From: Vicinamibacterales bacterium
Lineage (GTDB): Bacteria > Acidobacteriota > Vicinamibacteria > Vicinamibacterales > UBA2999
Length of the DNA: 64,000 bases
Reading direction: 5' to 3'
NCBI GenBank assembly: GCA_036004405.1
Contig: DASYRM010000113.1
Coordinates: 60,111-124,110, forward strand
In this document: one piece after another, positions 1 to 64,000 of the stretch
Layout: the number at the start of each line of letters is the position of its first letter
Numbering within the stretch: the first letter of the stretch is position 1
Notes under the pieces: generated by a model
Told to the model about the DNA's origin: nothing
The model's database searches: none
The model's input: only the letters and a program-made list of their open reading frames with translations
Made by a program: the position numbers and the translations under genes

Positions 1-87
1 ACGAGCCGGCGCCACGGCGCCCCCGCAGGGGCTCTTTCTGGTGCGAGTGGATTATGATTAAGTGCTTGTCTCTTCAAGGACTTTGCC

Positions 88-876
88 GTGCCACTCGATG
101 AATTGCTGGCGTGGATGCCCCAGGGGGATCCCGACGCGGCGCTGGCGCGGCAAGTCGCCTACGACCGGCTGCCGGCGCACATCGCCATCATCATGGACGG
201 CAACGGGCGGTGGGCGGCACAGCGCCACCTGCCGCGCGTCGAGGGGCACCGGGCCGGCATCGAAGCCGTGCGCGATACCGTCGAGTGCGCGGCACGGCTC
301 GGCATCAAGGTCCTGACGCTCTACGCGTTCTCGGTCGAGAACTGGAAGCGTCCCAAGTCTGAAGTCAGCACGTTGATGATGCTGCTCAAGCGCTATCTGC
401 GCTCGGAGCTGAGCACGCTGCTGCGCAACGACATCCGCTTCGGCGTCATCGGGCGGATCGAGGAGCTGGCGCCCGACATCCAGGCGGAGCTGCGCGAGGC
501 GATTGCCCGCACCGCCAGCAATCGCGGCATGCTCTTCAACATCGCCCTCAACTACGGCGGCCGCGCCGAGATCGTGGACGCCGCGCGACGCGCCATCGAG
601 TCTGGCCTCAGGCCCGAAGACCTCGACGAAACGCGCTTTGCGAGCTTCCTCTACACGGCCGGACAGCCCGATCCGGATCTGATGATCCGCACGAGCGGCG
701 AGATGCGCGTGAGCAACTACCTGCTCTGGCAGATCGCCTACGCCGAGATCTACGTGACCGACACGCTGTGGCCCGACTTCCGGCGCCGCCATCTGATCGA
801 GGCCGTGCTCGCCTACCAGAAACGCGAGCGCCGCTACGGCGGCATCCCCACGCCCGCGGCAGCGACCTCGCGCTGA
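88..876 (+). CDS. uppS: Undecaprenyl (isoprenyl) pyrophosphate synthase
   Basis: 262 aa. GTG start with an AAGGA Shine-Dalgarno 7 nt upstream. Conserved IIMDGNGRWA and cis-prenyltransferase motifs. Sits upstream of cdsA-dxr-rseP, the classic order. Confidence 0.9.
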   Translation: MPLDELLAWMPQGDPDAALARQVAYDRLPAHIAIIMDGNGRWAAQRHLPRVEGHRAGIEAVRDTVECAARLGIKVLTLYAFSVENWKRPKSEVSTLMMLLKRYLRSELSTLLRNDIRFGVIGRIEELAPDIQAELREAIARTASNRGMLFNIALNYGGRAEIVDAARRAIESGLRPEDLDETRFASFLYTAGQPDPDLMIRTSGEMRVSNYLLWQIAYAEIYVTDTLWPDFRRRHLIEAVLAYQKRERRYGGIPTPAAATSR

Positions 877-883
877 CGCCTGC

Positions 884-1657
884 ATGACTCGTCTCGTCAG
901 CGGCGTCGTCCTCGCGCTGGTCGCGGTGGCTGCGATCGTGTGGCTGCCGCTGGTAGCCCTGCGAGTTCTGGCGGCGGCGGTGGCCGCTGCGGCCGGCCTC
1001 GAGTACGCGGGCGCCGCCGGCGTGTCGCGCGACCTGAGCCGCGCCCTCATCGTCGTGATGGCCGCCATCACCTGCTGGTGGTTCGGCATGCCGGCGTTTG
1101 CGAGCGTGGCGGTGGTCACGGCCGTCGTCCTCGCGTGGCTGGCGGTTGAAGTGCTGCTCTTCGGTCACGACATCACACGCGCGGCGGTGGCGGTGGTCGG
1201 AGCTGCATATGTCGGCGGTCCGCTGGGGCTGCTGGTCGCCATCCACGCGCGCACCGGCTGGAAGGTGACGCTGCTGCTGATCGCGACGGTCGTCGTCAGC
1301 GACACGGCGCAGTACTACTCCGGCCGCGCGTTCGGCCGCCGGCCGCTGGCGCCGGTCGTGAGCCCGAAGAAGACGATCGAGGGGGCGATTGGCGGCCTGG
1401 TGGCCGCGGCGCTCTTCATGGCCATTGCGGGCGGGCGCATTCTGGTGGGAGAGGCGCCCGTGCCGCTCGCCGTCCTGGGCCTGTCCATGGCGGCCGTCGG
1501 CATCTGCGGCGATCTCTTCGAGTCGAGCCTGAAGCGCCGCGCCGGGCTCAAGGACAGCTCGTCATTGATTCCGGGGCACGGCGGGGTGCTCGATCGCATC
1601 GACGCGCTGCTGTTTGCCACGCCGCTGTTCTACTTGTTCCTGCGGGACCTGCCGTGA
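884..1657 (+). CDS. cdsA: Phosphatidate cytidylyltransferase
   Basis: 257 aa polytopic membrane protein. C-terminal KKTIEGAIGG ... GHGGVLDRIDAL signature of the CdsA family. Flanked by uppS and dxr. Confidence 0.88.
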   Translation: MTRLVSGVVLALVAVAAIVWLPLVALRVLAAAVAAAAGLEYAGAAGVSRDLSRALIVVMAAITCWWFGMPAFASVAVVTAVVLAWLAVEVLLFGHDITRAAVAVVGAAYVGGPLGLLVAIHARTGWKVTLLLIATVVVSDTAQYYSGRAFGRRPLAPVVSPKKTIEGAIGGLVAAALFMAIAGGRILVGEAPVPLAVLGLSMAAVGICGDLFESSLKRRAGLKDSSSLIPGHGGVLDRIDALLFATPLFYLFLRDLP

Positions 1658-2829
1658 GAACGCTCGCCATTCTCGGCTCGACGGGATCGATCGGGCGCAG
1701 CGCGCTGGCCGTGGTGGATGCGCACCCGTCACGCCTGCGGGTGGCCGCGCTGGCCGCCGGAGACAACGCGGCGCTGCTGGCCGAGCAGACGGCGCGCTAT
1801 CGGCCGGCGATGGTGGCGCTGGCCTCTGGCGATGCCGCGGATCGCTTCCGCGCCGCGGGTGGCGCTGCCGCGGAGCTCGTGTGCGGTTCCGACGGGCTCG
1901 TCGCGGTGGCCACCCATCCCGACGTGGATATCGTGTTGTGCGCGTCGTCGGGAACCGCGGCGCTCGATGCCGTGCTCGCCGCGATCGAGGCCGGCAAGAC
2001 CATCGCGCTCGCCAACAAGGAAGTGCTGGTCATGGCCGGCGCGCTCGTCACGAACGCGGCCCGCCGCAAGGGCGTGCCGATTTTGCCGGTGGACAGCGAG
2101 CACAACGCCATTCACCAGTGCCTGCACGGGCGGCCCACCAGCGAGATTCGCCGCCTGATCCTCACGGCCTCGGGCGGCCCGTTCCGCGATCTCACGCTGG
2201 AACAGCTGCAGGCCGTCAGCCCCGAGGCGGCGCTGCGCCATCCCACCTGGCAGATGGGGCGCAAGATCACCATCGACTCGGCCACGCTGATGAACAAGGG
2301 GCTGGAGGTCATCGAGGCCCACTGGCTGTTCGGGGTGCCCGGCGAGCGCATCGACGTAGTGGTGCATCCGCAGTCGATCGTCCACTCGATGGTGGAGCTG
2401 AGCGACGGGTCGGTGCTGGCCCAGCTCGGGGTCACCGACATGCGGCTGCCCATCCAGTACGCCTGCTCGTATCCCGAGCGCTGGGACGGGGCGCTGCCGC
2501 GGCTGGATCTGGCCAAGGCCGGCCGGCTCGAGTTCCACGAGCCGGCGCACGACCGCTTTCCCTGCCTGCGGCTGGCGTACCGTGCGCTACGAGAGGGCGG
2601 CACGGCGCCGGTGGTCCTGAACGCGGCCAACGAGGTGGCCGTGGCGTCTTTTCTCGAGGGACGGCTGGGGTTCACGTCCATTCCGCTCGTGATCGAGCGG
2701 ACGTTGAACGAGCACCAGGCCGAGTCCGTCCTGACACTCGAGCTCATCCGGCGTGTGGATGCCTGGGCTCACGAACGCGCCGGGGCCCTGGCCGCCCGCC
2801 CGGAGGGCGGGCAATTAGATACTGTGTAG
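1654..2829 (+). CDS. dxr: 1-deoxy-D-xylulose 5-phosphate reductoisomerase
   Basis: 391 aa. N-terminal LAILGSTGSIGRSAL NADPH-binding motif. Overlaps the cdsA stop by 4 nt (GTGA). Confidence 0.92.
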   Translation: MRTLAILGSTGSIGRSALAVVDAHPSRLRVAALAAGDNAALLAEQTARYRPAMVALASGDAADRFRAAGGAAAELVCGSDGLVAVATHPDVDIVLCASSGTAALDAVLAAIEAGKTIALANKEVLVMAGALVTNAARRKGVPILPVDSEHNAIHQCLHGRPTSEIRRLILTASGGPFRDLTLEQLQAVSPEAALRHPTWQMGRKITIDSATLMNKGLEVIEAHWLFGVPGERIDVVVHPQSIVHSMVELSDGSVLAQLGVTDMRLPIQYACSYPERWDGALPRLDLAKAGRLEFHEPAHDRFPCLRLAYRALREGGTAPVVLNAANEVAVASFLEGRLGFTSIPLVIERTLNEHQAESVLTLELIRRVDAWAHERAGALAARPEGGQLDTV

Positions 2830-2849
2830 CGAGGCGAAGCCTCGCTACA
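2825..2849. terminator. Perfect palindrome TGTAGCGAGGC-GAA-GCCTCGCTACA carrying the dxr stop codon (REP-like/terminator)
   Basis: 11-bp perfect inverted repeat with a 3-nt loop. The dxr TAG stop lies in the left arm. A related element is found after atpF. Confidence 0.6.
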
Positions 2850-2872
2850 ATTGATGGGTTGAGGATCCGCTC

Positions 2873-4192
2873 GTGACGACTCTCTTGTCGTTTCTCTTCG
2901 TGCTGGGCGTGCTTATCTTCGTGCACGAGCTCGGGCACTTTCTCGCCGCGCGCCGGCTGGGCGTGCGTGTGCTCACCTTCTCGCTTGGATTCGGGCCCAA
3001 GATCCTCAAATTCACGCGCGGCGACACCGAGTACTGCATCAGCGCGGTCCCGCTCGGCGGCTACGTGAAGATGGCGGGCGAGAGCCCGGACGATCCGCGA
3101 TCGGGCGCGCCAGACGAGTTCCTGTCGAAGACGAAGTGGGAGCGGTTTCAGGTCCTGATCATGGGGCCGGTGATGAACATCCTGCTGGCGGTCGTCGTGC
3201 TGGCGATCGTGCTGGCGCAGGGCGCCGAGGTGCCGGCCTACCTCGATCAGCCTCCGGTGGTGGGCGTCGTGGACGCGGGAAGTCCCGCCGAGCGCAGCGG
3301 CATCCGTGCCGGCGATCGCATCCTGACGGTGGGCGGCGAGCGCGTCGACACGTGGGACCACGCCGAGATCGCGGTGAAGATGCGTCCCAGCCGCACCATC
3401 CCGGTGACGGTCGAGCGTGCCGGACGCACCGTGGCGTTCGACGTACAGTCGACGAGCGAAGGGCGATGGGAGGCAGGCGCGATCGGTATCGCACCGATGA
3501 TCCGCCCCATGGCCAGAGCGCTCGAACGCGGCGACCCGGCCGACAAGGCCGGCATGAAACCCGGCGATGTCATTGTCGCGGTCAACGGCGCGCGCATGTC
3601 GTCCACGCAGGACCTCACGACGGCGATCCGCGGGAACGCCGAAAAGCCCATCGATCTGCTGATCAGCCGTAGCGGAGTCGAACAGCACCTTCCCGTCACG
3701 CCGATTCTCAAGGAAGACCGGGGCTGGATCGGGATCACGATCGTGGCCGAGACCCGGTCTTTCACGCCCGGTCCGTTCGAGGCAGTGCGCATGAGCGTGG
3801 TGCAGAACGCCACGTCGGGCGTGATGATCTTCAAGATTCTCGGCGGCCTCTTCACCGGGTCGACGTCGGTGCGCCAGCTTCAGGGCCCGGTGGGCATCGC
3901 GCAGCTGTCGGGCGAATCGGCGCAGGCAGGCTTCGTGCAGCTCCTGTCGCTGATGGCCGTCATCAGCCTCAACCTCGGCCTGCTGAACCTGATGCCGGTG
4001 CCGGTGCTCGACGGCGGTCACATCCTGATCATGGCGCTCGAAGGCGTGGCGCGCCGCGACTTCAGCATGGCGGTCAAGGAGAAGATGCTGCTCGCCGGCT
4101 TCGTCGTCCTGATGATGCTGATGGTGACCGTGATCTACAACGACCTCACCCGTATCACCTGGATCGAACGCCTCATGCCCTGGCGTAACTGA
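2873..4192 (+). CDS. rseP: RIP metalloprotease RseP (site-2 protease, M50 family) with PDZ domains
   Basis: 439 aa. HELGHFLAARRLGV HEXXH motif in the first TM helix. Internal PDZ-like regions and a C-terminal LDGG motif. Canonical position after dxr. Confidence 0.9.
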   Translation: MTTLLSFLFVLGVLIFVHELGHFLAARRLGVRVLTFSLGFGPKILKFTRGDTEYCISAVPLGGYVKMAGESPDDPRSGAPDEFLSKTKWERFQVLIMGPVMNILLAVVVLAIVLAQGAEVPAYLDQPPVVGVVDAGSPAERSGIRAGDRILTVGGERVDTWDHAEIAVKMRPSRTIPVTVERAGRTVAFDVQSTSEGRWEAGAIGIAPMIRPMARALERGDPADKAGMKPGDVIVAVNGARMSSTQDLTTAIRGNAEKPIDLLISRSGVEQHLPVTPILKEDRGWIGITIVAETRSFTPGPFEAVRMSVVQNATSGVMIFKILGGLFTGSTSVRQLQGPVGIAQLSGESAQAGFVQLLSLMAVISLNLGLLNLMPVPVLDGGHILIMALEGVARRDFSMAVKEKMLLAGFVVLMMLMVTVIYNDLTRITWIERLMPWRN

Positions 4193-4246
4193 CGGCGGCG
4201 CTGTGCGCCGCCGTGGCAGCATCTTTTTTGGCGCGCTTCGCGCGCC
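4193..4246 (+). terminator. Putative intrinsic terminator after rseP (GC hairpin, T6 run, second GC hairpin)
   Basis: CGGCGGCGC-TGT-GCGCCGCCG hairpin, then TTTTTT, then GGCGCGC-TTC-GCGCGCC. Coordinates approximate (within 2 nt). Confidence 0.5.
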
Positions 4247-4306
4247 GGCGAGTGGACGGCTGGGCTCGGCCCACGGCTTGCACTTCTCGTCCACAAGGAG
4301 GATTTC

Positions 4307-5233
4307 ATGAGCCTCGTCACTCGCGTCGCGTCGACCGCCGCGCTCTTGCTGGCGTTTGCGGCCTCGTCTCCTGCGCAATCCGGCCGCATTACCCAGGCCG
4401 ACGTGCAGAAGCTGCAAGACAGCGTGTATCTGGCCGAGCGCGACATCTCGACCCTGCGCTCCCGCGATTCGGCTCGCGCGTCGTCGCTGCAGACCGAGCT
4501 CGACGACCTCAGCGACGAGGTGATCTACCTGCGCGTGAAGCTGCGCAAGGAGCGGACGCTCGCGCAGAGCGAGTACAACGACGTGCAGACGCGGATCGAG
4601 GACGTGCGCTCGCGTGCGCGCGGCGATGGCCGCGTCTCGTCGGCGGTTCCGGCGCCGTCGGTTCGCCCCGTCGATCCGCCGGTGGCACCGGCGATTCAGA
4701 CCCCGCGTGCACCCGAGCGGCCGCGCGCGGCGGCCGCACGAGCCGAGATTCCGGCCAACACCGAGCTCGACGTCCGGCTGTCGAACATCCTCAACTCGGG
4801 TACCGCGCAGGTGGAGGACCGGTTCGAAGCTACCACCGCGGCCGACCTCATCATCGACGGCCGCACCCTGGTGCCGGCCGGTTCGGTGATGCGCGGCGTC
4901 GTGTCGTCGGTGCAGTCGGCGGGCCGCCTCAAGCGGAAGGCCGAGATGATGGTGACGTTCGATCAGCTCACCATCAACGGCCGCAGCTACCCGATTCGCG
5001 GCACCGTCACGCAGGCGATCGAAGGCGAGGGCGTGAAGGGCGATCTGCCGAAGGCCGGCGTCGGCGCCGGCGTGGGTGCGATCATCGGCGGCATCCTCGG
5101 CGGCTTCAAGGGGGCCATGGCCGGCGTCCTCATCGGCGGCGGCGGCACCATCGCGGCCACCGAGGGCAAGGAAGTAGAGCTCCCGCAGGGCACGGTCCTG
5201 CGCGTCCGGATCGAGTCGCCCGTTCCGCTGTAA
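4307..5233 (+). CDS. Secreted hypothetical protein with coiled-coil region and C-terminal glycine-zipper segment
   Basis: 308 aa. AAGGAGG Shine-Dalgarno. Signal peptide, charged coiled-coil stretch, Pro/Ala linker. C-terminal GVGAGVGAIIGGILGG...GGGG glycine-zipper-like stretch. Confidence 0.6.
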   Translation: MSLVTRVASTAALLLAFAASSPAQSGRITQADVQKLQDSVYLAERDISTLRSRDSARASSLQTELDDLSDEVIYLRVKLRKERTLAQSEYNDVQTRIEDVRSRARGDGRVSSAVPAPSVRPVDPPVAPAIQTPRAPERPRAAAARAEIPANTELDVRLSNILNSGTAQVEDRFEATTAADLIIDGRTLVPAGSVMRGVVSSVQSAGRLKRKAEMMVTFDQLTINGRSYPIRGTVTQAIEGEGVKGDLPKAGVGAGVGAIIGGILGGFKGAMAGVLIGGGGTIAATEGKEVELPQGTVLRVRIESPVPL

Positions 5234-5264
5234 CTGTCGTGGGGGCCGCCTGCGCCGTTTTCGT

Positions 5265-5290
5265 AGGGGCACATCTTTAGATGTGCCCGA
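5265..5290 (+). terminator. Hairpin GGGGCACATC-TTTA-GATGTGCCC between convergent genes
   Basis: Perfect 9-10 bp inverted repeat 30 nt after the stop of the 4307..5233 gene. Coordinates within 2 nt. Confidence 0.5.
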
Positions 5291-5617
5291 CCCCTGCCTC
5301 TGTTTCAGCGACGCCACGGCGTGGATGGGAGGCATGTGGGTCTCCGCGAGCCGCTTCTCGACGGCGCCGGAAACCGCTGCGACGGCACACCGGCCGCTGG
5401 CCGCGGGAATCGGGCTGCTCCCGCATCCCTCAGACCCCGCTGGTCCCCAACGCCGTCTCGCGGTTTCGCGCGGAGTCGATCGGCGCCGCTCGAACGCGGT
5501 CGCGGAGCACCCACATGCCTCCCCTTCGACTGCGCCGTGGTCCTGATCGTTCGCGTCGTGCGTGCTCTTAGTGGGACCCTGCTCCGTCGAATTCGCCCAC
5601 TCCGCCCACTACTCTGC

Positions 5618-6913
5618 TCACTCTGCCCTTTTGACGTCTTGCATCGCCTCGTGCGCTGCCGCCACGGTCTTCGTGACGTCGCGATCCGTGTGCGCCGCCG
5701 ACAGAAACCACGCCTCGAACTGCGACGGCGGCGGATAGATGCCGCGCTTCAACATCCCCTGGAAGAATGCCGCGTAGGCTTTCGTGTCGGATTTGAGCGC
5801 CGACTCGTAGTCGCGCACCGGCGTGCTGGTGAAGAACGGCGTCACCAGCGACCCGAAGGCGTTGGCCTGCAGCGGCACGCCGGCCGCGCGCGCGGCGTCG
5901 GCAAAGCCCGCGGCCAGCCGGGTGCCCCGGCGCGCGAGATCCTTGTACAGCTTCGGCGTGAGCCGCTGCAGCGCCCACAGGCCGGCGGTCATTGCCACCG
6001 GGTTCCCCGACAGCGTGCCCGCCTGATAGACCGGCCCCGCCGGCGACACCATCCGCATGATGTCGGCCCGGCCTCCGTAGGCGCCCACCGGCAGGCCGCC
6101 GCCGATGATCTTGCCGAGGCAGGTGAGGTCCGGGGTGATGCGGAACAGCTGCTGCGCGCCGCCCGGCGCGGCGCGGAAGCCCGAGATGACCTCGTCGAAG
6201 ACCAGCAGGATGCCGTGCTGCGAGCAGCGCGCGCGCAGTCCGTCCAGGAATCCGTCCGACGGCGCCACCAGCCCCATGTTGCCGGCAATCGGCTCCACCA
6301 TCACGGCGGCGATCTGGCCGGCTTGCCGCTCGAGGAGCGCATCCACCGAGGCCAGATCGTTGTAACGGGCGAGGAGCGTGTCGGCCACCACCGCCGCCGG
6401 CACGCCCGGGCTCGTGGGCGCGCCGAACGTCGTGGCGCCTGAGCCCGCCTTCACGAGAAACGCGTCGGCGTGGCCGTGGTAGCAGCCGGCGAACTTGACG
6501 ATCTGATTGCGGCCGGTGAACGCACGGGCCACGCGCGCGGCGCTCATGGCCGCCTCGGTGCCCGAGCTGACGAAGCGCACCATCTCCATCGACGGCATCA
6601 GCGCGCGCACGCGTTCGCCGAGCGTGTGCTCCAGCGCGGTGGGCGCCCCGTAGCTCGTGCCCCGCTTGACGGCGGCGGCAATCGCCTTGATCTGACCCGC
6701 GGGCGCGTGTCCGTGCAGCAGCGGCCCCCACGACATCACGTAGTCCAGGTAGCGGTTGCCGTCCACGTCCACGAGCGTCGCGCCGCGCGCGCGAGACACG
6801 AAGACGGGCGTGCCGCCGACCGCCTGGAAGGCGCGCACCGGGCTGCTGACGCCGCCGGGCAGCACCTTGGCGGCGCGCGTGTACAGGGACTTGCTCTTCT
6901 TGTAGCTGGGCAT
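5618..6913 (-). CDS. hemL: Glutamate-1-semialdehyde 2,1-aminomutase
   Basis: 432 aa after trimming a spurious 5' extension of the 644-aa ORF. Start MPSYKKSKSLY...VLPGGVSSPVRAF. PLP class-III aminotransferase fold. Last gene of the hem operon. Confidence 0.9.
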   Translation of the reverse strand: MPSYKKSKSLYTRAAKVLPGGVSSPVRAFQAVGGTPVFVSRARGATLVDVDGNRYLDYVMSWGPLLHGHAPAGQIKAIAAAVKRGTSYGAPTALEHTLGERVRALMPSMEMVRFVSSGTEAAMSAARVARAFTGRNQIVKFAGCYHGHADAFLVKAGSGATTFGAPTSPGVPAAVVADTLLARYNDLASVDALLERQAGQIAAVMVEPIAGNMGLVAPSDGFLDGLRARCSQHGILLVFDEVISGFRAAPGGAQQLFRITPDLTCLGKIIGGGLPVGAYGGRADIMRMVSPAGPVYQAGTLSGNPVAMTAGLWALQRLTPKLYKDLARRGTRLAAGFADAARAAGVPLQANAFGSLVTPFFTSTPVRDYESALKSDTKAYAAFFQGMLKRGIYPPPSQFEAWFLSAAHTDRDVTKTVAAAHEAMQDVKRAE

Positions 6914-6936
6914 GCGACGCGGTTCCGGGCGCGGGC

Positions 6937-7929
6937 CTACGCGAGCAGACGTGCCGCGTGTCGCGCGTAGTAGGTCACGATCAGGTCGGCGCCGGCCCGG
7001 CGGATGGCCGTCAGCGTTTCGAGGACGGCGCGGTCCTCGTCGATCCAGCCCCGCTCGGCAGCAGCCTTGATCATCGAGTACTCGCCGCTCACTTGATAGG
7101 CGGCCGTCGGTTGGCCGAAGCGGGTTTTTACCCGGGTCACGACATCGAGATAGGGGAGCGCCGGCTTCACCATGACGATGTCGGCGCCCTCGGCGAGGTC
7201 GATCTCCACCTCGCGCAGCGCCTCTTCGACGTTGGCGGGATCCATCTGGTGGCTGCGGCGGTCGCCGAACTGCGGCGTCGAATCGACAGCCTCGCGGAAC
7301 GGCCCGTAGAACCCGGAGCAGTACTTCACGGCGTGGGCGATGATGCCAACGTGGTCGAAGCCGCGCGCGTCGAGCGCGGTGCGGATGGCCGCCACGCGCC
7401 CGTCCATCATGTCCGACGGCACCACGAAGTCCACGCCGGCGGCGGCGTGCGAGAGCGCCGTGTCGACCAGTCGTTCCACTGTCGCGTCGTTCACGATCTC
7501 GTCGCCTTCGACGATGCCGCAGTGGCCGTGCGAGGTGTACTCGCACAGGCACACGTCGGTCGTGACCACCAGCGACGGGGCGGCGCGCTTGATGGCGCGA
7601 ATCGCCTCCTGCACCGGGGCGTCAGAGGCCGACGACTGCGAGCCCGCCGCGTCCTTGTGGCTCGGCAGGCCGAAGAGCATCACGGCGCGGATGCCGTCGT
7701 CGGCGGCGGCCTCGGCTTCGCGCACGGCTTCATCCACCGACAGCTGCGACACGCCCGGCATCGACGAAATCGGCCGGGTGACGCCGCGCCCCTCGCACAC
7801 GAACAGCGGGTAGACGAAGGAGTCGGCCGTGAGCCGCGTCTCGCGGACCAGCGAGCGGATGGCCTCGGTGCGGCGGAGCCGCCGGGGCCGGCGCGTCAGG
7901 TTCAGGCGGGTGGCAGCAGTGGTCGCCAT
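6937..7929 (-). CDS. hemB: Porphobilinogen synthase (delta-aminolevulinic acid dehydratase)
   Basis: 330 aa. N-terminal [19 protein letters not shown] motif. Active-site Lys region characteristic of the ALAD family. Confidence 0.9.
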
Positions 7930-7942
7930 ACTCTGGATCCTG

Positions 7943-9487
7943 TCACGAAGCGGCGCGCTGCGCGACCACGTGGGCCCGGATGGCCTCGACGAGCGCCGGC
8001 ACCGTATAGGTGGTGGGCTGCACCGACGTCTCGATGCCGAGCCGCGCCGCCGCTTCCGCGGTCACCGGGCCGATGGCGGCGACGATCGTCTTTCGCAAGA
8101 GGTCGGCGGCCTGCTCGGGGCCGAGCACCTTCGTGAAGTTGCGGACGGCCGAGGCGCTGGTGAACGTGACCACCTGGATCTCACCGTCGAGCAGCATCCG
8201 GTAGATGTCGGGCCCGCCGTTGCTGTGCGGGTCGTCGAGCACGTTGCGGTAGGCCACGACGTCGGTGACGAGCGCCCCCGCCTCGCGCAGCTGCTCGGCG
8301 ATGACCTCGCGGCCGATGTCGGCCCGGGGCAGCAGCACGCGCACCGCGTCGAGCGAGCCGCGCGTCTTGAGCGCGCTCACGACGGCGTCGGCCTTGAACT
8401 CGGGCGGCATGAGATCGACCTTGATGCCGTACTTGGCAAGCTGCTCGGCGGTGGCCGATCCGATCGCGCAGAGCTGCGGCCCCTTCAGCGAGCGGACGTC
8501 GCCGCCGGTCTCGAGCACCGCGGTCATCAACGAGTCCACCGCGTTGGCGCTCGTGAACACGACCCAGTCGAACACGTCGAGCTGCCCGGCGGCACGCAGC
8601 AGCGGCGTGCGATCGTCCGGCGGCAGGATGCGGATCATCGGCGCCTCGATGGGATCGGCGCCGAGGGCGGCGAGTTGATCGGAGAGCTCCGCCGCCTGCT
8701 CCTTGGCGCGCGTCACCAGGATCTTCAACCCGAAGAGCGGCTTGGCGTCGTACCAGCGCAGGTGCTCGCGCAAGCCGGCGACGCGGCCGACGATCAGGAT
8801 GGCCGCCTCGCGCTTCGGGCGGGCCTTGACGAGCGTCGCCAGCTCGCTCAGCGTGCCGCTTAGCGTTTCCTGCGCCGGCAGCGTGCCGCGATAGACGACG
8901 GCGGCCTGTCCGTCTTCGGGCCAGCCGTTGTCCTGCAACGCCTCGAGAATCAGCGGCAGCTGCTGCGCGCCGGCGTAGCAGACGACGGTGCCTTCGAGCC
9001 GCGCCAGCCCCGACCAGTCGATGTCGGGCGGCGTGCGGCTGGCGTCCTCGAATCCACGCACCAGCGTGATGGTGTCGCCGCCCCCCGGGTAGCTGACGGG
9101 CACGCCGGCGTAGGCCGGCACGCCGATCCCCGCGGGCACACCCGGCACGACCTCGAACGGCACGCCGTGCTCCTGCAGGAACAGCGCTTCTTCGCCGCCG
9201 TGGTCGAAGACGAAGGGGTCGCCCCACTTGAGGCGCGCCACGGTTTTGCCCTCGCGCGCCTTCTCGGCAATGAGGTAGCTGATGGCCTGCTGCGCCATGG
9301 GCTGCGGCGCCGACGCACCGACGTCGATGAGCTCGGCGCCCCGCCGCGCGTAGAGCAGCAGCCGCGGCGACACAAGATGGTCGTAGATGACCACGTCGGC
9401 CCGCTGCAGACTGGCGAGCCCGTGCACCGTGATGAGGCCCGGGTCCCCAGGGCCCGCGCCGATGAGCGAAACCGCCGCCTGTTTCAT
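7943..9487 (-). CDS. Bifunctional uroporphyrinogen-III C-methyltransferase / uroporphyrinogen-III synthase fusion
   Basis: 514 aa. N-terminal SUMT domain ([14 protein letters not shown], tetrapyrrole methylase) fused to a C-terminal HemD-like domain. Overlaps hemC by 4 nt. Confidence 0.85.
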
Positions 9488-10449
9488 GTTCGAGAGCTTC
9501 CGGCGTGATCCGTCGCGCGGATCCGCGACAGGATGTCGTCTGCGCCGCCGGCCAGCAGTCGCTCGGCTGCCTGCCGTCCGATCGCCGCGGCATCCGACCG
9601 CGGCCCGTCCGCAGTGGCGCGCGCCGCCCGGCTGCCGTCGGGCGCGATCACCACGCCGGCCAGCGTAATCCTATCGCCGCTGATGGTCGCGTGCGCGCCG
9701 ATCGGCATCTGGCAGCCACCGCCCAGGCCGGCCACCACCGCCCGCTCGGCGTGCAGCGCGTCCAGCGCGTCCCGGTCGCCGATGCGGTCGACAAGGCCGG
9801 CGGTGGCCGCGTCGTTCACGCGGATCTCCACCGCGACGATGCCCTGGCCGGGCGCCGGCACGCAGACGTCCGGGGGCACGAACGCCGAGATGCGCCCTGC
9901 CTGTTCGAGGCGGCGGAGCCCGGCGGCCGCCAGGACAATCGCGTCCACGTCGCCCTGATCGAGCTTGCGCAGCCGCGTGTCGAGGTTGCCTCGGAACGGC
10001 ACGAACTGGGCGTGCGGCAGGAGCGCGGTGAGCTGGGCGACCCGGCGGACGCTGCTCGTGCCCACGCGGGACGACGCGCCCAGCCGACGCACCGCGTCAT
10101 CGAAAGGCATCGACTCCGCGGGCGCGGGCAGCACCAGCGCGTCGCGCGGGTCCTCGCGCGGCAGCGTGGCGCGAACCTCGAGCCCGTCAGGGATCTGCGC
10201 CGGCATGTCCTTGCTGCTGTGCACGGCGAGGTCGATCGTGCCGGCGAGGAGCGCCTCTTCGATCTCCTTCACGAAGAGCCCCTTGCCGCCGATCTCCGAC
10301 AAGCGTGCGTCGGCCATGCGGTCGCCTGACGTCTTGATGACGACGATCTCGCAGTCGGTGCCGGTGCGCGCCTGCAGGAGCGCGGCCACGGTACGCGCCT
10401 GCACGAGCGCCAGCGCGCTGCCACGAGTTCCGAGTCGCAGGGTTGCCAT
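9484..10449 (-). CDS. hemC: Hydroxymethylbilane synthase (porphobilinogen deaminase)
   Basis: 321 aa. MATLRLGTRGSALALVQA N-terminus typical of HemC. Confidence 0.9.
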   Translation of the reverse strand: MATLRLGTRGSALALVQARTVAALLQARTGTDCEIVVIKTSGDRMADARLSEIGGKGLFVKEIEEALLAGTIDLAVHSSKDMPAQIPDGLEVRATLPREDPRDALVLPAPAESMPFDDAVRRLGASSRVGTSSVRRVAQLTALLPHAQFVPFRGNLDTRLRKLDQGDVDAIVLAAAGLRRLEQAGRISAFVPPDVCVPAPGQGIVAVEIRVNDAATAGLVDRIGDRDALDALHAERAVVAGLGGGCQMPIGAHATISGDRITLAGVVIAPDGSRAARATADGPRSDAAAIGRQAAERLLAGGADDILSRIRATDHAGSSRT

Positions 10450-10452
10450 CGA

Positions 10453-11781
10453 CTACGAGCGTGTCCGATTGGGGGGCTCGGCGTCCACCTCGTCGCTGGC
10501 CGGGGACACCGCCGCTTCGTCCCGCAGCTCGAACAGCCGGTTCACGGCTTCGGTGTAGGCGATCTGGGTTTCCTCGTCCGGGAGCGCTTTCAGCTGCGAG
10601 GTCGGCGCCAGCAGCAGCTTCTCCACGATGAGCCTCGTCACCTCGTCCACGCTGGCGCGGGCCTCTGGCGTCAGCCCGCCGAGCTTGTGCTCGAGGCGCT
10701 GCAGCTCTGCGCGCCTGATCTGCTCGAAGCGCTGGCGCAGCGCCACCACCGTGGGCACCGCGCCGCGCGAGCGCCGCCACGCGGCGAAGCGCTCGACCTC
10801 TTCGCCCACGATCGTCTCGGCGTGGACGATCTCCGACGACCGCCGGCTCAGGTTCTCCTGCACGATCGCCTGCAGGTCGTCGACGTTGTAGAGGAACACC
10901 TGCTCCATCTCGCCGACCGACGCATCGACGTCGCGGGGCACCGCAATGTCGATGATGAACAGCTGTTCGCCGCGGCGGCGGCTGGTGACGGCTTCGACGT
11001 CGGCCCGCGTGAGGATCGGCCGCGGCGAACCGGTCGCCGTGATGACGATGTCGGCGGTGGCCAGTGCCACGCGCAGATCGCTCCATGGGATCGCGCGTCC
11101 GTCCACGTCGACGGCGAGCGCTTCGGCGTGGGCGGCCGTGCGGCTGGTGATCGCGATCTCGCCGACGCCCTGGGCGCGCAGGTGCTGCGCCGTCAGCGTG
11201 CTGATCTCGCCGGCGCCGACCACCAGCACGCGGCGTCCGTCAAGGCGGCCGAAGATCTTGCGGGCAAGCGCCACGGCCGCAAACCCCACCGAGATTGCGC
11301 CCTCGCCGAGCGCCGTCTCCGACCGCACGCGCTTGCCGACGCCGAACGAGGTGTGGAAGAGCCGGGTGAGCACCGGCCCCACGCACTGCCGCGTGGCGGC
11401 CACCTGGAAGGCGTCCTTCACCTGGCCGAGGATCTGCGGTTCGCCGACGACGAGCGAGTCGAGACCGGCGGCCACCCGGAACAGGTGCCGCGTGGCGTCT
11501 TCGTCGGTGTGCTCGAAGACGTGCGCTTCGAACGCCTGGGGCGGCAGCCCGTGATAGCTGCCCAGGAAGTCGATGAGCTCCTGGCGCGCGCGCGCGGGAT
11601 CGTCGCTGGCGACGTAAATCTCCGAGCGGTTGCAGGTGGAGAGCACCACGGCCTCGCCGGCGGAGTACCGCGCGGCGAGCGCCTCTACGGCCGCGCCGAC
11701 GTCGCGGCTCGAGAAGTCGAGCTGTTCGCGGACGTCGATCGGCGCGGTCTGGTGGCTGACACCTAACAGGAAAACGTGCAT
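10453..11781 (-). CDS. hemA: Glutamyl-tRNA reductase
   Basis: 442 aa. LGVSHQTAPIDVRE N-terminus, catalytic Cys region (LSTCNRSEIY) and NADPH-binding domain. Confidence 0.92.
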   Translation of the reverse strand: MHVFLLGVSHQTAPIDVREQLDFSSRDVGAAVEALAARYSAGEAVVLSTCNRSEIYVASDDPARARQELIDFLGSYHGLPPQAFEAHVFEHTDEDATRHLFRVAAGLDSLVVGEPQILGQVKDAFQVAATRQCVGPVLTRLFHTSFGVGKRVRSETALGEGAISVGFAAVALARKIFGRLDGRRVLVVGAGEISTLTAQHLRAQGVGEIAITSRTAAHAEALAVDVDGRAIPWSDLRVALATADIVITATGSPRPILTRADVEAVTSRRRGEQLFIIDIAVPRDVDASVGEMEQVFLYNVDDLQAIVQENLSRRSSEIVHAETIVGEEVERFAAWRRSRGAVPTVVALRQRFEQIRRAELQRLEHKLGGLTPEARASVDEVTRLIVEKLLLAPTSQLKALPDEETQIAYTEAVNRLFELRDEAAVSPASDEVDAEPPNRTRS

Positions 11782-11782
11782 C

Positions 11783-12610
11783 TCACTGAAACGTGTGGCT
11801 CGTCGTCACGAAATAGCCGATGGGCAGGAAGTTGAGGAGCACGATCAGGAATCCCACCGTCGCCAGCCACGCCGCGCGGCGTCCTGTCCATCCGAGACGC
11901 GTCCGCGCAAAGAGCGCGAAGGAATACACCGCCCACGTCAGCACCGCAAAGAAGATCTTGGGGTCGTCGAGCGACATCGCGCGCAGGTTCGGGTCGTCGG
12001 GCGACAGCGGGCGTGCCTGCGCCGTCCACACGATGCCGACCGCCACACCGACGGTCAGGAACACCCAGCCGATCGTCATCGCCCGGGAGTTCATGACGTC
12101 GAGCGTCAGCAGCGACGGCAGGCGGTTGTAGAGATATCCGAGGTGCTTCTTCTTGATTTCCTTGAACTGCAACATGTAGATCAGGCCCAGTACGGCGGCC
12201 AGGGCGAAGCTGGCGTAGGCACACAGCAGCGACGCCACGTGGATCCAGAACCACGGGCTGTCGAGCACCGGGTCCACTTTCTCCACGCCCGGCGTCAGCG
12301 CCGAAATCGTCTGCAGCCCGATGGCGATCGGCAGAATGAACACGCCCATCGCGCGCTCTTCCGTCGAAATCTCCAGATAGAGATAGGACAGCGTCAGCAG
12401 CCACACGAAAGTCGAGACGACGTTTGGGAGGCTGGCAAACGGAATGTGGCGCACCTCCATCGTCTGCATGCCGATGACGAAGGTGTGCGCCAGCGCCGCG
12501 ACGAGCAGCGACGCCGTGGCCGCGCGTCCGGCGGCGGGATCGCGCCGCGCGAAGTGGATGGCGTACGCCACCGCCGATACGGCGTAGAGGAGGAGTGGAA
12601 GAATCTTCAC
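11783..12610 (-). CDS. Cytochrome c assembly protein family membrane protein (CcsA/ResC-like)
   Basis: 275 aa, about 8 TM helices, W-rich CcsA-like segment. Immediately upstream of hemA, as in Bacillus hemAXCDBL (HemX position). Confidence 0.7.
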   Translation of the reverse strand: MKILPLLLYAVSAVAYAIHFARRDPAAGRAATASLLVAALAHTFVIGMQTMEVRHIPFASLPNVVSTFVWLLTLSYLYLEISTEERAMGVFILPIAIGLQTISALTPGVEKVDPVLDSPWFWIHVASLLCAYASFALAAVLGLIYMLQFKEIKKKHLGYLYNRLPSLLTLDVMNSRAMTIGWVFLTVGVAVGIVWTAQARPLSPDDPNLRAMSLDDPKIFFAVLTWAVYSFALFARTRLGWTGRRAAWLATVGFLIVLLNFLPIGYFVTTSHTFQ

Positions 12611-13626
12611 CGGGCGGTCGGGGCGAAGTACCCCTTCTTCGTCCGCGGCGTCAGCCCCTGACGGGCGGTCTGCACGACGATCCGCCGGAAGGCGCCGTCG
12701 CGCCGGGCGTTCCTCGACGTGTAGCCGATCGTGTACTGGCTGGCGAGCTCGTCGGCAATCTGGGCGTATACGCCGCTCAGCTCGTCGACGCGCGACGGAA
12801 AGAACGAGCGGCCGCCGGTTTCCTGTGCCAGCTGCCGCATGACGAACTCGGCCTCGCGGAAGCCCTTGGTCTGGGTGTCGACGCCGCGCAGCGCGATGGT
12901 GTAGATGGCGGTTTCGGAGCGCTTGGCCAGATCGAGCACCTCGTCGAACGAAATCAGGCTCGACGTGTCCTCACCGTCCGAGAACACCACCAGCGCCTGC
13001 CGGCGCACGTCCTCTTCCGACACCGCGCGCACCTTCTTCAGCTCTTTGAGCGCGATGTAGATGGCGTTGTGCAGCGACGTGGATCCGCCGGCCGATGTCT
13101 TGCCGATGGCGGCCTCCAGCTCCGGAATGTTTCCGGTGAAGCCCTGGCGGATCTCGACGCGGCTGTCGAAGTCGATCACCTGCGCGATGTCGTTCGGCTT
13201 CAGCCGCTTGACGAAGCTCTTGGCGGCAATCTGGAGCTCTTCCAGCTTGTCTTCCATGCTGGCGCTGCTGTCGAGGAGCAGCGACAGGGCAATCGGCTGC
13301 TGGCGGCGGTTGAAGAACGAGATCTCCTGCTTGGCGCCGTCCTCGAAGATCGAGAAGTCGGCCTGGTCGAGATCGGTCACGTAATGTCCGGCGGTGTCCT
13401 GCACCGTGACGTTGAGCGACACGATGTCGACGCCGGCGCGGAACGCCGGCCGCTGCGGCGGCGGCGCGGGCGTTGCGGGCGTCTGGGCTGGTGCCGGGGG
13501 CGGCTTGGGCGCCTCCTGCGACGGGGTCGAGACCGCCGGAGCAGGCGCCTGCCATGCGAGCGCGTGCGACCACTGGCTCACCACGACCGCCGCGACCGCC
13601 AGGACGACGAAGAGTCTTGCACCCAT
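12607..13626 (-). CDS. VWA domain-containing secreted protein (acidobacterial VWFA-related type)
   Basis: Start trimmed to M15 (MGARLFVVLAVAAV signal peptide). VWA/MIDAS region (DSSASM...). Family that is expanded in Acidobacteria. Confidence 0.75.
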   Translation of the reverse strand: MGARLFVVLAVAAVVVSQWSHALAWQAPAPAVSTPSQEAPKPPPAPAQTPATPAPPPQRPAFRAGVDIVSLNVTVQDTAGHYVTDLDQADFSIFEDGAKQEISFFNRRQQPIALSLLLDSSASMEDKLEELQIAAKSFVKRLKPNDIAQVIDFDSRVEIRQGFTGNIPELEAAIGKTSAGGSTSLHNAIYIALKELKKVRAVSEEDVRRQALVVFSDGEDTSSLISFDEVLDLAKRSETAIYTIALRGVDTQTKGFREAEFVMRQLAQETGGRSFFPSRVDELSGVYAQIADELASQYTIGYTSRNARRDGAFRRIVVQTARQGLTPRTKKGYFAPTAR

Positions 13627-13633
13627 CAGCCTG

Positions 13634-14536
13634 TTACGCTCCCGTCTCCCCGCGAGCTTCGGCCCCACGCACCGTCAATCCCGACTTGCCCGCCGAGACG
13701 GTCACCTTCTCCGGGGGAATCAGCGATTCCGGCCGGCTGTAGACGACCTTGTATTGCGACTTCAGTTCCTTGGCGAGCTTCTCCATCGCGCCGTCGAGCG
13801 CGTGGGCGCTCAGCAGCGAGATGCGCTGGCCGCCGGATTCGCGCGGGCCGGCGTCGAGCAGGAACGATCGCTCGCGCGTGCCGTGCTCCTCGTCGTGATA
13901 GAACGGCCCGATCGTCACCATGTGCAGCGCCACGCGGTTCTTGACCAGCGTGTTGACGATGTCGCGGAAATAGTGGGTCGTGAACTCGACGCCGTCGGTG
14001 ATCACGGGCACGACGACCGCGCGCGGGGTCTCGCGCTTCTGCAGGCCGTTGACCGTCTCGAAGATGCCGTCGAGGAGCGTCATACCGCTCTGGGGGGTGG
14101 AGAACAGGCTGCTGGTGGCATCCTTCAGCCGGACCGCGTCGCCGGTGTAGTCCACTTTGATGGTGGGCCGATCGGCCAGGGTGATCACGGCGATCTTGTT
14201 GCCCGCCGCCATGATCTGGACGAACGTCGACAGGCTCGAGCGCAGGAAGGTGATCTCGTCGGCCGCGGCGGTGCTGTTGTCGACGAGGATCGCGATGTCC
14301 ATCGGCTCGGTGGCGGGCGAGACGCGCAGCACTTCGCGCCGCACGCCGTCTTCCTTCACCACGAACGCGTCCGGGCCGAGACCGTCGACGGGCTCGCCCT
14401 TGTCGTTGACGGCGCCGACGAAGAGCGTCCGCTCTCGTCGATCGCGTTGCGCGCTGAGGGACGTCAGCGCGGATGGCACGAGCGCGACCGTCAGGGCGAA
14501 TGCGGTCGCCATACGGATCGATCGAAGCCCTCTCAT
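13634..14536 (-). CDS. VWA domain-containing secreted protein (second tandem paralog)
   Basis: 300 aa. Signal peptide. DNSTAAAD MIDAS-like region. Same architecture as the downstream neighbour. Confidence 0.75.
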   Translation of the reverse strand: MRGLRSIRMATAFALTVALVPSALTSLSAQRDRRERTLFVGAVNDKGEPVDGLGPDAFVVKEDGVRREVLRVSPATEPMDIAILVDNSTAAADEITFLRSSLSTFVQIMAAGNKIAVITLADRPTIKVDYTGDAVRLKDATSSLFSTPQSGMTLLDGIFETVNGLQKRETPRAVVVPVITDGVEFTTHYFRDIVNTLVKNRVALHMVTIGPFYHDEEHGTRERSFLLDAGPRESGGQRISLLSAHALDGAMEKLAKELKSQYKVVYSRPESLIPPEKVTVSAGKSGLTVRGAEARGETGA

Positions 14537-14551
14537 GCGGCCAGTATATAG

Positions 14552-14810
14552 GTCCGGGGCCCACCCGGGTCAAGCAATTGGGTCACCCAAAGTTGTTGAA
14601 AACAGGAGACTTGATCCGACAGGCGCCGGGCTGGCCAGGGCCGCGGCCGGGCTCCGGCCGCAAAGCCCCAACAAGCGCTGTGAAGTTTTTCACAAAGTCA
14701 CGCTATACTGGTGGGCGGTCCAGCCGCCTGAAGGGCGGGCAATAGGGCTTTGGTGGGCAATGCCGTGTGTACTAGGCTCCTCCTGCGGCAATTTCCAAGG
14801 AGCTCAGTAG
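14552..14810. promoter_or_regulatory. Divergent intergenic region between VWA/hem operon and atp operon. Contains TATACT -10-like hexamer and GTGAA-N4-TTCAC inverted repeat
   Basis: 259-nt non-coding stretch between divergently transcribed operons. Candidate -10 near 14716 and a short operator-like palindrome. No -35 assigned with confidence. Confidence 0.3.
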
Positions 14811-15071
14811 ATGGCACGGACGGGTCAGCGGTTTTCGGTCAGCCGGGCGGCGCGCGCGTTTCAGAGCAACGTGACGAGCGCCGGACCGGTGGCAGCGGCC
14901 AGCTACACCCTGGTCGGCGGCATCATCCTGCTGGGCGGAATCGGCTACGCTGTCGACCGCTGGTGGGGGACGGCGCCCTGGGGGCTGGTCATCGGGTTGG
15001 CTCTGGGCATCGTGGTCGGCTTCTACGAGATTATCCGGGTGAGCCTGCAGCCGCCGGCCGGGGGCCAGTGA
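14811..15071 (+). CDS. atpZ: ATP synthase accessory protein AtpZ (ATPase gene 1 family)
   Basis: 86 aa, two TM helices (LVGGIILLGGIGYAVDRWWGT...). GGAGCTC Shine-Dalgarno. First gene before atpI-atpB. Confidence 0.65.
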   Translation: MARTGQRFSVSRAARAFQSNVTSAGPVAAASYTLVGGIILLGGIGYAVDRWWGTAPWGLVIGLALGIVVGFYEIIRVSLQPPAGGQ

Positions 15072-15084
15072 GGCTCGCGACCTC

Positions 15085-15477
15085 GTGATGGCGCCGCTCC
15101 TCTGGATGACCGGCCTGTCTGCCGGCGCGTGGCTGGTGCTGGTGGCGGTTGCGCCGCAGCTGAACCCCGAGGCGCTGTTGGGCCTGCTGGGACCGCTCGT
15201 GAGCGCGCTGGCGACGTGGGTCGTCGTGGCGCGCACCGCGGCCACAGCGCCCGCGAAGGTCACCGGTGTGATGGTGACCGGCCTCGCGGTGAAGATGGTG
15301 TTCTTCGGCGTCTACGTCGTTGGAATGCTGAAGGGCGCCGGGCTGAGGCCGGTGCCGTTCGTGTTGAGTTTCGCGGGGTCCTTCATCGCCCTGCACGCGG
15401 TGGAGGCGGTGTTCCTGCGACGGTTGTTCGTGGAGATGCAACGCTCCTCGCCGAGCGAGAGTAGGGGCCGCCTTTAG
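15085..15477 (+). CDS. atpI: ATP synthase protein I (AtpI-like small membrane protein)
   Basis: 130 aa, 4 predicted TM helices. Between atpZ and atpB. Confidence 0.6.
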   Translation: MMAPLLWMTGLSAGAWLVLVAVAPQLNPEALLGLLGPLVSALATWVVVARTAATAPAKVTGVMVTGLAVKMVFFGVYVVGMLKGAGLRPVPFVLSFAGSFIALHAVEAVFLRRLFVEMQRSSPSESRGRL

Positions 15478-15484
15478 GCGGCCC
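15462..15484. repeat. REP-like hairpin GGGGCCGCC-TTTA-GGCGGCCC overlapping the atpI stop codon
   Basis: Perfect 8-9 bp inverted repeat. The atpI TAG stop lies in the loop. Same consensus recurs at at least 5 other positions. Confidence 0.6.
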
Positions 15485-15500
15485 GTCAGTAACGACGACG

Positions 15501-16415
15501 ATGCAGATAGAAGAAGCCGCCGGGCACGCCGCCGCGCCCTTCGACGCCGGCAAGACGATCATCGAGCACGTCTCCAACAGCCCGTTGTCGGAGCCGTTGA
15601 TCCATCTGCCGCCCGTCTTCGGCATCGATCTCTCCGTGACCAAGCACGTGATGATGCTGTGGCTGGTGGCCGCCACGATCTTCGTCGTGGTGACGCTCTC
15701 GGTGCGCCGCTACCTGCGCCAGGACCGCCAGATTCCGTCCGGGTTCATGAACGCCCTCGAGGCGATCGTGGACTTCATCCGCGAGTCGATCGTGCGCCCC
15801 AACGTCGGCGACAAGTGGGTCGACACCTGGACGCCGCTGCTGGTGTCGCTGTTCGTCTTCATCCTGGGCGCCAACGCCATCGGGCTGATTCCCATCTTCG
15901 ACGTCCTCAACCTGCTCAACCACACGGTGCTGCACGCGTCGCACGACTCGTTCTTCTCGAAGATGCTCGAGGGCGGCGTGACCGCCACCGGCAACTTCAA
16001 CGTCACCGCCGCGCTCGCCACCATCACCTTCTTCACCATCATCATCGCCGGCGCTCGCGCTCACGGCTTCGTGAAGCACTGGAAGAACATGGTGCCGCAC
16101 GGTCTGCCGCTGCCGGTCACCCTGTTCCTGATCCCGATCGAGATCATGGGCATGCTGGTGCGCCCGTTCGCGCTCACGATGCGTCTTGCCGCCAACATGA
16201 CCGGCGGCCACATCGCCATCCTGGCGATCCTGTCGTTCGTGTTCATCTTCAATCAGCAGTTCGGGGCCGCCGCCGGCATGGGCGTCGGCGTGTTCTCACT
16301 CGTGCTCGCGGTGCTGATCTCGGCGCTCGAAATCATCGTCGTGCTGGTTCAGGCGTACGTGTTCACGCTCTTGTCGGCCGTGTTCATCGGCATGGCCATT
16401 CACGCTCATCACTGA
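15501..16415 (+). CDS. atpB: F0F1 ATP synthase subunit a
   Basis: 304 aa, 5-6 TM helices. Conserved essential Arg in LTMRLAANMTGGH (cf. LRLFGNMxAGH). Confidence 0.9.
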   Translation: MQIEEAAGHAAAPFDAGKTIIEHVSNSPLSEPLIHLPPVFGIDLSVTKHVMMLWLVAATIFVVVTLSVRRYLRQDRQIPSGFMNALEAIVDFIRESIVRPNVGDKWVDTWTPLLVSLFVFILGANAIGLIPIFDVLNLLNHTVLHASHDSFFSKMLEGGVTATGNFNVTAALATITFFTIIIAGARAHGFVKHWKNMVPHGLPLPVTLFLIPIEIMGMLVRPFALTMRLAANMTGGHIAILAILSFVFIFNQQFGAAAGMGVGVFSLVLAVLISALEIIVVLVQAYVFTLLSAVFIGMAIHAHH

Positions 16416-16438
16416 GCGCTTTTACGGAGGCACTGGAA

Positions 16439-16672
16439 ATGCAGGGATTTGCGCTTGCTTATATGGGGGCCGGCATTGGCCTCGGTCTGGCCGTCATCGG
16501 AGCCGGTCTTGGCATCGGGAAACTCGCGGCCGGCGCGGCCGAGGCGATCGGCCGGCAGCCGAGCGCGACGGCGCAGATCACCGGCGCGGTCAACCTTCCG
16601 CTGTTCCTGCTCGAAGGCGTCGCGGTGCTCGCCGAGGTGTTCGCGCTCCTCATCGTGCTGCTGAAGAATTAA
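16439..16672 (+). CDS. atpE: F0F1 ATP synthase subunit c
   Basis: 77 aa. MQGFALAYMGAGIGLGLAVIGAGLGIG...LLEGVAVLAEVFALLIVL with conserved carboxylate (E). Lies at the 3' end of a long artefactual ORF 15659..16672 on the same frame. The tool's 16449..16664 ORF is a different, spurious frame. Confidence 0.88.
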   Translation: MQGFALAYMGAGIGLGLAVIGAGLGIGKLAAGAAEAIGRQPSATAQITGAVNLPLFLLEGVAVLAEVFALLIVLLKN

Positions 16673-16682
16673 GGACATCACG

Positions 16683-17192
16683 ATGGACAATCCGCTGGTC
16701 CAACCCGATCCCGGGCTGTACATCTGGACCATCGCCACGTTTCTGGTCCTCGCGGGGCTGCTGGCGAAGTTCGCCTGGAGGCCGCTGCTGGCGGCGCTCG
16801 CGGCGCGTCAGGATGCGATCCGGAAATCGCTCGACGAGGCCAGACAGGCCAAGACGGAGCTCGAGCGCCTCAACGTCGAGTCGCAGCGCATCCTAGCCCA
16901 GGCCCGTACTGAGGCCGAGGCGATCATGGCGGCGACGCGGACCGACGCCAGCAAGTTCCGCGAGGAGCTGATGCAGAAGGCGCGCGCCGACGCCGACCTG
17001 AGGGTGAAGAACGCGGAGAAGCAGATCGAGCTCGAGACCGCGCGTGCCCTGCAGCAGATCCGCCAGGAAGCCGTGGACCTCTCGGTCACGATTGCGTCGA
17101 AGCTGTTGCAGCGCAACGTGTCGAAGGACGACAACCTGCGGCTGATCGAAGACACGTTCAAGAGCATCGAGTCCTCCGAACGTCCTAGTTAG
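16683..17192 (+). CDS. atpF: F0F1 ATP synthase subunit b
   Basis: 169 aa. Single N-terminal TM helix followed by a long charged coiled coil (ARQDAIRKSLDEARQAKTELERL...). Confidence 0.85.
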   Translation: MDNPLVQPDPGLYIWTIATFLVLAGLLAKFAWRPLLAALAARQDAIRKSLDEARQAKTELERLNVESQRILAQARTEAEAIMAATRTDASKFREELMQKARADADLRVKNAEKQIELETARALQQIRQEAVDLSVTIASKLLQRNVSKDDNLRLIEDTFKSIESSERPS

Positions 17193-17282
17193 TTAGCGAG
17201 GCTTCGCCACGGGTGAACGTAAGGCTTCGCCTCGCTAACGCAGTGTCTGCTTGGCCCGCACTCCGTGCGGGCGGGCTCACCC
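17192..17282. terminator. Two consecutive hairpins after atpF: GTTAGCGAGGC...GCCTCGCTAAC (REP-like) and GCCCGCAC-TCC-GTGCGGGC
   Basis: First element shares the TAGCGAGGC core with the palindrome after dxr. Second is a perfect 8-bp stem. Together they form a likely atp operon terminator, with no atpH/A/G/D/C downstream. Confidence 0.55.
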
Positions 17283-17308
17283 GGCGTCGGCAGTACCTCC
17301 TCACAGGA

Positions 17309-18277
17309 GTGACGGCGCTGGGTGGCGTGGTGCTCTTTGCCTACGCCGTCCGCAGCGTGGGCCTCTCTCCGATTGCAGACGGCATCCGGCGTGTCGGCCG
17401 GGGGCTGGTCCCGATCCTGGCGCTCGGCGGCGTCCGCTTCGCGCTGCGCACGGAAGCGTGGCGGCTGTGCATGCGCCCGGCGGCGCGCCTCCCCTTTGCG
17501 TCCGCGCTCGCGGCGTTTCTCGCCGGCGACGCCGTGGGCAGCGTGACGCCGTTCGGGCTTGCCGCCAGCGAGCCCACCAAAGCGTTCCTCTCCCGGCACC
17601 ATTTGGCCACGTCCGACGCGGTGTCGTCGCTTGCAACCGACAACCTCGTCTATGCGGCGTCGGCGCTGACGATGGTGCTCGTGGGCGTCGCGGTCCTGCT
17701 CGCCACGGTGCCGCTGCCGTTCCAGTGGCAGGAGTGGGGCGTGGCGGCGTTGATCCTGCTCGTCGCCGCGGCGCTGGCCGGCCTGCGGCTGTTGCGAGGC
17801 ACGTGGTCGCCCGAGCAAGGCGCGCGCCCGGCGTGGCGCGAGCGGCTGGCGGGCGTGCGGCAATCAGTGGTGGGCTTTTCGGCGGCCAACCCGGGCCGGT
17901 TGTGGCGGGCCTTCGGCCTGGGTATGGCATTCCACGCGCTGGCGGTGGTGGAAGTGTTTTTCACCCTCGGATGGCTGCAACCGGGCGAGGCGCCGACGCT
18001 GTCGCAGTCGGTTGTCTTCGAAGCGCTCAACCGGGTGCAGATGCTGGCGTTCAAGTTCGTGCCCTTCCGCGTCGGCGTCGACGAAGCGCTCACCGGCGCG
18101 CTCGCGCCGGCGCTGGCGGTGCCCGCCGCGGTGGGCGTGACGCTGGCCATCGTGCGGAAGGTGCGGAACCTGTTCTGGGCCGGGATCGGCTTCGTGGTCC
18201 TTGGTCCTTGGTTCTCGGTGCTTGGTCCAAGGGACCAAGGACTAAGGACTAAGGACGGACCAGGCACCAAGCACTAA
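17309..18277 (+). CDS. UPF0104 family membrane protein (lysylphosphatidylglycerol synthase TM-region-like / flippase-like domain)
   Basis: Polytopic membrane protein of about 320 aa. Start moved to GTG at 17309 (AGGAG Shine-Dalgarno), because the 17213 start would place two terminator hairpins inside coding sequence. Family assignment rests on size and topology, so moderate. Confidence 0.55.
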   Translation: MTALGGVVLFAYAVRSVGLSPIADGIRRVGRGLVPILALGGVRFALRTEAWRLCMRPAARLPFASALAAFLAGDAVGSVTPFGLAASEPTKAFLSRHHLATSDAVSSLATDNLVYAASALTMVLVGVAVLLATVPLPFQWQEWGVAALILLVAAALAGLRLLRGTWSPEQGARPAWRERLAGVRQSVVGFSAANPGRLWRAFGLGMAFHALAVVEVFFTLGWLQPGEAPTLSQSVVFEALNRVQMLAFKFVPFRVGVDEALTGALAPALAVPAAVGVTLAIVRKVRNLFWAGIGFVVLGPWFSVLGPRDQGLRTKDGPGTKH

Positions 18278-18290
18278 GGACCAAGGACTG
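18197..18290. repeat. Complex cluster of CTTGGTCC/GGACCAAG inverted repeats and 3x CTAAGGAC direct repeats between convergent genes
   Basis: Overlaps the last about 25 codons of the UPF0104 gene (peptide VLGPWFSVLGPRDQGLRTKDGPGTKH) and the spacer before the sulfatase gene. Likely bidirectional terminator or repeat element. Confidence 0.5.
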
Positions 18291-18294
18291 CGTC

Positions 18295-20436
18295 TTACGG
18301 CCGGCCGCGCCCCAGGAGGCTCAGCGACGGGTCGCCCTTGAACCGCGTCCGTGCCTCGGCGCGGATGGCCTCGGCGCGTTCCTTGTTGCCCATCGCCGTC
18401 CAGGCCCGGGCCGCGGCGCTGCTGCCCTCGGGCGTCGGCAGCGCTTCGACGAGATCCTCCAGCACCAGCGCCGCATCGTCCTCGCGATCGAGCGAGTGAT
18501 AGAGCAGGGCGAGCGTGACGTAGGCGCGAGGGTCGAGCGGAAACAGCCGGACTTCTTCCTTCAACTGCGTTTCGGCGTCCGCCGGCTGTTCGAGGTGCAC
18601 GAGCGCTTCGCCGAGCGCCAGGTGCAGCCCGGGCAGCGTGCCGCCGCCGCCTTCGCCGCCGTCCCACCGCGACGCTTCGAGCAGGGCCGCCTGCGCTTCT
18701 TCGTAGTGCCCGCCGTCGAGCAGCTCGCGGCCGCGCACGAACTGCCGCAGCGCGCGCGAGCCGTCGAGGTCGAACCGCGCCTGCGCCGAGCGCTCCGCGG
18801 CGGCGACGTCGCGACGATCGATGGCGATGCGGGCGGCGGCTTCGAGCGCCGCGGCGCGATCGGCGGGCGCGCCGCCCTCGCTCAGCGCCACGGCGGCGTC
18901 GGCCTTCTGCTGCGCCTGATCGAGCTTGCCGGCGCGGGCGAGCGCGTGCGACAGCGCCAGCGTCGTCGTCACCCGATCGGGCCAGGTCTTGTCGGCGTCG
19001 CCAAACACCGTGACCGCCTCCTCGAGGCGGCCGGCGCGCTCGAGCAGCGTGCCGAGCTGCAGCTGCAGCGCCGGCACCTGCGGGTTGGCGCGCACCAGCT
19101 CCCGCAGCCCCGCGGCTGCGGCGCCGAACTGACGCGTGCCGACGAGCGCGGCGGCGCGGCGATGACCGTCGAGCAGCATGGCCTGGTCGTCGGGGAGTGC
19201 CGTGGCGGTGGTCTCCGGCAGATCGGGCGCCGCCATCAGGATGCCGAGCTGCGCGAAGAGCTCGGCGTCGAGCGTCGAGAGCGCCGCGGCAGCGGCCGGC
19301 ATGCGTGAGTCGAGCAGGCGGTTGAGCGCGGCGCCGAGCGCCGCGGCGTCGTGCACGACCGGCGTGGGGTTCGGCAGGTCGGCACGGTCGAGCGTCACCA
19401 GCCGGTCGGTGGCCTCGCGCACGAGACGGGCGCCGTCGCTCGTGAGCGCGTACGACGGACGGCCGCCGAACCGGTACCACGCGGCGAGCGACTCCGCGTA
19501 GAGCGGACGCACCGGCACCGTCTCGTCGCTGTCGTCGAGCACCGCGCGCAGCGAGCGGCCGCGGAGGCCGCCCGGGATCGGGGCGCGCACCAGGTCGAGC
19601 ACCGTCGGCAGGAGGTCGATGTGCTGCACGGGCGGCCGCACCCGCCGTCCGGCGCCGTCCTGATCCGGCTGCTTCACGATGAGCGGGACGCGCAGCGTGG
19701 CGTCGTCGAGCCGCCCGGTGACGGCGCCGGCGCCGCGCCCGCCCACCACGATGATCGTGGCCTTGTCGTAGAGCCGGCGCTCTTTCAGCAGATCGAGCAG
19801 GCTGCGCGCCACGGCGTCCACGCCCGCGGCCGGCACCTCCACGAAGAGCATGAACCGCTGGCCGTTCTGCGATCGCAGCCACTGCGCGGCGGTCTCGAAC
19901 GTGGCGGCTCCTGGCCGCTCGACGACCGGCCGATCCTGCGCGTCCTCGCCGAGCTCGCCGCCGTAGAACGCGAAACCGCGCGAGAGCCCGGTGGTCTTGC
20001 GCAGGAGGAACGACGACACCGCGGCGCCGGTGGAGAAGCCGCGGCTGCGCAGCAGCTCCGCCAGCGTCCGGGTATCGGTCTTCAGCGCGAATCCGGCTTC
20101 GTCACGGACGCCGTGATCGAACGGCAGCTGCCCGGTGAGGAGCGACGTGTAGGCCGGCAACATGGCCGGGGAATGGATGTAGGCGTGCTCGAAGACGACG
20201 CTGTCGGCGGCGAGCGCGTCGATGGCCGGCGCCGCGCTCGTGCGCGCGCCGTACGACGTGAGCGCCGTGCTCGACAGACCGTCCACGGCGAGCAGGACGA
20301 TCGGCCCCTGATGCGGCGGCGACTCGCGTGCGTACCACCAGCCCACCGCCGCGGCGCCCACCGCCGCCGTGAACACCAGCGTGACGATGAGCGTCGCCTG
20401 CCAACGGCGAGTGCGTACGCGTGGCCGGCCCGGCAT
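18295..20436 (-). CDS. Sulfatase-like (alkaline phosphatase superfamily) domain protein with C-terminal TPR repeats
   Basis: 713 aa. N-terminal TM/signal. Sulfatase N-terminal domain (LLAVDGLSSTALTSYG...LPAYTSLLTGQLP). C-terminal half TPR-like repeats. Confidence 0.75.
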   Translation of the reverse strand: MPGRPRVRTRRWQATLIVTLVFTAAVGAAAVGWWYARESPPHQGPIVLLAVDGLSSTALTSYGARTSAAPAIDALAADSVVFEHAYIHSPAMLPAYTSLLTGQLPFDHGVRDEAGFALKTDTRTLAELLRSRGFSTGAAVSSFLLRKTTGLSRGFAFYGGELGEDAQDRPVVERPGAATFETAAQWLRSQNGQRFMLFVEVPAAGVDAVARSLLDLLKERRLYDKATIIVVGGRGAGAVTGRLDDATLRVPLIVKQPDQDGAGRRVRPPVQHIDLLPTVLDLVRAPIPGGLRGRSLRAVLDDSDETVPVRPLYAESLAAWYRFGGRPSYALTSDGARLVREATDRLVTLDRADLPNPTPVVHDAAALGAALNRLLDSRMPAAAAALSTLDAELFAQLGILMAAPDLPETTATALPDDQAMLLDGHRRAAALVGTRQFGAAAAGLRELVRANPQVPALQLQLGTLLERAGRLEEAVTVFGDADKTWPDRVTTTLALSHALARAGKLDQAQQKADAAVALSEGGAPADRAAALEAAARIAIDRRDVAAAERSAQARFDLDGSRALRQFVRGRELLDGGHYEEAQAALLEASRWDGGEGGGGTLPGLHLALGEALVHLEQPADAETQLKEEVRLFPLDPRAYVTLALLYHSLDREDDAALVLEDLVEALPTPEGSSAAARAWTAMGNKERAEAIRAEARTRFKGDPSLSLLGRGRP

Positions 20437-20465
20437 ATCTCTGAACGGGATCCTGAGGCCTGCTG

Positions 20466-21128
20466 CTACTGGTTGCGCGAGACGGCGCGGATGGCCGCGC
20501 TTTCGGCCAGCGCCCGCTCGTTGGTGGCGTCGCTCTTGAGCAGTTGATCGTAGGCGTCGAGCGCCTGGCGGTAGAGGGTCTGCCGCGCGCCGGGATCGTT
20601 TTCGGCCATCGCCTTGCGGCGATACAGATCACCGATCACCAGGTTGACGGAGGTGAGCTTCGGGTTCTTGGTGCGGATCTCCTGATACGCCGTGATCGCC
20701 TGATCGAGCCGGCCGGCGTCGCGCAGCCCCGCGGCCTCCTGAATCATCTGCTGGATGTTGCGATCGAGCGCGTTCGGGATCGGCCCGGGATCCTTGCCGA
20801 GCATGAACTGCATCGGCGGCGCCGCGGCGACGCGAATCGGGGCGTTGGTCTCGACGGTGAAAAAGCCCGGCGCCTCCACGGTAAAGTGCCAGGTTCCGCT
20901 CTTGAGGCCGATCATCGCCCAGCGCCCCCGATCGTCGGTGGCGGAGGCGAACTGCGCCGGCGAGGCATCCGGGTTGGTCGCCTTTACCGTCGCGCCCTTG
21001 ATGGCCTTGCCGGTTGTGTCCTTCACCGTCCCCATGGCCCGCCCCTGCGCGTGGGCGGCGGCGGCCAGGCCGAGGAGAACGGCAACGGAGGCCGTTACGA
21101 TGCGGAGCTGCAGTCGCATGGGCCCCAT
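20466..21128 (-). CDS. Secreted CarboxypepD_reg-like domain plus TPR protein
   Basis: 220 aa. Signal peptide. GTVKDTTGKAIKGATVKA...DDRGRW carboxypeptidase-regulatory-like beta-sandwich. TPR-like C-terminus. Confidence 0.65.
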   Translation of the reverse strand: MGPMRLQLRIVTASVAVLLGLAAAAHAQGRAMGTVKDTTGKAIKGATVKATNPDASPAQFASATDDRGRWAMIGLKSGTWHFTVEAPGFFTVETNAPIRVAAAPPMQFMLGKDPGPIPNALDRNIQQMIQEAAGLRDAGRLDQAITAYQEIRTKNPKLTSVNLVIGDLYRRKAMAENDPGARQTLYRQALDAYDQLLKSDATNERALAESAAIRAVSRNQ

Positions 21129-21194
21129 CTTATCGCAGCTCGGTAAGTCCCGGTCCGGCCGGATTTGCCGCCTAACTCACACGAGATTGGAGAC

Positions 21195-22454
21195 TTATCG
21201 ATTTCCGGCCACCAGCGCCGGCCGCCGCCCGACCTTCCGGCTGTTCGAGCGCGAGTCGAAGTGGATGTCGTCGTCGGTGTTCGGGCGGGTATCGGGCCCG
21301 CTGCTCCACAGCACGAAGGCGTCGCCATTCGTCTCGTAGCCATACCGTCGGCCGTCGAACGGATCTTCGGGCTCGAATTCGTAGCGCCGAGCCCGATTGA
21401 ATCGTTTGTAGAGCTCGTCGTCGTCGGCCGGCAGGTCGCGGCCAGCGGACGATTCCTGCCGCAGGAAGATGACCAGGCGATCGAAGTCCTCGGCGAGCTG
21501 CTGGTCCGCGATGTCACGCGGGAGCGGCTCGAGTCTGGGCTCGGGCTGCGCGGCGGCCGCGGCCTGCTGTTGCGACACGGCCTGCGACAGCTTCGGAAGC
21601 AGCACCGCGACGGCCACGCCGCCGACCACGATGGGCAGCGTCACGGCGGCGATCACCGCGAGCGCCCGCACGTTGCCGGCCGTGCGAGGCACGGGAACCG
21701 ACTCGAGGGACGGTTCGAGTACTACGAGGCGCGAGGCGAGAGGCGGGTGCGTGGACACCCACTCGGCCAGGCGCATCAGGCCGGTATTGAGAGTGGCGCG
21801 CTGCGCCACGAGCGCCCGCTGGTTCACGCGCGGGCCGTGTGCCCCGCCCACTGCGAGAATGGACAGCCCCAGCAACGCGCCGTCGCGGTTGCCCGCCAAC
21901 GCAAGGCCGTATCGATCGCAGGTGTATTCGCGGGCGCGCGAGAGCGTCGTGCCAAGAAACGGGACCAGATAAGACGGCAGGAGCAGCCAGTGCCAGCGCA
22001 GATGCCCGCGCCAGACGTGCGCCAGCTCGTGACCCACGACCATCTCGCACGCCGCCGTGTTGTCGCCGCATGCGTTCACCAGATCGGAGTACAGCACGAT
22101 GATGTCGGCGGACAGGAATCGCGTCGCGAACGCGTTGAGGGCGCCGCCCGACTGCAGCAGGTACGCTTCAGGAGCCCGCGCGAGCCCGATGCGCTTCGAC
22201 AGCCGCTCCACCATCTCGTGCAGCTCGGGAAACTGATCCGGGCCGAGACGGACGCCGTTGCCGCGGACGTGCGCAATCAGCAGCATGTGCGTGACGAAGA
22301 AGAACCACCCGAGGAGGATCGCGTAGACGATCCCGATGACCGAGATCGTCAGCAGGGCCCAGAGCAGGACCGAGACGAGGAGCGCCAGGACGGAGAGCCA
22401 GGGCTCGCTGCGCCAAGGCTGGACGCGAACGCGTTCTTCCGACGGATGCAGCAC
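21195..22454 (-). CDS. M48 family zinc metallopeptidase (membrane-anchored)
   Basis: 419 aa. N-terminal TM helices. HELAHVWRGH HEXXH motif with downstream Glu typical of M48/HtpX-like peptidases. Confidence 0.8.
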   Translation of the reverse strand: MLHPSEERVRVQPWRSEPWLSVLALLVSVLLWALLTISVIGIVYAILLGWFFFVTHMLLIAHVRGNGVRLGPDQFPELHEMVERLSKRIGLARAPEAYLLQSGGALNAFATRFLSADIIVLYSDLVNACGDNTAACEMVVGHELAHVWRGHLRWHWLLLPSYLVPFLGTTLSRAREYTCDRYGLALAGNRDGALLGLSILAVGGAHGPRVNQRALVAQRATLNTGLMRLAEWVSTHPPLASRLVVLEPSLESVPVPRTAGNVRALAVIAAVTLPIVVGGVAVAVLLPKLSQAVSQQQAAAAAQPEPRLEPLPRDIADQQLAEDFDRLVIFLRQESSAGRDLPADDDELYKRFNRARRYEFEPEDPFDGRRYGYETNGDAFVLWSSGPDTRPNTDDDIHFDSRSNSRKVGRRPALVAGNR

Positions 22455-22484
22455 GTGACCTCCCTGTAAAGGCGATGGGGTCCG

Positions 22485-22901
22485 TCAGTAAATCCGATAG
22501 AGCATCACGTAAATAACGACGCCGGTCACTGAGACGTACATCCACAGCGGCAGCGTCCAGCGGGCCAGCGGTACGTGGCGGTCGAAGCGCCCGCGCAGCC
22601 CTCGATTGGCGGTCACGAGCGCCATCGGCAGGATGACCGCGGCGAGCACGATGTGCGTGACGAGGATCGTCAGGTAGACCACGCGCACGGGACCCTGGCC
22701 TGGGAACGGCTTCGATCCGATGTTCGCGTGATAGGTGACGTAGCTCACCAGGAAGAGCGCGGAGGTGCCGAGCGCCGTGAGCATGGCGCGCTGGTGGTTC
22801 ACGCGGTCGCGACGGCGGATGAAGACGTAGCCAAGCGTGAGGCAGAGCGCCGAGATCGCGTTCAGCGTGGCGTTGAGCGCCGGGAGGTCGGAGATCTGCA
22901 T
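22485..22901 (-). CDS. DUF420 family membrane protein (associated with cytochrome oxidase/heme A loci)
   Basis: 138 aa, 4 TM. MQISDLPALNATLNAISALCLTLGYVF.... Real gene is the 3' third of the chimeric 454-aa ORF 22485..23849. Confidence 0.7.
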   Translation of the reverse strand: MQISDLPALNATLNAISALCLTLGYVFIRRRDRVNHQRAMLTALGTSALFLVSYVTYHANIGSKPFPGQGPVRVVYLTILVTHIVLAAVILPMALVTANRGLRGRFDRHVPLARWTLPLWMYVSVTGVVIYVMLYRIY

Positions 22902-22909
22902 CCGCCTGG

Positions 22910-23827
22910 CTACATCCAGACGCGGTTGGCGACGAGCGCGCCGAGCAGCAGCGCAAGGTAGAGGATCGAAAACAGAAACAGGCGGCGCGCCGTGCCGGGC
23001 GAGCGTTCCTGCGCGAAGCGCACGCTGAGCCCGATGTAGAGGAACCCGAGCACCGTGGCGACGGCGGCGTACGGCAGACCGGCGAGTCCGGTGATGACCG
23101 GCAGCAGGCTGACCGGCCACAGCACCGCGGCGTAGAGCAGCGCCTGATACCCCGTGCGGCGGCCGTCGGGTTCGAGCACCGGAAGCAGTGGAATGCCGGC
23201 CCGTGCGTAGTCGTCGCGATACATCCACGCGATGGCCAGGAAGTGCGGCATCTGCCACAGGAACACGATGCCGAACAGCACCACTGCCGGCCCGGAGACC
23301 GATCCGGTGGCCGCCGCCCAGCCGATCACGGGCGGCAGCGCGCCGGGCACGGCGCCGACGAGCGTGGCGAGCGACGTCCGCGTCTTGAGCGGCGTATAGA
23401 GGAACACGTAGCTCGCGAGCGTCGCGGCCGCCACTGCGGCCGCCGTGAGGTTGGTGAACACGGCGAGCTCCACGAGGCCGGCGATCGACAGCACGGCACC
23501 GAGCGCCGCGCCTTCCGCCGTCCCGAGCCGGCCGGCCGCCAGCGGGCGGTTGCGGGTGCGTCGCATCAACGCGTCCGTCGTGCGCTCGAACACCTGGTTC
23601 AGCGCCGCCGCTCCGCCCGCGACCAGCGCCGAGCCGACCAGCGTGTGGACGAGCAGCGACGCGGAGACGCCGGCGGGTTCCGCCAGGTACAACCCCGCAA
23701 GCGTCGTGATCAGGACGAGCAGGTTGAGCCGCGGCTTGGTGAGCGTCACCCAGTCCGCGGCGCGCGCGACGCTGGCGCCGCGCGCGTCGGCCTGCGGGGC
23801 GTCGGCCGTGGGGGCCCCGCTCGTCAC
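22910..23827 (-). CDS. ctaB: Protoheme IX farnesyltransferase (heme O synthase)
   Basis: 305 aa UbiA-family prenyltransferase. GTG start. TLTKPRLNLLVLITTLAG motif. Overlaps ctaA by 4 nt. Confidence 0.9.
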   Translation of the reverse strand: MTSGAPTADAPQADARGASVARAADWVTLTKPRLNLLVLITTLAGLYLAEPAGVSASLLVHTLVGSALVAGGAAALNQVFERTTDALMRRTRNRPLAAGRLGTAEGAALGAVLSIAGLVELAVFTNLTAAAVAAATLASYVFLYTPLKTRTSLATLVGAVPGALPPVIGWAAATGSVSGPAVVLFGIVFLWQMPHFLAIAWMYRDDYARAGIPLLPVLEPDGRRTGYQALLYAAVLWPVSLLPVITGLAGLPYAAVATVLGFLYIGLSVRFAQERSPGTARRLFLFSILYLALLLGALVANRVWM

Positions 23828-24819
23828 GCGCGCGCCCCGGCCGCGGCACCCGAATGATCAGGGCCGGCCGTCAGGCGGCTGTCGGCCACGCGGCCGGCGG
23901 GCCCGAGCGCGTCGCCGAAGCGGGCCCGATGCGCGCGCAGCGTCAGGATCAGCGTGGTGGCCAGGATGCTGGCGCCGGTGACCACGTGCAGCGAGTTGAT
24001 GATGTATTCTTTGCGGCTCAGCACGGTGAGCGCGCCGAGCGTGATCTGGAGCGTCACCAGCGCGAGGAGCAGGATCGAGGGCCGCAGCAGTTCGAGCCGG
24101 TTGCGGTGACGCGCGAGCACGTGGCCGGTGGTGGCCAGGAGCATCAGCGTCACACACAGCGCGCCGACGCGATGCGCGAAGTGGATGGCGATCTTCGGAT
24201 CCCAGTGGTCCGGCACCAGGTGGCCGAACATCCACGGGAAGTCGGGAATTGCCAGCCCCGCGTCGGTGTGCCGCATGGTCGCGCCGACGACGATCTGCAG
24301 GTACACCGTGGCCAGCGTGGCCAGCGCGACGCGCTGCAGGGTGCGATCGTCTGGCGCCGGCCCGCGGCGGGAGTAGCGCGAGCGCCAGCCGGGCGACGTG
24401 ACGAGCGCAATCGTGGTGGTGAGGCAGAACACGATCTCCGCCAGGCTCGCGTGCGCGATCGAGATCGGATCGGGCAGGTACCACAACACGGTGATGCCGC
24501 CCAGCACTCCCTGCGTAATCACCGCGCCGAGCGCGATGAACCCGAGCCGCCGCACCCAGCGCCGCGGTTCCACCCGCCAGAGCCAGAACGCGAGCACCAG
24601 GATCAGGAAGCCGACGGTGCTCGCAATCAGCCGGTGGCTGTGCTCGTAGAAGATGCCGCCGACCCAGTTCTCCCTCGGGAAGGTGAACATGAACCAGCCG
24701 TAGGAGTTCGGCCAGTCCGGTACGGACAGGCCCGAGCCCGTGCTGGTGACGAGGCCCCCGGCAAAGATCAGGACAGCCGTGGAGGCGGCCGTCAGGAGCG
24801 CGAAGAGAAACAGGAGCAT
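23824..24819 (-). CDS. ctaA: Heme A synthase (COX15/CtaA family)
   Basis: Start set at M23 (MLLFLFALL...) to avoid a 47-nt overlap with the upstream cupredoxin gene. Full ORF extends to 24885. Conserved His pairs in TM helices (EHSHRLIAS, HF..AHR). Confidence 0.85.
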   Translation of the reverse strand: MLLFLFALLTAASTAVLIFAGGLVTSTGSGLSVPDWPNSYGWFMFTFPRENWVGGIFYEHSHRLIASTVGFLILVLAFWLWRVEPRRWVRRLGFIALGAVITQGVLGGITVLWYLPDPISIAHASLAEIVFCLTTTIALVTSPGWRSRYSRRGPAPDDRTLQRVALATLATVYLQIVVGATMRHTDAGLAIPDFPWMFGHLVPDHWDPKIAIHFAHRVGALCVTLMLLATTGHVLARHRNRLELLRPSILLLALVTLQITLGALTVLSRKEYIINSLHVVTGASILATTLILTLRAHRARFGDALGPAGRVADSRLTAGPDHSGAAAGARA

Positions 24820-24838
24820 TCGAACAACTTCCGGTGCC

Positions 24839-25597
24839 TTACCCGCTGAACGTGAAGGCGACGTCCTTCGATTCCTTGGCGCCAATCGTCACGCTGGCCG
24901 TCTTGGTGCCGAACTTCTCATGCCAGGCCTCCAGCGTGTACGTGCCGGGCGGCAGCCCCTTCAACTCGAACGCCCCGTCGGCGCCGGTGACCGCGAAGAA
25001 CGGGTGCGCCACGACGCCGACGAACGAGTTCATCCAGCGGTGCACGTCGCAGCGGAAGGGCACCATGATTTCCGGCGTCGTGAAGACGTGCGTGTCCTTC
25101 ATGCCCTGCAGCGACTGGCCCATGTTGAACTCCTGGTTCGTCTGCGGCCAGGCGTGGATGTTGTGCAAGGTCATGTCGCTGTTGAGGATCTCGATCGGCT
25201 GGCCAGCCTGCACGCCGAACACGTGCGGGCGGTACTGGCAGCCCTTCTGGTCGAGCACGAGCGCGCTCGTCGGCACCGGGAACTTCAGGTTGCCAAGGCC
25301 ATCCTTCACGTAGACGAACACGTTCTGCAGCGAGCCGTCGCCCGACACCATCACCGACTCCGTCTTCGCTCCCGCGTTCATGCAGCGCGGGTCCGACGAC
25401 ATCGAAATCGTCTCGGCCTTCGGCGGCGTGCCCATGAAGGTCACCTTGCCGATGACGGCGCCGGCTGTGGCCGGGTCTACCGGGTTGGTCACCGGGGCCG
25501 CCGGCGCGGGGCTCGACGACTTGGACTCGCCCCCGCACGCCGCCGCCAGCGTGGCGACGAGCGCCGTGAACACCATGGTTGTCGAGCCGATGCGCAT
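24839..25597 (-). CDS. Cupredoxin-like lipoprotein (putative type-1 copper site, amicyanin-like C-x2-H-x2-M)
   Basis: 252 aa. Lipobox AAC|GG. Candidate His (HNIHAW) then CDVHRWM ligand spacing near the C-terminus. Sits directly upstream of ctaA-ctaB. Confidence 0.55.
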   Translation of the reverse strand: MRIGSTTMVFTALVATLAAACGGESKSSSPAPAAPVTNPVDPATAGAVIGKVTFMGTPPKAETISMSSDPRCMNAGAKTESVMVSGDGSLQNVFVYVKDGLGNLKFPVPTSALVLDQKGCQYRPHVFGVQAGQPIEILNSDMTLHNIHAWPQTNQEFNMGQSLQGMKDTHVFTTPEIMVPFRCDVHRWMNSFVGVVAHPFFAVTGADGAFELKGLPPGTYTLEAWHEKFGTKTASVTIGAKESKDVAFTFSG

Positions 25598-25639
25598 GCG
25601 GGACCGCTCCTCAGGGAGTAACAGGTAATTATCCCACTT

Positions 25640-27031
25640 CTACGAGGCCGGCCCCCCGGCCGCCTTGATCTTGCGGAGCACCCGGTCGTCCATCCACTGC
25701 TTGCTCCACCAGTCCACCGGCGTCACCTGCTGGCCGCCGACGAGCATCGTGAAGTGGAGGTGGTCGCCGCCGGCCAGACCGGTCATGCCGCTGCGGCCGA
25801 TCACCTGCCCCTTCTCCACGCGGTCGCCGACCTTGACGCCGAGCGACGACAGGTGTCCGTAGAGCGACTGCACGCCCATTCCGTGGTCGATGATCACGCA
25901 GTTGCCGTAGATGCCCAGATACGCGGCGTGCACGATGACGCCCTTCTGCGCCGCCTTGATCGGGACGTTGGCGGTGACGGCGAGGTCGAAGCCGAGATGC
26001 ACCTGCTGATCGACGTCCTTGCCCTTGTAGATGTAGGTGCGGGTGTCGGCGAACTTCGCCTCCACCTGCGAGTCGCCCAGCTGCTGAAAGGCGTCCATGA
26101 ACATCAGCTCCGGCGACGACTTCTTCGCAAGGCTGGCGATGTAGGCGTTGTTCTCGCGGCGGAGGTCGCCGTTGATCTTCAGGAACCCCGCGAGCAGGTC
26201 GCCGGGCGGCACGCTGATCGACGGTGAGTTGCCGGCGATGGCCGGCACCACGCGGCCGAGGAACTTGTCGTCGATCTCGATGCGGCTCTTCTGATACGCC
26301 TTCGGGAACACGCGGTTGTCGAGCGCGGCCTGCGCCTCGTTGCCCGCCTCGTCGCGCGCGAACACCTGGATGGGCGCGTCGAGCGGCTGATCGAACAGCA
26401 GGGCGAAGAACGCCACGCGCATGGCGGGGTCGCTGGTGATGCCGACGCCCTTGGCCGGGTAGCCCGGATACTCCTTGTCGCCCACGCGGACACCCGACGC
26501 GACGTCTTCGGGCGTCGCGCGGTACACCACGAATTCGCTGCCGCCGTGGTTGATGTAGTGGAAGGTCGAGAGCACCGCGAGCTGCGGCGGCTCCAGGCGG
26601 ACCTGGACGTCGCGGGTGACGACCGTCTCGATTTCGCGCAGCCCGTAGAGCACCGGCCGGGCCGCCCGCACCGTGATGCGCGCCGGTCCCGAGCGCAGAT
26701 CGGGAATGGCCTTCTGCCCGATCGGCTTGATGACATAGACCTTGTCGGCGGCCTCCTTCTTCGCGTCCGTACTAGCAGTGCGCGCCTGCGGCTCGAGGGT
26801 GAACACGTCGTGGTTCACGCCGTTCTGCGCCAGCGTCACGCTGGCGTGTGAGAACCGTCCCTCCGGCGCCTGGAGCGTCAGCTCGAGCGATGTGGACTGC
26901 CCCACGAAACGGTCGGGGTACTTGAGATCGATCGTCGGGCCGCTCATGCGGCCGGCCCACCACCAGGCGCCGCCGAAGCCGACGGCGGCGAGAAGGACGA
27001 TCACCAGCAGGAACTTCAGCAGCGCTCGCAT
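25640..27031 (-). CDS. M23 family peptidase (lysostaphin-like endopeptidase)
   Basis: 463 aa after trimming. Start MRALLKFLLVIVLLAAV (TM anchor). C-terminal M23 motifs HxxxD...GDHLHF. The 706-aa ORF 5' extension is Arg-rich artefact and overlaps a plus-strand gene. Confidence 0.8.
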   Translation of the reverse strand: MRALLKFLLVIVLLAAVGFGGAWWWAGRMSGPTIDLKYPDRFVGQSTSLELTLQAPEGRFSHASVTLAQNGVNHDVFTLEPQARTASTDAKKEAADKVYVIKPIGQKAIPDLRSGPARITVRAARPVLYGLREIETVVTRDVQVRLEPPQLAVLSTFHYINHGGSEFVVYRATPEDVASGVRVGDKEYPGYPAKGVGITSDPAMRVAFFALLFDQPLDAPIQVFARDEAGNEAQAALDNRVFPKAYQKSRIEIDDKFLGRVVPAIAGNSPSISVPPGDLLAGFLKINGDLRRENNAYIASLAKKSSPELMFMDAFQQLGDSQVEAKFADTRTYIYKGKDVDQQVHLGFDLAVTANVPIKAAQKGVIVHAAYLGIYGNCVIIDHGMGVQSLYGHLSSLGVKVGDRVEKGQVIGRSGMTGLAGGDHLHFTMLVGGQQVTPVDWWSKQWMDDRVLRKIKAAGGPAS

Positions 27032-27172
27032 CCAGCGATGATAGCGCGGTCGTGGCGCGCGACCGCATGTACGGCTAGCAATTCGCGCTGTCCTCCAAGG
27101 GATTCCCGGGCGCGGTAGGCCGTGACGCTGAGTTAAGCTGCCGGCGCAGCCTTCCGTCAGAGCGAGGTACTG

Positions 27173-27637
27173 ATGAAGAGGACCTCCGAAGCGACGCTCG
27201 TCGAACGAGCCGGGTTCCTGTACCGCCAGCTGCTCCTCTTGCAGCGCGTGTTCCCTGATGCCAATGAGGACACGCGGCCCCTTCCTTTTGGAGACGACGG
27301 CGACACCCGCTCGCTCTGCTTTGGCGTGCGCGAGGTGCTGAACCAGCTCGCCGAGGAGGCGCGCGTCCTCACGACCGTGCCGCTGCCGATCGGGCACTGG
27401 CGTCCCGGCGACAGCGCCGACGACGAGCGCTGGCGCGCCCTGACCGAGGTCGAACGGCGCGAGGTGGCGTCGCTGCTGACCGGCTACGAGGAGCTGATCG
27501 CGCTGATCGAACGCGAGCCGTTCCGCAACACGTCGGAGGCGCGCGAGACTCTGCAGGTGGAGCGTGCGCGCCTGGCGCGGTTCCGCCAGGACATGGGGTT
27601 CCTCGACCGCCGGCGGTCGCAGCGCGAGACCGCCTGA
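27173..27637 (+). CDS. Hypothetical cytoplasmic protein
   Basis: 154 aa, balanced composition unlike surrounding artefact ORFs. No recognisable domain. Confidence 0.5.
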   Translation: MKRTSEATLVERAGFLYRQLLLLQRVFPDANEDTRPLPFGDDGDTRSLCFGVREVLNQLAEEARVLTTVPLPIGHWRPGDSADDERWRALTEVERREVASLLTGYEELIALIEREPFRNTSEARETLQVERARLARFRQDMGFLDRRRSQRETA

Positions 27638-27644
27638 GCCCGCG

Positions 27645-28781
27645 TCAGAACCGCAGGAAGTAGCCCACCGACACGGTCGCGTGGACGGTCGTGCCCTGGC
27701 TGGTGAACGTCTTGAAGCCGTCGATGCGCGCCCCGCTGAGCGTGGAATCGAGCCCGACAAAGTTGCTGAACTGGATGCTGGGGACCAGCGTCGAGGCGAT
27801 CAGCCCCATCGGTTGTGTGCCGACCACGACGCGCGGTGACGCGTCCACCAGCAGATCCAAGGTGTTCTTGCTGATGTACGCGCGAACGTCGGCGCGAACG
27901 CCCCACCGGTTCGAGCCGAACACTCGGACGCCGCCGCCGAGCACGGTGGTCAGCGGATGCTGGCGAGCGCTCACGAGCCGCACGGTGACGGTGTCGGTCT
28001 CGTTGACCGGGAAATAGCCCGTCAGCGCACCGAGGCTGTCGAATCGATAGCTGCCGGCGAGCGTCGCGCGCGGCAGGTCGCCGCTCTTCATGACCACGCC
28101 GGCTCCCACCGCCGCGTACGGCACGATGCGCCCGCGCGTGGCCAGGTTGATGGTCAGCGCCCCGCTCGTAAAGAGCTGCCGTCCGCGGTCGTCGTCGATC
28201 GTCGAGACGGATGCGATCGCAGGATTGATGAAGACGATGCCGGCTCCGCTGGTGACCAGACCGGTGCGCTCGTTCCAGGCGCCGACGAAACTGGCACGCG
28301 TGCTTTCGATGCCGGCGAGCGCGGTATCCGTGAACTTCGCGTGCCCTTGGGGAGCGTCGAGCGTGAATTCGACCCCGAATCGTGGCGTGAGAGTCCTTCC
28401 AATCCGGAAGCCGACGCTGCCGCCAGTGCCGCGCCGCGCGACGGCGCTCTGCAGCACGGGATCGAGCGGCGTGACTCGGCCGCTGAGGAGAGTGGAGGAA
28501 AAAGACGCGTTGATCTGATTGAGAAGAACTGCGCCGTCGCCGAAGTACCACGTAGAGGCGCGGCGGCTCGGGAAGCCGACAATTGTCGTGAACGAGGCGC
28601 CCGCCGGTGGAAGGGCGCCGCGGCCGTCGGTGCTGCTCCGGTCGAAGCCGCCTCCGCCATGGATCTCCACTTCCCAACGGGGCTCTTTCGACCTCGACGC
28701 CGATTGCGCTCCTGCGCCGCTGGGAGCCACGAGCAGCAACAACCCGACGATCAGAATCTCAGCGCGACAGCGCATGGGCAC
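27645..28781 (-). CDS. Outer-membrane beta-barrel protein (hypothetical)
   Basis: 378 aa. Signal peptide. Alternating amphipathic beta strands. Terminal aromatic residue (…GYFLRF) typical of BAM substrates. Confidence 0.6.
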   Translation of the reverse strand: MPMRCRAEILIVGLLLLVAPSGAGAQSASRSKEPRWEVEIHGGGGFDRSSTDGRGALPPAGASFTTIVGFPSRRASTWYFGDGAVLLNQINASFSSTLLSGRVTPLDPVLQSAVARRGTGGSVGFRIGRTLTPRFGVEFTLDAPQGHAKFTDTALAGIESTRASFVGAWNERTGLVTSGAGIVFINPAIASVSTIDDDRGRQLFTSGALTINLATRGRIVPYAAVGAGVVMKSGDLPRATLAGSYRFDSLGALTGYFPVNETDTVTVRLVSARQHPLTTVLGGGVRVFGSNRWGVRADVRAYISKNTLDLLVDASPRVVVGTQPMGLIASTLVPSIQFSNFVGLDSTLSGARIDGFKTFTSQGTTVHATVSVGYFLRF

Positions 28782-28833
28782 CTCGACAACGGATAACGTC
28801 GCGAGCGCGAGATTCGTACAGGGTCGCCCTGAT

Positions 28834-29730
28834 CTATGGCTGCTGTTTCTTGAGCCAGGGGAGGAAGCGCTCGTTTTCGCCGCAGACGAACTCGATGAGG
28901 TCGGTGTCGGCGAGCAGGCGCTGATTGACGCGCACCGTCCAGGGCTTCGTGTAGGCCTTTGGATCGTCGATGGTGATGTCGATCTCGAGGCGGCCGACGT
29001 TGACGCGACGGAAGCGCTCGATCAGCTTGCCCTCGGTCGTCAGCGGCGCTCCGTTCACGTCGAGCCAGCCCTCGTCGCGGAAGTTCGTGCTCTCCACCAC
29101 CAGCGTGTCGCCTTCCCACCAGCCGCGGGAGTAGCCGAACCACCACGGCTGCGCGTCCTTCGACGGCGCCGGACGGCCGTCCATGAAAATCTGGCGCACC
29201 CCCGCGTTGGCCTCGTAGAGGATCACGATCAGATCGGCGGTTTGAATGATCTTGCGCGGCTGCGAGTGCGTGTGCAGCTGCATGTAGCCGAGCGGCAGGC
29301 ACGCGGCGTCGGGATTGTCCGCGCTGTTGCGGGCCATGCGCTGGCGCCGCAGCTCGCGCGCCCATGGAGTGAAGGGCAGCCCTTCCTTGAAGCCGGCCTC
29401 GATGTTCCAGAACGTCGCTTCGGGCGGCGTACCCGGCGGGGGCGGCGGCGGTCCGCCGCGGAAGCCGAGCACGCCGGCGAAGTTCCAGATGCCGGAGAAG
29501 TCGATTTTGCCGGCCGCCGTGCGTGGCGCCGGCGCCGACAAATCCGGCTTGCCGTCGGCGGTCCGCGGCGTCTTCGCGTCGCGATACGCCGGCCACTGGG
29601 CGCCGATCGACACCGACATCGCGACGACGACGGCAAGCGTCGCCGCCGCTCGTAGAGGCGAACCTTGAGGTTCGCCTGCGCCTCCAGACGGACCTTCTGA
29701 AGGTTCGCCTCTACGTACGAGTGACGACAT
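28834..29730 (-). CDS. Secreted protein, paralog family member 1 (GKPDLSG-W / GRWEGDTLVVE / DPxxYTxPW motifs). Function unknown
   Basis: 298 aa. One of four related genes in the window (also 33069..33917, 53161..54009 and the C-terminal domain of 56313..57461). The N-terminal 25 codons are encoded by a REP-like palindrome. Confidence 0.7.
   Translation of the reverse strand: MSSLVRRGEPSEGPSGGAGEPQGSPLRAAATLAVVVAMSVSIGAQWPAYRDAKTPRTADGKPDLSAPAPRTAAGKIDFSGIWNFAGVLGFRGGPPPPPPGTPPEATFWNIEAGFKEGLPFTPWARELRRQRMARNSADNPDAACLPLGYMQLHTHSQPRKIIQTADLIVILYEANAGVRQIFMDGRPAPSKDAQPWWFGYSRGWWEGDTLVVESTNFRDEGWLDVNGAPLTTEGKLIERFRRVNVGRLEIDITIDDPKAYTKPWTVRVNQRLLADTDLIEFVCGENERFLPWLKKQQP
29652..29715. repeat. 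Compound REP-like palindrome (GAGGCGAACC-TTGA-GGTTCGCCTG plus outer inverted repeat) inside the 5' coding region of 28834..29730
   Basis: Same AGGCG[G/A]ACC-TNNA-GGT[C/T]CGCCT family as the elements at 40195 and 48035. Confidence 0.55.
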
Positions 29731-29733
29731 GCG

Positions 29734-30747
29734 CTAGTTGCCGCTCAGATTGCCGGGCCACGGCGACGTGACGTGATACGTCGCTGCCGGGCCGACCATC
29801 TCCACGCGCCGGATCTTGGCGTTTTCGATCAGGAACGCTTCGCTCACGAGGATGCTGCTCGGACGGTTGAACCCGGGGTAGCTGTGTTTGGTGCCGTCGG
29901 AGAGCACGCCCGAGTTCACCGTGCCCTGGTCGAACGTGCAGTGCGCCCAGACCACCCCGCGCTCCTGGTCCACCAGCGGATAGCGGCGGTGATGGATGTT
30001 CTGCACCACGTAATAGAGCCCCTTCTGGAACTGCGTCAGGCAGTCCATCGAGAACAGGTTGATCGTGCCCGGAGCCTGGTTCGGCGGTGCCGGGACGTTC
30101 GTCGTCGGCGCGCCGTTCTCGATGCGGTGGCAGTCGTTGGTGAACGGATAGGTGGGCGAGCCGTTCACGCCCTTGCCGTCGTTCTTCTGCAGGCCGCTGA
30201 AGTAGGCGTCGGCGACCGAGATCATCTGCTGCCGCGACAGCCGCTGCGCCGGCGGGATGGTCCGGAACCACAGGTCTTCGGCCTTGCCCATCTTGTCCAT
30301 GGCGGCGATGTTGTTGGGACCGCCGCCGCCCGGCTTGAAGTAGATCGACTCGATCTCGGTGATGCGCCCGAGCTCCACGCGCAGGCGCAGGCTCATGAGG
30401 ATCGGCGTGCCCGCCTCCATCATCGTGCCCATCATCGCGACCTGGCCGAACTCGGGATCCGCGAAGACGTGGCGGTAGTTGCCCAGGCCCTGTGCGGTTT
30501 TCCAGAACCCGTCGCCGACGTCGATCACCTGGTTGTTCTCGGTGTACATCACGTCCTTCGAGAGCGGCACCCTCGACGGATCGTGGGCCACCACAGCCTT
30601 CAGGTACTGATCGATGAGGCCCTCGAGGCAGGCGCGGTTGCAGTCGAGCGGAATCGGTCCCGTCGAGCCGCTGACGCGAGTGCCGAGCGAACCCACGAGA
30701 AGCGCCGCGCAAACCGCGGCCACGGCCAGTGTCGAGCGCATGGACAT
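29734..30747 (-). CDS. Secreted hypothetical protein
   Basis: 337 aa. Signal peptide. 3-nt spacing to downstream paralog-1 gene (co-transcribed). No confident domain call (possibly NTF2-like N-terminus). Confidence 0.55.
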   Translation of the reverse strand: MSMRSTLAVAAVCAALLVGSLGTRVSGSTGPIPLDCNRACLEGLIDQYLKAVVAHDPSRVPLSKDVMYTENNQVIDVGDGFWKTAQGLGNYRHVFADPEFGQVAMMGTMMEAGTPILMSLRLRVELGRITEIESIYFKPGGGGPNNIAAMDKMGKAEDLWFRTIPPAQRLSRQQMISVADAYFSGLQKNDGKGVNGSPTYPFTNDCHRIENGAPTTNVPAPPNQAPGTINLFSMDCLTQFQKGLYYVVQNIHHRRYPLVDQERGVVWAHCTFDQGTVNSGVLSDGTKHSYPGFNRPSSILVSEAFLIENAKIRRVEMVGPAATYHVTSPWPGNLSGN

Positions 30748-30965
30748 CCTCCTGATAAGGCCGTGATTCTACCCCTCCGAACCTCCGCCGGGCGGTCTTC
30801 GTCTCATCCTCTTGTGACCACACTGCAACCCACCCCGCCGTGGTCCGCTCTCGGCGCGTTCCCGCCGAAATAGGCTCCCACCCCCAATCGCGTACGATCG
30901 CCCCCCTGTCCGTCGTGTGACGGACTGGAGCCCGTGCGCGCAACGTCCCGCCCGTCCGCGGGCAT

Positions 30966-33017
30966 TTGAGAGGACCGTGTGTCATGCCTGTGCTGTCTCT
31001 GTCGCTCGTGTTGTGGGTCGTGCTCGGCTTGTTCATCGCCGCCGTGTTCGTCCTCACCTTCCGGTACATCCCCAACGACCGTGTCGGCATCGTCGAGAAG
31101 CTGTGGAGCCCCTCGGGCTCGGTGAAGAGCGGCATCATCGCGCTGCAGGGTGAGGCCGGCTTTCAGCCGGACTTGCTGCGAGGCGGGTGGCACGTGCTGG
31201 TCCCGTTTCAGTACCGCCTGCACAAGATGTCGCTGGTGACGATCCCGCAGGGCAAGATCGGCTACGTGTTCGCGCGCGACGGCCAGCCGCTGCCGCCGAC
31301 GCAGACCCTGGCCGGCAATGTCACCGCGAACGACTTCCAGGACGTGACGGCGTTTCTGCGCGCCGGCGGCCAGCGCGGGCCGCAGCGGAAGATCCTCCGC
31401 GAAGGCACCTACGCGATCAACACCGCGCAGTTCGTGATCGTCACGAGCGAGCGCGTCTATTTCCTGGCCTTCAACGAGGGCGAGGCCGAGACGTTCAAGC
31501 AGATGGCCCGCCTGATCGACGAGCGCGGCGGGTTCGAGCCGGTCGTGATCAAGGACGCGCTGGACGCCATCGGGATCGTCACCGTACACGACGGCGCCTC
31601 GCTCCCTGACGGGCAGATCATCGCCCACACCGTTGGCGACGAAGCCGGGACCCCGGAGCTCTACCACAACAACTTCCAGGATCCGGAGAAGTTCCTGCTC
31701 GCCGGCGGGCTGCGCGGCCGGCAGCTCCAGACGCTGGTCGAGGGCACCTACTACATCAACCGGCTGTTTGCGACCGTCGAGATGATTCCCAAGACGACCA
31801 TCGAGGTCGGCAACGTCGGCGTCGTGGTGTCCTACACGGGCGACGCGGGAGTGGATCTCACGGGCGAGCAGTACAAGCACGGCGAGCTGGTGAAGAAGGA
31901 CTCGCGCGGCGTGTGGAACGTGCCGCTGCTGCCGGGCAAGTATGCGTTCAACACCTACGCCGGCAAGGTGTTGTCGGTGCCGACCACCAATTTCATCCTG
32001 AAGTGGAACAAATCGGAGTCCGGCTCGCACCACTACGACGAAAACCTGTCGGAAGTGCTGCTCATCACCAAGGACGCCTTCGAGCCGTCGCTGCCGCTGT
32101 CGGTCGTCGTGCACATCGACTACCGCAAGGCGCCGCTGGTGATCCAGCGCTTCGGCGACATCAAGAAGCTCGTCGAGCAGACCCTCGACCCGATGGTCTC
32201 GGCCTATTTCAAGAACGTCGGGCAGACGCGCACGCTGATTCAGCTGATTCAGGATCGCAGCGCGATTCAACAGCAGTCCGGCGAACAGATGAAGGCGAAG
32301 TTCGCCGAATACAACCTCGAGCTGCAGGAGGTGCTCATCGGTACGCCGACGGCCGGCACGCCGGGCAGCCAGATCGAGACGATCCTGACGCAGCTGCGGT
32401 CGCGCCAGATCGCCGAGGAGCAGGTGGAAACCTACACCCGGCAGGAAAAGGCGGCGATGAAGGAGAAGGAGCTGCGCGAGGCCGAGTCGCGCGCCAAGCA
32501 GCAGACGTTCATCACCGAATCGGAGCTGTCGATCGCCATCCAGTCCAACCAGGGCAAGGCCGAGTACGAGCGGTCGCGTCAGGAAGCGGCCCGCATTCAG
32601 ACGCTTGCCACCGCCGAGGCCGAGAAGGTCCGCATCATGGGCGAGGGCGAAGCGAAGCGGATCCAGGCGATTGCCGGCGCGGATGCCGAGCGGACCGCGC
32701 GCGTCGGCGTGGCGCAGGCCATGGCCATCGAGGAACAGGTGCGCGCCTACGGCGGCCCGCGCCTGCAGTTGACGCAGCAGGTGTTGAACCGCTTCGCCGA
32801 GGCGATTCAGGTGTCGCAGGTGGACGTGGTGCCGAAGATCCTGATTGCCGGCCAGAACGGCAAGGACGGCGCGCCGATGACGGGCAACGTCATGGAAGCG
32901 CTGCTGACGATGATGCTGTCGGATCGGCTGGGCGGGGACATTGCCGCGCCGTCGACGCCGCGGAACGCGTCGGCGGATGCCATCCGCAAGCGCATCGAAG
33001 ACGACATGAAGCGCTAA
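30966..33017 (+). CDS. Flotillin-like SPFH/band-7 domain protein
   Basis: 683 aa. N-terminal TM. SPFH domain. Long C-terminal coiled coil with EA-rich flotillin repeats (...AEAEKVRIMGEGEAKRIQAIAGADAERTAR...). Confidence 0.8.
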   Translation: MRGPCVMPVLSLSLVLWVVLGLFIAAVFVLTFRYIPNDRVGIVEKLWSPSGSVKSGIIALQGEAGFQPDLLRGGWHVLVPFQYRLHKMSLVTIPQGKIGYVFARDGQPLPPTQTLAGNVTANDFQDVTAFLRAGGQRGPQRKILREGTYAINTAQFVIVTSERVYFLAFNEGEAETFKQMARLIDERGGFEPVVIKDALDAIGIVTVHDGASLPDGQIIAHTVGDEAGTPELYHNNFQDPEKFLLAGGLRGRQLQTLVEGTYYINRLFATVEMIPKTTIEVGNVGVVVSYTGDAGVDLTGEQYKHGELVKKDSRGVWNVPLLPGKYAFNTYAGKVLSVPTTNFILKWNKSESGSHHYDENLSEVLLITKDAFEPSLPLSVVVHIDYRKAPLVIQRFGDIKKLVEQTLDPMVSAYFKNVGQTRTLIQLIQDRSAIQQQSGEQMKAKFAEYNLELQEVLIGTPTAGTPGSQIETILTQLRSRQIAEEQVETYTRQEKAAMKEKELREAESRAKQQTFITESELSIAIQSNQGKAEYERSRQEAARIQTLATAEAEKVRIMGEGEAKRIQAIAGADAERTARVGVAQAMAIEEQVRAYGGPRLQLTQQVLNRFAEAIQVSQVDVVPKILIAGQNGKDGAPMTGNVMEALLTMMLSDRLGGDIAAPSTPRNASADAIRKRIEDDMKR

Positions 33018-33039
33018 GAGCGCGCTGCAGAATCGACGT

Positions 33040-33061
33040 GGGGGCCGCCTTCAGGCGGCCC
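33040..33061. repeat. REP-like hairpin GGGGGCCGCC-TTCA-GGCGGCCC between convergent genes
   Basis: Perfect inverted repeat 23 nt after the flotillin stop. Member of the GGGCCGCC family. Confidence 0.6.
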
Positions 33062-33068
33062 TTCACGG

Positions 33069-33917
33069 CTATTTCGCGTTGAGCAGGTGGGTCTGATCCC
33101 TCTCGTTCTCGTTGCAGAAGTATTCGAGGATGTCGGTATCGGGCTGCAGCAGGTGGGTCACCTTGATCGTGAACGGCCGCGTGTAGACGACTGGATCGTC
33201 GAACGTGAGCTCCACGTCGAGGTGCCCCACGTCGCGCCGGCGATAGCGCTCGGTGATGCGCATCTTCTCGCTGCGCGGGTGGCCGAAGATGTCGAGCGGC
33301 CCCTTGCCGTTGAAGCCGACGGTCTCCACCACCAGCGTGTCGCGATCCCACCGCCCGATCGAGTAGCCGAGCCACGACGGGTTCGGATCCGCGGGCAGCG
33401 GCCGGCCGTCGGTGTAGACCTGCCGCGTGGCGTTGTCGAGCTCGTGCATGATCAGCGTCAGGCCGGGCGTCTGCACGATCTTGGTGAATTCCGAGAGCAG
33501 CGTCGCCAGCGGGATGCTGGCCGGCAGGCAGCGCGTCAGGGTGTCGAGACCGGAGCTGTGCTCGTTGCGGCGCGCGATCTCGTCGGCGACGTCCTTGCGG
33601 ATCGGCTCTTCGCCGGGCTTGAAGTCGATCAACACGCTGAGGCCGTATTTCGAGATCGTGTCGGCGGTCATGCCCGGCACTTCTACCGCATCCACGTCGT
33701 TGCCGAAGATGCGTTTCATGGCCGGAAGCCCGGTCGGCTCGACGTGCCACACGCCCGACAAGTCCGGTTTGCCTTCGCGCGTGCGCGGAGCCGCCGCGCT
33801 CAGGTTCACCTTGCCGTCCTTCGTGCGCGGCAGTCCTGGCGTCGGGTAGTTCACCCACTGCGCCTGTACGGCTTCGGTGGCCAGGCACAACATCAATGCA
33901 AGGAGGAAGCGAGACAT
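33069..33917 (-). CDS. Secreted protein, paralog family member 2
   Basis: 282 aa. Signal peptide (VQA|QW). GKPDLSGVW, CLPASIP, YSIGRWDRDTLVVETVGF, ERYRRRD, DDPVVYTRPFT motifs. Confidence 0.7.
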   Translation of the reverse strand: MSRFLLALMLCLATEAVQAQWVNYPTPGLPRTKDGKVNLSAAAPRTREGKPDLSGVWHVEPTGLPAMKRIFGNDVDAVEVPGMTADTISKYGLSVLIDFKPGEEPIRKDVADEIARRNEHSSGLDTLTRCLPASIPLATLLSEFTKIVQTPGLTLIMHELDNATRQVYTDGRPLPADPNPSWLGYSIGRWDRDTLVVETVGFNGKGPLDIFGHPRSEKMRITERYRRRDVGHLDVELTFDDPVVYTRPFTIKVTHLLQPDTDILEYFCNENERDQTHLLNAK

Positions 33918-33937
33918 GCGCGTAGACTAATCGAATC

Positions 33938-34831
33938 GTGCGCCTGCCGTGCGTGTCTTCGTTTGCGCTTCTAGTGCTCGCTGCCGGTCCGGCGGTGGGT
34001 CAATCCATCACCGTCGATCCGTCATCCTCCGCGCCGGCGGTGCCCGACTCGGGGTCGGTGCTGGTGTCGGCCGATGCCGCAGCGTGCGCGAGGAGCGTGA
34101 CGCTGACACTGGCGACGGTCACGCGTCGAGTCACGAACGCGGGTCGGCCTGGATCCAGTCGGTCGGCGGTCGCTACCTCGCGCGTCGGAGCCGCGTGCCG
34201 GTGGCGCATCGACGGGCTCGCGGCCGGCGAGTACGAGGTCGACCTCTGGGGCCCGGGAGGGTCTGGAGGTGTCGCCACGGTGATGGCGCCTCCAGGCACC
34301 CTGCGCGAAGTGCGGATCCCGGGATCCACCGTTCATGTGACCGGGACGATCCGGATCAATGGCGCGGCCGTCGAGCGTGCTCGCCTGTTGTTTGCGGGTC
34401 AACCCAGTCAAGCCGGCGGAAGGACAGTGGAGACCGACGCAGCCGGGCGCTTCGACGTGACGCTTGCACGGCCCGGCGACTACCGCGTGTTCATCTCCGG
34501 CGATTCGGTCTTCTCCCAGTCGAGGGCAGCGTCGTTCGACGCCGGCGACGATGAATGGGACTCGAACATCGTGGGCGGCGTCGTGATGATGGACGTCATC
34601 CCCTCGAGCAGCGGCGGGAATCTCGAGTTCTCGTTCGAGCAGGCAAACGGGTCTTTCTGGGGCGGAGGGGTGCCCAACGTCCGAACGCGTCTTCTCAAGC
34701 GCGGCGTTCCAGCCGGTACGTATCAGCTCTCGCTCAAGCGGAACAGCCAGCGCGTGTCCGACGTGACCACCGTGACCATCGAAGACGATCGTTCGACCGC
34801 GGACGTGGTGCTGCGGGAAGTCGCCCGCTAA
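33938..34831 (+). CDS. Secreted CarboxypepD_reg-like domain protein
   Basis: 297 aa. Signal peptide. Beta-sandwich motifs (TDAAGRFDVTLARPGDYRV). Confidence 0.6.
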   Translation: MRLPCVSSFALLVLAAGPAVGQSITVDPSSSAPAVPDSGSVLVSADAAACARSVTLTLATVTRRVTNAGRPGSSRSAVATSRVGAACRWRIDGLAAGEYEVDLWGPGGSGGVATVMAPPGTLREVRIPGSTVHVTGTIRINGAAVERARLLFAGQPSQAGGRTVETDAAGRFDVTLARPGDYRVFISGDSVFSQSRAASFDAGDDEWDSNIVGGVVMMDVIPSSSGGNLEFSFEQANGSFWGGGVPNVRTRLLKRGVPAGTYQLSLKRNSQRVSDVTTVTIEDDRSTADVVLREVAR

Positions 34832-34853
34832 TCCTTGTAGAGTAGGCGCGTCC

Positions 34854-36179
34854 ATGACGCGTCAGATGAGCGCGGCTCTCGTGTGGGTAGCGGTCGTCGC
34901 CTGGGCGGCGGGTGCCGCCGCGCAGCCGGCAGTCGACGAGCTCCGCATCATCGCGCCCGCGGCGCCCGGCGGCGGTTGGGATCAGACCGCGCGTGTCATG
35001 CAGACCGCGCTCCAGCGCGCGGGTCTCGTGCGCATCGCGCCGGTCGAGAACGTGCCGGGCGCGGCCGGCACGATCGGGCTGGCGCGGTTCATCGGCGCCG
35101 AAGCGGGACGCCGCGACGTGGTGATGGTGTCGGGCCTCATCATGCTCGGCGGCATCGTCACGCACCACGCGCCGGTGACGCTGCACGACGTCACGCTCCT
35201 GGCGCGCCTCACCGGCGAGTACGAGGTCATTGCCGTGCCGGCGACGTCGCCCTTCCGCACCCTGCGCGACCTGCTCGACGCGTTCACCGCGCGCCCCGAA
35301 TCAATCTCCTGGGGCGGCGGATCGGCCGGCGGCAGCGATCAGATCCTGGCGGGGCTGGTGGCCGACGCGGTCGGCGTGTCGCCCTCGCGCGTGAACTACA
35401 TCGCCTTCTCGGGTGGCGGCGAGTCGCTGGCCGCGATTCTCGGCGGCCAGGTGTCGGTGGGCGTCAACGGGCTGGCCGAGTTTGCGCCGCAGATCGAAGC
35501 GGGCACGCTGCGCCCGCTGGCGATCTCGAGCGCCGAACGGCTGCCGGGGGTGGAGGTGCCGACGCTGCGCGAGCAGGGGCTCGCGATCGATTTCGAAAAC
35601 TGGCGATCGCTGGTGGCGCCGCCGGGCGTCGCTCCCGCCGACCGCGCGCGGCTCGACTCGCTCATTGCGGCGATGGTCGTGTCACCGGCATGGCGCGAGT
35701 CGCTCGCGCGTTACCGGTGGCTGGACCGCTACCTGACGGGCGACGCCTTCTTGCAGTTCGCGGCCGCCGAAGAAACGCGGGTCAGAGACGTGCTGCGAAA
35801 GTTCGCGGCGGGGCAGGAGAGCAGCCGCACGTCGCCCGAGCCGTATCCCTGGCTGGTCATTGCCGGTCTGCTCGTGACCGGTGCGCTTCTCGCGAGACAG
35901 ATCGTCCGGTCCGGGCGCGGCCAGTCGGCAGAGGGCTCGGGCCGCGCGCCGGTGGCGCTGCTGGCGGCCGCGGCCGTGCTCCATCTCCTGCTGCTCGAAC
36001 GGGCCGGCTTCGTGCTGGCCGCGGCCGTGCTCTTCTGGCTCGCCGCGCGCGCGTTCGACCCCCGCCATCCGGTTCGTGACGGCATGTTCGCCGTCGGCGT
36101 GTCCGTGTCCACCTACCTGCTCTTCGCGCACGTCCTGCACCTGTCGCTGCCGGCGGGACTGCTGGCGGGCTGGCTGTGA
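34854..36179 (+). CDS. Tripartite tricarboxylate transporter substrate-binding protein TctC fused to TctB-like small membrane component
   Basis: 441 aa. Residues 1-320 look like a TctC/Bug family periplasmic binding protein. Residues about 325-441 form 3-4 TM helices resembling TctB. Single uninterrupted frame. Overlaps tctA by 4 nt. Confidence 0.7.
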
Positions 36180-37657
36180 ACACGATTGAGCTGCTGCGCG
36201 GCGGGTTCGACAGCGCACTCTCGTGGACCCACCTGCTGTGGGCGTTTGCCGGCGTGACGCTGGGGACGGCGGTGGGCGTGCTGCCGGGCATCGGCCCCGC
36301 GCTCACCGTGGCGCTGCTCCTGCCGATCACGTTCAACCTCGACCCGACCAGCGCCTTCATCATGTTCGGCGGCATCTACTACGGCGCGATGTATGGCGGC
36401 TCCACCACCAGCATCCTGCTGAACACACCGGGCGAGACGGCGTCGATCGCCACCGCCATCGATGGCTACGCGATGGCACGGCAGGGCCGCGGAGCATCGG
36501 CGCTCACGACGGCCGCCATCGGATCGTTCGTCGCCGGCACGCTGGCCACCATTGCGTTGACGTTCTTCTCGCCGCTCTTGGCGTCGGTGGCGCTCCGGTT
36601 CGGACCGGCCGAATATTTCGCGCTCGCCGTGCTGGCGTTCACGACGGTGTCGGCGCTCATCGGCGGGTCGCTCACGCGCGGGCTCTTCAGCCTGTTCCTC
36701 GGCCTCGCGCTGGGTCTCGTCGGCATCGACCAGCTGACGGGCGATGCGCGCTTCGCGTTCGGCATCCCACAGTTGCTCGACGGCATCGACGTGCTGATCC
36801 TGGTGATCGGGCTGTTTGCCGTCGGCGAGACGTTCTATCAGGCCTGGCGCCACGGGCGTGATGAACCCGAGGTGATTGCGCTGCAGACCTTCACCGGCAT
36901 GAGCCGCCAGGACTGGTCGCGATCCTGGCGTCCCTGGCTGCGGGGGACGGCCATCGGCTTTCCGCTCGGCGTCCTGCCGGTGGGCGGCTCGGTGATTCCC
37001 ACCTTTCTCTCGTACAGCGTGGAGAAGCGGTTGAGCGCGACGCCCGAGGAGTTCGGGCGCGGCGCCATCGAGGGCGTGGCGGGGCCCGAAGCGGCCAACA
37101 ACGCCGCGGCGGCGGGCGTACTGGTGCCGCTCCTCACGCTCGGCCTGCCGTCGTCGGCCACGGCCGCGGTGCTGCTCGCGGCCTTCGAGCAGTACGGGCT
37201 GCAGCCGGGACCGCTGCTGTTCTCGTCCCGTCCCGACCTGGTCTGGACGCTGATCGCGAGCCTCTACATCGGCAACGTGATGCTGCTCGTGCTCAACCTG
37301 CCGCTGGTCGGCGTGTGGGCGCGCGTCATGCTCGTCCCGCGGCCGCTGCTCTTCGGCGGCATCCTGGTACTCGCCTCGCTTGGCACCTACAGCCTCAACG
37401 CGTCGATGCTCGACGTCGTGCTGCTGTTCGCCACCGGCGTGGTCGGCTGCGCCATGCGTGTGCATGACGTGCCGCTGGTGCCGGCGGTGCTGGGGCTGGT
37501 GCTCGGGCCGCTGGCAGAGCTGCAGTTCCGGCGCGCGCTCGCGATCAGCGAAGGCGACCTGACCGTCTTCCTCACCCGCCCGCTGTGCGCGGCGCTGCTG
37601 GCCGTGTCGGTGGCGGCGCTGATTACGCCCGCGGTCGTCAAGGTGCGGCGCGCATGA
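36176..37657 (+). CDS. tctA: Tripartite tricarboxylate transporter permease TctA
   Basis: 493 aa, about 12 [15 protein letters not shown] and TctA-family conserved segments. Confidence 0.85.
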
Positions 37658-39099
37658 TGGCGGCACGTCGTGGCGGGTCTTCCGCCTTCGCCAAGGCTAC
37701 GGCGGACAGGTCAGACGCGCCTCCGGACTACGACGTGGCGGTGCTGGGCGGCGGCAACGCGGCGCTGTGCGCAGCGCTGACGGCTCGGGAAGCCGGCTGC
37801 CGTGTGGTGATCGTCGAGCGGGCCCCGCGACACATGCGCGGCGGCAACAGCCGGCACACCCGCAACCTGCGCTGCGCGCACGGCGCGCCGACCGACGTGC
37901 TGACCGACGCGTACGAGGACGGCGAGTTTCTGTCCGACCTGCACCGCGTCAACGGCGGCGAGTCGGACGCGGGGTTGTCGCGTCTGCTCATCGAGCAGTC
38001 GCGCGACTGCGCCGGATGGATGGAGCGCCACGGGGTGCGGTTTCAGGCGGCGCTCCGGGGCACGCTGCACCTGTCGCGCACCAACGCGTTCTTCCTCGGC
38101 GGTGGGAAAGCGCTGATGAACGCCTACTACGCCGCGGCTGCGCGGCTGGGGATCGACGTGCTCTACGATGCCGACGTCGTGGCGCTCGAACTCGACGGCG
38201 GCAGGTTTCGCGCGGCGACCATCGTGGTGGACGGAGAGCATCGCGTCGTGCGCGCGCGCGCGGCGGTGGTGGCCACCGGCGGGTTCGAAGCGAACCTCGA
38301 ATGGCTCAAAGAGGCGTGGGGCGCCGCCGCCGAGCATTTCATCGTGCGCGGCACGCCGTACAACACCGGCGCGGTGCTGCGCCTGCTGCTCGACGCCGGC
38401 GCAGTACCGGTAGGCGACCCGCGCGGCTGCCATGCCATCGCCGTGGACGCCCGCGCGCCGCGCTTCGACGGCGGCATCGTGACGCGACTGGACTGCATCC
38501 CGCTCGGCATCGTCGTCAATCGCCATGGCGATCGGTTTGCGGACGAAGGGCAGGACCTGTGGCCGAAGCGATACGCGAGCTGGGGCGCTCTCGTCATGGC
38601 ACAACCGGACCAGGAGGCGTACTGCCTGGTGGATGCCAAGGCGATCGGCCGCTTCATGCCCTCGGTGTTTCCTCCATTTGCGGCGCCGTCGATTCGCGAG
38701 CTGGCGTCGGGGCTCGGGCTGGCGCCGGATCGCGTCGTCGCCGCCGTCGAGGCGTTCAACCACGCGGTTCAGCCGGGCACGTTCGATCTCGAGACGCTCG
38801 ACGGCTGCCGGACCGCAGGGCTGACGCCGCCGAAAAGCCACTGGGCGCAGCGGCTCGATACGCCGCCGTTCTGGGGCTACCCGCTGCGGCCCGGGATCAC
38901 CTTCACCTACCTCGGCGTGACCGTGGATCACGACGCCCGTGTCGTGATCGGTGGAGCGCCGTCGCAGAATCTCTTCGCCGCGGGCGAAGTGATGGCCGGC
39001 AACGTGCTGCGGCGCGGCTACCTCGCCGGCATCGGCATGACCATCGGCACCGTCTTCGGCCGGCTCGCCGGCCAGCGTGCGGCAGATGCAGCTCGATGA
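37654..39099 (+). CDS. tcuA: FAD-dependent tricarballylate dehydrogenase TcuA
   Basis: 481 aa from ATG at 37654 (overlaps tctA stop). [21 protein letters not shown]-binding fold. Succinate-DH/fumarate-reductase flavoprotein-like. Confidence 0.8.
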
Positions 39100-40198
39100 G
39101 ACGGGCCGCCTGAAGGCGGCCCCTAGGCTGGAGAACGGGGCGCGCACCTTGACGGTGTGCAACGCCTGCCGCTACTGCGAGCAGTACTGCCCGGTGTTTC
39201 CCGCGATGGAAGCGCGTACGGCGTTCGCGCGCGTCGACCTGGCCTACCTCGCCAACCTCTGTCACAACTGCGGCGAGTGTCTATACGCGTGTCAGTACGC
39301 GCCGCCGCACGAGTTCGGCATCAACGTGCCGCGGACGCTGGCGGAGATCCGGCTGGCCTCGTATGAGGAATACGCGTGGCCGCGCCGGCTGGCGGCGGCC
39401 TTCCGCGGCCACTCGGTGCTCACGGCGGTGGCGCTCGTCATCGCCTTCAGCGTCGTGATGCTGCGCGTGGCGCGAGTGACGGGTTCGGCGGTGCCGGCGC
39501 CGGCGGACCCCGGCGACTTCTACGCCGTGGTGCCGCACGGCGTGATGGTGGCGCTGTTCGGCGGCGTGTTCGCGTTCGTGGTGTTCGCGATGGCCATCGG
39601 CGTCGCGCGGTTCGTTCGCGATGCGTCAGGCAGGCCTGAAAGCCTGCGGCCACGTACTGGTGCGACGTGGCGGGCGCTCCGCGACGCGATGACGCTGCGC
39701 CACCTTCATGGAAACGGGGCCGACTGCGTGTCGGGCGAGGAGGAGCGCCGGCCGTGGCGCCGCTGGTCGCATCACCTCGTGCTCTCGGGGTTCCTGCTGT
39801 GCTTCGCGTCGACGTCCGTGGCGGCGGTCTACCACACCGTGTTCGGGTGGCTCGCGCCGTACGCCTACACGAGCGCGCCGGTCGTGCTGGGCTCACTTGG
39901 GGGAGTCGCGTTGCTCGCCGGTTGCGCCGCGCTATGGGTCCTGCAGGCGCGGCGTGACCGCGCGCTGGGCGATCCGGCACAGAGCGGCCCCGACCAGTCG
40001 TTCATCGCGCTGCTCTTCGTCGTCAGCTTTACCGGCCTGGCGCTGCTCGTGCTTCGCGATTCGGCCGCGATGGGTCGTCTGCTGGCGCTGCATCTGGGCG
40101 CGGTCCTGGCCCTGTTCGTCACGCTGCCGTACGGCAAATTCGTCCACGGCCTGTATCGACTCGCCGCGCTGTGGGTGTACGAGCGCGGCCGTGCGTAG
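39077..40198 (+). CDS. tcuB: Tricarballylate utilization protein TcuB (4Fe-4S plus membrane domain)
   Basis: 373 aa as called. CNACRYCEQYCP and CHNCGECLYAC ferredoxin-like clusters, then 5-6 TM helices. True start probably TTG/GTG near 39145-39151, because 39100-39125 is a REP hairpin. Confidence 0.75.
   Translation: MRQMQLDETGRLKAAPRLENGARTLTVCNACRYCEQYCPVFPAMEARTAFARVDLAYLANLCHNCGECLYACQYAPPHEFGINVPRTLAEIRLASYEEYAWPRRLAAAFRGHSVLTAVALVIAFSVVMLRVARVTGSAVPAPADPGDFYAVVPHGVMVALFGGVFAFVVFAMAIGVARFVRDASGRPESLRPRTGATWRALRDAMTLRHLHGNGADCVSGEEERRPWRRWSHHLVLSGFLLCFASTSVAAVYHTVFGWLAPYAYTSAPVVLGSLGGVALLAGCAALWVLQARRDRALGDPAQSGPDQSFIALLFVVSFTGLALLVLRDSAAMGRLLALHLGAVLALFVTLPYGKFVHGLYRLAALWVYERGRA
39103..39122. 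repeat. REP-like hairpin GGGCCGCC-TGAA-GGCGGCCC at the tcuA/tcuB junction
   Basis: Perfect 8-bp inverted repeat directly after the tcuA TGA stop. Confidence 0.6.
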
Positions 40199-40255
40199 AG
40201 GCGGACCATCAGGTAGACGTACGTAGAGGCGGACCTTTAGGTCCGCCTGCTCTAG
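40195..40255. repeat. Direct repeat GTAGAGGCGGACC x2 ending in hairpin GAGGCGGACC-TTTA-GGTCCGCCTG after tcuB
   Basis: Overlaps the tcuB TAG stop. B-type REP family. Confidence 0.55.
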
Positions 40256-40265
40256 AATCACCTCC

Positions 40266-41312
40266 ATGACGCGCCTTCTCATCGGACTGACGATGGCTCT
40301 CCTCGTGGTCTCCGCGTCCTCGGTGCGCGCCGAGTGGGACCCGGCGCTGGCGGCCCGCTATCTCGACGCACGGCAGCAGGCGTGGTTCGACTGGAAGACC
40401 GCGCAGTCGTCCGACGGTCCGTGCGTGTCGTGTCATACCGGCATGACCTATCTGCTGGCGCGGCCAGTGCTGCGCCGGTCGCTGCACGAAGCCGGGCCCA
40501 CCACCTTTGAGACCGGCTACCTGAATCGCCTGCGGACAAAGATGAACAAGCCGGCGGAGGGCGCACTCGGCACGGTCGAGGCCGTGATGAGCGCGATGTT
40601 CTTGAGCCGCGACGACGCCCGCGCCACCATGAGCTCGCATTCGAAACAGGCGTTCGATCGTCTGTGGGAGCAGCAGGACAGCGGGGGTTCGAACAAGGGC
40701 GGGTGGCAATGGTACGAGGCCAACCTCGATCCGTGGGAGAACCACGAGTCCGGCTACTACGGCGCGTCTCTGGTCGCGCTGGCGCTCGGCCAGACGCCTG
40801 ACTCGTATCGGCAGGATGCCGCCGTTCGCGACCACGCGTCAGCGCTGACCGCCTATCTGACCAACCCCGTGGCCCCGCCGCGGCTGCACGATCGATTAGC
40901 GTTCCTGTGGGCGTCGGCCACGATGCCCGGGCTCTTGTCCGACGCCTCGCGTCCGACGCTCATCGCGGAGGTGTTCTCCAAGCAGGAGCCCGACGGCGGG
41001 TGGAGCCTGGCTGGTCTCGGGCCATGGATGGCGCACGCGGATCCGCCCCCGTCGACCGGCAGCCACGCGTACGCGACCGCGTTCACGGCCTTCGCGCTGC
41101 AGCGGGCCGGGGTGCGCGCCTCGAACCCCGGGCTCGCCAAAGCCATCGGCTGGCTGCGGTCGCGTCAGGATCCGGTCACCGGCGCCTGGCCCGCGGTGTC
41201 GATGAACAAGCGCTACCCGGACGGGTCGATGATGTCGCTGTTCATGCAGGACGCCGCCACGGCGTTCGCGTCCATCGTCCTCGTGGAGGCCGACGCGGCG
41301 CCGCGCCGTTAG
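40266..41312 (+). CDS. Secreted protein with a single CXXCH heme-binding motif and three QW (terpenoid-cyclase/prenyltransferase-like) repeats
   Basis: 348 aa. Signal peptide. GPCVSCHTG near the N-terminus. QxxxGxW motifs at WEQQDSGGSNKGGWQW, KQEPDGGWSL and SRQDPVTGAWP. 10-nt gap to the next gene. Confidence 0.55.
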   Translation: MTRLLIGLTMALLVVSASSVRAEWDPALAARYLDARQQAWFDWKTAQSSDGPCVSCHTGMTYLLARPVLRRSLHEAGPTTFETGYLNRLRTKMNKPAEGALGTVEAVMSAMFLSRDDARATMSSHSKQAFDRLWEQQDSGGSNKGGWQWYEANLDPWENHESGYYGASLVALALGQTPDSYRQDAAVRDHASALTAYLTNPVAPPRLHDRLAFLWASATMPGLLSDASRPTLIAEVFSKQEPDGGWSLAGLGPWMAHADPPPSTGSHAYATAFTAFALQRAGVRASNPGLAKAIGWLRSRQDPVTGAWPAVSMNKRYPDGSMMSLFMQDAATAFASIVLVEADAAPRR

Positions 41313-41322
41313 CCTCGGCGAG

Positions 41323-42657
41323 ATGCCCGGCCGAATCTTCATCTCCTACGCGTCTGAGGACGCGGCGGTTGCCGATCGCATCCGCACCGGGCTCGAGCAA
41401 GCGGGCGTCGCCTGCTGGATCGCGCCGCGCGACATCGAGCCCGGCACCAGCTTTCCCGCTGCCATTACCGCTGCCATCCGCGAGTGCACCGCACAGGTGC
41501 TGCTGCTCACGGCCGAAGGCAACGCGTCGCGTCACGTCCTGAGCGAGGTCGAGCTCGCCTTCAACGCCGGCAAGCCGATTCTCGCCGTCCTCGTCGGCAA
41601 GGTCACACCGTCCACCGACCTGCAGTACTTCATTTCCACCTCGCATTGGTTCGACGCGGAGGCCTCGTTCGACGACGACGATCTGGGGAAGCTGAAGGTC
41701 GATCTCGAGAAGCTGGTAGCGGGCGAGCGGTTGCGCGTCGAGCAGGCACGTCAGCGGTGGCGCACGTTGCGGGGCGCGCGCCCTGCGCTCATCGCCGCCG
41801 CCGTCGTCTTTGTGCTGGGCATCGGCGGCGCCTTCTACTTCACCTCGCGACGGGCGCCCACGGGTCCAGCATCGAGTGCGCCTCCGGGCGCCGCGCCGGA
41901 AGCGACGCCGCCACGGTCCGAGCCGGCGGCGCCTGCACCCACGCCGGCGCCGGCCGCGCCCGCGGCGACGCCGTCAGCCCCCTCGCCGCGCACGAAGGTC
42001 AACGCCGCCGACGGACAGACGTACCTGTGGATTCCGCCGGGGAGCTTCGCGATGGGCTGTTCGAGCGGCGACGGCGACTGCCAGCCCGACGAACTGCCGG
42101 TGCACACGGTGCGCATGCGCCGCGGCTTCTGGCTGGCGCGCACCGAGGTGACCAACGCGCAGTACGCGAAGCACGCGAAGACCGAGCGCGCGACCGGCGC
42201 GACCGACGCCGATCCGGCCGTCGGCATGGACCGCAGCGAGGCCAAGAAGTACTGCGCCGCCGTCGGCGGCCGGCTGCCCACCGAAGCGGAATGGGAGTAC
42301 GCAGCGCGGGCGGGCTCGCGCGAGCGCTACTACGACACGCTGTCGGACGTGGCCTGGTTCGAGAACAACGGCGGCGACAGGAGCCACCCGGTGGCGCAGA
42401 AGTCGCCGAACGCGTTCGGCCTCTACGACATGCTCGGCAACGTCTACGAGTGGGTGCTCGATCGCTATTACGACAAGTACGACGATACCGACGACGCCGT
42501 CGAGGAGCCGCTCGCGCCCAACGCCTCGGCCGTCGCGCGCGGCGGCGCCTGGCATTCGAGCGCGAAGGAGCTGCGCGTCAGCAACCGCTTCGGCGTGCCG
42601 ACCGACTACGCCGACGCGAACGTCGGCGTGCGGTGTGCGTTGAACGGATCGTCGTAG
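41323..42657 (+). CDS. TIR domain - TM helix - FGE-sulfatase (SUMF1/formylglycine-generating-enzyme-like) domain protein
   Basis: 444 aa. N-terminal TIR_2-like (RIFISYASEDAAVA...W..PRDIEPG...SEVELAFNAGKPILAV). One TM helix (ALIAAAVVFVLGIGGAFYF). Pro/Ala linker. C-terminal FGE-sulfatase fold (...LPTEAEWEYAARAG...GLYDMLGNVYEWV...RGGAW...VGVRCA). Confidence 0.75.
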   Translation: MPGRIFISYASEDAAVADRIRTGLEQAGVACWIAPRDIEPGTSFPAAITAAIRECTAQVLLLTAEGNASRHVLSEVELAFNAGKPILAVLVGKVTPSTDLQYFISTSHWFDAEASFDDDDLGKLKVDLEKLVAGERLRVEQARQRWRTLRGARPALIAAAVVFVLGIGGAFYFTSRRAPTGPASSAPPGAAPEATPPRSEPAAPAPTPAPAAPAATPSAPSPRTKVNAADGQTYLWIPPGSFAMGCSSGDGDCQPDELPVHTVRMRRGFWLARTEVTNAQYAKHAKTERATGATDADPAVGMDRSEAKKYCAAVGGRLPTEAEWEYAARAGSRERYYDTLSDVAWFENNGGDRSHPVAQKSPNAFGLYDMLGNVYEWVLDRYYDKYDDTDDAVEEPLAPNASAVARGGAWHSSAKELRVSNRFGVPTDYADANVGVRCALNGSS

Positions 42658-42698
42658 GGGCCGCCTTCAGGCGGCCCAGGGCCGGCTAAAGCCGGCCC
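42657..42698. repeat. Tandem REP hairpins GGGGCCGCC-TTCA-GGCGGCCC and GGGCCGGC-TAAA-GCCGGCCC between convergent genes
   Basis: Two perfect hairpins back to back, starting at the last base of the TAG stop of the TIR-FGE gene. Confidence 0.6.
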
Positions 42699-42704
42699 CC
42701 ACGT

Positions 42705-43883
42705 CTACCGGAAGAGCAGCGGCGCGAACTCCGAGAGATAGTCGCGCCAGTTGATCCAGGTGTGCCCGCCCTCGCTCTCCGTGTAGACCGGCGAGAAGCC
42801 GTACTCCTTGAACAGGTTCACCGTCGAGCGTGTGGTCTGCAGCAGGAAATCGTCCTTGCCGGTCGAGAACCACAGCAGCTTCAGCCCCTTCTTCGTCTTG
42901 TCGTCGGCGAGCGCCGCGGCGTTGCGCTTCTCCCACTCGCTCGACCCCTTCGACCACGCGGGCGGCGCGGCGCCGCGCCCCGGAGTCGCGAAGACGCCGA
43001 ACAGCCCCGAGCTGAAGACGCCCACGTAGCCAAACTTCGCGCCGTTGGCGGTGGCGATGTCGAGCGTCTGGCCGCCGCCCATCGAGAGCCCGGCGATGGC
43101 GGTGTTCTCGCGCCCTCCGGCCACGCGGTAGTGCTGTTCGACGTAGGGCACGATGCTGCCGAGGAAATCGCCCGAGAAGGCAGCGTTGGCATCCGCGCTC
43201 ACGACACCGGCCCCGGCCGGCCCGCGCGTGTGCCCGGCCGGCATCACCACGATCATGTCCTTGGCGGCCTTTTTCGCGATCAGGTTGTCGAGGATGAACC
43301 CGGCGCGCCCGGCGGTGGACCACGAGTGGTCGCTGTCGCCGGCGCCGTGCAGCAGGTAGAGCACCGGGTACTTCCGGCCGTTCGTCTCGTAGCCCGGCGG
43401 CGTGTAGACGTGCATCCGGCGGAACATGCCGAGCGAGTCGGAGTAGTACGTCACTTCGGCGACGGCGCCGCGCGGCACCGGCCTGGTGTCGAACAGGTCG
43501 GAGCCCGGCACGTACACGAGGCTCCACGCGTTGGTGTTGGCCTCGCTCGTGGCCGGGTTGCGCGGATCGAGCGTGGGCACGCCGTCCACGACGAAGGCAT
43601 AGCGATACGCGCCAGCCGGCACGGGGCCAAGCGTGACCTGCCATACGCCGCTCTCGGCCTTGGTCATCGGCGCACCGGCGCCGAAGGGCACGCCTGGGAC
43701 GTCGCTCGCGTCGAGCCGCACCGCTTCTGCCTTCGGCGCGTAGAGGCGTACGGTGATGCGGCGGTCGCCGGAGACTTCCGGCGAGACCACCACCGGGGCA
43801 GCGGGGCCGCCTGCGCGCGCCGGCTGCGCCGCGGCGGGGGTCGCGAGGGCCAGAAGCAGCACCGGCACTGTAATCGATTGCAT
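42705..43883 (-). CDS. Secreted esterase (alpha/beta hydrolase, enterochelin-esterase-like, with N-terminal Ig-like domain)
   Basis: 392 aa. Signal peptide. N-terminal beta-sandwich. Esterase-family region (YPVLYLLHGAGDSDHSW...GLSMGG). Confidence 0.75.
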   Translation of the reverse strand: MQSITVPVLLLALATPAAAQPARAGGPAAPVVVSPEVSGDRRITVRLYAPKAEAVRLDASDVPGVPFGAGAPMTKAESGVWQVTLGPVPAGAYRYAFVVDGVPTLDPRNPATSEANTNAWSLVYVPGSDLFDTRPVPRGAVAEVTYYSDSLGMFRRMHVYTPPGYETNGRKYPVLYLLHGAGDSDHSWSTAGRAGFILDNLIAKKAAKDMIVVMPAGHTRGPAGAGVVSADANAAFSGDFLGSIVPYVEQHYRVAGGRENTAIAGLSMGGGQTLDIATANGAKFGYVGVFSSGLFGVFATPGRGAAPPAWSKGSSEWEKRNAAALADDKTKKGLKLLWFSTGKDDFLLQTTRSTVNLFKEYGFSPVYTESEGGHTWINWRDYLSEFAPLLFR

Positions 43884-43893
43884 GGAGGCGATT

Positions 43894-46572
43894 CTACGGC
43901 AGTCGGCCCACCTCCAGATAGCGGGCGGTCAGCCGTGGGACCAGCCAGCGTGCCACCGTCCAGATGCCCAGTGCCGCCATCCACCGCGAGATCCACGAAC
44001 GCATGGCGCCAAGCGGGTCGGCCAGCTTCAGGGCCAGATCGGTGAACTTCGACTTGAGGATGAGCGGAACGACGAACGCGGCCAGCGTCACCACGATCCA
44101 GCCGACGGACACCTTGCGGTCCCAGGTCGCCCACAGCACTACGAGAACGGCCACAGCCACCAGCGCCACGAGGCCGACCAGCAGCCAGCGAACGGAATCG
44201 TCGAGCTTCATGATGCGGAGAAACTGCTCGGCGCCCGCTTCGAGGTGCCGCGTCAGATCGGGGTCCGCCTTGCCCAGGCGGGGAACGATCCTCGAGAAGC
44301 TCCAGTCCTTCTGTTCACGTTCAGCGGCAAGCGCCTGCACACCAGTCATCAGGCGTTTGATCTCGACGTTCATGGCCAGGTAGCCGCTCGCCATGAGCGC
44401 CGCGCATTCGATCTCGCTGAAGACATCCAGGTCGGTGCGCATGGCGGCGAGCAGCTTCTGGTGCGGCTTCCAGACCTGATACCCAGTGACCGGATTGTTG
44501 AGCGCCGAGGCCGGCAGCTGGTCGTTGGGGTTGCTGGGATCTTCGCAGTCGATCCAGTCCACCGGCGTCTCTTCGAGGTCCTGCGTGAGGTGCACGATCC
44601 CCAGCCCCGATAAGCGTCCGCTCTGGCGCGCCGCGCGCAGCCCGTCGTAGTTCTCCTGCCGCATCCGCTCCTGAAAGATGTCGAACGCGCGCAGCAGAGG
44701 CGAGACCCGCCCGGGTCCCGGCACTCGGGACAGCCCGAGCTGGCCGCACCCGTCGCTGAGGATCAGCACGTTGCAGTCTTCCTGCAGCAGCGCCAGCGAC
44801 CCCTGGTTGTCGTAGACGCCGCCGTCCACCAGGCGCACCTGGTAGTTCTTGTAGAGCTCCCTGAGCGCCAGCGGCGCGAAGAGGCCCGGCACGCACGCGC
44901 TGGCGGCGACCGCCTGCGAGAGCGTCACGGCCCGCGCCGTCACGCGCTCCCCGAGCTGATCGACGTAGTAGGCGCGTCGCAGCCGCGGGAGAGCGTCGGC
45001 GCCCTCGACGATCGAGAACGGCGATTCGCCCATCGACGTGGCGGTGAACTGCCACGAGTGCCCGGTGTTGAGCGCGGTGGCGTTCACGATCAGCGTCGGC
45101 ACCTTGGCATGGCGATGCAGGTTGTTGTAGCGGGGGTGGAAGTGCGCGGCGCCCATCGGCAGGATGGCGAGGTCCGCCATGTGGGGGTCTTCGTTCACGG
45201 TGGGCTTGTAGATGTTCTGGAACAGCGCTTCGGCGACGCTCCTGGCGTAGACGTCGTCGTCGTTGTTCAGAACGGCCCGGACGGCTCTGAGATTGGTCAG
45301 CAGACCGCTGCGAATGTTCGTCGCGACGCCGCGACAGAAGTCGCCGATCAGGCCGTCGACGAGCGCCACGTAGTCGGCGCGCTCGGGCGCACGGTTGCTT
45401 TCGAGCAGCTGCTTCACCCGCAGGTGATACGCCGCTCCGACGATCGATCCTCCCGACACCGTGGAAATCACCTGGACGTGGCGCAACACGTCCGACTCGG
45501 CTAGCCGAGCCAGCACGCCGAGGTGATAAAGCGATGCACGGAATCCGCCGCCCGACAGCGCGAGTCCGACTTTGCCGACGAGCACCGACCGCACGGCCGC
45601 CTCGCTTTCAGGTCCGTCGCCCAGCAGGGCCCCGACGACCCAGCGCGTCTCGGGCAGCGGCAGGTCGAGCGCGTCACCCAGACGAGCAAGCTGGCGAGCG
45701 GTGGTTTCGCGCTCCCACGGATCGGGCTGCTTCTGCGCCGCCTGCGCCAGCAGGACGGCGGCCTCGTAGAACGCCCGCTGTCCGAAATGAGCCTCGGCGC
45801 GTGTGACGAGCTCCCAGTAGCTCGTGCCGTTCACGACGTTGGTGATTCTGGTCCTGAGGCCGGCGGCCAGCGCCCGGAACGACATCCGGTTGGCCCGGTT
45901 CGTGGTCTGGTGTGCGAGCAGGTCGTAGACGAACGCCGCGTTGATGGCGGGATAGCCTTCTACCGTCGCCACGCCCTGTCCGGACGCGTCGTGCGCCGCG
46001 GGGCTCGCGAAGGCGTCGGCGCCGCGCTCCACCGGGGCGAGGTAATGACGCAGCGACTGTTCCAGGTTCTCGACGCGGCCGCTCCACTCCCAGCGCCGCT
46101 TCCAGATGCCGCCGGCGATGCCGAGCGTTTCGGCGCTCGACGTCTCAAGGCTGAGGCCGATCGTCTCCAGGATCTTGAGCGCCCAGTCGTGGCGCACCGA
46201 GGCGGCGATGTCGGGATCTTTCGAGGTGCTGAGGGCCCACTTCTCGACCAGCGTCACGCGGTCCGGACGTTTGGGGTAGGAATCGAGCTTCCGGACTCCC
46301 TCGTCGCTCACTCGACGCTTGAGCACGCGGCGGGCCTGTGAGAAGGCGTCGTCGGCCATACACGCTTTCCACACGCCGTCCACGTCGTCCTCGGCCATGG
46401 GGATCCCGGAGATGAACTGCTCGGCGAGTCTTCGTGACAGCGCGCGTGCCGTGGCCGGCTGCCCACCGTCTCTCAGGGCGGTCCGCCACTTGAGAACATG
46501 CTTGGGGTCGCGCTCGTGGCCGGCCAGAAACGCCTTGGCGTTGGTGAGGGCTTCATCGAGATCGGACGCCAT
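43894..46572 (-). CDS. Large patatin-like phospholipase with about 330-aa N-terminal domain of unknown function and C-terminal double TM anchor
   Basis: 892 aa. Patatin motifs GGGFRAS (oxyanion), GGS nucleophile segment (VSGGS) and DGG (DGGVYDN). Two C-terminal TM helices. 10-nt gap to the downstream esterase. Confidence 0.75.
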   Translation of the reverse strand: MASDLDEALTNAKAFLAGHERDPKHVLKWRTALRDGGQPATARALSRRLAEQFISGIPMAEDDVDGVWKACMADDAFSQARRVLKRRVSDEGVRKLDSYPKRPDRVTLVEKWALSTSKDPDIAASVRHDWALKILETIGLSLETSSAETLGIAGGIWKRRWEWSGRVENLEQSLRHYLAPVERGADAFASPAAHDASGQGVATVEGYPAINAAFVYDLLAHQTTNRANRMSFRALAAGLRTRITNVVNGTSYWELVTRAEAHFGQRAFYEAAVLLAQAAQKQPDPWERETTARQLARLGDALDLPLPETRWVVGALLGDGPESEAAVRSVLVGKVGLALSGGGFRASLYHLGVLARLAESDVLRHVQVISTVSGGSIVGAAYHLRVKQLLESNRAPERADYVALVDGLIGDFCRGVATNIRSGLLTNLRAVRAVLNNDDDVYARSVAEALFQNIYKPTVNEDPHMADLAILPMGAAHFHPRYNNLHRHAKVPTLIVNATALNTGHSWQFTATSMGESPFSIVEGADALPRLRRAYYVDQLGERVTARAVTLSQAVAASACVPGLFAPLALRELYKNYQVRLVDGGVYDNQGSLALLQEDCNVLILSDGCGQLGLSRVPGPGRVSPLLRAFDIFQERMRQENYDGLRAARQSGRLSGLGIVHLTQDLEETPVDWIDCEDPSNPNDQLPASALNNPVTGYQVWKPHQKLLAAMRTDLDVFSEIECAALMASGYLAMNVEIKRLMTGVQALAAEREQKDWSFSRIVPRLGKADPDLTRHLEAGAEQFLRIMKLDDSVRWLLVGLVALVAVAVLVVLWATWDRKVSVGWIVVTLAAFVVPLILKSKFTDLALKLADPLGAMRSWISRWMAALGIWTVARWLVPRLTARYLEVGRLP

Positions 46573-46673
46573 CGGTCGAATCCTCCGCGGTGCAGCCTAC
46601 AGCTTTCCATCCGCCGCGCGCACGCTGACCCAGCGTATGGCGTATGCTCTGCGCGTTCGGAGCTGGAGGGAGC

Positions 46674-48032
46674 ATGCGGCAGACGATCACGCGCGCCATG
46701 ATTGCGGCGGTCCTGGTGGCGGTGGCCTTTTCGGAAACGGGCCGTGGGCAGGGAGGCATTGCCAGCGCCCCCGCGCGGTTCATCGCACCGGCCACCCAGG
46801 TCATCGCCGTCCGCGCCGGGCGCCTCTACGACAGCCGGAACGGCACGCTCGGCGCCAACCAGACCATCCTGATCCGAGGCGATCGCATCGTGGACGTCGG
46901 GTCGTCGGTCACCGTCCCGGCCGACGCCCGCGTCATCGATCTCGGTGCCGCCACCGTGCTGCCGGGGATGATCGACGCGCACGTGCACGTCTATCCGCCC
47001 GACGAGCTGTCGCAGTCCACGCGGACGATCGTCGCGGTGGCCAACGCGCAGGCCGATCTCGACGCCGGGTTCACCACCGTGCTCGACATGGACTCGCGCG
47101 GCGGCTACGGCACCGTCGATCTCCGCAACGCCATCAACCGCGGCGTGGTCATGGGCCCGCGCTTGCAGGTGGTGGGGCAGTCGCTGAATCAGCGCGCCAC
47201 GACGTCCTATCCGTCGTTCTTCGAGCGCTTCCAGGATCGCTTCACCGAGAGCAAGAACCCCAACTCGCCGTGGCTGGCGCGCGCGGCCGTGCGCGAAGCC
47301 AAGCTGCACGGCGTGGACTGGGTGAAGATCTACACGACGCAGGATTTCGTGGGCGACGAGTACAGCGTCTTCAAGCCCGATGGCACGCTCGTCAACAGCC
47401 CCTCGCTCACGGAGGAAGAGGTGATGGCGGTGGTGGACGAAGCGCATCGCCTTGGCCTCAAGGTGGCGTGCCACACCTACGGCGGCGAAGGGCAGCTCAG
47501 TTGCTTGAAGGCAGGTGTCGACGCACCCAACCATCTCACCGACCTCGACGACGCGTCGCTGAAGCTGCTCGTGGACAAGAAGCTGCCGTTCGAGCTCACG
47601 ATCGACGATCTCGTCGCGCTCGAGCCGGCGGACCTGAAGCGGACCGGCGGCCGCAACAGCCGGCTGAAGATGGCCGAGCAGGCCTTTCGAAAAGCGCGCG
47701 CCGCCGGGGTGACGTTCGTCTTCGGCAGCGGCGCCACGTCCGCCGATGTGCCGCACGGCAAGCAGGCCGATCAGTTCGGGTATTTCGTGAGGTGGGGCCT
47801 GACGACCCGCGAGGCGCTGCAGATGGCGTTCCTGCCCACCGCGACGATGCTGAATTACAACTGGGTGAGCCAGATCGGCAGCGTCGAGAAGGGCAAGTAC
47901 GCCGATCTGATTGCCGTGACCGGCGACCCGCTGGCCGACATCAGCGAAATGCAGCGCGTCCGGTTCGTGATGAAGGGCGGTGTCGTGGCCCGCAACGACC
48001 TGGCATCACCGGCCCGAACGTCCAGCCGCTGA
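46674..48032 (+). CDS. Amidohydrolase family protein (secreted)
   Basis: Start at ATG 46674 with GGAGGG Shine-Dalgarno. Signal peptide. VLPGMIDAHVHV metal-binding HxH motif. Confidence 0.8.
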   Translation: MRQTITRAMIAAVLVAVAFSETGRGQGGIASAPARFIAPATQVIAVRAGRLYDSRNGTLGANQTILIRGDRIVDVGSSVTVPADARVIDLGAATVLPGMIDAHVHVYPPDELSQSTRTIVAVANAQADLDAGFTTVLDMDSRGGYGTVDLRNAINRGVVMGPRLQVVGQSLNQRATTSYPSFFERFQDRFTESKNPNSPWLARAAVREAKLHGVDWVKIYTTQDFVGDEYSVFKPDGTLVNSPSLTEEEVMAVVDEAHRLGLKVACHTYGGEGQLSCLKAGVDAPNHLTDLDDASLKLLVDKKLPFELTIDDLVALEPADLKRTGGRNSRLKMAEQAFRKARAAGVTFVFGSGATSADVPHGKQADQFGYFVRWGLTTREALQMAFLPTATMLNYNWVSQIGSVEKGKYADLIAVTGDPLADISEMQRVRFVMKGGVVARNDLASPARTSSR

Positions 48033-48034
48033 GT

Positions 48035-48056
48035 AGGCGGACCTGAAGGTCCGCCT
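48035..48056. repeat. REP-like hairpin AGGCGGACC-TGAA-GGTCCGCCT after the amidohydrolase gene
   Basis: Perfect 9-bp inverted repeat 2 nt after the stop. Confidence 0.6.
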
Positions 48057-48096
48057 CTACGGTTCCACTGGCTCGATTGCTGCTTCCCCGACTGGC

Positions 48097-49197
48097 ATGG
48101 TCGGGGACCCGCTCGAACCCGCTGCGTCGGCCGCGGCCGCCGGGCTTCGCTATGTCAACGACGGCCGGATGCCGGGGATCCGGCGGCTTGGCACCACGCG
48201 GATGCGCTACGTGGACCCGCACGGGCGTGCGATCACCGGTCGCCAGGTGCTCGATCGCATCAAGGCTTTGGCGGTGCCCCCCGCCTGGACCAGCGTGTGG
48301 ATCTGTCCCGATCCGCTCGGTCACCTGCAGGCCACCGGTCGCGACGCGCGCGGCCGCAAACAGTACCGGTATCACCCGCGGTGGCGAGAGGTGCGCGACG
48401 ACGTCAAGTACGGCCGGCTGCTCGAGTTCGCGGCCGCGCTGCCGGCGCTGCGCGAACATGTGGCTGCCGACGTACGACGGAACGGCCTGCCGCGCGAGAA
48501 GGTGCTCGCCACCGTCGTCGCGCTCCTCGAGAAGACGCTGATCCGCGTCGGCAACGAGGAATACGCCCGCGCCAACCGGTCGTACGGGCTCACCACGATG
48601 CGTAACAGTCACGCGAAAGTGAAGGGCGGTGGCATTCGCTTCGAATTCCGGGGCAAGAGCGGCGTTGCTCACAGCGTCGGCGTGCAGGACGCGCGCCTGG
48701 CGCGGATCGTCAAAGCGTGCCGCGATCTGCCCGGTTACGAGCTGTTTCAGTACGTGGACGAGCAGGGAGAGCGGTGTGCCGTCGACTCGGCCGACGTCAA
48801 CGACTACCTGCGCCAGGTGTGCGGCGAGGAGTTCACGGCGAAAGACTTCCGGACCTGGGCCGGCACGGTGCTGGTGGCCCGGGCGTTGGCGGACGCCGAG
48901 CCTGCAGCCACTGCGGCCGCAGGCAAGCGGACGATCGTGCGGGCCATCGAGACCGCCGCGCAGCGGCTGGGAAACACCGTGGCAGTGTGCCGCAAGTCCT
49001 ATGTGCATCCGGCGATCGTCGAGGGGTTTCTCGAAGGCGACGTGATCGCGCCGGCGTCCGCCTTCGCCAAGGTTACGGCGGGCAAGCGCCGCTCGCCGTC
49101 GAGAGGCCACCGCCTGACGGGCGACGAGGCGGCGGTGGCCCGGTTGATCGAACGGCGCACGCGAGCGAACCGCAGGGCGGCCAAAAAGGCGGCGTAA
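48097..49197 (+). CDS. DNA topoisomerase IB (poxvirus-type bacterial TopIB)
   Basis: 366 aa. Strong similarity to the bacterial TopIB family (YVNDGRMPGIRR..., RKQYRYHP, GLTTMRN, catalytic Tyr region near the C-terminus). Confidence 0.85.
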   Translation: MVGDPLEPAASAAAAGLRYVNDGRMPGIRRLGTTRMRYVDPHGRAITGRQVLDRIKALAVPPAWTSVWICPDPLGHLQATGRDARGRKQYRYHPRWREVRDDVKYGRLLEFAAALPALREHVAADVRRNGLPREKVLATVVALLEKTLIRVGNEEYARANRSYGLTTMRNSHAKVKGGGIRFEFRGKSGVAHSVGVQDARLARIVKACRDLPGYELFQYVDEQGERCAVDSADVNDYLRQVCGEEFTAKDFRTWAGTVLVARALADAEPAATAAAGKRTIVRAIETAAQRLGNTVAVCRKSYVHPAIVEGFLEGDVIAPASAFAKVTAGKRRSPSRGHRLTGDEAAVARLIERRTRANRRAAKKAA

Positions 49198-49228
49198 CCG
49201 CGGGCCCGGCGCGCATACAATCCGCCGC

Positions 49229-50983
49229 ATGAACGGACCGCAGAAGCCGGCTCACATCCGCGAGTTCACCCTGCGATCGGTCGCGGTGGGGCTCGTGGTC
49301 GCGCTCATCATGGGCGCGTCCTACCCCTACATGGTGCTGAAATTCGGCTTCGGCCCGAACGTGTCGGTCGTCTCCGCCTTCTTCGGCTTCGTGGCGCTGG
49401 GCCTCTTCTCGAAGAGCTACAACCGCTGGGAGAACAACATCGTCCAGACGGCCGGCACGTCGGCGGCGCAGGTGGCGTTCCTGTGCTGGCTGCTGGCCGC
49501 CTTCGACCTGCTGGCGATGGAGCCGGGCAGCGGCTTCGACATCCATCTCACGACCTTTCAAACCTTCGCATGGCTGTCGGCGTCGGGGCTGCTCGGCGTG
49601 TTCCTGGCGGTGCCGCTGCGCAAGCACTTCATCGACGACGAGAATCTGCCGTTCCCCGACGGCATTGCCGCCGGCGAGACGCTGATGCTGCTCGACGCCA
49701 AGGGACCACAGGCGCGCCGATCGGCGTTTGCGATGATCGGCGCCCTTGTGGCGTCCGGTCTGGTGTTCCTTGCCACCGTGTTGCAGTGGGTCCGCGATGC
49801 GATTCCGCTCATCGTCAACGACTTCTCCGCGCGCGTCGGCCTCGGGTTCGGCGTGTCGCTGCTCAGCATCGGCTCCGGCATCATCATCGGCCTGCGCATC
49901 AGCGCCAGCATGCTGATCGGCGGCATCCTGGCCTGGGTGCTGATGCCGCCGTGGCTGGTCGACCGCGGGCTGCTGGCAGCCGATGGGCGCCGCGTGGACA
50001 TCCTGCTGCTCGTGATGTGGCCGTCGGTGGGACTCCTGGTGGCGGGCGGACTGTGCGCGCTGCTCCTGCGCTGGCGGGTGCTGATGGCGACGTTCCGATC
50101 GCTTTCGGCCGCCGATGTGACCTCCGGCGATCTGCCGCTGCGCTGGGTCCTCCTCGGCGGCGGGGCCTCCACGCTGCTGCTCATCGTCGTCCAGTCGCTT
50201 TTCTTCGGGACGCCTGTCTGGCATTCCGTGCTCGCCATCCTGCTGGCGCTGCCGCTCGGCCTCGTCGCCTTGCGTGTCCTCGGCGAGACCAACTGGGGCC
50301 CGATCAGCACCATGACCAACGTGATGCAGGCGATGTTTGCCGGCATCGCGCCCGGCGATCTGCGCGCCAACATGGTGTCGAGCGGCATCACGGGTGCGGT
50401 GGCGGCGGAATCCGAAGGGCTGATGCAGGACTTCCGCGCCGGCCAGATGATCGGCTCCACGCCGCGCATCCTGACCTACATGCAGCTCATCGCCGTGCCG
50501 GTGGGCGCGCTGGCGCTCGCCTACATGTATCCGCTGCTGCGCGACACCTACGGCATCTCCGGCGAGCACGCGCAGCTGCTCAGCCCGACCTCGCAGCGCT
50601 GGGTGGGATTCGCCAAGCTCGTGACACAGGATCTCTCGGGCGACAACCTGACGCCCGCCGCCGCGGCGCGCCTCGCGTGGATGCAGACGTCTACGGCGGT
50701 CGGGGCGGTCATCGGGATCATCCTCACGCTGCTCGAGCAGAAGAAGTCGTGGCGCCCGTTCATCCCGTCGCCCGCCGGTGTCGGCATCGCGATGCTGATT
50801 CCGGTCAACGCTGTCACCGTGATCTTCATCGGCGCCGTGGTCGATCAGATCTGGATGCGCGTGTCGCCGGCGACGCAGAAGCACTACGCCATCGCCAGCG
50901 CGTCCGGGTTGATTGCCGGCGAGGCGCTGGTGGCCGTGCTGGTTCCACTGCTGGTGACGGTCGGTCTGATGTCGCTGCCGTAG
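49229..50983 (+). CDS. OPT family oligopeptide transporter
   Basis: 584 aa, about 14-16 TM. N-terminal REFTLRSVAVGLVVALIMGASYPYM typical of the OPT superfamily. Confidence 0.8.
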   Translation: MNGPQKPAHIREFTLRSVAVGLVVALIMGASYPYMVLKFGFGPNVSVVSAFFGFVALGLFSKSYNRWENNIVQTAGTSAAQVAFLCWLLAAFDLLAMEPGSGFDIHLTTFQTFAWLSASGLLGVFLAVPLRKHFIDDENLPFPDGIAAGETLMLLDAKGPQARRSAFAMIGALVASGLVFLATVLQWVRDAIPLIVNDFSARVGLGFGVSLLSIGSGIIIGLRISASMLIGGILAWVLMPPWLVDRGLLAADGRRVDILLLVMWPSVGLLVAGGLCALLLRWRVLMATFRSLSAADVTSGDLPLRWVLLGGGASTLLLIVVQSLFFGTPVWHSVLAILLALPLGLVALRVLGETNWGPISTMTNVMQAMFAGIAPGDLRANMVSSGITGAVAAESEGLMQDFRAGQMIGSTPRILTYMQLIAVPVGALALAYMYPLLRDTYGISGEHAQLLSPTSQRWVGFAKLVTQDLSGDNLTPAAAARLAWMQTSTAVGAVIGIILTLLEQKKSWRPFIPSPAGVGIAMLIPVNAVTVIFIGAVVDQIWMRVSPATQKHYAIASASGLIAGEALVAVLVPLLVTVGLMSLP

Positions 50984-50992
50984 CGGCTGGCA

Positions 50993-52369
50993 CTACATCG
51001 CCCGGCGGCGATAGGTGAACGACAAGCCGACTCCGGCGCGGACGTCGAAGCTGGTGGGGCGTCCTCCACTCAGATCGACCCCCCGCGCAAAACGAAGCGG
51101 AAGCACGAGCGCCAGGTCACGAGTCACCGGCGCGACGACGTCGGCACCGAACGTCGGCAGGAATCCCTCCTCGCGGGCCGTGAACGTTCCATACCCGGGC
51201 AATTCGTAACGGAAGCTGTTCATGACGTAGGTGAGCCCGCCCAGCACCGTGACGTTGAACCGGCCAGCTGGCCCCGTCCGGTACCCGCCGAGAAACGTGA
51301 CGTGCGTACTGCGGCTGCGCAGCGAGTACAGACCGAGATTGGCAACGGCATCGCGGCCGACCTCCGCTACGGCTCGCACGCTGCCGATCGAGAAGCCCGC
51401 GCCGGCCATGAGTCCGAGGCCTGTCGGTGGCGACGCGCAGGATGGATTGCCCCTGCAGATCTCGTAGTCGGTCGGGACACGATCGGCCAGGACACTGCCG
51501 ACCGCGTCCAGCGAGAGCACGGTCGTGCGCCGGTACATGGCGGCGATGTCGGCGTCGCGCACCAGGGCGAACGGCGTGCCCTCGAACCGTGCGATGGACG
51601 CGCTGCTTTGCAGCTGCGCCGCCGACAGGTCCTGCAGGTTGCCGTCCTTGATCCCTGCCATGATGGCCCGGGCATAGCCGTCGGCCGCGATCACCTCGGC
51701 CCGACTGGCAGTAGCGCCGCTCCCGTCCATGAGCAGGTCGAATTCGACTTCCGCGACCGTGGCGGTCCATTGCGCGACGGAAACAGGCCGGACGTTCCGG
51801 TCGCTGAAGGGTGCCGCCAGCGACGGATAGGTGGCCGCGAAGAGGACATGCTCGTCGCGGAAGTACACCAGCGTCTGAGCGACGCCCGCCGCCGGCCCAG
51901 GGTAGATCAGGTCGATCGGCGTGCTGCCACTACGGAGCGTCCGGCGCGTCGCAAACGTCGATTCCGCGGACCTCACGCCCTCACTCAGTTCCGGCGAACG
52001 TTCGCGCGCCGTACGGGATACCTGGTTGAACTGTTCCTGCGCGATCGTCTCGGCGGTGGCGTCAAATAGGCCAGCGCCGCCAACCCGCTCCAGATCCAGT
52101 CCGCTGTAGATGACGTACTTCACCCCACGATCGGGAAAGCGCTCGGCGAACTGCTGCTGCAGATAGCGCGCGAAGGAGAGGCTCATCGGATCAACCAGCA
52201 CGATCCCGTCCGGGTCGACCCGGAACACCGTGACGCGCGGCCCCTCCTGCGCGCGATAGAGATGTCCCCGCAGAAGCGTGATGGTGCGCACCGGGTCTGC
52301 CGGCTGGGCGACGGCCGTCGAACAGACGGCGAGAACACAGACGAGGCACAACCCGGCACGATTCGTCAC
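50993..52369 (-). CDS. Secreted hypothetical protein (possible C-terminal beta-barrel)
   Basis: GTG start at 52369 with AAGGAGAG Shine-Dalgarno. Signal peptide. The ORF 5' extension to 52498 is likely artefact. Confidence 0.5.
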   Translation of the reverse strand: MTNRAGLCLVCVLAVCSTAVAQPADPVRTITLLRGHLYRAQEGPRVTVFRVDPDGIVLVDPMSLSFARYLQQQFAERFPDRGVKYVIYSGLDLERVGGAGLFDATAETIAQEQFNQVSRTARERSPELSEGVRSAESTFATRRTLRSGSTPIDLIYPGPAAGVAQTLVYFRDEHVLFAATYPSLAAPFSDRNVRPVSVAQWTATVAEVEFDLLMDGSGATASRAEVIAADGYARAIMAGIKDGNLQDLSAAQLQSSASIARFEGTPFALVRDADIAAMYRRTTVLSLDAVGSVLADRVPTDYEICRGNPSCASPPTGLGLMAGAGFSIGSVRAVAEVGRDAVANLGLYSLRSRSTHVTFLGGYRTGPAGRFNVTVLGGLTYVMNSFRYELPGYGTFTAREEGFLPTFGADVVAPVTRDLALVLPLRFARGVDLSGGRPTSFDVRAGVGLSFTYRRRAM

Positions 52370-52781
52370 GCGCTCTCCTTGGGAGTGGCCGCCAGAGGGT
52401 CCGGCGGCTCTCGATGAGCAAACGATAGCAGGAGCCGATCCGGTCGCGAAAGCCTCGTCCCCGCTCGGCGAGTTCGAACAGATCGTTCTGCTCGCCATTC
52501 TCCGTCTCGGCGATCAGGCCTACGGCCCGAGGATACGCAACGAGATTGCCGCGTGCACCGACCGGTCGCTGGCGCCGGGCGCGGTGTATACGACACTCGA
52601 TCGCCTCGAGGAGAAAGGGTTGTTGACGTCGTTCTACGGGGATCCGACGCCGCAGCGCGCCGGACGACCGACGCGGTACTTCACGGTGACCGCGCAGGGG
52701 GTTCGAGACGTGGCACGGGCGCAGCGAGCGTTTCAGCGCCTCATGAAGGGCCTGGTGTTGCCGGGGGCATCACGTGCGTAA
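52278..52781 (+). CDS. PadR family transcriptional regulator
   Basis: Winged-helix PadR core (SPLGEFEQIVLLAILRLGDQAYGPRIRNEI...YTTLDRLEEKGLL). Start uncertain: no canonical start codon right before the core, and the called ATG at 52278 overlaps the divergent gene's 5' end. Confidence 0.7.
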   Translation: MMVRTGSAGWATAVEQTARTQTRHNPARFVTRSPWEWPPEGPAALDEQTIAGADPVAKASSPLGEFEQIVLLAILRLGDQAYGPRIRNEIAACTDRSLAPGAVYTTLDRLEEKGLLTSFYGDPTPQRAGRPTRYFTVTAQGVRDVARAQRAFQRLMKGLVLPGASRA

Positions 52782-53164
52782 GGACCGGGCAGCCCACGTG
52801 CTCCTGTCGCTGCTGTTGCCGAGAGAGCGCGCGTCGGCGATTGTCGGCGATCTGCTCGAGGAGACATCCGCCCGCCGCCTGCGCTTCTGTCGTGCGCACC
52901 GCCGCCGCGTCGTTGGGGCACGGGCCGATGACGGCGCCCCTCTCGATGTATGCAGGAGCGGGGCTTGGATGGTTCGTCGTCGCGGGAATCGTCATCGCGC
53001 TCGTGTGGCAGGTGACGGCGATCGTCGTCCCCTTCGCGGCGTTCTTCACGCGCGCCACGTTCACGCTGATGCCGGCGATCGGTGCCAGTGTGCTGGCCGA
53101 TGCGGTGTGGGCACGCATCGGTTCACTTCGGCACGCACGGATCGATGGCCGCTGGCCAGACTAG
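52774..53164 (+). pseudogene. Possible frameshifted PadR-associated membrane partner (HAAS-like N-terminus plus 2-TM C-terminus in different frames)
   Basis: Frame 1 starts MRKDRAAHVLLSLLLPRERASAIVGDLLEE (resembles HAAS/permease-prefix openings), then degenerates. Frame 2 from about 52921 encodes MTAPLSMYAGAGLGWFVVAGIVIALVWQVTAIVVPFAAFF.... A single indel could join them. Confidence 0.3.
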
Positions 53165-54009
53165 TGCCGAAACTGCGTGGAGACCTCTTTCAGCTCGCTC
53201 TCCGTGCAGCTGCCGCGCTCGCCGATGATCGCCGGGTTCCGTGAGAGCCGCAGGGTGCGTGCCGGCATGACCCACGGCTTGACCAGTACTTCCGGGTCCT
53301 CGACGGTGACCTCGTAGAGCAGCTCGTTCCCTTTCCGCGTGAACTTCTCGATGACCCGCATCTGGTCGGTGTGAAACCAGCCGCCGCGGCCCAGCCACGT
53401 CTCGTCGCTGAAGCCGATCGAGTCGAGGACGAGCGTGTCGCCTTCCCACCGGCCGACCGTGTATCCCATGTAGGTGTACTCGGCCGCCTTCCGCGGATCG
53501 TGCGGCTTGCCGTCGAGCGCGATCATGCGGTGCTCCGCGTATCCCCCGGCGCCGTCGACACCGGCTCTGTAGAGCATCGTGATGTCGGTGTCGGTGTGGA
53601 AGATGCGCGCCGGCGGTCCCTGACGGGGTGTGCCGAGCGGGAGGCAGGTCATGACCGGGTCGTACTTGTTCGTCCACTGGTCGAGCTCGATGATCTTGTC
53701 CCAGTGTTCGGGCTTGTAGAGCGGCTGACGCTCGTCGAGCCGGGTGGCCGACATGAACGGCCAGTCCTCGCTCTGATTCGTCCACTCCATGCACTCCTTC
53801 GTTTGGAACGGAGTGCAGCGCCGGAACATGTTGCCGCCGGAGCCTTGGAGACCGCCGCCGGCGTTCTGCCAGGAGCCGGTCAGGTCGGGCTTCCCGCTGG
53901 CCAGCCTGGGCGTTGGCGCGTTCGGATCCGCCGGTGGAGGAGGGCCGAACTGCGCGGCCACTGGCGTCGCGAGGACGCCGAGAACGAGTGCCATCAGGGT
54001 CGCCTTCAT
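53161..54009 (-). CDS. Secreted protein, paralog family member 3
   Basis: 282 aa after trimming (start MKATLMALVLGVLATPVAA|QF). GKPDLTGSW, CLPLGTP, YTVGRWEGDTLVLDSIGF, EKFTRKG, EDPEVLVKPW motifs. Confidence 0.7.
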   Translation of the reverse strand: MKATLMALVLGVLATPVAAQFGPPPPADPNAPTPRLASGKPDLTGSWQNAGGGLQGSGGNMFRRCTPFQTKECMEWTNQSEDWPFMSATRLDERQPLYKPEHWDKIIELDQWTNKYDPVMTCLPLGTPRQGPPARIFHTDTDITMLYRAGVDGAGGYAEHRMIALDGKPHDPRKAAEYTYMGYTVGRWEGDTLVLDSIGFSDETWLGRGGWFHTDQMRVIEKFTRKGNELLYEVTVEDPEVLVKPWVMPARTLRLSRNPAIIGERGSCTESELKEVSTQFRH

Positions 54010-54017
54010 CGCAATCC

Positions 54018-55004
54018 TCACTTTCCGGCAGCTTTCCGCACGCTGTCCGGCACCGGCATGACCACGTAGACCTGACCGATCTCGGTGACTTTCGATTTCA
54101 GGTCGCGCACGACAGTCCCGTTTCGGCGCTCGACGATGGTGCCGGCATACAGCGCCTCGATCTTGAACAGCGGATTGTTGAAGTCCGCGAAGTTGCCGTA
54201 GACGAATTCGGTCTTGTTCGTCCCGTGCGTCACGACGACGCGTTCCGGCAGGTAGTTGTCGAGCGTAGCGGTCGCCATCGCTCCGGCCACTCCAGGTATC
54301 GGGAATGTGAGGATCGCTTTCTCGCCCTGCCATGTCAGCGTCGTCGTCGCTTTCGCGCCCGCGGCGGCCTGGCGATCGAGCAGCACCGCCGGGTTCTGAC
54401 CGAAAGACTGCGAAGGCGGCACGCCGGCGGCGCCGGCGATGGCGGCCTTCACCGCGCCGTGAGGACTTGCCCAGAGACGGATCAGCCGTTCCTCGAGCGC
54501 GGCCTGCTTCGGCGTGGCCTTCCCTTTGCCGGGAACGAGCTCTGCGCCGGGAATATCTTCGTCCCAGGCAAAGTCGCCGCTCACCGTTTCCACGTTCGAG
54601 TACTTCTGGCCATTGGCGCGGGTGCACTCGATCTGCGCGCGGTACCCGGGGACCTGGTAGTTCGCCTGCACTCGATACTTCGTCAGCGTGCAGGGCTGGC
54701 CATCAACCTGGATCGTGCCGCTCTCGGCGTGATAGTCGAGCGTCTTGATCAGCTCGGACTCGGCGCCGCTGCGCAGCATCCCCATGCGCCATGTCCAGTT
54801 GAAAAGGACCGATTTCAGATCCTTGGCCCCGGGAGTCGGCGTGAACGGGCCCGCATCGAATGCGCCCCGACCTCGGCCCGGCGCCCCGGCGCCGCCCCGG
54901 CCTTGCGCCCCCGCCGGTGGACCACCCTGTGCGCCCGCCGGCGCGTACGCCGTCGCGAAGGCGGCCACAAACACGGCCGCCGCTACAGCGGTTCGAAACG
55001 CCAT
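54018..55004 (-). CDS. Secreted hypothetical protein (Gly-rich N-terminal linker)
   Basis: 328 aa. Signal peptide. Co-directional, 9-nt gap to paralog 3 and 23-nt gap from the upstream small HH protein. Confidence 0.5.
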   Translation of the reverse strand: MAFRTAVAAAVFVAAFATAYAPAGAQGGPPAGAQGRGGAGAPGRGRGAFDAGPFTPTPGAKDLKSVLFNWTWRMGMLRSGAESELIKTLDYHAESGTIQVDGQPCTLTKYRVQANYQVPGYRAQIECTRANGQKYSNVETVSGDFAWDEDIPGAELVPGKGKATPKQAALEERLIRLWASPHGAVKAAIAGAAGVPPSQSFGQNPAVLLDRQAAAGAKATTTLTWQGEKAILTFPIPGVAGAMATATLDNYLPERVVVTHGTNKTEFVYGNFADFNNPLFKIEALYAGTIVERRNGTVVRDLKSKVTEIGQVYVVMPVPDSVRKAAGK

Positions 55005-55026
55005 TTTGCGAGTCCCTTCGCGTCAG

Positions 55027-55425
55027 CTAATCAACCGAGATCTTGAACTCTTTGTCGCCCTGCTCGATCGACCGGATGAATCCGGCAGGGTTCCCGTTCT
55101 TGGCGGGAAGGATCTTGATCTTGAGCGGCTCGCCGGGCTTCATCGAGGTCTTGTTGATCCCCTGCCGCGTCAGGTTCTGTACGGAGGCCGTCGTCAGGAT
55201 CCAGTCCGTCGTCGTCCCATCCGGGTTCGGGACCGTGAGCTCGATGCTCACGTGCGGGTTTGTGAAGTGCAGCTGCTTGAGCGTGCCCTGCAGGACCATC
55301 TCTTTGTTCAGGTCGTAGACACCCGCCACGGCATGATGGGCCTGGACCCCGACGCCGGTCATGAGGACCCCGCACAAGACGACGAGTCGAAGGATTCGTG
55401 TGCTCATGACGGCGAATCGTAGCAA
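55027..55425 (-). CDS. Small secreted protein whose predicted mature N-terminus is His-His (DUF6152-like). Candidate metal (Cu) binding
   Basis: 132 aa. Signal peptide ...VGVQA|HHAVAGVYD. Homologous to the N-terminal 130 aa of the 56313..57461 protein (TYA|HHGAGRYD..., shared L.G.L..L.F.NPH). DUF6152 label tentative. Confidence 0.55.
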   Translation of the reverse strand: MLRFAVMSTRILRLVVLCGVLMTGVGVQAHHAVAGVYDLNKEMVLQGTLKQLHFTNPHVSIELTVPNPDGTTTDWILTTASVQNLTRQGINKTSMKPGEPLKIKILPAKNGNPAGFIRSIEQGDKEFKISVD

Positions 55426-55479
55426 TACACACCCCGAGCCGCAAGGATCGAGGCTCTTTGGCCGTTATACGATGTTGAT

Positions 55480-56313
55480 ATGCGGCGGACCCGGGCCTCG
55501 GGTCGACGGATGCGGTTCGCACAGGCCTTGGCGCTGGCGCTGGGACTGGCCGCCATACGTGGCGAGGCTCAGCGGCCCAACATCCTCACCAACGGCCGGA
55601 ACCTCCAGATTCCAATCAACCACGGACTCCCCGACACGCCGCTCGACTTCACGTTCTGCCGCCTGCGGTACGAGAACATACGCAGGGCGAGAAAGTCCGG
55701 TTGGGGCGACGACTATCCGCAAGCCGACTACAACTTCATGGTGCGTCTCTCCGAGCTCACCAAGACGAAAATCAGCCGGTGGAAGGATGGCGACCCCGGC
55801 TTTGCGAACGTCACCGCCATGGACCCCGATCTCTTCCAGTGTCCGTACTTGCGCATGCAGAATGCGGCCAACTACGACTTCACCCCTGAAGAGACCGTTC
55901 GCATGCACGACTACCTGCTGAAGGGCGGCTTTCTCTGGATCGACGACAACTGGGATCCGGACTTCGACTACATCCGTCCGAATCTCATGCGAATCCTGCC
56001 TGGGGCACACATCGTCGACTTGCCGGTCGACCACCCGCTGTTCGCCACGTTCTATCGTGTCGACCCGCTGCCGCAGATCCCGTCGCTCAACTCGTGGCTG
56101 CGTGGTCGTCAGGATGGTGAGTTTGGGCCTTCAACCGTCCACTACTACGGCGTGTTCGACGACCATGAGAGGCTCGTCGTGCTCGTCAGCATGAACTCGG
56201 ACGTTTCGGACAGCTGGGAGCGGGAAGGCGACAACCAGGATTACTTTCACACCTACGGAGGAAAGGGCTATGCGCTGGGTGTGAACGCCGCCGTCTACGC
56301 CATGACCCACTAG
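55480..56313 (+). CDS. Secreted hypothetical protein (possibly DUF4159-like)
   Basis: 277 aa. Signal peptide. GWGDDYPQADYNF...GGFLWIDDNWDPDFD.... Family label from memory, uncertain. Confidence 0.45.
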   Translation: MRRTRASGRRMRFAQALALALGLAAIRGEAQRPNILTNGRNLQIPINHGLPDTPLDFTFCRLRYENIRRARKSGWGDDYPQADYNFMVRLSELTKTKISRWKDGDPGFANVTAMDPDLFQCPYLRMQNAANYDFTPEETVRMHDYLLKGGFLWIDDNWDPDFDYIRPNLMRILPGAHIVDLPVDHPLFATFYRVDPLPQIPSLNSWLRGRQDGEFGPSTVHYYGVFDDHERLVVLVSMNSDVSDSWEREGDNQDYFHTYGGKGYALGVNAAVYAMTH

Positions 56314-57461
56314 TGATGGGCGAGGGGACACAGATGACAAGAGTGACGCACGCCGTACTCGTCGCCACCTTCCTCACGGTACCGGTGCTGGTCGAACGCA
56401 CCTACGCGCACCACGGCGCCGGCCGCTACGATCCGAGGAAGCACGTGGAGCTCGAGGGCAGGCTGACACGGCTCGACTTCGTCAACCCGCATTCGTATGT
56501 CTATTTCGATGTCGTCGGTGACGACGGTAAGGTCATCGCGATGAAATGCGAGATGCGGTCGGCCACGGTGCTCCGGCGCTCCGGCTGGTCGCCAGAGATG
56601 TTCAAGCCGGGCGCGTCCATCAAGGTGGCGGGTTACCCGCATCGCGACGATCCGACGGCGTGCAGCGTGGAGACGTTGACGCTTGGCGACAAGCCGACGC
56701 TCGAGCGCTATCAGCAGCTGAGCGACGCGAAATCCGTCGATCGCACGAAACGACCGTTCCGGCTGCCGAACGGCAAGCCGAACCTCGCCGGCGAGTGGGC
56801 GCAGGAGCAACAGGTCCTCGCACAGCCGCCCGGCGGGCGCATCGGGCTCGTGCCGATCAGCCAGGCCGCCGCGATCAGGGCCGGCAAGCTGCCGATGCCG
56901 AAAGGCCCCGCCGGCTGGTTCCCGCCGCCCGTGACCTTGACAGCAGCCGGACAAGCGGCGGCAGAGGCGCTGCGCAAGCAGCCGACGTCGGAGAACCCCC
57001 GGCTCTCCTGCAAGGTCACGAGCATCCTGTTCGACTGGGTGTTCGACGGCGCGATCGGCCGCATCACGCAGAGCGCGAACGCCATCAAGATGGAGTACGG
57101 CGTCGGCCTGACCCGGACTGTGCATCTGAACCTGACCGCGCACCCGCCCAATGTCGCGCCGAGCCGCGCCGGTCATTCGATCGGCCGCTGGGACGGCGAT
57201 ACGCTCGTCATCGATACCGTCGGCTTCGCGCCTGGCAGCCTGGCAGGTTCGCTTCCCCACAGCAGCAAACTGCACGTCGTCGAGCGCTTTACGCTGAATC
57301 CAACCACGCTCGAGCTCACCCGCGGCATCGTCGCCGAGGATCCCGTCTATTTCGCGGACAAGTACGTGGATTCCGATAGTGTCCTGCCGGCGGATGCGCC
57401 GTTCAGGGTCGAGGCCTGCAAGGAGCTCGCGCCGGAGTATCAGCAACCCGGGCGGAACTGA
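56313..57461 (+). CDS. Fusion protein: N-terminal HH small domain (as in 55027..55425) plus C-terminal paralog-family domain (member 4)
   Basis: 382 aa. Signal peptide ...ERTYA|HH. Residues about 30-150 match the small HH protein. Residues about 150-382 carry NGKPNLAGEW, SIGRWDGDTLVIDTVGF, ERFTLNP, EDPVYFADKY. Start may be M8 (56334). Confidence 0.65.
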   Translation: MMGEGTQMTRVTHAVLVATFLTVPVLVERTYAHHGAGRYDPRKHVELEGRLTRLDFVNPHSYVYFDVVGDDGKVIAMKCEMRSATVLRRSGWSPEMFKPGASIKVAGYPHRDDPTACSVETLTLGDKPTLERYQQLSDAKSVDRTKRPFRLPNGKPNLAGEWAQEQQVLAQPPGGRIGLVPISQAAAIRAGKLPMPKGPAGWFPPPVTLTAAGQAAAEALRKQPTSENPRLSCKVTSILFDWVFDGAIGRITQSANAIKMEYGVGLTRTVHLNLTAHPPNVAPSRAGHSIGRWDGDTLVIDTVGFAPGSLAGSLPHSSKLHVVERFTLNPTTLELTRGIVAEDPVYFADKYVDSDSVLPADAPFRVEACKELAPEYQQPGRN

Positions 57462-57517
57462 GGCGGGCTGTCGAGCGCGGCGCGAACCGAGCGCAGTCTC
57501 GTAAGAACGGGCGGAGC

Positions 57518-58405
57518 ATGCTTACCAAGTCAGGTTCCGTGTTGGCCTTGACGCTTCTGGTGACGGCCGTCGCCGGCGCGCAGATACCGGCTGACCCTTC
57601 TCCAACGGTCCGGCGGATCGACCACATCATGATCCGCTCGGGAAATCCTTCCGACGTGTACGGCTTGCTGGCCGACACGTTGCAGTTGCCTGTCGCATGG
57701 CCGCTCGCGAGTCCGCGAGAGGGCGTCACGACCGGCGGTGTCAGTGTCGGCAACGTCAACCTCGAAGCGATTCGCTTCCCGGCCCAGACGGAGCAACAGC
57801 CTCGACTGCTCGGCATCGCGCTCGAACCATCGCCGCTTGACCAGGCGATGCGGCAGTTGACTTTGCGCGGCCTGGCGGTTGGCAATCGGCGCGAGATCAT
57901 CGGGAGCAGATCCGACGGATCCAGGGGGCCGCTGTGGACCAACGTGACCTTGCGCCAGTTTTCAGACTCCGACAACCCGGCCGATGGGATCGTCCACGTC
58001 TTTCTAAGTGAGTACAGTGCGGCCTATGTCGACGTTGAAGAGCGTCGCGCCCGTCTGCGTCAGCAACTCGCGGCGAGTGGCGGCGGACCGCTCGGCATCA
58101 CCGACGTGAAAGAGGTCGTTGTGGGAGTCAGCGATCTGGCGTCGGCGAGGCGACTCTGGCAGCAGCTGCTCGAACCGGCCGTCTTGGCGGGTCCGGACCA
58201 ATGGCAGGTCGGCGATGGCCCAGCGATACGTCTTGTGCCCGCTGATCAGAATCGGATGGAAGCGCTCGTCATACGCGTGGCATCGCTCGACAGGGCGAAG
58301 ACGTTCCTGCGCGACAACGGACTGCTGGGAAAGGAAGCTGACGGACAGGTCACCATAGCTTCTTCGAAGCTCGGTGCCGTTGATCTCCGCCTCGTTCCCC
58401 GATAG
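57518..58405 (+). CDS. Secreted hypothetical protein (possible VOC/glyoxalase-like fold)
   Basis: 295 aa. Signal peptide. IDHIMIRSGNPSDVYGLL resembles VOC beta-alpha-beta-beta-beta openings. Weak. Confidence 0.4.
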   Translation: MLTKSGSVLALTLLVTAVAGAQIPADPSPTVRRIDHIMIRSGNPSDVYGLLADTLQLPVAWPLASPREGVTTGGVSVGNVNLEAIRFPAQTEQQPRLLGIALEPSPLDQAMRQLTLRGLAVGNRREIIGSRSDGSRGPLWTNVTLRQFSDSDNPADGIVHVFLSEYSAAYVDVEERRARLRQQLAASGGGPLGITDVKEVVVGVSDLASARRLWQQLLEPAVLAGPDQWQVGDGPAIRLVPADQNRMEALVIRVASLDRAKTFLRDNGLLGKEADGQVTIASSKLGAVDLRLVPR

Positions 58406-58976
58406 CCGACGCGCTCGAACCATGTTGCTGAACTTCACCAGGCGTCGTCGGCTGGCAATCCTGCTGGCCGTCCTGAGCGTCGTTGTTGCGCTCGTGCTCC
58501 TTGGCAGGTGGGGGAATGCCAGGAAGGTCGGCGGACAGGGGCCCGCTGAACCGTTCCGAATCGCCGGCAACCTTTACTACGTCGGGGCGACCGACGTCTC
58601 GGCGTTCCTTGTCACCGGGCCCGAGGGCCACGTCGTGCTCGACGGCGGCTATCCCACCACGGCGCGCTTGATCATGGCGAGTATCGCGAAGCTCGGCTTC
58701 GACATCAAGGACGTCAAAGTGCTGCTCAATTCGGAGCCGCACCCCGACCACGGGGGCGGGCTGGCGGGGCTCCAGCAGGCGTCGGGTGCTCAGTTGTGGG
58801 CCAGCGACGCGAGCGCCGATTCCCTCGCCTCCGGCGGCGACGACCCCGACGGCTTCCTGCCATTGAGGGCCCTCACCTGGATCGGCGTCTTCGGCTATCC
58901 GGCTCCGCGCGTCGACCACCGGTTCAAGGATGGCGACACGATCCGTGTGGGACCGACTGCACGATGGTGCCTGTGA
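58374..58976 (+). pseudogene. Subclass B3-like metallo-beta-lactamase fold gene, 3'-truncated
   Basis: 200 aa. Signal/TM. YYVG...FLVTG..GHVVLDGG, then EPHPDHGGG (E-x-H-x-D-H variant of HxHxDH), then DGDTIRVGP. Ends about 90 aa short, exactly where GC drops and a foreign segment starts. No C-terminal half in any frame downstream. Confidence 0.55.
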
Positions 58977-59133
58977 TGGAAGTGTTTGTTCGTACCGGGA
59001 CGGGTGATGACAAAGAGTGTTCGGCCGAGAACATGGAATTCGTCGGCATCGCCGCGTGAAGGCGTCAGCTCGGCTCAGGGAAGTTGCGTCGCTGTCGAAC
59101 CTTCATTCAGTGGCGTCCTGAATCGCGCCCGAA

Positions 59134-59382
59134 CTATCGCAGATGCCGATTGGCGAAGGCAACACCTGATCCGGACTTCAGATATCGCTCAAAGGCAACG
59201 GCCCGCTGTTCATCCCCGAACTCGATGACCAGGTCGATGGACCAGGGTCGGTACTTGGCCGTGTGGATACGACTGCCGGAGTTGTGCTCCGAGTATCGTG
59301 TCGAAACGTTCGAGGTCAGGCCAGTGTAGTACCGCGGTGGAACGGCGCCGTTCTTGAGCACGTAGACAAAGCGCTTCGACAT
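59134..59382 (-). CDS. GIY-YIG nuclease family protein (YhbQ/UPF0213-like)
   Basis: 82 aa. MSKRFVYVLKNGAVPPRYYTGLTSNVSTRYSEHNSG...PWSIDLVIEFGDEQRAVAFERYLKSGSG. The 173-aa ORF extension upstream is translation of repeat DNA. Confidence 0.75.
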   Translation of the reverse strand: MSKRFVYVLKNGAVPPRYYTGLTSNVSTRYSEHNSGSRIHTAKYRPWSIDLVIEFGDEQRAVAFERYLKSGSGVAFANRHLR

Positions 59383-59499
59383 CCGCGGTGCTTCAGCAAG
59401 CAGGTTGCCGCGTCGAATCAGGGCAGGATCTTCATGAGTGGGCGATCGGGTCGCAGTCTTATGAACAAAGAGCAGGTACCGAAGTTCCAAGGACTGGGA

Positions 59500-59690
59500 G
59501 GTCCACCTTCGCTCGCCTGAAGACACCGCAAGCTTCGGTGGACATCCTTCGCCTGTTGGTGGTGTGAGCTGGCTGGCTTGCCAACCATAGCTCGCTGCGA
59601 GCGTCTCGGCAGTCCACCTTCGCTCGTTTGAATTCTTGCGAGCTACGGTGGACAACCTTCGCGTGAGTCATGAGCGAAGGTTGGTACCCC
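59500..59690. repeat. Two tandem about 55-nt imperfect palindromic elements (GTCCACCTTCGCTCG...CGGTGGACAxCCTTCGC) 110 nt apart, plus a third partial inverted copy
   Basis: Copy 1 about 59500-59553. Copy 2 about 59610-59663 (about 85% identical). Partial reverse copy GAGCGAAGGTTGGTAC at about 59672. Lies in the lower-GC segment upstream of the GIY-YIG gene. Not CRISPR-like (2 copies, palindromic). Confidence 0.6.
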
Positions 59691-59850
59691 TTCGATCACG
59701 AAGTTCAAACCCCAACCAGCCTGGAGATCGATCCGTCGGTGGCTTGAAGCGATGCAGCTAATTGCCGCTGCTTGAATCACTTATCCTGTTGTGACGTTTC
59801 TGGATACCGGGGGCGTGCTACACTGTGGCCAAATATCTACACGTATTGAT

Positions 59851-60105
59851 ATGGCTCTCAACATCCGCAATGCAGAAGCCGAGCGGCTCGCAGCCGAGTT
59901 GGCCAGACAGACCGGCGAGACCAAGACCGAAGCGGTGACCAAGGCTCTGCGCGATCGGCTCGCGCGTGTGCGGCGCGAGCGCTCCCGTCGGCGACTGGCG
60001 GATGAACTCGAGGCCATTGCGGAACACTGCGCCAAGCTGCCCGTCCTCGACGCCAGATCCGCAGACGACATTCTCGGCTACGACGAGCACGGTCTGCCGC
60101 GCTAG
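59851..60105 (+). CDS. vapB: Type II antitoxin VapB (Rv0623/PSK-like)
   Basis: 84 aa from ATG 59851. [39 protein letters not shown].... Confidence 0.8.
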
Positions 60106-60267
60106 TCCCCTGGAAGCGTGATGACTCACCTGATTCCCGGGCGGGGCATCCCGCCTGGCTGCGTTGCTCATCGCTTACTTATGCCCAATAAGCTCGCTCT
60201 TCGCGCCTTGCCAGCCGGGCGCCGCGCTCCGGGACTTAGGCAAGTCATCACGCTTCCAGGGGACTAG
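60102..60267. mobile_element. MITE-like element inserted exactly between vapB stop and vapC start. 25-bp perfect terminal inverted repeats CTAGTCCCCTGGAAGCGTGATGACT / AGTCATCACGCTTCCAGGGGACTAG
   Basis: Left TIR 60102-60126 contains the vapB TAG. Right TIR 60243-60267 abuts the vapC ATG. About 116-bp non-coding core. CTAG on both ends could be a target-site duplication. Confidence 0.6.
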
Positions 60268-60669
60268 ATGGTCATCGACACGTCCGCGCTCGTTGCCATC
60301 CTGCAACGTGAGCCCGAACGGCGTGCCTTCATCGAAGCCATCGAAGCCGCTGATGCTCGCCTGATGTCTATCGCTACCTCTGTCGAGATCTCCATCGTCA
60401 TCGAAGCGCGACACGGCGCCGAAGGACTGCGCGACCTCGATCACTTTATCGGTCGGGCAGGCATCGAGCTCGTACCCGTTGACGCCGAACACGGCAAAGT
60501 GGCGTGCAGCGCGTTCATCCGATTTGGAAAGGGACGGCATCGCGCAGGCTTGAATTACGGCGACTGCTTCTCGTACGCACTCGCGATCTCGACGGGAGAG
60601 CCGCTCCTCTTCAAAGGGGACGATTTCGTCCACACCGACGTTACGATCGTGGATCTGGGCTCGCGCTGA
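60268..60669 (+). CDS. vapC: Type II toxin VapC (PIN-domain ribonuclease)
   Basis: 133 aa. MVIDTSALVAIL N-terminus with the first acidic residue, later conserved Asp/Glu positions, C-terminal GDDF. Confidence 0.85.
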   Translation: MVIDTSALVAILQREPERRAFIEAIEAADARLMSIATSVEISIVIEARHGAEGLRDLDHFIGRAGIELVPVDAEHGKVACSAFIRFGKGRHRAGLNYGDCFSYALAISTGEPLLFKGDDFVHTDVTIVDLGSR

Positions 60670-61541
60670 TCGATGCCGCGTCGCGCGGTCAACATCAACC
60701 AGAAGGATCGGCTTGCCGGAACGGCAATCCGCTTGTGCGCAATCGCTTCGAACGACTTGTCGCCGCGCGTTGCACGAAAGGAACGGCCGTATGGTCTGCC
60801 CGAATCGTAGCGCGGGCAGGGATGCGGGGCCCGAAGGTCGGCGAGTTCGACATCATCCACCACATGGCGGCCGGCCGACTCGAAGGGCAATCTCTCTACG
60901 GAGCGGAGATCGTCACCAACCGCCGCGCCCAGCGCTTGGTGCTGAGCCACCCGTAGCCGCCGGTCTTTAAACCGGCCCCCTCGAAGGACCGGTATTCGGC
61001 CCGAGGCTTCAGCCGGCCCGTCCGGACACGGCATAAAAGGCTGGCCCGAAGTGCTCGATGACCAGGTCGACATCGTACGCCTTCGCCCAACGTGAGATGT
61101 CGTCTCGATCGCAATACCGCTTGTAGATCTCGAACGGCGTTCCGTCTCTGCCTGGCGCCCCGTTCGCGCCGGAAGTCACGTTCCGCGTGAAGTTCTAAGA
61201 CCGCACGACCCGCCGCCCGCGTTCCTGTGATCGACAAGTCGCTGCCCGAAGGGCAGCGGGGACATGTGCAAGCTCGCGGCGCATGTTCGTTCGGATGTCG
61301 TCAAGACGTTGGTCATCTGTAGACGACAGAACAGAAACCGTGGTCGGCGCAAGCGCACGCCATTGCGCATCTCTCGGCCGAGTCACTCGGCGCCGCGCAC
61401 ACTTCTCCCTGCCGCGGCATCATTGCCGGATTGGCGCCACTGCGGTGCGCGTGGTGAACCGCAGCCAGCGCCGGACCAGACCGTTCCGACGCTAGCGGGA
61501 GGCACGACCGATCTGTCGGTCGTGGTCGATGCGCGATATCG

Positions 61542-62429
61542 TCAATCAACCCGCTCCGCCTCGAGCGTCCAGAGGCGACTGCGGACGTCGGCCGACGGGT
61601 TGAACTTCAAAAGCAGCGCGTCGCTGCCCTGCCTCAAGATATCGCGGGCCTGCTGCATGTGCCGGCGGGCCTCCGCCTTGTTGCCCTCGGCGGCTGCGAT
61701 TTTCGCGAGCAAGTAGGGCGCCACGTAGCCGCCGGGGTGCACCGCTTCTAGCTGCGCGATCAGGCCGCGCGCGGTCGAGTGGTCGCCCACGCTGAGCGCC
61801 CGGATCGACTGACGCCGCAGAATCTCGGCACGGTCGCTCGCCGTGGTCGCTCGAACGTCGAATTCGAAGCTCACCGGCGGATCGGGGCGATGCCCGCCTT
61901 CGCTCAGCTCCGTGCGAACCTCGACTCGGTAGAACGCAGGCGGAAGGCCGGCTGTGCCCACCTCGACGCGCCATTCGACCTGGTCGCCCGGTGCGAGCGA
62001 GGTGCCGCCGGCACGCTCAAGGTCGCTGCGTCCAGCAGCCGTGATGCGCGTTGGCCGCCCCTGCAAACCGAGCCTCAGCTCAACCGGCGATTCGTCGACA
62101 AATTTCCCGCCAATGATCGGCGTGTGCAGTGGCGCGACAGGTCTCGAGGCTGGCCGCGGGGAAGTGTAGGATGTAAACGTAAACGGCGGGCCATTTTCGA
62201 CGAGCGGCGCGGTGTCGAGGGTGCCCCGATTGGTGACGCGAACGAGGAACGCGAGCGGCTCGCCGGCAAAGACGACGGGACCACTTCGACTAGGCCGTTC
62301 TGTGTACTCCTCGCCGTAGTACTCAGCATAGCCAGTCGACGTTGCAAGAAACGGACGAGGCGGACCTGCGTTTTGCGCCAAGAGAGAAGGGCCCGCAAGA
62401 AGGACGACGAGCATGCAGCTTGTCTTCAT
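61542..62429 (-). CDS. Secreted hypothetical protein with C-terminal TPR-like helical region
   Basis: 295 aa. Signal peptide (MKTSCMLVVLLAGPSLLAQ). Beta-rich middle. TPR-like end. Confidence 0.55.
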   Translation of the reverse strand: MKTSCMLVVLLAGPSLLAQNAGPPRPFLATSTGYAEYYGEEYTERPSRSGPVVFAGEPLAFLVRVTNRGTLDTAPLVENGPPFTFTSYTSPRPASRPVAPLHTPIIGGKFVDESPVELRLGLQGRPTRITAAGRSDLERAGGTSLAPGDQVEWRVEVGTAGLPPAFYRVEVRTELSEGGHRPDPPVSFEFDVRATTASDRAEILRRQSIRALSVGDHSTARGLIAQLEAVHPGGYVAPYLLAKIAAAEGNKAEARRHMQQARDILRQGSDALLLKFNPSADVRSRLWTLEAERVD

Positions 62430-62432
62430 ACT

Positions 62433-63542
62433 TCACCTCAACCTGATGTCCTGCAGTTCAGTCGACGTATAAGAGTGAGGAATATTCAGCCACGGACAGG
62501 AAGACAGGTTAGTAGTCTGTGGATAGTAGTTCGTCACCATGACGGTTGGCACTGGGGGGCCGCTGCCTGGAGTGCAACTGCCGCCGGCGCTCACGTCCGG
62601 CAGGTTCAGTCCATGCCCGATCTCATGCGCCGTGGTCTGCCGAAGCATTTCGTCGTCGACCGTATCGACCGTCGTCGTGTTGTTGTTGCCCGGACTAAAG
62701 AGACGGACCTTCTCGTAGTAGATGCGCTGGTTGGTGACATAAGCTGGTCCACGTACGGGGCTAATTGGGTCGCCTGGCGTACCGTACGTATAAGTCTGCG
62801 CGAAATCGCTGCTCGAAGTACCGGCGACTGCGAAGATGCGCATCCCCTTTTGCCTGTAATTGCCCGTGATCGCGCCATATCCGCTGTTGGCATAGTTGAA
62901 ATTCACGTCGCCGTCGACGGCGAGCTCGCTTTGGGCGATGTCCCACACATTGATCCCGAGATTGCCGGCGTAGCCCTGCCCTTGGGTCAGATCCGAGTAG
63001 ACGAACAAATCCTTCGTCAAAGGACTCAGCCGCTTGTGCTGATTCAACACGATGAAGCCACGGTACTCCTCGAAAACGGTGAGACCGTCACCAGTAAAAC
63101 CACTACCGGACGAAGCGTCCGCGTCGGCGCTCCTATCCGCATTGTCGGCAACGAGCCCCCCGGCCGTCTGCCAGCCGTGATCGGCGATCAGGTTGCCGTT
63201 CGCGTCCGCGGGCACGGCCAACGTTGCGGTGTCAGACCCGCCCTGCTGCTGTGCGCGCACGACGGTGAAACCGCCGTAGTCCTGGGCCTCAAGGACAACT
63301 CGCGCTGTGTTGTCCATGTCGAAGCCAGCCGTGGAGGTCTGCAGGGCATAGTCCGGGTCCGTGCTGCTGCCGCTGTTCATGGCGATGCCGACGAAACGCG
63401 TCGTCTTCTCGAGAGAGAAATCGACGTCGGTCACGCCTGACGGGGGCGCCACGATGTCGCCGTTGTCATCGACATAGGCGACGATGAGATCGATTTCCTG
63501 CGGCAGCGAGACGCTTACTCCGCTGAGGTTCGACCCCGGCAC
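62433..63542 (-). CDS. Zinc metalloprotease-like protein with HEIGHGLNLPD (snapalysin-like HEXXHXXXXXD) motif, lacking a signal peptide
   Basis: 369 aa. GTG start. In-frame stop 14 codons upstream. Possibly a 5'-truncated gene, since an extracellular protease would be expected to have a leader. Confidence 0.55.
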   Translation of the reverse strand: MPGSNLSGVSVSLPQEIDLIVAYVDDNGDIVAPPSGVTDVDFSLEKTTRFVGIAMNSGSSTDPDYALQTSTAGFDMDNTARVVLEAQDYGGFTVVRAQQQGGSDTATLAVPADANGNLIADHGWQTAGGLVADNADRSADADASSGSGFTGDGLTVFEEYRGFIVLNQHKRLSPLTKDLFVYSDLTQGQGYAGNLGINVWDIAQSELAVDGDVNFNYANSGYGAITGNYRQKGMRIFAVAGTSSSDFAQTYTYGTPGDPISPVRGPAYVTNQRIYYEKVRLFSPGNNNTTTVDTVDDEMLRQTTAHEIGHGLNLPDVSAGGSCTPGSGPPVPTVMVTNYYPQTTNLSSCPWLNIPHSYTSTELQDIRLR

Positions 63543-63804
63543 GAAGTCATCGATGTCGCTTTGATGGTCTGAGGATAGTCGGTATTAGCGCGGGCAGAGG
63601 TTGACTGAATGCCCGTTATGCGACGCGGGCCCCTTCGGCTGCGAACATCCCGTCCCGTTCTTCCCCCCTTCGGACAGCGCAGATTAGCACGCGCTCGCAC
63701 ACGGGCCCCGCGCGCAGAACGGGCCGCCCGAGCGCGTGCCTGGCCCTCGTGCACACGGATCCCCTGCCGGCGCGAAGCCACGATCGGTCCGCACGTCGGG
63801 AGGT

Positions 63805-63990
63805 TCAGTCGATCCAGTCGTCTGTCGCGGGAGAGGCGCGCGACGGGGCTGGCGCCGGCACCTCGGTCGGGAGGTGGAGGTGCGAGAGGATTCGTGCCGT
63901 GGCCGCCGATGCGTCGAGCATGGCGACAAGGCGGAGCCGCCCGCCGCACCCGGGGCACGCAAGCACGTCGATGGCGAAGACCCGGCGCAT
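63805..63990 (-). other. Short ORF with CPGCGG zinc-ribbon-like motif (MRRVFAIDVLACPGCGGRLRLVAML...). Possible C-terminal tail of a transposase-like gene running off the window edge
   Basis: Motif reminiscent of transposase zinc-ribbon tails. Window ends 10 nt upstream, so it cannot be assessed. Low confidence. Confidence 0.2.
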
Positions 63991-64000
63991 CAGGTCGGCC

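Follow-up and report, generated by a model that had tools for sequence, protein, structure and literature searches.

Results

Two neighbouring loci on opposite strands

The window, i.e. the whole stretch of 64,000 nucleotides of a Vicinamibacterales bacterium that was analysed, holds two side-by-side loci, one on each strand, in which a small secreted domain occurs either as a separate gene or as part of a fusion. The features are as follows.

28834..29730, minus strand: barrel paralogue 1 (tblastn E 5e-23; profile match E 2.7e-110), with no DUF6152 nearby
33069..33917, minus strand: barrel paralogue 2 (tblastn E 3e-16; profile match E 5.1e-125), with no DUF6152 nearby
53161..54009, minus strand: gene C ('paralog 3'), a 282-aa secreted barrel-family protein with a conserved Cys pair
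54018..55004, minus strand: gene B, encoding a secreted protein of 328 aa, predicted to be LolA/LolB-like in fold
55027..55407, minus strand: gene A, a stand-alone DUF6152 protein of 126 aa, predicted OB-fold family
55339..55407, minus strand: predicted Sec-type signal peptide of A, MSTRILRLVVLCGVLMTGVGVQA, with the predicted cut after VQA, followed by HH
55333..55338, minus strand: codons for His-His in A (predicted mature residues 1-2), invariant in alignments A2 and A3
55252..55260, minus strand: Asn-Pro-His motif of A, 24 residues past His-His
55480..56313, plus strand: gene D, a DUF4159 protein, upstream of gene E
56334..57461, plus strand: gene E, a 375-aa fusion of signal peptide, DUF6152 OB domain, linker and barrel domain
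56352..56684, plus strand: DUF6152 (predicted OB-fold) domain of E, profile match E 1.9e-45
56409..56414, plus strand: codons for His-His in E (residues 26-27), which follow ...TYA without a gap and are invariant in the same 53 fusion proteins as the motif below
56484..56492, plus strand: Asn-Pro-His motif of E, residues 51-53, invariant among the 53 fusion proteins of alignment A2
56724..57458, plus strand: barrel (C-family) domain of E, predicted FABP/nitrobindin-like

All gene elements named in a preliminary description of the region are present, with two start codons moved: ATG 55407 is the likelier start of gene A than TTG 55425, and ATG 56334, which has GAGGGG in front, is likelier for gene E than GTG 56313. 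Translated from ATG 56334, gene E has 375 aa, as do nearly all its close homologues, and its signal peptide ends in ...VERTYA, followed by HH. The two Pfam families that the description had suggested were both recovered above their gathering thresholds. Gene A matches PF19649 (DUF6152) with 89.2 bits (E 2e-25; threshold 27 bits), and in a profile scan covering all of the window this match lies at 55060-55407 (E 5e-39). Residues 29-113 of gene E match the same family (E 2.7e-19, 69.5 bits), and gene D matches positions 2-202 of the 202 in PF13709 (DUF4159; E 2.5e-33, 115.8 bits, threshold 25.9 bits). The N-terminal half of E is similar to gene A (BLASTP E 3e-14) and the C-terminal half to gene C (E 7e-13), which bears out the in-frame fusion described earlier. 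The scan found exactly two DUF6152 domains, four C-domains and one B gene in the window, and a search of six of its proteins against NCBIfam gave no match.

The spacing of the genes makes an operon organisation plausible in both loci. The stop of A is followed by the start of B after 22 bp, with GAAGGGA inside the gap; B and C are 8 bp apart, with GAGGA upstream of C; and 20 bp separate the stop of D from the ATG of E. Gene D is probably co-transcribed with E here. Is DUF4159 also part of the conserved neighbourhood, as had been thought? Of 80 related loci only 4 have it, and an E orthologue of 89% identity (locus L088) lacks it as a neighbour, so that it was rejected as a third conserved partner. 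Neither the adjacency of D and E nor the side-by-side placement of the two loci is kept in the close relatives (loci L088 and L001). The operon of paralogue 1 was also considered as a copy of A-B-C and rejected, as B shows no similarity to the 337-aa neighbour of that paralogue.

Linkage of DUF6152 and the barrel in other genomes

To what extent are the two domains linked outside this genome? A genome scan with the barrel alignment collected 80 loci from other genomes, in several phyla, and these contain 94 unselected DUF6152 ORFs. Fusion to a barrel gene, or a distance of at most 600 bp from one, was found for 85 of the 94, while random placement gives 36.6±4.4; 17 are fused, and 64 have a barrel gene as their neighbour on the same strand. 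A sample taken from the DUF6152 side, by tblastn of gene A against plasmids, gave a barrel gene next to DUF6152 in six of seven plasmid loci, all from cultured Sphingomonadales. The fusion is widespread as well. Among cluster representatives, the search with E returned 170 clusters at E<=1e-30, with many members that are full-length, 340-430 aa long and 31-50% identical, and full-length fusions are found in dozens of 50%-identity clusters. Separate adjacent genes occur in Acidobacteriota, Gamma- and Alphaproteobacteria and Gemmatimonadales. The proposal that the two domains act together is thus strongly supported by gene order and fusion, and their co-occurrence extends well beyond this genome.

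The system is present in many soil and marine bacteria, and the families are abundant in metagenome-assembled genomes of Acidobacteriota and Proteobacteria from varied environments. Tandem arrays of divergent DUF6152/barrel pairs stand in many loci (e.g. L008, L071 and L074), which is more in keeping with a family that has diversified by substrate than with a metal chaperone present in single copy. A Pfam survey of 110 flanking genes gave a heterogeneous set, with TonB-type outer-membrane proteins, metallo-beta-lactamase-fold proteins and amidohydrolases, and also PQQ enzymes, cytochrome c and SDRs; no copper-handling family is among its 25 commonest families.

Conserved histidines and predicted fold of DUF6152

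The preliminary description had noted that signal peptidase sites of the AXA type would leave His as the first mature residue in both proteins of the window, and had made conservation of these histidines decisive. His-His is found in 91 of the 92 assessable DUF6152 ORFs of other genomes. Among the 83 ORFs that pass an HH...NPH pattern, Ala stands at -1 in 73, and the spacing from His-His to Asn-Pro-His is 24 residues likewise in 73. Alignment A2, with identities down to 27%, shows no or hardly any variation at His-His, at Asn-Pro-His and at the Ala in position -1, and the same is true of alignment A3, which mixes stand-alone and fused proteins and in which 13 of 13 members match Pfam DUF6152. 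Conservation extends to an Asp at +10 (157 of 187 sequences) and to a Glu (168 of 187). One fused homologue, in locus L028, has Asp-Arg where others have His-His. The cleavage context is a hydrophobic stretch, a small or aliphatic residue at -3 and Ala at -1, then His; by the -3/-1 rule and its conservation, mature DUF6152 is predicted to begin with His-His.

In the AlphaFold model of gene E (pLDDT 87.7, pTM 0.84), the DUF6152 part has the order strand-strand-strand-helix-strand-strand and matches SSB, PriB and the OB-domain of LysRS, so that in the model DUF6152 is a five-stranded OB fold. The candidates for a second metal-ligating histidine, His2 and that of Asn-Pro-His, are invariant; the pLDDT is below 50 at residues 19-26, a segment that ends with the first His, and its mean over residues 21-30 is 46. 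Beyond DUF6152 itself, Pfam at E<=10 gave only weak matches to OB families (DUF4131, tRNA_anti-codon), and a profile search of the PDB with the fusion alignment gave a single match at E 1.3. No paper in the literature searched mentions DUF6152.

The barrel and gene B

The C-domain, whose fold in gene C was taken from the model of gene E, is predicted to be a FABP/nitrobindin-like beta-barrel of ten antiparallel strands that superposes on FABP or nitrobindin structures. It has no Pfam match, even at E<=10. The barrel most likely carries a disulfide from the conserved Cys pair and a small hydrophobic ligand. Conserved His, Arg, Glu and Asp of its own (profile positions His 156, 197 and 202, Arg147, Glu205 and Asp223) occur in every architecture class, and a comparison of classes for barrel residues conserved only alongside DUF6152, as in a composite metal site, gave no clear class-specific ligand. 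DUF6152 is not needed by the barrel, because 96 of 192 barrel genes, two of them in this window, have none within 600 bp; barrel-barrel tandem proteins also exist. Compared with members of the FABP/calycin superfamily (nitrobindin/THAP4, Rv2717c, UnaG and Oplophorus luciferase), the C-domain shows 7-18% identity and no profile match, and it differs in an N-terminal extension of about 100 residues, the conserved disulfide and its periplasmic location.

The moderately confident model of gene B (pLDDT 67.9) is an open beta-barrel with a helical lid, superposing on LolA or LolB, at 5-14% identity to members of that superfamily (LolB, DUF4292, DUF1329 and NE2245). A profile search of the PDB gave no match for B, and the sole Pfam match at E<=10, an S4 domain, was judged spurious. 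Its conserved partner is the C-domain, to which it is fused in 100 of the best 120 homologues; we know of no such fusion to a FABP-like barrel among Lol proteins. The signal peptide of B is type I-like without a lipobox Cys, no Lol gene was found among the window genes scanned, and neither LolCDE/LolB context nor a lipobox speaks for lipoprotein sorting by B in the window.

Discussion

What is the conserved His-His used for? That an N-terminal His is a preferential chelator of Cu(II) is established chemistry. In the histidine brace, copper has a T-shaped N3 coordination by the amino group and the pi-N of His1 and the tau-N of a second His; the N-terminal His prefers Cu(II) over other ions, and in CopC, YcnI and PmoF1 it follows a signal peptide (PMC10952591). 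DUF6152 has the sequence prerequisites of such a site, His at +1 and further invariant His. Like the histidine-brace proteins (LPMO, CopC, PmoB/PmoF1, X325/Bim1, YcnI), it would expose His as residue 1 upon cleavage and has at least one further conserved His as potential ligand, and some brace families are large and expanded, as it is. YcnI is a mono-His brace. In contrast to these proteins, the second His of DUF6152 is invariant at position 2, and where DUF6152 is modelled as a five-stranded OB barrel, they are built on beta-sandwiches of immunoglobulin- or cupredoxin-like type. This beta-sandwich, shared by LPMO, CopC and YcnI, is a trait of the known members and does not define the brace. 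Pfam and PDB profile searches showed no sequence similarity of DUF6152 to histidine-brace copper proteins, and no paper pairing 'histidine brace' with 'OB-fold' was found in the literature searched; a 2026 paper on TonB-dependent copper transporters deals with operons unrelated to these. Of the copper histidine brace first suggested for these proteins, the His at +1 and the invariant His stand, while the predicted fold differs and no copper-handling family is among the commonest neighbours. Judged from the sequences, such a brace in DUF6152 is no more than plausible.

Other known sites are also similar. The GHK peptide and the Ni/Co transporters NikM and CbiM, with a Met-His N-terminus and a distal His, have amino-terminal Xaa-His/ATCUN-type sites, and Xaa-His peptides are strong chelators of Cu(II) and Ni(II). 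By analogy, the planar four-nitrogen set of amino terminus, His2 and distal His might be matched by NH2-His-His and Asn-Pro-His in DUF6152. However, residue 1 itself is His in DUF6152, unlike Met-His, and NikM and CbiM are membrane proteins of unrelated fold. DUF6152, predicted to be a small OB-fold protein of the periplasm, resembles the periplasmic Cu(I)/Ag(I) chaperone CusF in these respects, but did not match it in sequence or structure, including the His/Met/Met/Trp site of CusF. ZinT/YodA is likewise a periplasmic protein with a calycin-like barrel and a His-rich mature N-terminus, the latter used for metal handling.

Taken together, we put forward, as a tentative reading and one that may well prove wrong, a modular periplasmic system in which an amino-terminal His metal site works with hydrophobic-ligand barrels. 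The disulfide-bonded FABP/nitrobindin-like barrel would be the core, most likely holding a small hydrophobic ligand, with DUF6152 and B as accessory modules, either operon partners or in-frame fusions. Signal-peptidase cleavage would leave His-His at the start of DUF6152, and these residues, the histidine of Asn-Pro-His and the free amino terminus would most likely provide a metal site rich in nitrogen ligands. The Irving-Williams series would favour Cu(II) as the metal, bound either in a brace-like geometry through His1 or in an Xaa-His-type geometry through His2. B, as an open LolA/LolB-like barrel, would carry or hand over the hydrophobic ligand. The metal module and the barrel would then be one polypeptide in gene E and, with B, three separate modules in A-B-C. 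The metal site may act on the ligand of the barrel by oxidising or sensing it.

An unlikely but still serious alternative is a non-catalytic carrier chain, in which B and C shuttle hydrophobic or chelate nutrients that enter through TonB-dependent receptors, and the His of DUF6152 would bind not a free metal ion but the cargo, for example by a polar head group or by the metal that a tetrapyrrole or metallophore contains. The predicted folds of B and C are typical of lipid or hydrophobic-ligand carriers, and nitrobindin-type barrels, with 3ia8 and 3wjb among the structure matches of the barrel, bind haem. TonB-dependent receptors or CarboxypepD_reg outer-membrane proteins are the commonest neighbours and flank the DUF6152/barrel genes on Croceibacterium and Sphingobium plasmids, and MarR, TetR and PadR regulators are nearby. 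Yet the TonB-type neighbours are only about 7 of the 110 flanking genes, no transporter is consistently linked, large arrays of divergent pairs are odd for a carrier of a single cargo, and an invariant His exactly at +1 is over-specific for an axial ligand.

It is more doubtful that the histidines of His-His and Asn-Pro-His are free of metal, whether they provide general acid/base catalysis, respond to pH like a switch or form a docking peptide for the partner barrel, into which it would plug. The low model confidence of the N-terminal segment is as for a flexible tail. Because conserved polar residues are found in the barrel itself in all architectures, catalysis or binding could sit there, with DUF6152 as lid or regulator, and FABP-fold luciferases, which are cofactor-free oxygenases, are among its structure matches. 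Against this, a free alpha-amino group with two imidazoles is a strong chelator of Cu(II) and Ni(II) in the oxidising periplasm (PMC10952591), and it is difficult to see why His should be so strict at +1, and not just somewhere close to the N-terminus, unless the amino terminus is involved.

Least probable is a CopC/YcnI/CusF-like chaperone that delivers or sequesters copper with the barrel as mere scaffold: it would account for the His N-terminus after a signal peptide shared with CopC, YcnI and PmoF1 (PMC10952591), has CusF as precedent for an OB fold in this role and an E orthologue (L088) about 3.5 kb upstream of the oxidase-assembly genes CtaA, CtaB and DUF420, but Cop, Cus, Sco, PCuAC, multicopper oxidases and P-type ATPases are neither among the commonest neighbours nor adjacent in the window, and the many paralogous pairs per genome and the tight coupling to a hydrophobic-ligand barrel would be unexpected.

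The metal site paired with a hydrophobic-ligand barrel leads to a further and rather improbable step: DUF6152 would be a new OB-fold scaffold for an amino-terminal His copper site, of brace or Xaa-His type, forming with the barrel a new and very large family of copper-dependent oxygenases or oxidases in the periplasm, whose substrates would be small hydrophobic molecules inside the barrel, fed by B. To our knowledge, histidine-brace chemistry is so far confined to polysaccharide and methane/ammonia oxidation and copper trafficking. Copper binding by His-His, if true, would extend it to another scaffold and another class of substrate, and the oxygenase or oxidase would be the first enzyme of histidine-brace type that lacks the beta-sandwich and whose chemistry concerns neither polysaccharide nor methane.

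The families concerned are large. The representative search with E gave 7,677 clusters at 50% identity, the barrel profile more than 6,400 clusters at 90% identity and the profile of B about 4,000 clusters. Neither Pfam nor NCBIfam has a model for two of the three modules, and none of the three has a solved relative. From sequence and gene order, this may be a previously unstudied periplasmic system that pairs a probable metal site with a hydrophobic-ligand pocket. Cultured hosts exist in Novosphingobium, Sphingobium and Croceibacterium. Even without copper, the double Rosetta stone of DUF6152-barrel and LolA-like-barrel fusions offers a clear and cheap experimental route into a large part of the 'dark matter' of the periplasm.

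Gene content of the two loci

The preliminary description placed a small His-His protein next to a secreted protein and a paralogue on the minus strand, and a fusion of the same small domain with a paralogue domain on the plus strand. Pfam, BLASTP and profile scans bear out this gene cluster, except for the start codons of genes A and E. The genes are as follows:

53161..54009, minus strand: gene C, 282 aa, barrel-family protein
54018..55004, minus strand: gene B, 328 aa, secreted protein, predicted LolA/LolB-like
55027..55407, minus strand: gene A, stand-alone DUF6152 protein, 126 aa from its ATG; previously started at TTG 55425
55480..56313, plus strand: gene D, DUF4159
56313..57461 as first given, plus strand: gene E, DUF6152-barrel fusion
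28834..29730: paralogue 1 of gene C
33069..33917: paralogue 2 of gene C

Genes A and B are separated by 22 bp and genes B and C by 8 bp, with a purine-rich motif resembling a ribosome-binding site in each gap. The most likely start of E is ATG 56334, 20 bp past the stop of D, which gives 375 aa, the length of nearly all close homologues. In Pfam, A matches DUF6152 (E = 2e-25), as do residues 29-113 of E (E = 2.7e-19), and D matches DUF4159 (E = 2.5e-33); B and C have no match in Pfam or NCBIfam. By BLASTP, A is related to the N-terminal part of E (E = 3e-14) and C to its C-terminal part (E = 7e-13). A profile scan in six frames found two DUF6152 domains, four C-type domains and one B in the window. 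The G+C content is 60-68% across the region, whose proteins have their closest homologues in metagenome-assembled genomes (MAGs) of Vicinamibacterales (Acidobacteriota).

Other genes lie close to these loci. Directly upstream of barrel paralogue 1 is a gene for a 337-aa secreted protein (29734-30747, minus strand), which has no Pfam match and is unrelated to B. On the same strand as E, 57 bp downstream, a 295-aa protein with a signal-peptide-like N-terminus (57518-58405, plus strand) has only a sub-threshold match to Glyoxalase_3 (E = 0.019); a clear glyoxalase/VOC gene stands just upstream of a DUF6152 gene in another genome (L013:6946-7470). Within 58374-60669, a metallo-beta-lactamase ORF aligns to no more than the N-terminal half of the Lactamase_B profile (positions 2-97 of 196). 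Past it, G+C falls to 0.59, and a GIY-YIG gene (59134-59655, minus strand) is followed by a toxin-antitoxin pair (Rv0623-like antitoxin, 59791-60105; PIN-domain protein, 60268-60669). An insertion could have truncated the metallo-beta-lactamase gene here. A GIY-YIG gene also follows the orthologue of E in the locus L088. Further away on the plus strand, a 441-aa ORF (34854-36179) matches TctC (residues 47-315) and TctB (residues 320-433) and is directly followed by TctA (36176-37657); it may be a TctC-TctB fusion of a tripartite tricarboxylate transporter. A bacterial type IB topoisomerase (Topoisom_I and Top1B_N_bact) is encoded at 48097-49197, plus strand.

Linkage of DUF6152 and the barrel domain

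Do the two domains belong together outside this genome? A search with E against 1.84 billion cluster representatives gave 7,677 matches at E<=1e-3 and 170 at E<=1e-30, including dozens of full-length proteins of 340-430 aa with 31-50% identity, and these matches point to the DUF6152-barrel fusion as a wide family. With the C-domain alignment as query, a scan of a single genome for each species confirmed at least 587 loci, in Acidobacteriota (Vicinamibacterales, Bryobacterales, Terriglobia), Gammaproteobacteria, Rhodospirillaceae and Gemmatimonadales. DUF6152 is present in 57 of the 80 loci that were kept. Among their 94 DUF6152 ORFs, 17 are fused to a C-domain in the same ORF, 64 adjoin a C-domain gene on the same strand within 600 bp, 4 adjoin one on the opposite strand, and 9 are more than 600 bp away. 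Thus 85 of the 94 lie within 600 bp of a C-domain, against 36.6±4.4 for random placement inside the same loci (1,000 trials, maximum 51). A sample drawn from the DUF6152 side was obtained by tblastn of A against PLSDB plasmids, which hit 14 records from Novosphingobium, Sphingobium, Croceibacterium and Azospirillum; six of the seven plasmid loci fetched have a C-domain gene beside DUF6152, the exception being Azospirillum. Fusion, adjacency and plasmid loci together argue strongly that DUF6152 and the barrel go together, as had been proposed from the window alone. The converse fails: 96 of 192 C-domain ORFs, including two of the four in the window, have no DUF6152 within 600 bp.

Many loci carry tandem arrays of DUF6152/barrel pairs. 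Three of them, L008, L071 and L074 (Rariloculaceae and Pseudomonadota MAGs), hold several divergent pairs inside 16 kb, at least five in L008, which suggests lineage-specific expansion. In L001, a lone DUF6152 gene (2613-3062, minus strand; ATA|HH...NPH) lies downstream of a gene for a protein with a Tat-type signal (3173-4147, minus strand), assigned by eye from its sequence as alpha/beta-hydrolase-like. Since no barrel gene is near, DUF6152 may also have partners other than the barrel.

The barrel domain as a hub

A profile built from B and six of its orthologues found 3,984 matches. Of the 120 best of these, 100 carry a C-domain and 95 reach 500 aa or more; therefore a B-C fusion of about 579 aa (for example L003 6951..8774) is the dominant architecture. 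Tandem C-C proteins of about 520 aa are also found. In either type of fusion the accessory domain takes the place of C's signal peptide, and the junction falls just ahead of the conserved segment G-K-P-[DN]-L-[ST]-G-x-W of C. B homologues occur solely beside the closest C orthologues (L001-L006, L080). As read from these sequences, B is not merely a passive neighbour, and its fusion is a second Rosetta stone. With fusions to both B and DUF6152, the barrel thus acts as a hub for two partners or more, alternative or additive, and the A-B-C operon of the window has all three modules as separate proteins.

The amino-terminal His-His motif

Both A and E begin with a basic region and a hydrophobic core, followed by VQA|HH in A and TYA|HH in E. 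From the -3/-1 rule and its conservation, we infer signal-peptidase cleavage before His-His. E was aligned with 5 close homologues and with 47 full-length proteins, a diverse set representing 50%-identity clusters; the only exclusions were sequences whose N-termini were truncated or frame-shifted. With identities to E down to 27%, His26, His27, Asn51, Pro52, His53, Gly153 and Cys226 are invariant, and the Ala preceding His-His is nearly so.

The 94 DUF6152 ORFs from 80 loci, for which the N-terminus was not a selection criterion, were scored for at least 25 upstream residues, His-His, about 24 residues, and Asn-Pro-His. The pattern is found in 83. Most of the others fail solely on having fewer than 25 upstream residues; two are truncated by the end of the ORF or locus, and in three Phe or Val replaces the Asn of Asn-Pro-His. 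In the 83 ORFs, Ala stands at -1 in 73, Ala, Val or Leu at -3 in 73, and 73 have a spacing of exactly 24 residues. His-His itself is present in 91 of 92 assessable ORFs, so that the proposed AXA|HH arrangement, with His at predicted positions +1 and +2, extends well beyond the window. Conservation is also high for an aromatic residue with Asp at +9/+10 and for a Glu of strand 3. A Cys pair is present in fused OB domains and absent from stand-alone A. One fused protein (L028 7101-8477, plus strand) has Asp-Arg instead of His-His, a natural variant and possible control.

Predicted folds

No solved structure is related in sequence to these proteins. The AlphaFold2 model of E (53-sequence alignment; pLDDT 87.7, pTM 0.84; unreliable at residues 19-26) has an N-terminal domain of strand-strand-strand-helix-strand-strand, the OB-fold order, and a C-terminal antiparallel barrel. 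The model of B (44 sequences) has lower confidence (pLDDT 67.9, pTM 0.67). The models show predicted OB (DUF6152), FABP-like (C) and LolA-like (B) folds, and two of the three modules would therefore be of types typical for hydrophobic-ligand carriers or enzymes. In the barrel profile, Arg, His, His, His, Glu and Asp are conserved at positions 147, 156, 197, 202, 205 and 223. This polar set (about R161 to D238 in gene C) is common to all architecture classes, including genes without DUF6152, and the barrel may have a binding or catalytic site of its own.

Genomic context

Among 110 genes that flank members of the family in other genomes, Pfam assignments are mixed: CarboxypepD_reg together with TonB-type outer-membrane domains (7 genes), metallo-beta-lactamase fold (6), amidohydrolases (4), and PQQ enzymes, cytochrome c and SDRs (3 each). 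The 25 most frequent Pfam families there include none of copper homeostasis. Neighbours on sphingomonad plasmids include regulators of the MarR and TetR types, a peroxiredoxin, a monooxygenase and TonB-dependent receptors; in Croceibacterium atlanticum, the locus with tags WYH_RS16165, WYH_RS16160 and WYH_RS16155 adjoins one such receptor gene. In the window, a PadR regulator is convergent with C, with metallo-beta-lactamase-fold genes to either side. DUF4159 is no conserved neighbour, and its pairing with E is not kept elsewhere: it occurs in 4 of 80 loci and is absent beside the 89%-identical E orthologue (L088) and the A-B-C orthologue (L001). Nor is the side-by-side placement of the two loci conserved. 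In L088 (11644-14207), about 3.5 kb and three genes separate the E orthologue from the haem-copper oxidase assembly genes CtaA (COX15), CtaB (UbiA) and DUF420 downstream of it; this is the only copper-related context seen.

Novelty

DUF6152 is already a Pfam family, though uncharacterised, and a literature search found no mention of it, nor any paper combining "histidine brace" with "OB-fold". The barrel and B families are without Pfam or NCBIfam models. As far as can be told from these searches, the His-His signature, the two fusions, the hub role of the barrel and the fold assignments are undescribed. Secreted proteins with an N-terminal-His site are a known kind, and there is a modest chance of a categorically new copper-enzyme scaffold.

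Possible function

Why should His be kept as the first residue? We infer metal binding by the amino terminus together with the histidines. An alpha-amino group combined with a first-residue His gives the six-membered chelate by which the histidine brace is defined, and its preference is for Cu(II) (review PMC10952591). The third His is invariant at a fixed spacing from His-His. The predicted OB fold of DUF6152 differs from the folds of histidine-brace proteins. A His in second place makes the classic Xaa-His motif, known from the GHK peptide and the N-terminus of NikM/CbiM, and the DUF6152 site could just as well be planar with four nitrogens.

Our tentative reading, which we put at somewhat below an even chance, is an amino-terminal-His metal site acting with a ligand-holding barrel. 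Three alternatives share the remainder: a non-catalytic carrier chain; a metal-free role of the histidines, although no explanation known to us is as economical as a metal site for an absolute need of His as first residue; and a copper chaperone. That divergent pairs have expanded in tandem and are coupled to predicted hydrophobic-ligand folds suits a diversified enzyme or binding family better than a copper chaperone.

Follow-up and report, generated by a model that had tools for sequence, protein, structure and literature searches.

A probable MITE insertion in the CTAG where vapB ends and vapC begins, and the dispersed repeat family to which it belongs

The stretch of DNA analyzed here (64,000 nucleotides from a Vicinamibacterales bacterium, referred to below as the window) contains a locus with the architecture of a type II VapBC operon, i.e., adjacent genes for a PF07704 antitoxin and a PIN-domain toxin, both domains having been found. 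Both genes are intact and closely related to those of other loci (about 83–91% DNA identity by BLAST between vapB and its counterparts at loci without an insert, and 94% amino-acid identity between the vapC product and full-length homologues), and they are separated by a gap of 162 nt between the vapB stop and the vapC start. As proposed from the sequence alone, this gap is bounded by a perfect (25 of 25) inverted repeat splitting vapB from vapC, whose outer CTAGs coincide on the left with the vapB stop (TAG at 60103–60105, inside the left CTAG) and on the right abut the vapC start (Table 1). The 25-mer involved, CTAGTCCCCTGGAAGCGTGATGACT, occurs exactly twice in the window, once on each strand and with 0 mismatches, while no further match was found there at up to 3 mismatches and none was found in 100 shuffles; a single copy of the element is present within the 64 kb. 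The window is part of a 228-kb contig of JGI metagenome 3300036852, and the best named relative of its HemL protein (79%) belongs to an "Acidobacteria bacterium" MAG.

Table 1. Features of the vapBC locus and of the insert (window coordinates)
Feature	Position	Strand	Basis and remarks
vapB antitoxin gene (84 aa), intact	59851..60105	+	ORF; Pfam PF07704, residues 1-83 vs. profile 1-82/82, E = 9e-30 (full-length match)
Left copy of the duplicated target, CTAG	60102..60105	.	One copy in empty sites, two here; these 4 nt are the exact overlap of the BLAST segments; what was duplicated is either TA (60103-60104) or all of CTAG
Left terminal inverted repeat, 25 nt including CTAG	60102..60126	+	Exact repeat search
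Element body	60106..60263	+	43 complete copies with different flanks; 57-copy alignment
49-codon open frame within the element, probably no gene	60118..60267	+	ORF list; no Pfam match
Right terminal inverted repeat (25 nt with its CTAG), complementary to the left one at every position	60243..60267	-	Exact repeat search
Right copy of the duplicated target, CTAG	60264..60267	.	vapC ATG directly after
vapC PIN-domain toxin gene (133 aa), intact	60268..60669	+	ORF; PF01850, E = 2.8e-18

Depending on how the target duplication is counted, the element is 158 bp long (duplication of CTAG) or 160 bp long (duplication of TA; positions 60105–60264, termini G...C). Its palindromic character extends inward of the 25-bp repeat into arms of 58 nt that are 79% complementary, and the 181-nt stretch around it folds into a very stable hairpin (−113.2 kcal/mol vs. 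−68 ± 4.5 for shuffled sequences, z = −10). The only ORF of the element has 49 codons, shares its reading frame with the vapB stop and is terminated by the TAG abutting the vapC ATG; it was rejected as a gene (no family match, no orientation bias of the copies, openness near the chance level) and probably is not one. The element has no transposase gene, and the window yielded no match to an Rfam family. The surroundings of vapBC are rich in mobile elements: an IS91-family transposase gene (Zn_Tnp_IS91 and Y2_Tnp domains; window ~63805–64000, L001:8538-9968, minus strand) begins some 3 kb beyond the vapC gene and extends past the window end. Upstream, between a small GIY-YIG gene (59134–59400, minus strand) and vapB, lie two direct repeats of about 55 nt (59494–59665; 110–111 nt apart), each with an inverted pair GTCCACC...GGTGGAC, which among the 137 loci compared were found in the window's contig only.

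VapC has numerous close relatives. Comparison with eight homologous vapBC loci (L125, L126, L127, L128, L129, L130, L136 and L137; VapC proteins 89–94% identical and DNA 84–91% identical to the window) established the uninterrupted state of this junction. The expectation that vapB and vapC normally overlap or abut is borne out in all eight, where the junction (...CGCTAGATGGTC...) contains one CTAG and no spacer, the stop and start abutting as CGCTAGATG or, in a longer reading, ...CTGCCGCGCTAGATGGTCATCGAC... (GCGGTAG in L126). The window junction differs from this empty-site sequence by exactly 162 additional bp and a second CTAG; likewise, BLAST segments against the homologous loci stop at window position 60105 and resume at 60264, the single CTAG of the subject accounting for an overlap of 4 nt. 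One CTAG in the empty sites vs. two in the window demonstrates a target-site duplication, one of the signs that the sequence-only reading had suggested looking for. The eight empty sites span at least five different gene contexts, and their similarity to the window is limited to the vapBC module, so that they represent homologous modules in other contexts rather than strict orthologues. The closest homologue with an apparent spacer (P0001, VapC 94% identical) has a 133-nt gap after vapB; among the homologues whose junction DNA was examined, the abutment of vapB and vapC is broken only in the window. One of the uninterrupted loci (L137, 94% VapC identity) has, at the end of its contig and some 80 nt past vapC, a diverged MITE-like core (78% over 74 nt, L137:1025-1098), which possibly represents a related subfamily.

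The element belongs to a dispersed repeat family. A 20-mer of its repeat, TCCCCTGGAAGCGTGATGAC, has matches in 101 metagenome stretches and 22 stretches of species-representative genomes, with about 166 distinct 20-nt flanks around the family copies. Most of the genome matches (20 of 22) fall in MAGs of Acidobacteriota or Vicinamibacterales, and in each of two single MAGs at least four contigs carry a copy. The remaining two come, with the binning taken as given, from a Chloroflexia MAG (L105) and a Gemmatimonadaceae MAG (L114) and could reflect either binning errors or a horizontal spread of the element. No family match was found in a scan of viral contigs or in a BLAST search of plasmids, and a literature search returned no published description of the family. 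We recovered 43 complete copies of 156–159 bp with different flanks, as well as shorter and longer variants; an alignment of 57 full-length copies has a mean column identity of 90%, with the terminal inverted repeats kept throughout, and the copies are 83–99% identical to the consensus (median 92.8%; 95.8% for the window copy). Among the variants are copies of about 203 bp with a ~45-bp insertion after position ~51 (L077, L086, L105, L115) and shortened copies of 56–98 bp that consist of little beyond the two terminal repeats (L014, L113, L123, L124). In another locus (L072:512-525) a further copy begins, with TCCCCTGGCC, immediately after the right CTAG of a complete one, an arrangement that points to a tandem insertion into the duplicated target. 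In the metagenome collection the distance between a match and the contig end is in many cases about 100 nt, which is what a repeat that interrupts assembly should produce.

The hairpin is a property of the whole family and not of the window copy alone. In the 57 copies RNAalifold predicts 41 pairs, 9 of them with compensatory double changes (at pair 30–143, for example, 29 copies have CG, 22 have AU and 4 have GC), and 97.7% of the cells are paired, vs. 28–49% when the partner is slid by 1–3 columns; each of five pairing measures was matched by at most 1 of 500 shuffles. Thus, the whole-element hairpin has been kept through compensatory changes. Selection for a hairpin of RNA or single-strand DNA, the fitting of both arms to one transposase binding site, and template-switch correction would all leave this pattern and cannot be separated by it. 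Template-switch correction is typical of quasi-palindromes.

Taken together, these observations are best explained by a MITE that was inserted, probably by machinery acting in trans, into the CTAG at the vapB-stop/vapC-start junction, a reading to which we assign a probability of about 0.85; its mobilization in trans is assumed by analogy. Small size, the lack of a transposase gene, terminal inverted repeats, a target duplication and occurrence at many unrelated sites are all found in this family, as they are in prokaryotic MITEs. Indeed, the original suggestion of a small non-autonomous transposable element is supported on each of its main points (other copies, empty sites, CTAG duplication), and the opposite picture, in which no other copies exist and all orthologues carry the spacer, is excluded.

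The position of the insertion follows a pattern that is seen across the family. The tetranucleotide CTAG is strongly depleted both in the window (17 occurrences, where dinucleotide shuffles predict ~73) and in 715 kb of related loci (L002-L124; 313 vs. ~2201 expected), where about half of the 313 occurrences flank MITE copies. A MITE-flanking CTAG is the stop of a convincing ORF reading into the element in 57 of 147 cases (39%), compared to 63 of 353 (18%) for other CTAGs of the same DNA, and where both sides of a copy could be tested, contact with one or more stop codons was found in about two thirds of the copies; in eight, the duplicated CTAG provides the ends of two convergent genes. The orientation of the copies relative to the gene whose stop is abutted has no bias (18 vs. 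26). The family accumulates at gene ends because these GC-rich genomes have very few CTAGs, many of which are TAG stops; insertions at such positions would do little harm, each of them regenerating the stop codon. What sets the vapB/vapC junction apart is that a start codon, too, lay directly against the CTAG. A second stop/ATG junction occupied by a copy (L081) is not that of a toxin-antitoxin pair, and an automated test for genes starting beside copies was too noisy for use, having missed vapC itself.

The flanks of the copies also bear on the mode of insertion. Element ends abut CTAG in 162 of 187 cases; directly next to the element, G is found at every one of the 187 ends, whereas the outermost position shows 8 deviations. 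Atypical flanks (ATAG/CTAG, TTAG/CTAG, TTAG/CTAA) form direct repeats in none of the cases: ATAG occurs in L041 and L042, and the pair in L065 (TTAG...CTAA) is inverted rather than direct, as fits a TTAA target with its TA duplicated. A fixed inner G combined with a variable outer base favors a TA duplication with fixed G...C termini, since a variable 4-bp direct repeat would vary at both positions, and mutational bias cannot account for the difference, both positions being G:C pairs. At CTAG targets themselves duplications of TA and of CTAG give an identical sequence, because CTAG is palindromic, and the argument accordingly rests on the few atypical flanks. Judged from these sequences, it is most probably the central TA that is duplicated, the termini being 5'-G...C-3' and CTAG the preferred context. 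An IS630-like mode of insertion, for which we see somewhat better than even chances, would conform to the preference of IS630 for TA within 5'-CTAG-3' (Tenzen & Ohtsubo 1991, as cited in PMC2170065).

Among the fetched loci, no autonomous element with terminal repeats matching those of the MITE was found. In two of them (L037 and L017) MITE repeats bound units of 1.86 kb that encode an IS110-family transposase (PF01548 and PF02371). The IS110-family element itself is about 1.69 kb long (approximately L037:1341-3025 and L017:180-1870) and splits both MITE copies at one internal site, ...CCTTGCCAGC/CGGGCGCC... (also written CCTTGCCAGC/CGGGCG...; the slash marks the point of interruption); interruption at the same internal point in both loci means a nested insertion, and IS110 was rejected as the parent. 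The MITE thus represents a fixed, sequence-specific landing site for an IS110-family element. An IS630-family IS of 1197 bp (L131:1022-2218, also L132:3-608), located in a fetched MAG contig of unconfirmed taxonomy, has repeats beginning CTAGTGTCCTGAC... and termini CTAG/TGTCCTGAC. Its ends (TA/GTGTCCTG) resemble those of the MITE (TA/GTCCCCTG) weakly, in 6 of 8 bases; since the repeats differ, it was rejected as the parent as well. More generally, the fetched loci contained no match to the MITE repeats, within 6 mismatches of 21, in an element bearing a DDE_3 (IS630-type) transposase. An IS5-family element (DUF772, DDE_Tnp_1 and DDE_Tnp_1_6; L132:~620-1857, L133, L134 and L135, contigs that were recovered via the transposase of L050) has CTAG-flanked 26-bp repeats, CAGGGTGCTGAAAAAGTGACTCGCGG, without significant similarity to the MITE, and was likewise rejected; several of its copies are frameshifted. 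In L131 and L132 the IS630-family IS abuts the IS5-family element via a single shared CTAG, which suggests that the CTAG left by one insertion was reused as a target by the next.

A single contig (L050) links a MITE-type end to a transposase gene, and that gene is of the IS5 family, not of the IS630 family. There the terminal 48 bp of the MITE are joined to the 3' end of the IS5-family transposase gene (L050:9754-10428), replacing the usual terminal 41 nt of the IS, and the contig ends within the IS. The distance from a conserved motif to the CTAG is 40 nt in L050 vs. 41 nt in L132, and relatives of the L050 element (protein 92–94% identical) end in a different 26-bp repeat, likewise flanked by CTAG. 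L050 could be a hybrid autonomous element or a product of rearrangement or deletion.

As to the consequences for vapBC, a transposase supplied in trans would have inserted the element into the CTAG where the vapB TAG met the vapC ATG, and the target duplication would have regenerated stop and start signals with neither gene damaged. On the vapBC mRNA the resulting hairpin of about 70 bp would remove the direct coupling of termination and reinitiation and bury the vapC initiation region, with VapC expected to be lowered relative to VapB; the insertion may have been tolerated because a lower toxin level would be harmless. In a thermodynamic model, the cost of opening the region from −15 to +10 around the vapC AUG is 36.4 kcal/mol for the filled site vs. 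15.5 kcal/mol for the reconstructed empty site, and with a ribosome footprint on the vapB stop these costs drop to 12.9 and 0 kcal/mol, respectively. The base of the hairpin pairs the vapB stop codon with the 4 nt before the vapC AUG, so that a ribosome terminating on vapB would open the stem base and partly expose the start, and some coupling may survive. The end of the element also provides an SD-like AGGGGA 4 nt before the vapC ATG. The insert amounts to 54 codons and keeps the frame; its TAG-to-TAG frame, the only open one being that which contains the flanking TAG stops, has no internal stop in 51 of 57 copies. About one in three GC-rich frames would be open by chance, and the lack of orientation bias argues against selection for a bridging frame.

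The suggestion that the insert could uncouple toxin from antitoxin translation has partial support: the stop/start abutment is lost and independent vapC initiation is strongly blocked in the model, the effect on translation itself being a prediction from that modelling. The companion suggestion of a new promoter for vapC found no support in a consensus scan, which detected within the element neither a sigma-70-like promoter nor an intrinsic terminator; by eye one can pick out a weak TTGCTC-N17-AATAAG, which fails the criteria of the scan. The most economical reading of the modelled effects is a tolerated, recent insertion that would lower or gate VapC synthesis.

Several other explanations of the spacer have to be weighed against a MITE insertion. 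Its very stable fold, with pairing kept by compensatory changes, would also suit a conserved regulatory hairpin native to the vapBC operon and not mobile at all; this is refuted by the absence of the spacer from all eight homologous loci, by more than 100 copies beside unrelated genes and by the duplicated CTAG that flanks the spacer, and its probability is close to nil. The extragenic, hairpin-forming and multi-copy nature of the repeat also recalls REP/BIME palindromes moved by a RAYT (Y1), or a palindrome-associated element of the IS200/IS605 type. The element measures 158–160 bp, ends in inverted repeats of 25 bp and has duplicated its target, features absent from those classes, which makes this origin very improbable, and no RAYT or TnpA(Y1) gene was noticed in an unsystematic look at the fetched loci; REP/BIME proper (palindromes of 20–40 bp with a GTAG/CGTC head and no target duplication) was rejected, the head being absent from the element. 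A different kind of alternative accepts the insertion and holds that it has been co-opted, with the hairpin (as an RNase III-type site or a ribosome-gated stem) or the 49-codon frame setting the VapB:VapC ratio and being kept by selection. The geometry of the junction is consistent with such a role, namely the pairing between the vapB stop and the 4 nt ahead of the vapC AUG, an opening cost higher by 21 kcal/mol that in the model is largely relieved by a ribosome terminating on vapB, the in-frame 162-nt insert whose open frame ends on the TAG abutting the vapC ATG, and the SD-like motif contributed by the element end; in addition, hairpins that Correia elements form in mRNAs are documented to be cut by RNase III (PMC10969869). 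The copies, however, have no orientation bias relative to the upstream gene, an open frame is within chance expectation, and the closest vapBC relatives function without the insert, all of which makes co-option quite unlikely. Its generalization to the family, in which the elements would be mobile "stop-codon riders" whose selected hairpin ties translation of the downstream cistron to ribosome traffic or RNase cleavage, here retuning VapB:VapC, is a speculative and improbable idea; if true, it would mean that MITEs land on TAG stops, including operon stop/start junctions, and regenerate the stop.

The remaining alternative concerns not the nature of the element but its source, i.e., the same MITE derived from, or mobilized by, the IS5 group, with a 4-bp CTAG (Py-T-A-Pu) duplication and a body of 158 bp. 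Duplication of a Py-T-A-Pu tetranucleotide, most often CTAG, is documented for IS5 (PMC5493358), the CTAG flanks and the occasional TTAG flanks are compatible with it, IS5-family elements with 26-bp repeats and CTAG flanks exist in L132-L135, and the 48-bp MITE-type end in L050 occupies the exact place of the right repeat of such an IS. Against this parentage, the inner base never varies in 187 ends while the outer one varies 8 times, which is impossible for a variable 4-bp direct repeat; the ATAG flanks are not Py-T-A-Pu and the L065 pair is inverted; and the ends of the IS5-family element are not significantly similar to the MITE. L050, in turn, is a single contig ending inside the IS, its transposase is 94% identical to that of copies with different ends, and a rearrangement there is as likely as a true parent. 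We therefore regard an IS5-group source as possible but doubtful.

Overall, a MITE insertion into the CTAG between vapB and vapC places a repeat family that is, as far as the literature search shows, undescribed within a well-known class, in an abundant uncultured soil lineage, with an unusual insertion position. The family is of practical relevance as a repeat that breaks assemblies, many contigs ending about 100 nt into a copy, and as a marker of CTAG sites at gene ends. The pair of vapBC loci with and without a 162-nt junction hairpin offers a clean natural experiment on the role of translational coupling in toxin-antitoxin balance; apart from its value as a test pair, the vapBC case is an ordinary MITE insertion.

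Known systems that come close include the IS630-family IS and their MITEs (Tc1/mariner superfamily), which share terminal inverted repeats with the present element and, in the account given by PMC2170065, insert into TA, preferably within 5'-CTAG-3'; the IS630-family IS among the fetched contigs also has CTAG-flanked termini. The differences are that the similarity of termini is confined to 6 of 8 bases, that no IS630-family element with the repeats of the MITE was found among these loci, and that the TA duplication of the present MITE is deduced from flank statistics. The IS5 group and IS5-derived MITEs share the CTAG (Py-T-A-Pu) target preference (PMC5493358), and here too related CTAG-flanked elements occur on fetched contigs, with L050 joining a MITE-type end to an IS5-family transposase tail. 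The flank asymmetry, however, speaks against a 4-bp direct repeat, and there is no significant similarity between the repeats of the MITE and those of the IS5-family element found. Correia elements (CREE) of Neisseria, of about 100–160 bp with ~25-bp terminal repeats and a TA duplication, are alike in architecture only, come from a different phylum and differ in that no promoter-like site was detected in the present element. The ERIC and RPE palindromic repeats are, like the present family, imperfect palindromes over their whole length, whereas the latter has a defined CTAG target and its duplication. RPE elements insert in frame, while the only open frame of the present element contains the flanking TAG stops, which would preclude an in-frame insertion into a protein. 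With respect to possible effects on neighboring genes, Correia elements are often co-transcribed with their neighbors, their hairpins being cleaved by RNase III with altered expression as a result, and ERIC elements located, as many copies of the present family are, at the 3' ends of genes affect transcript levels (PMC10969869).
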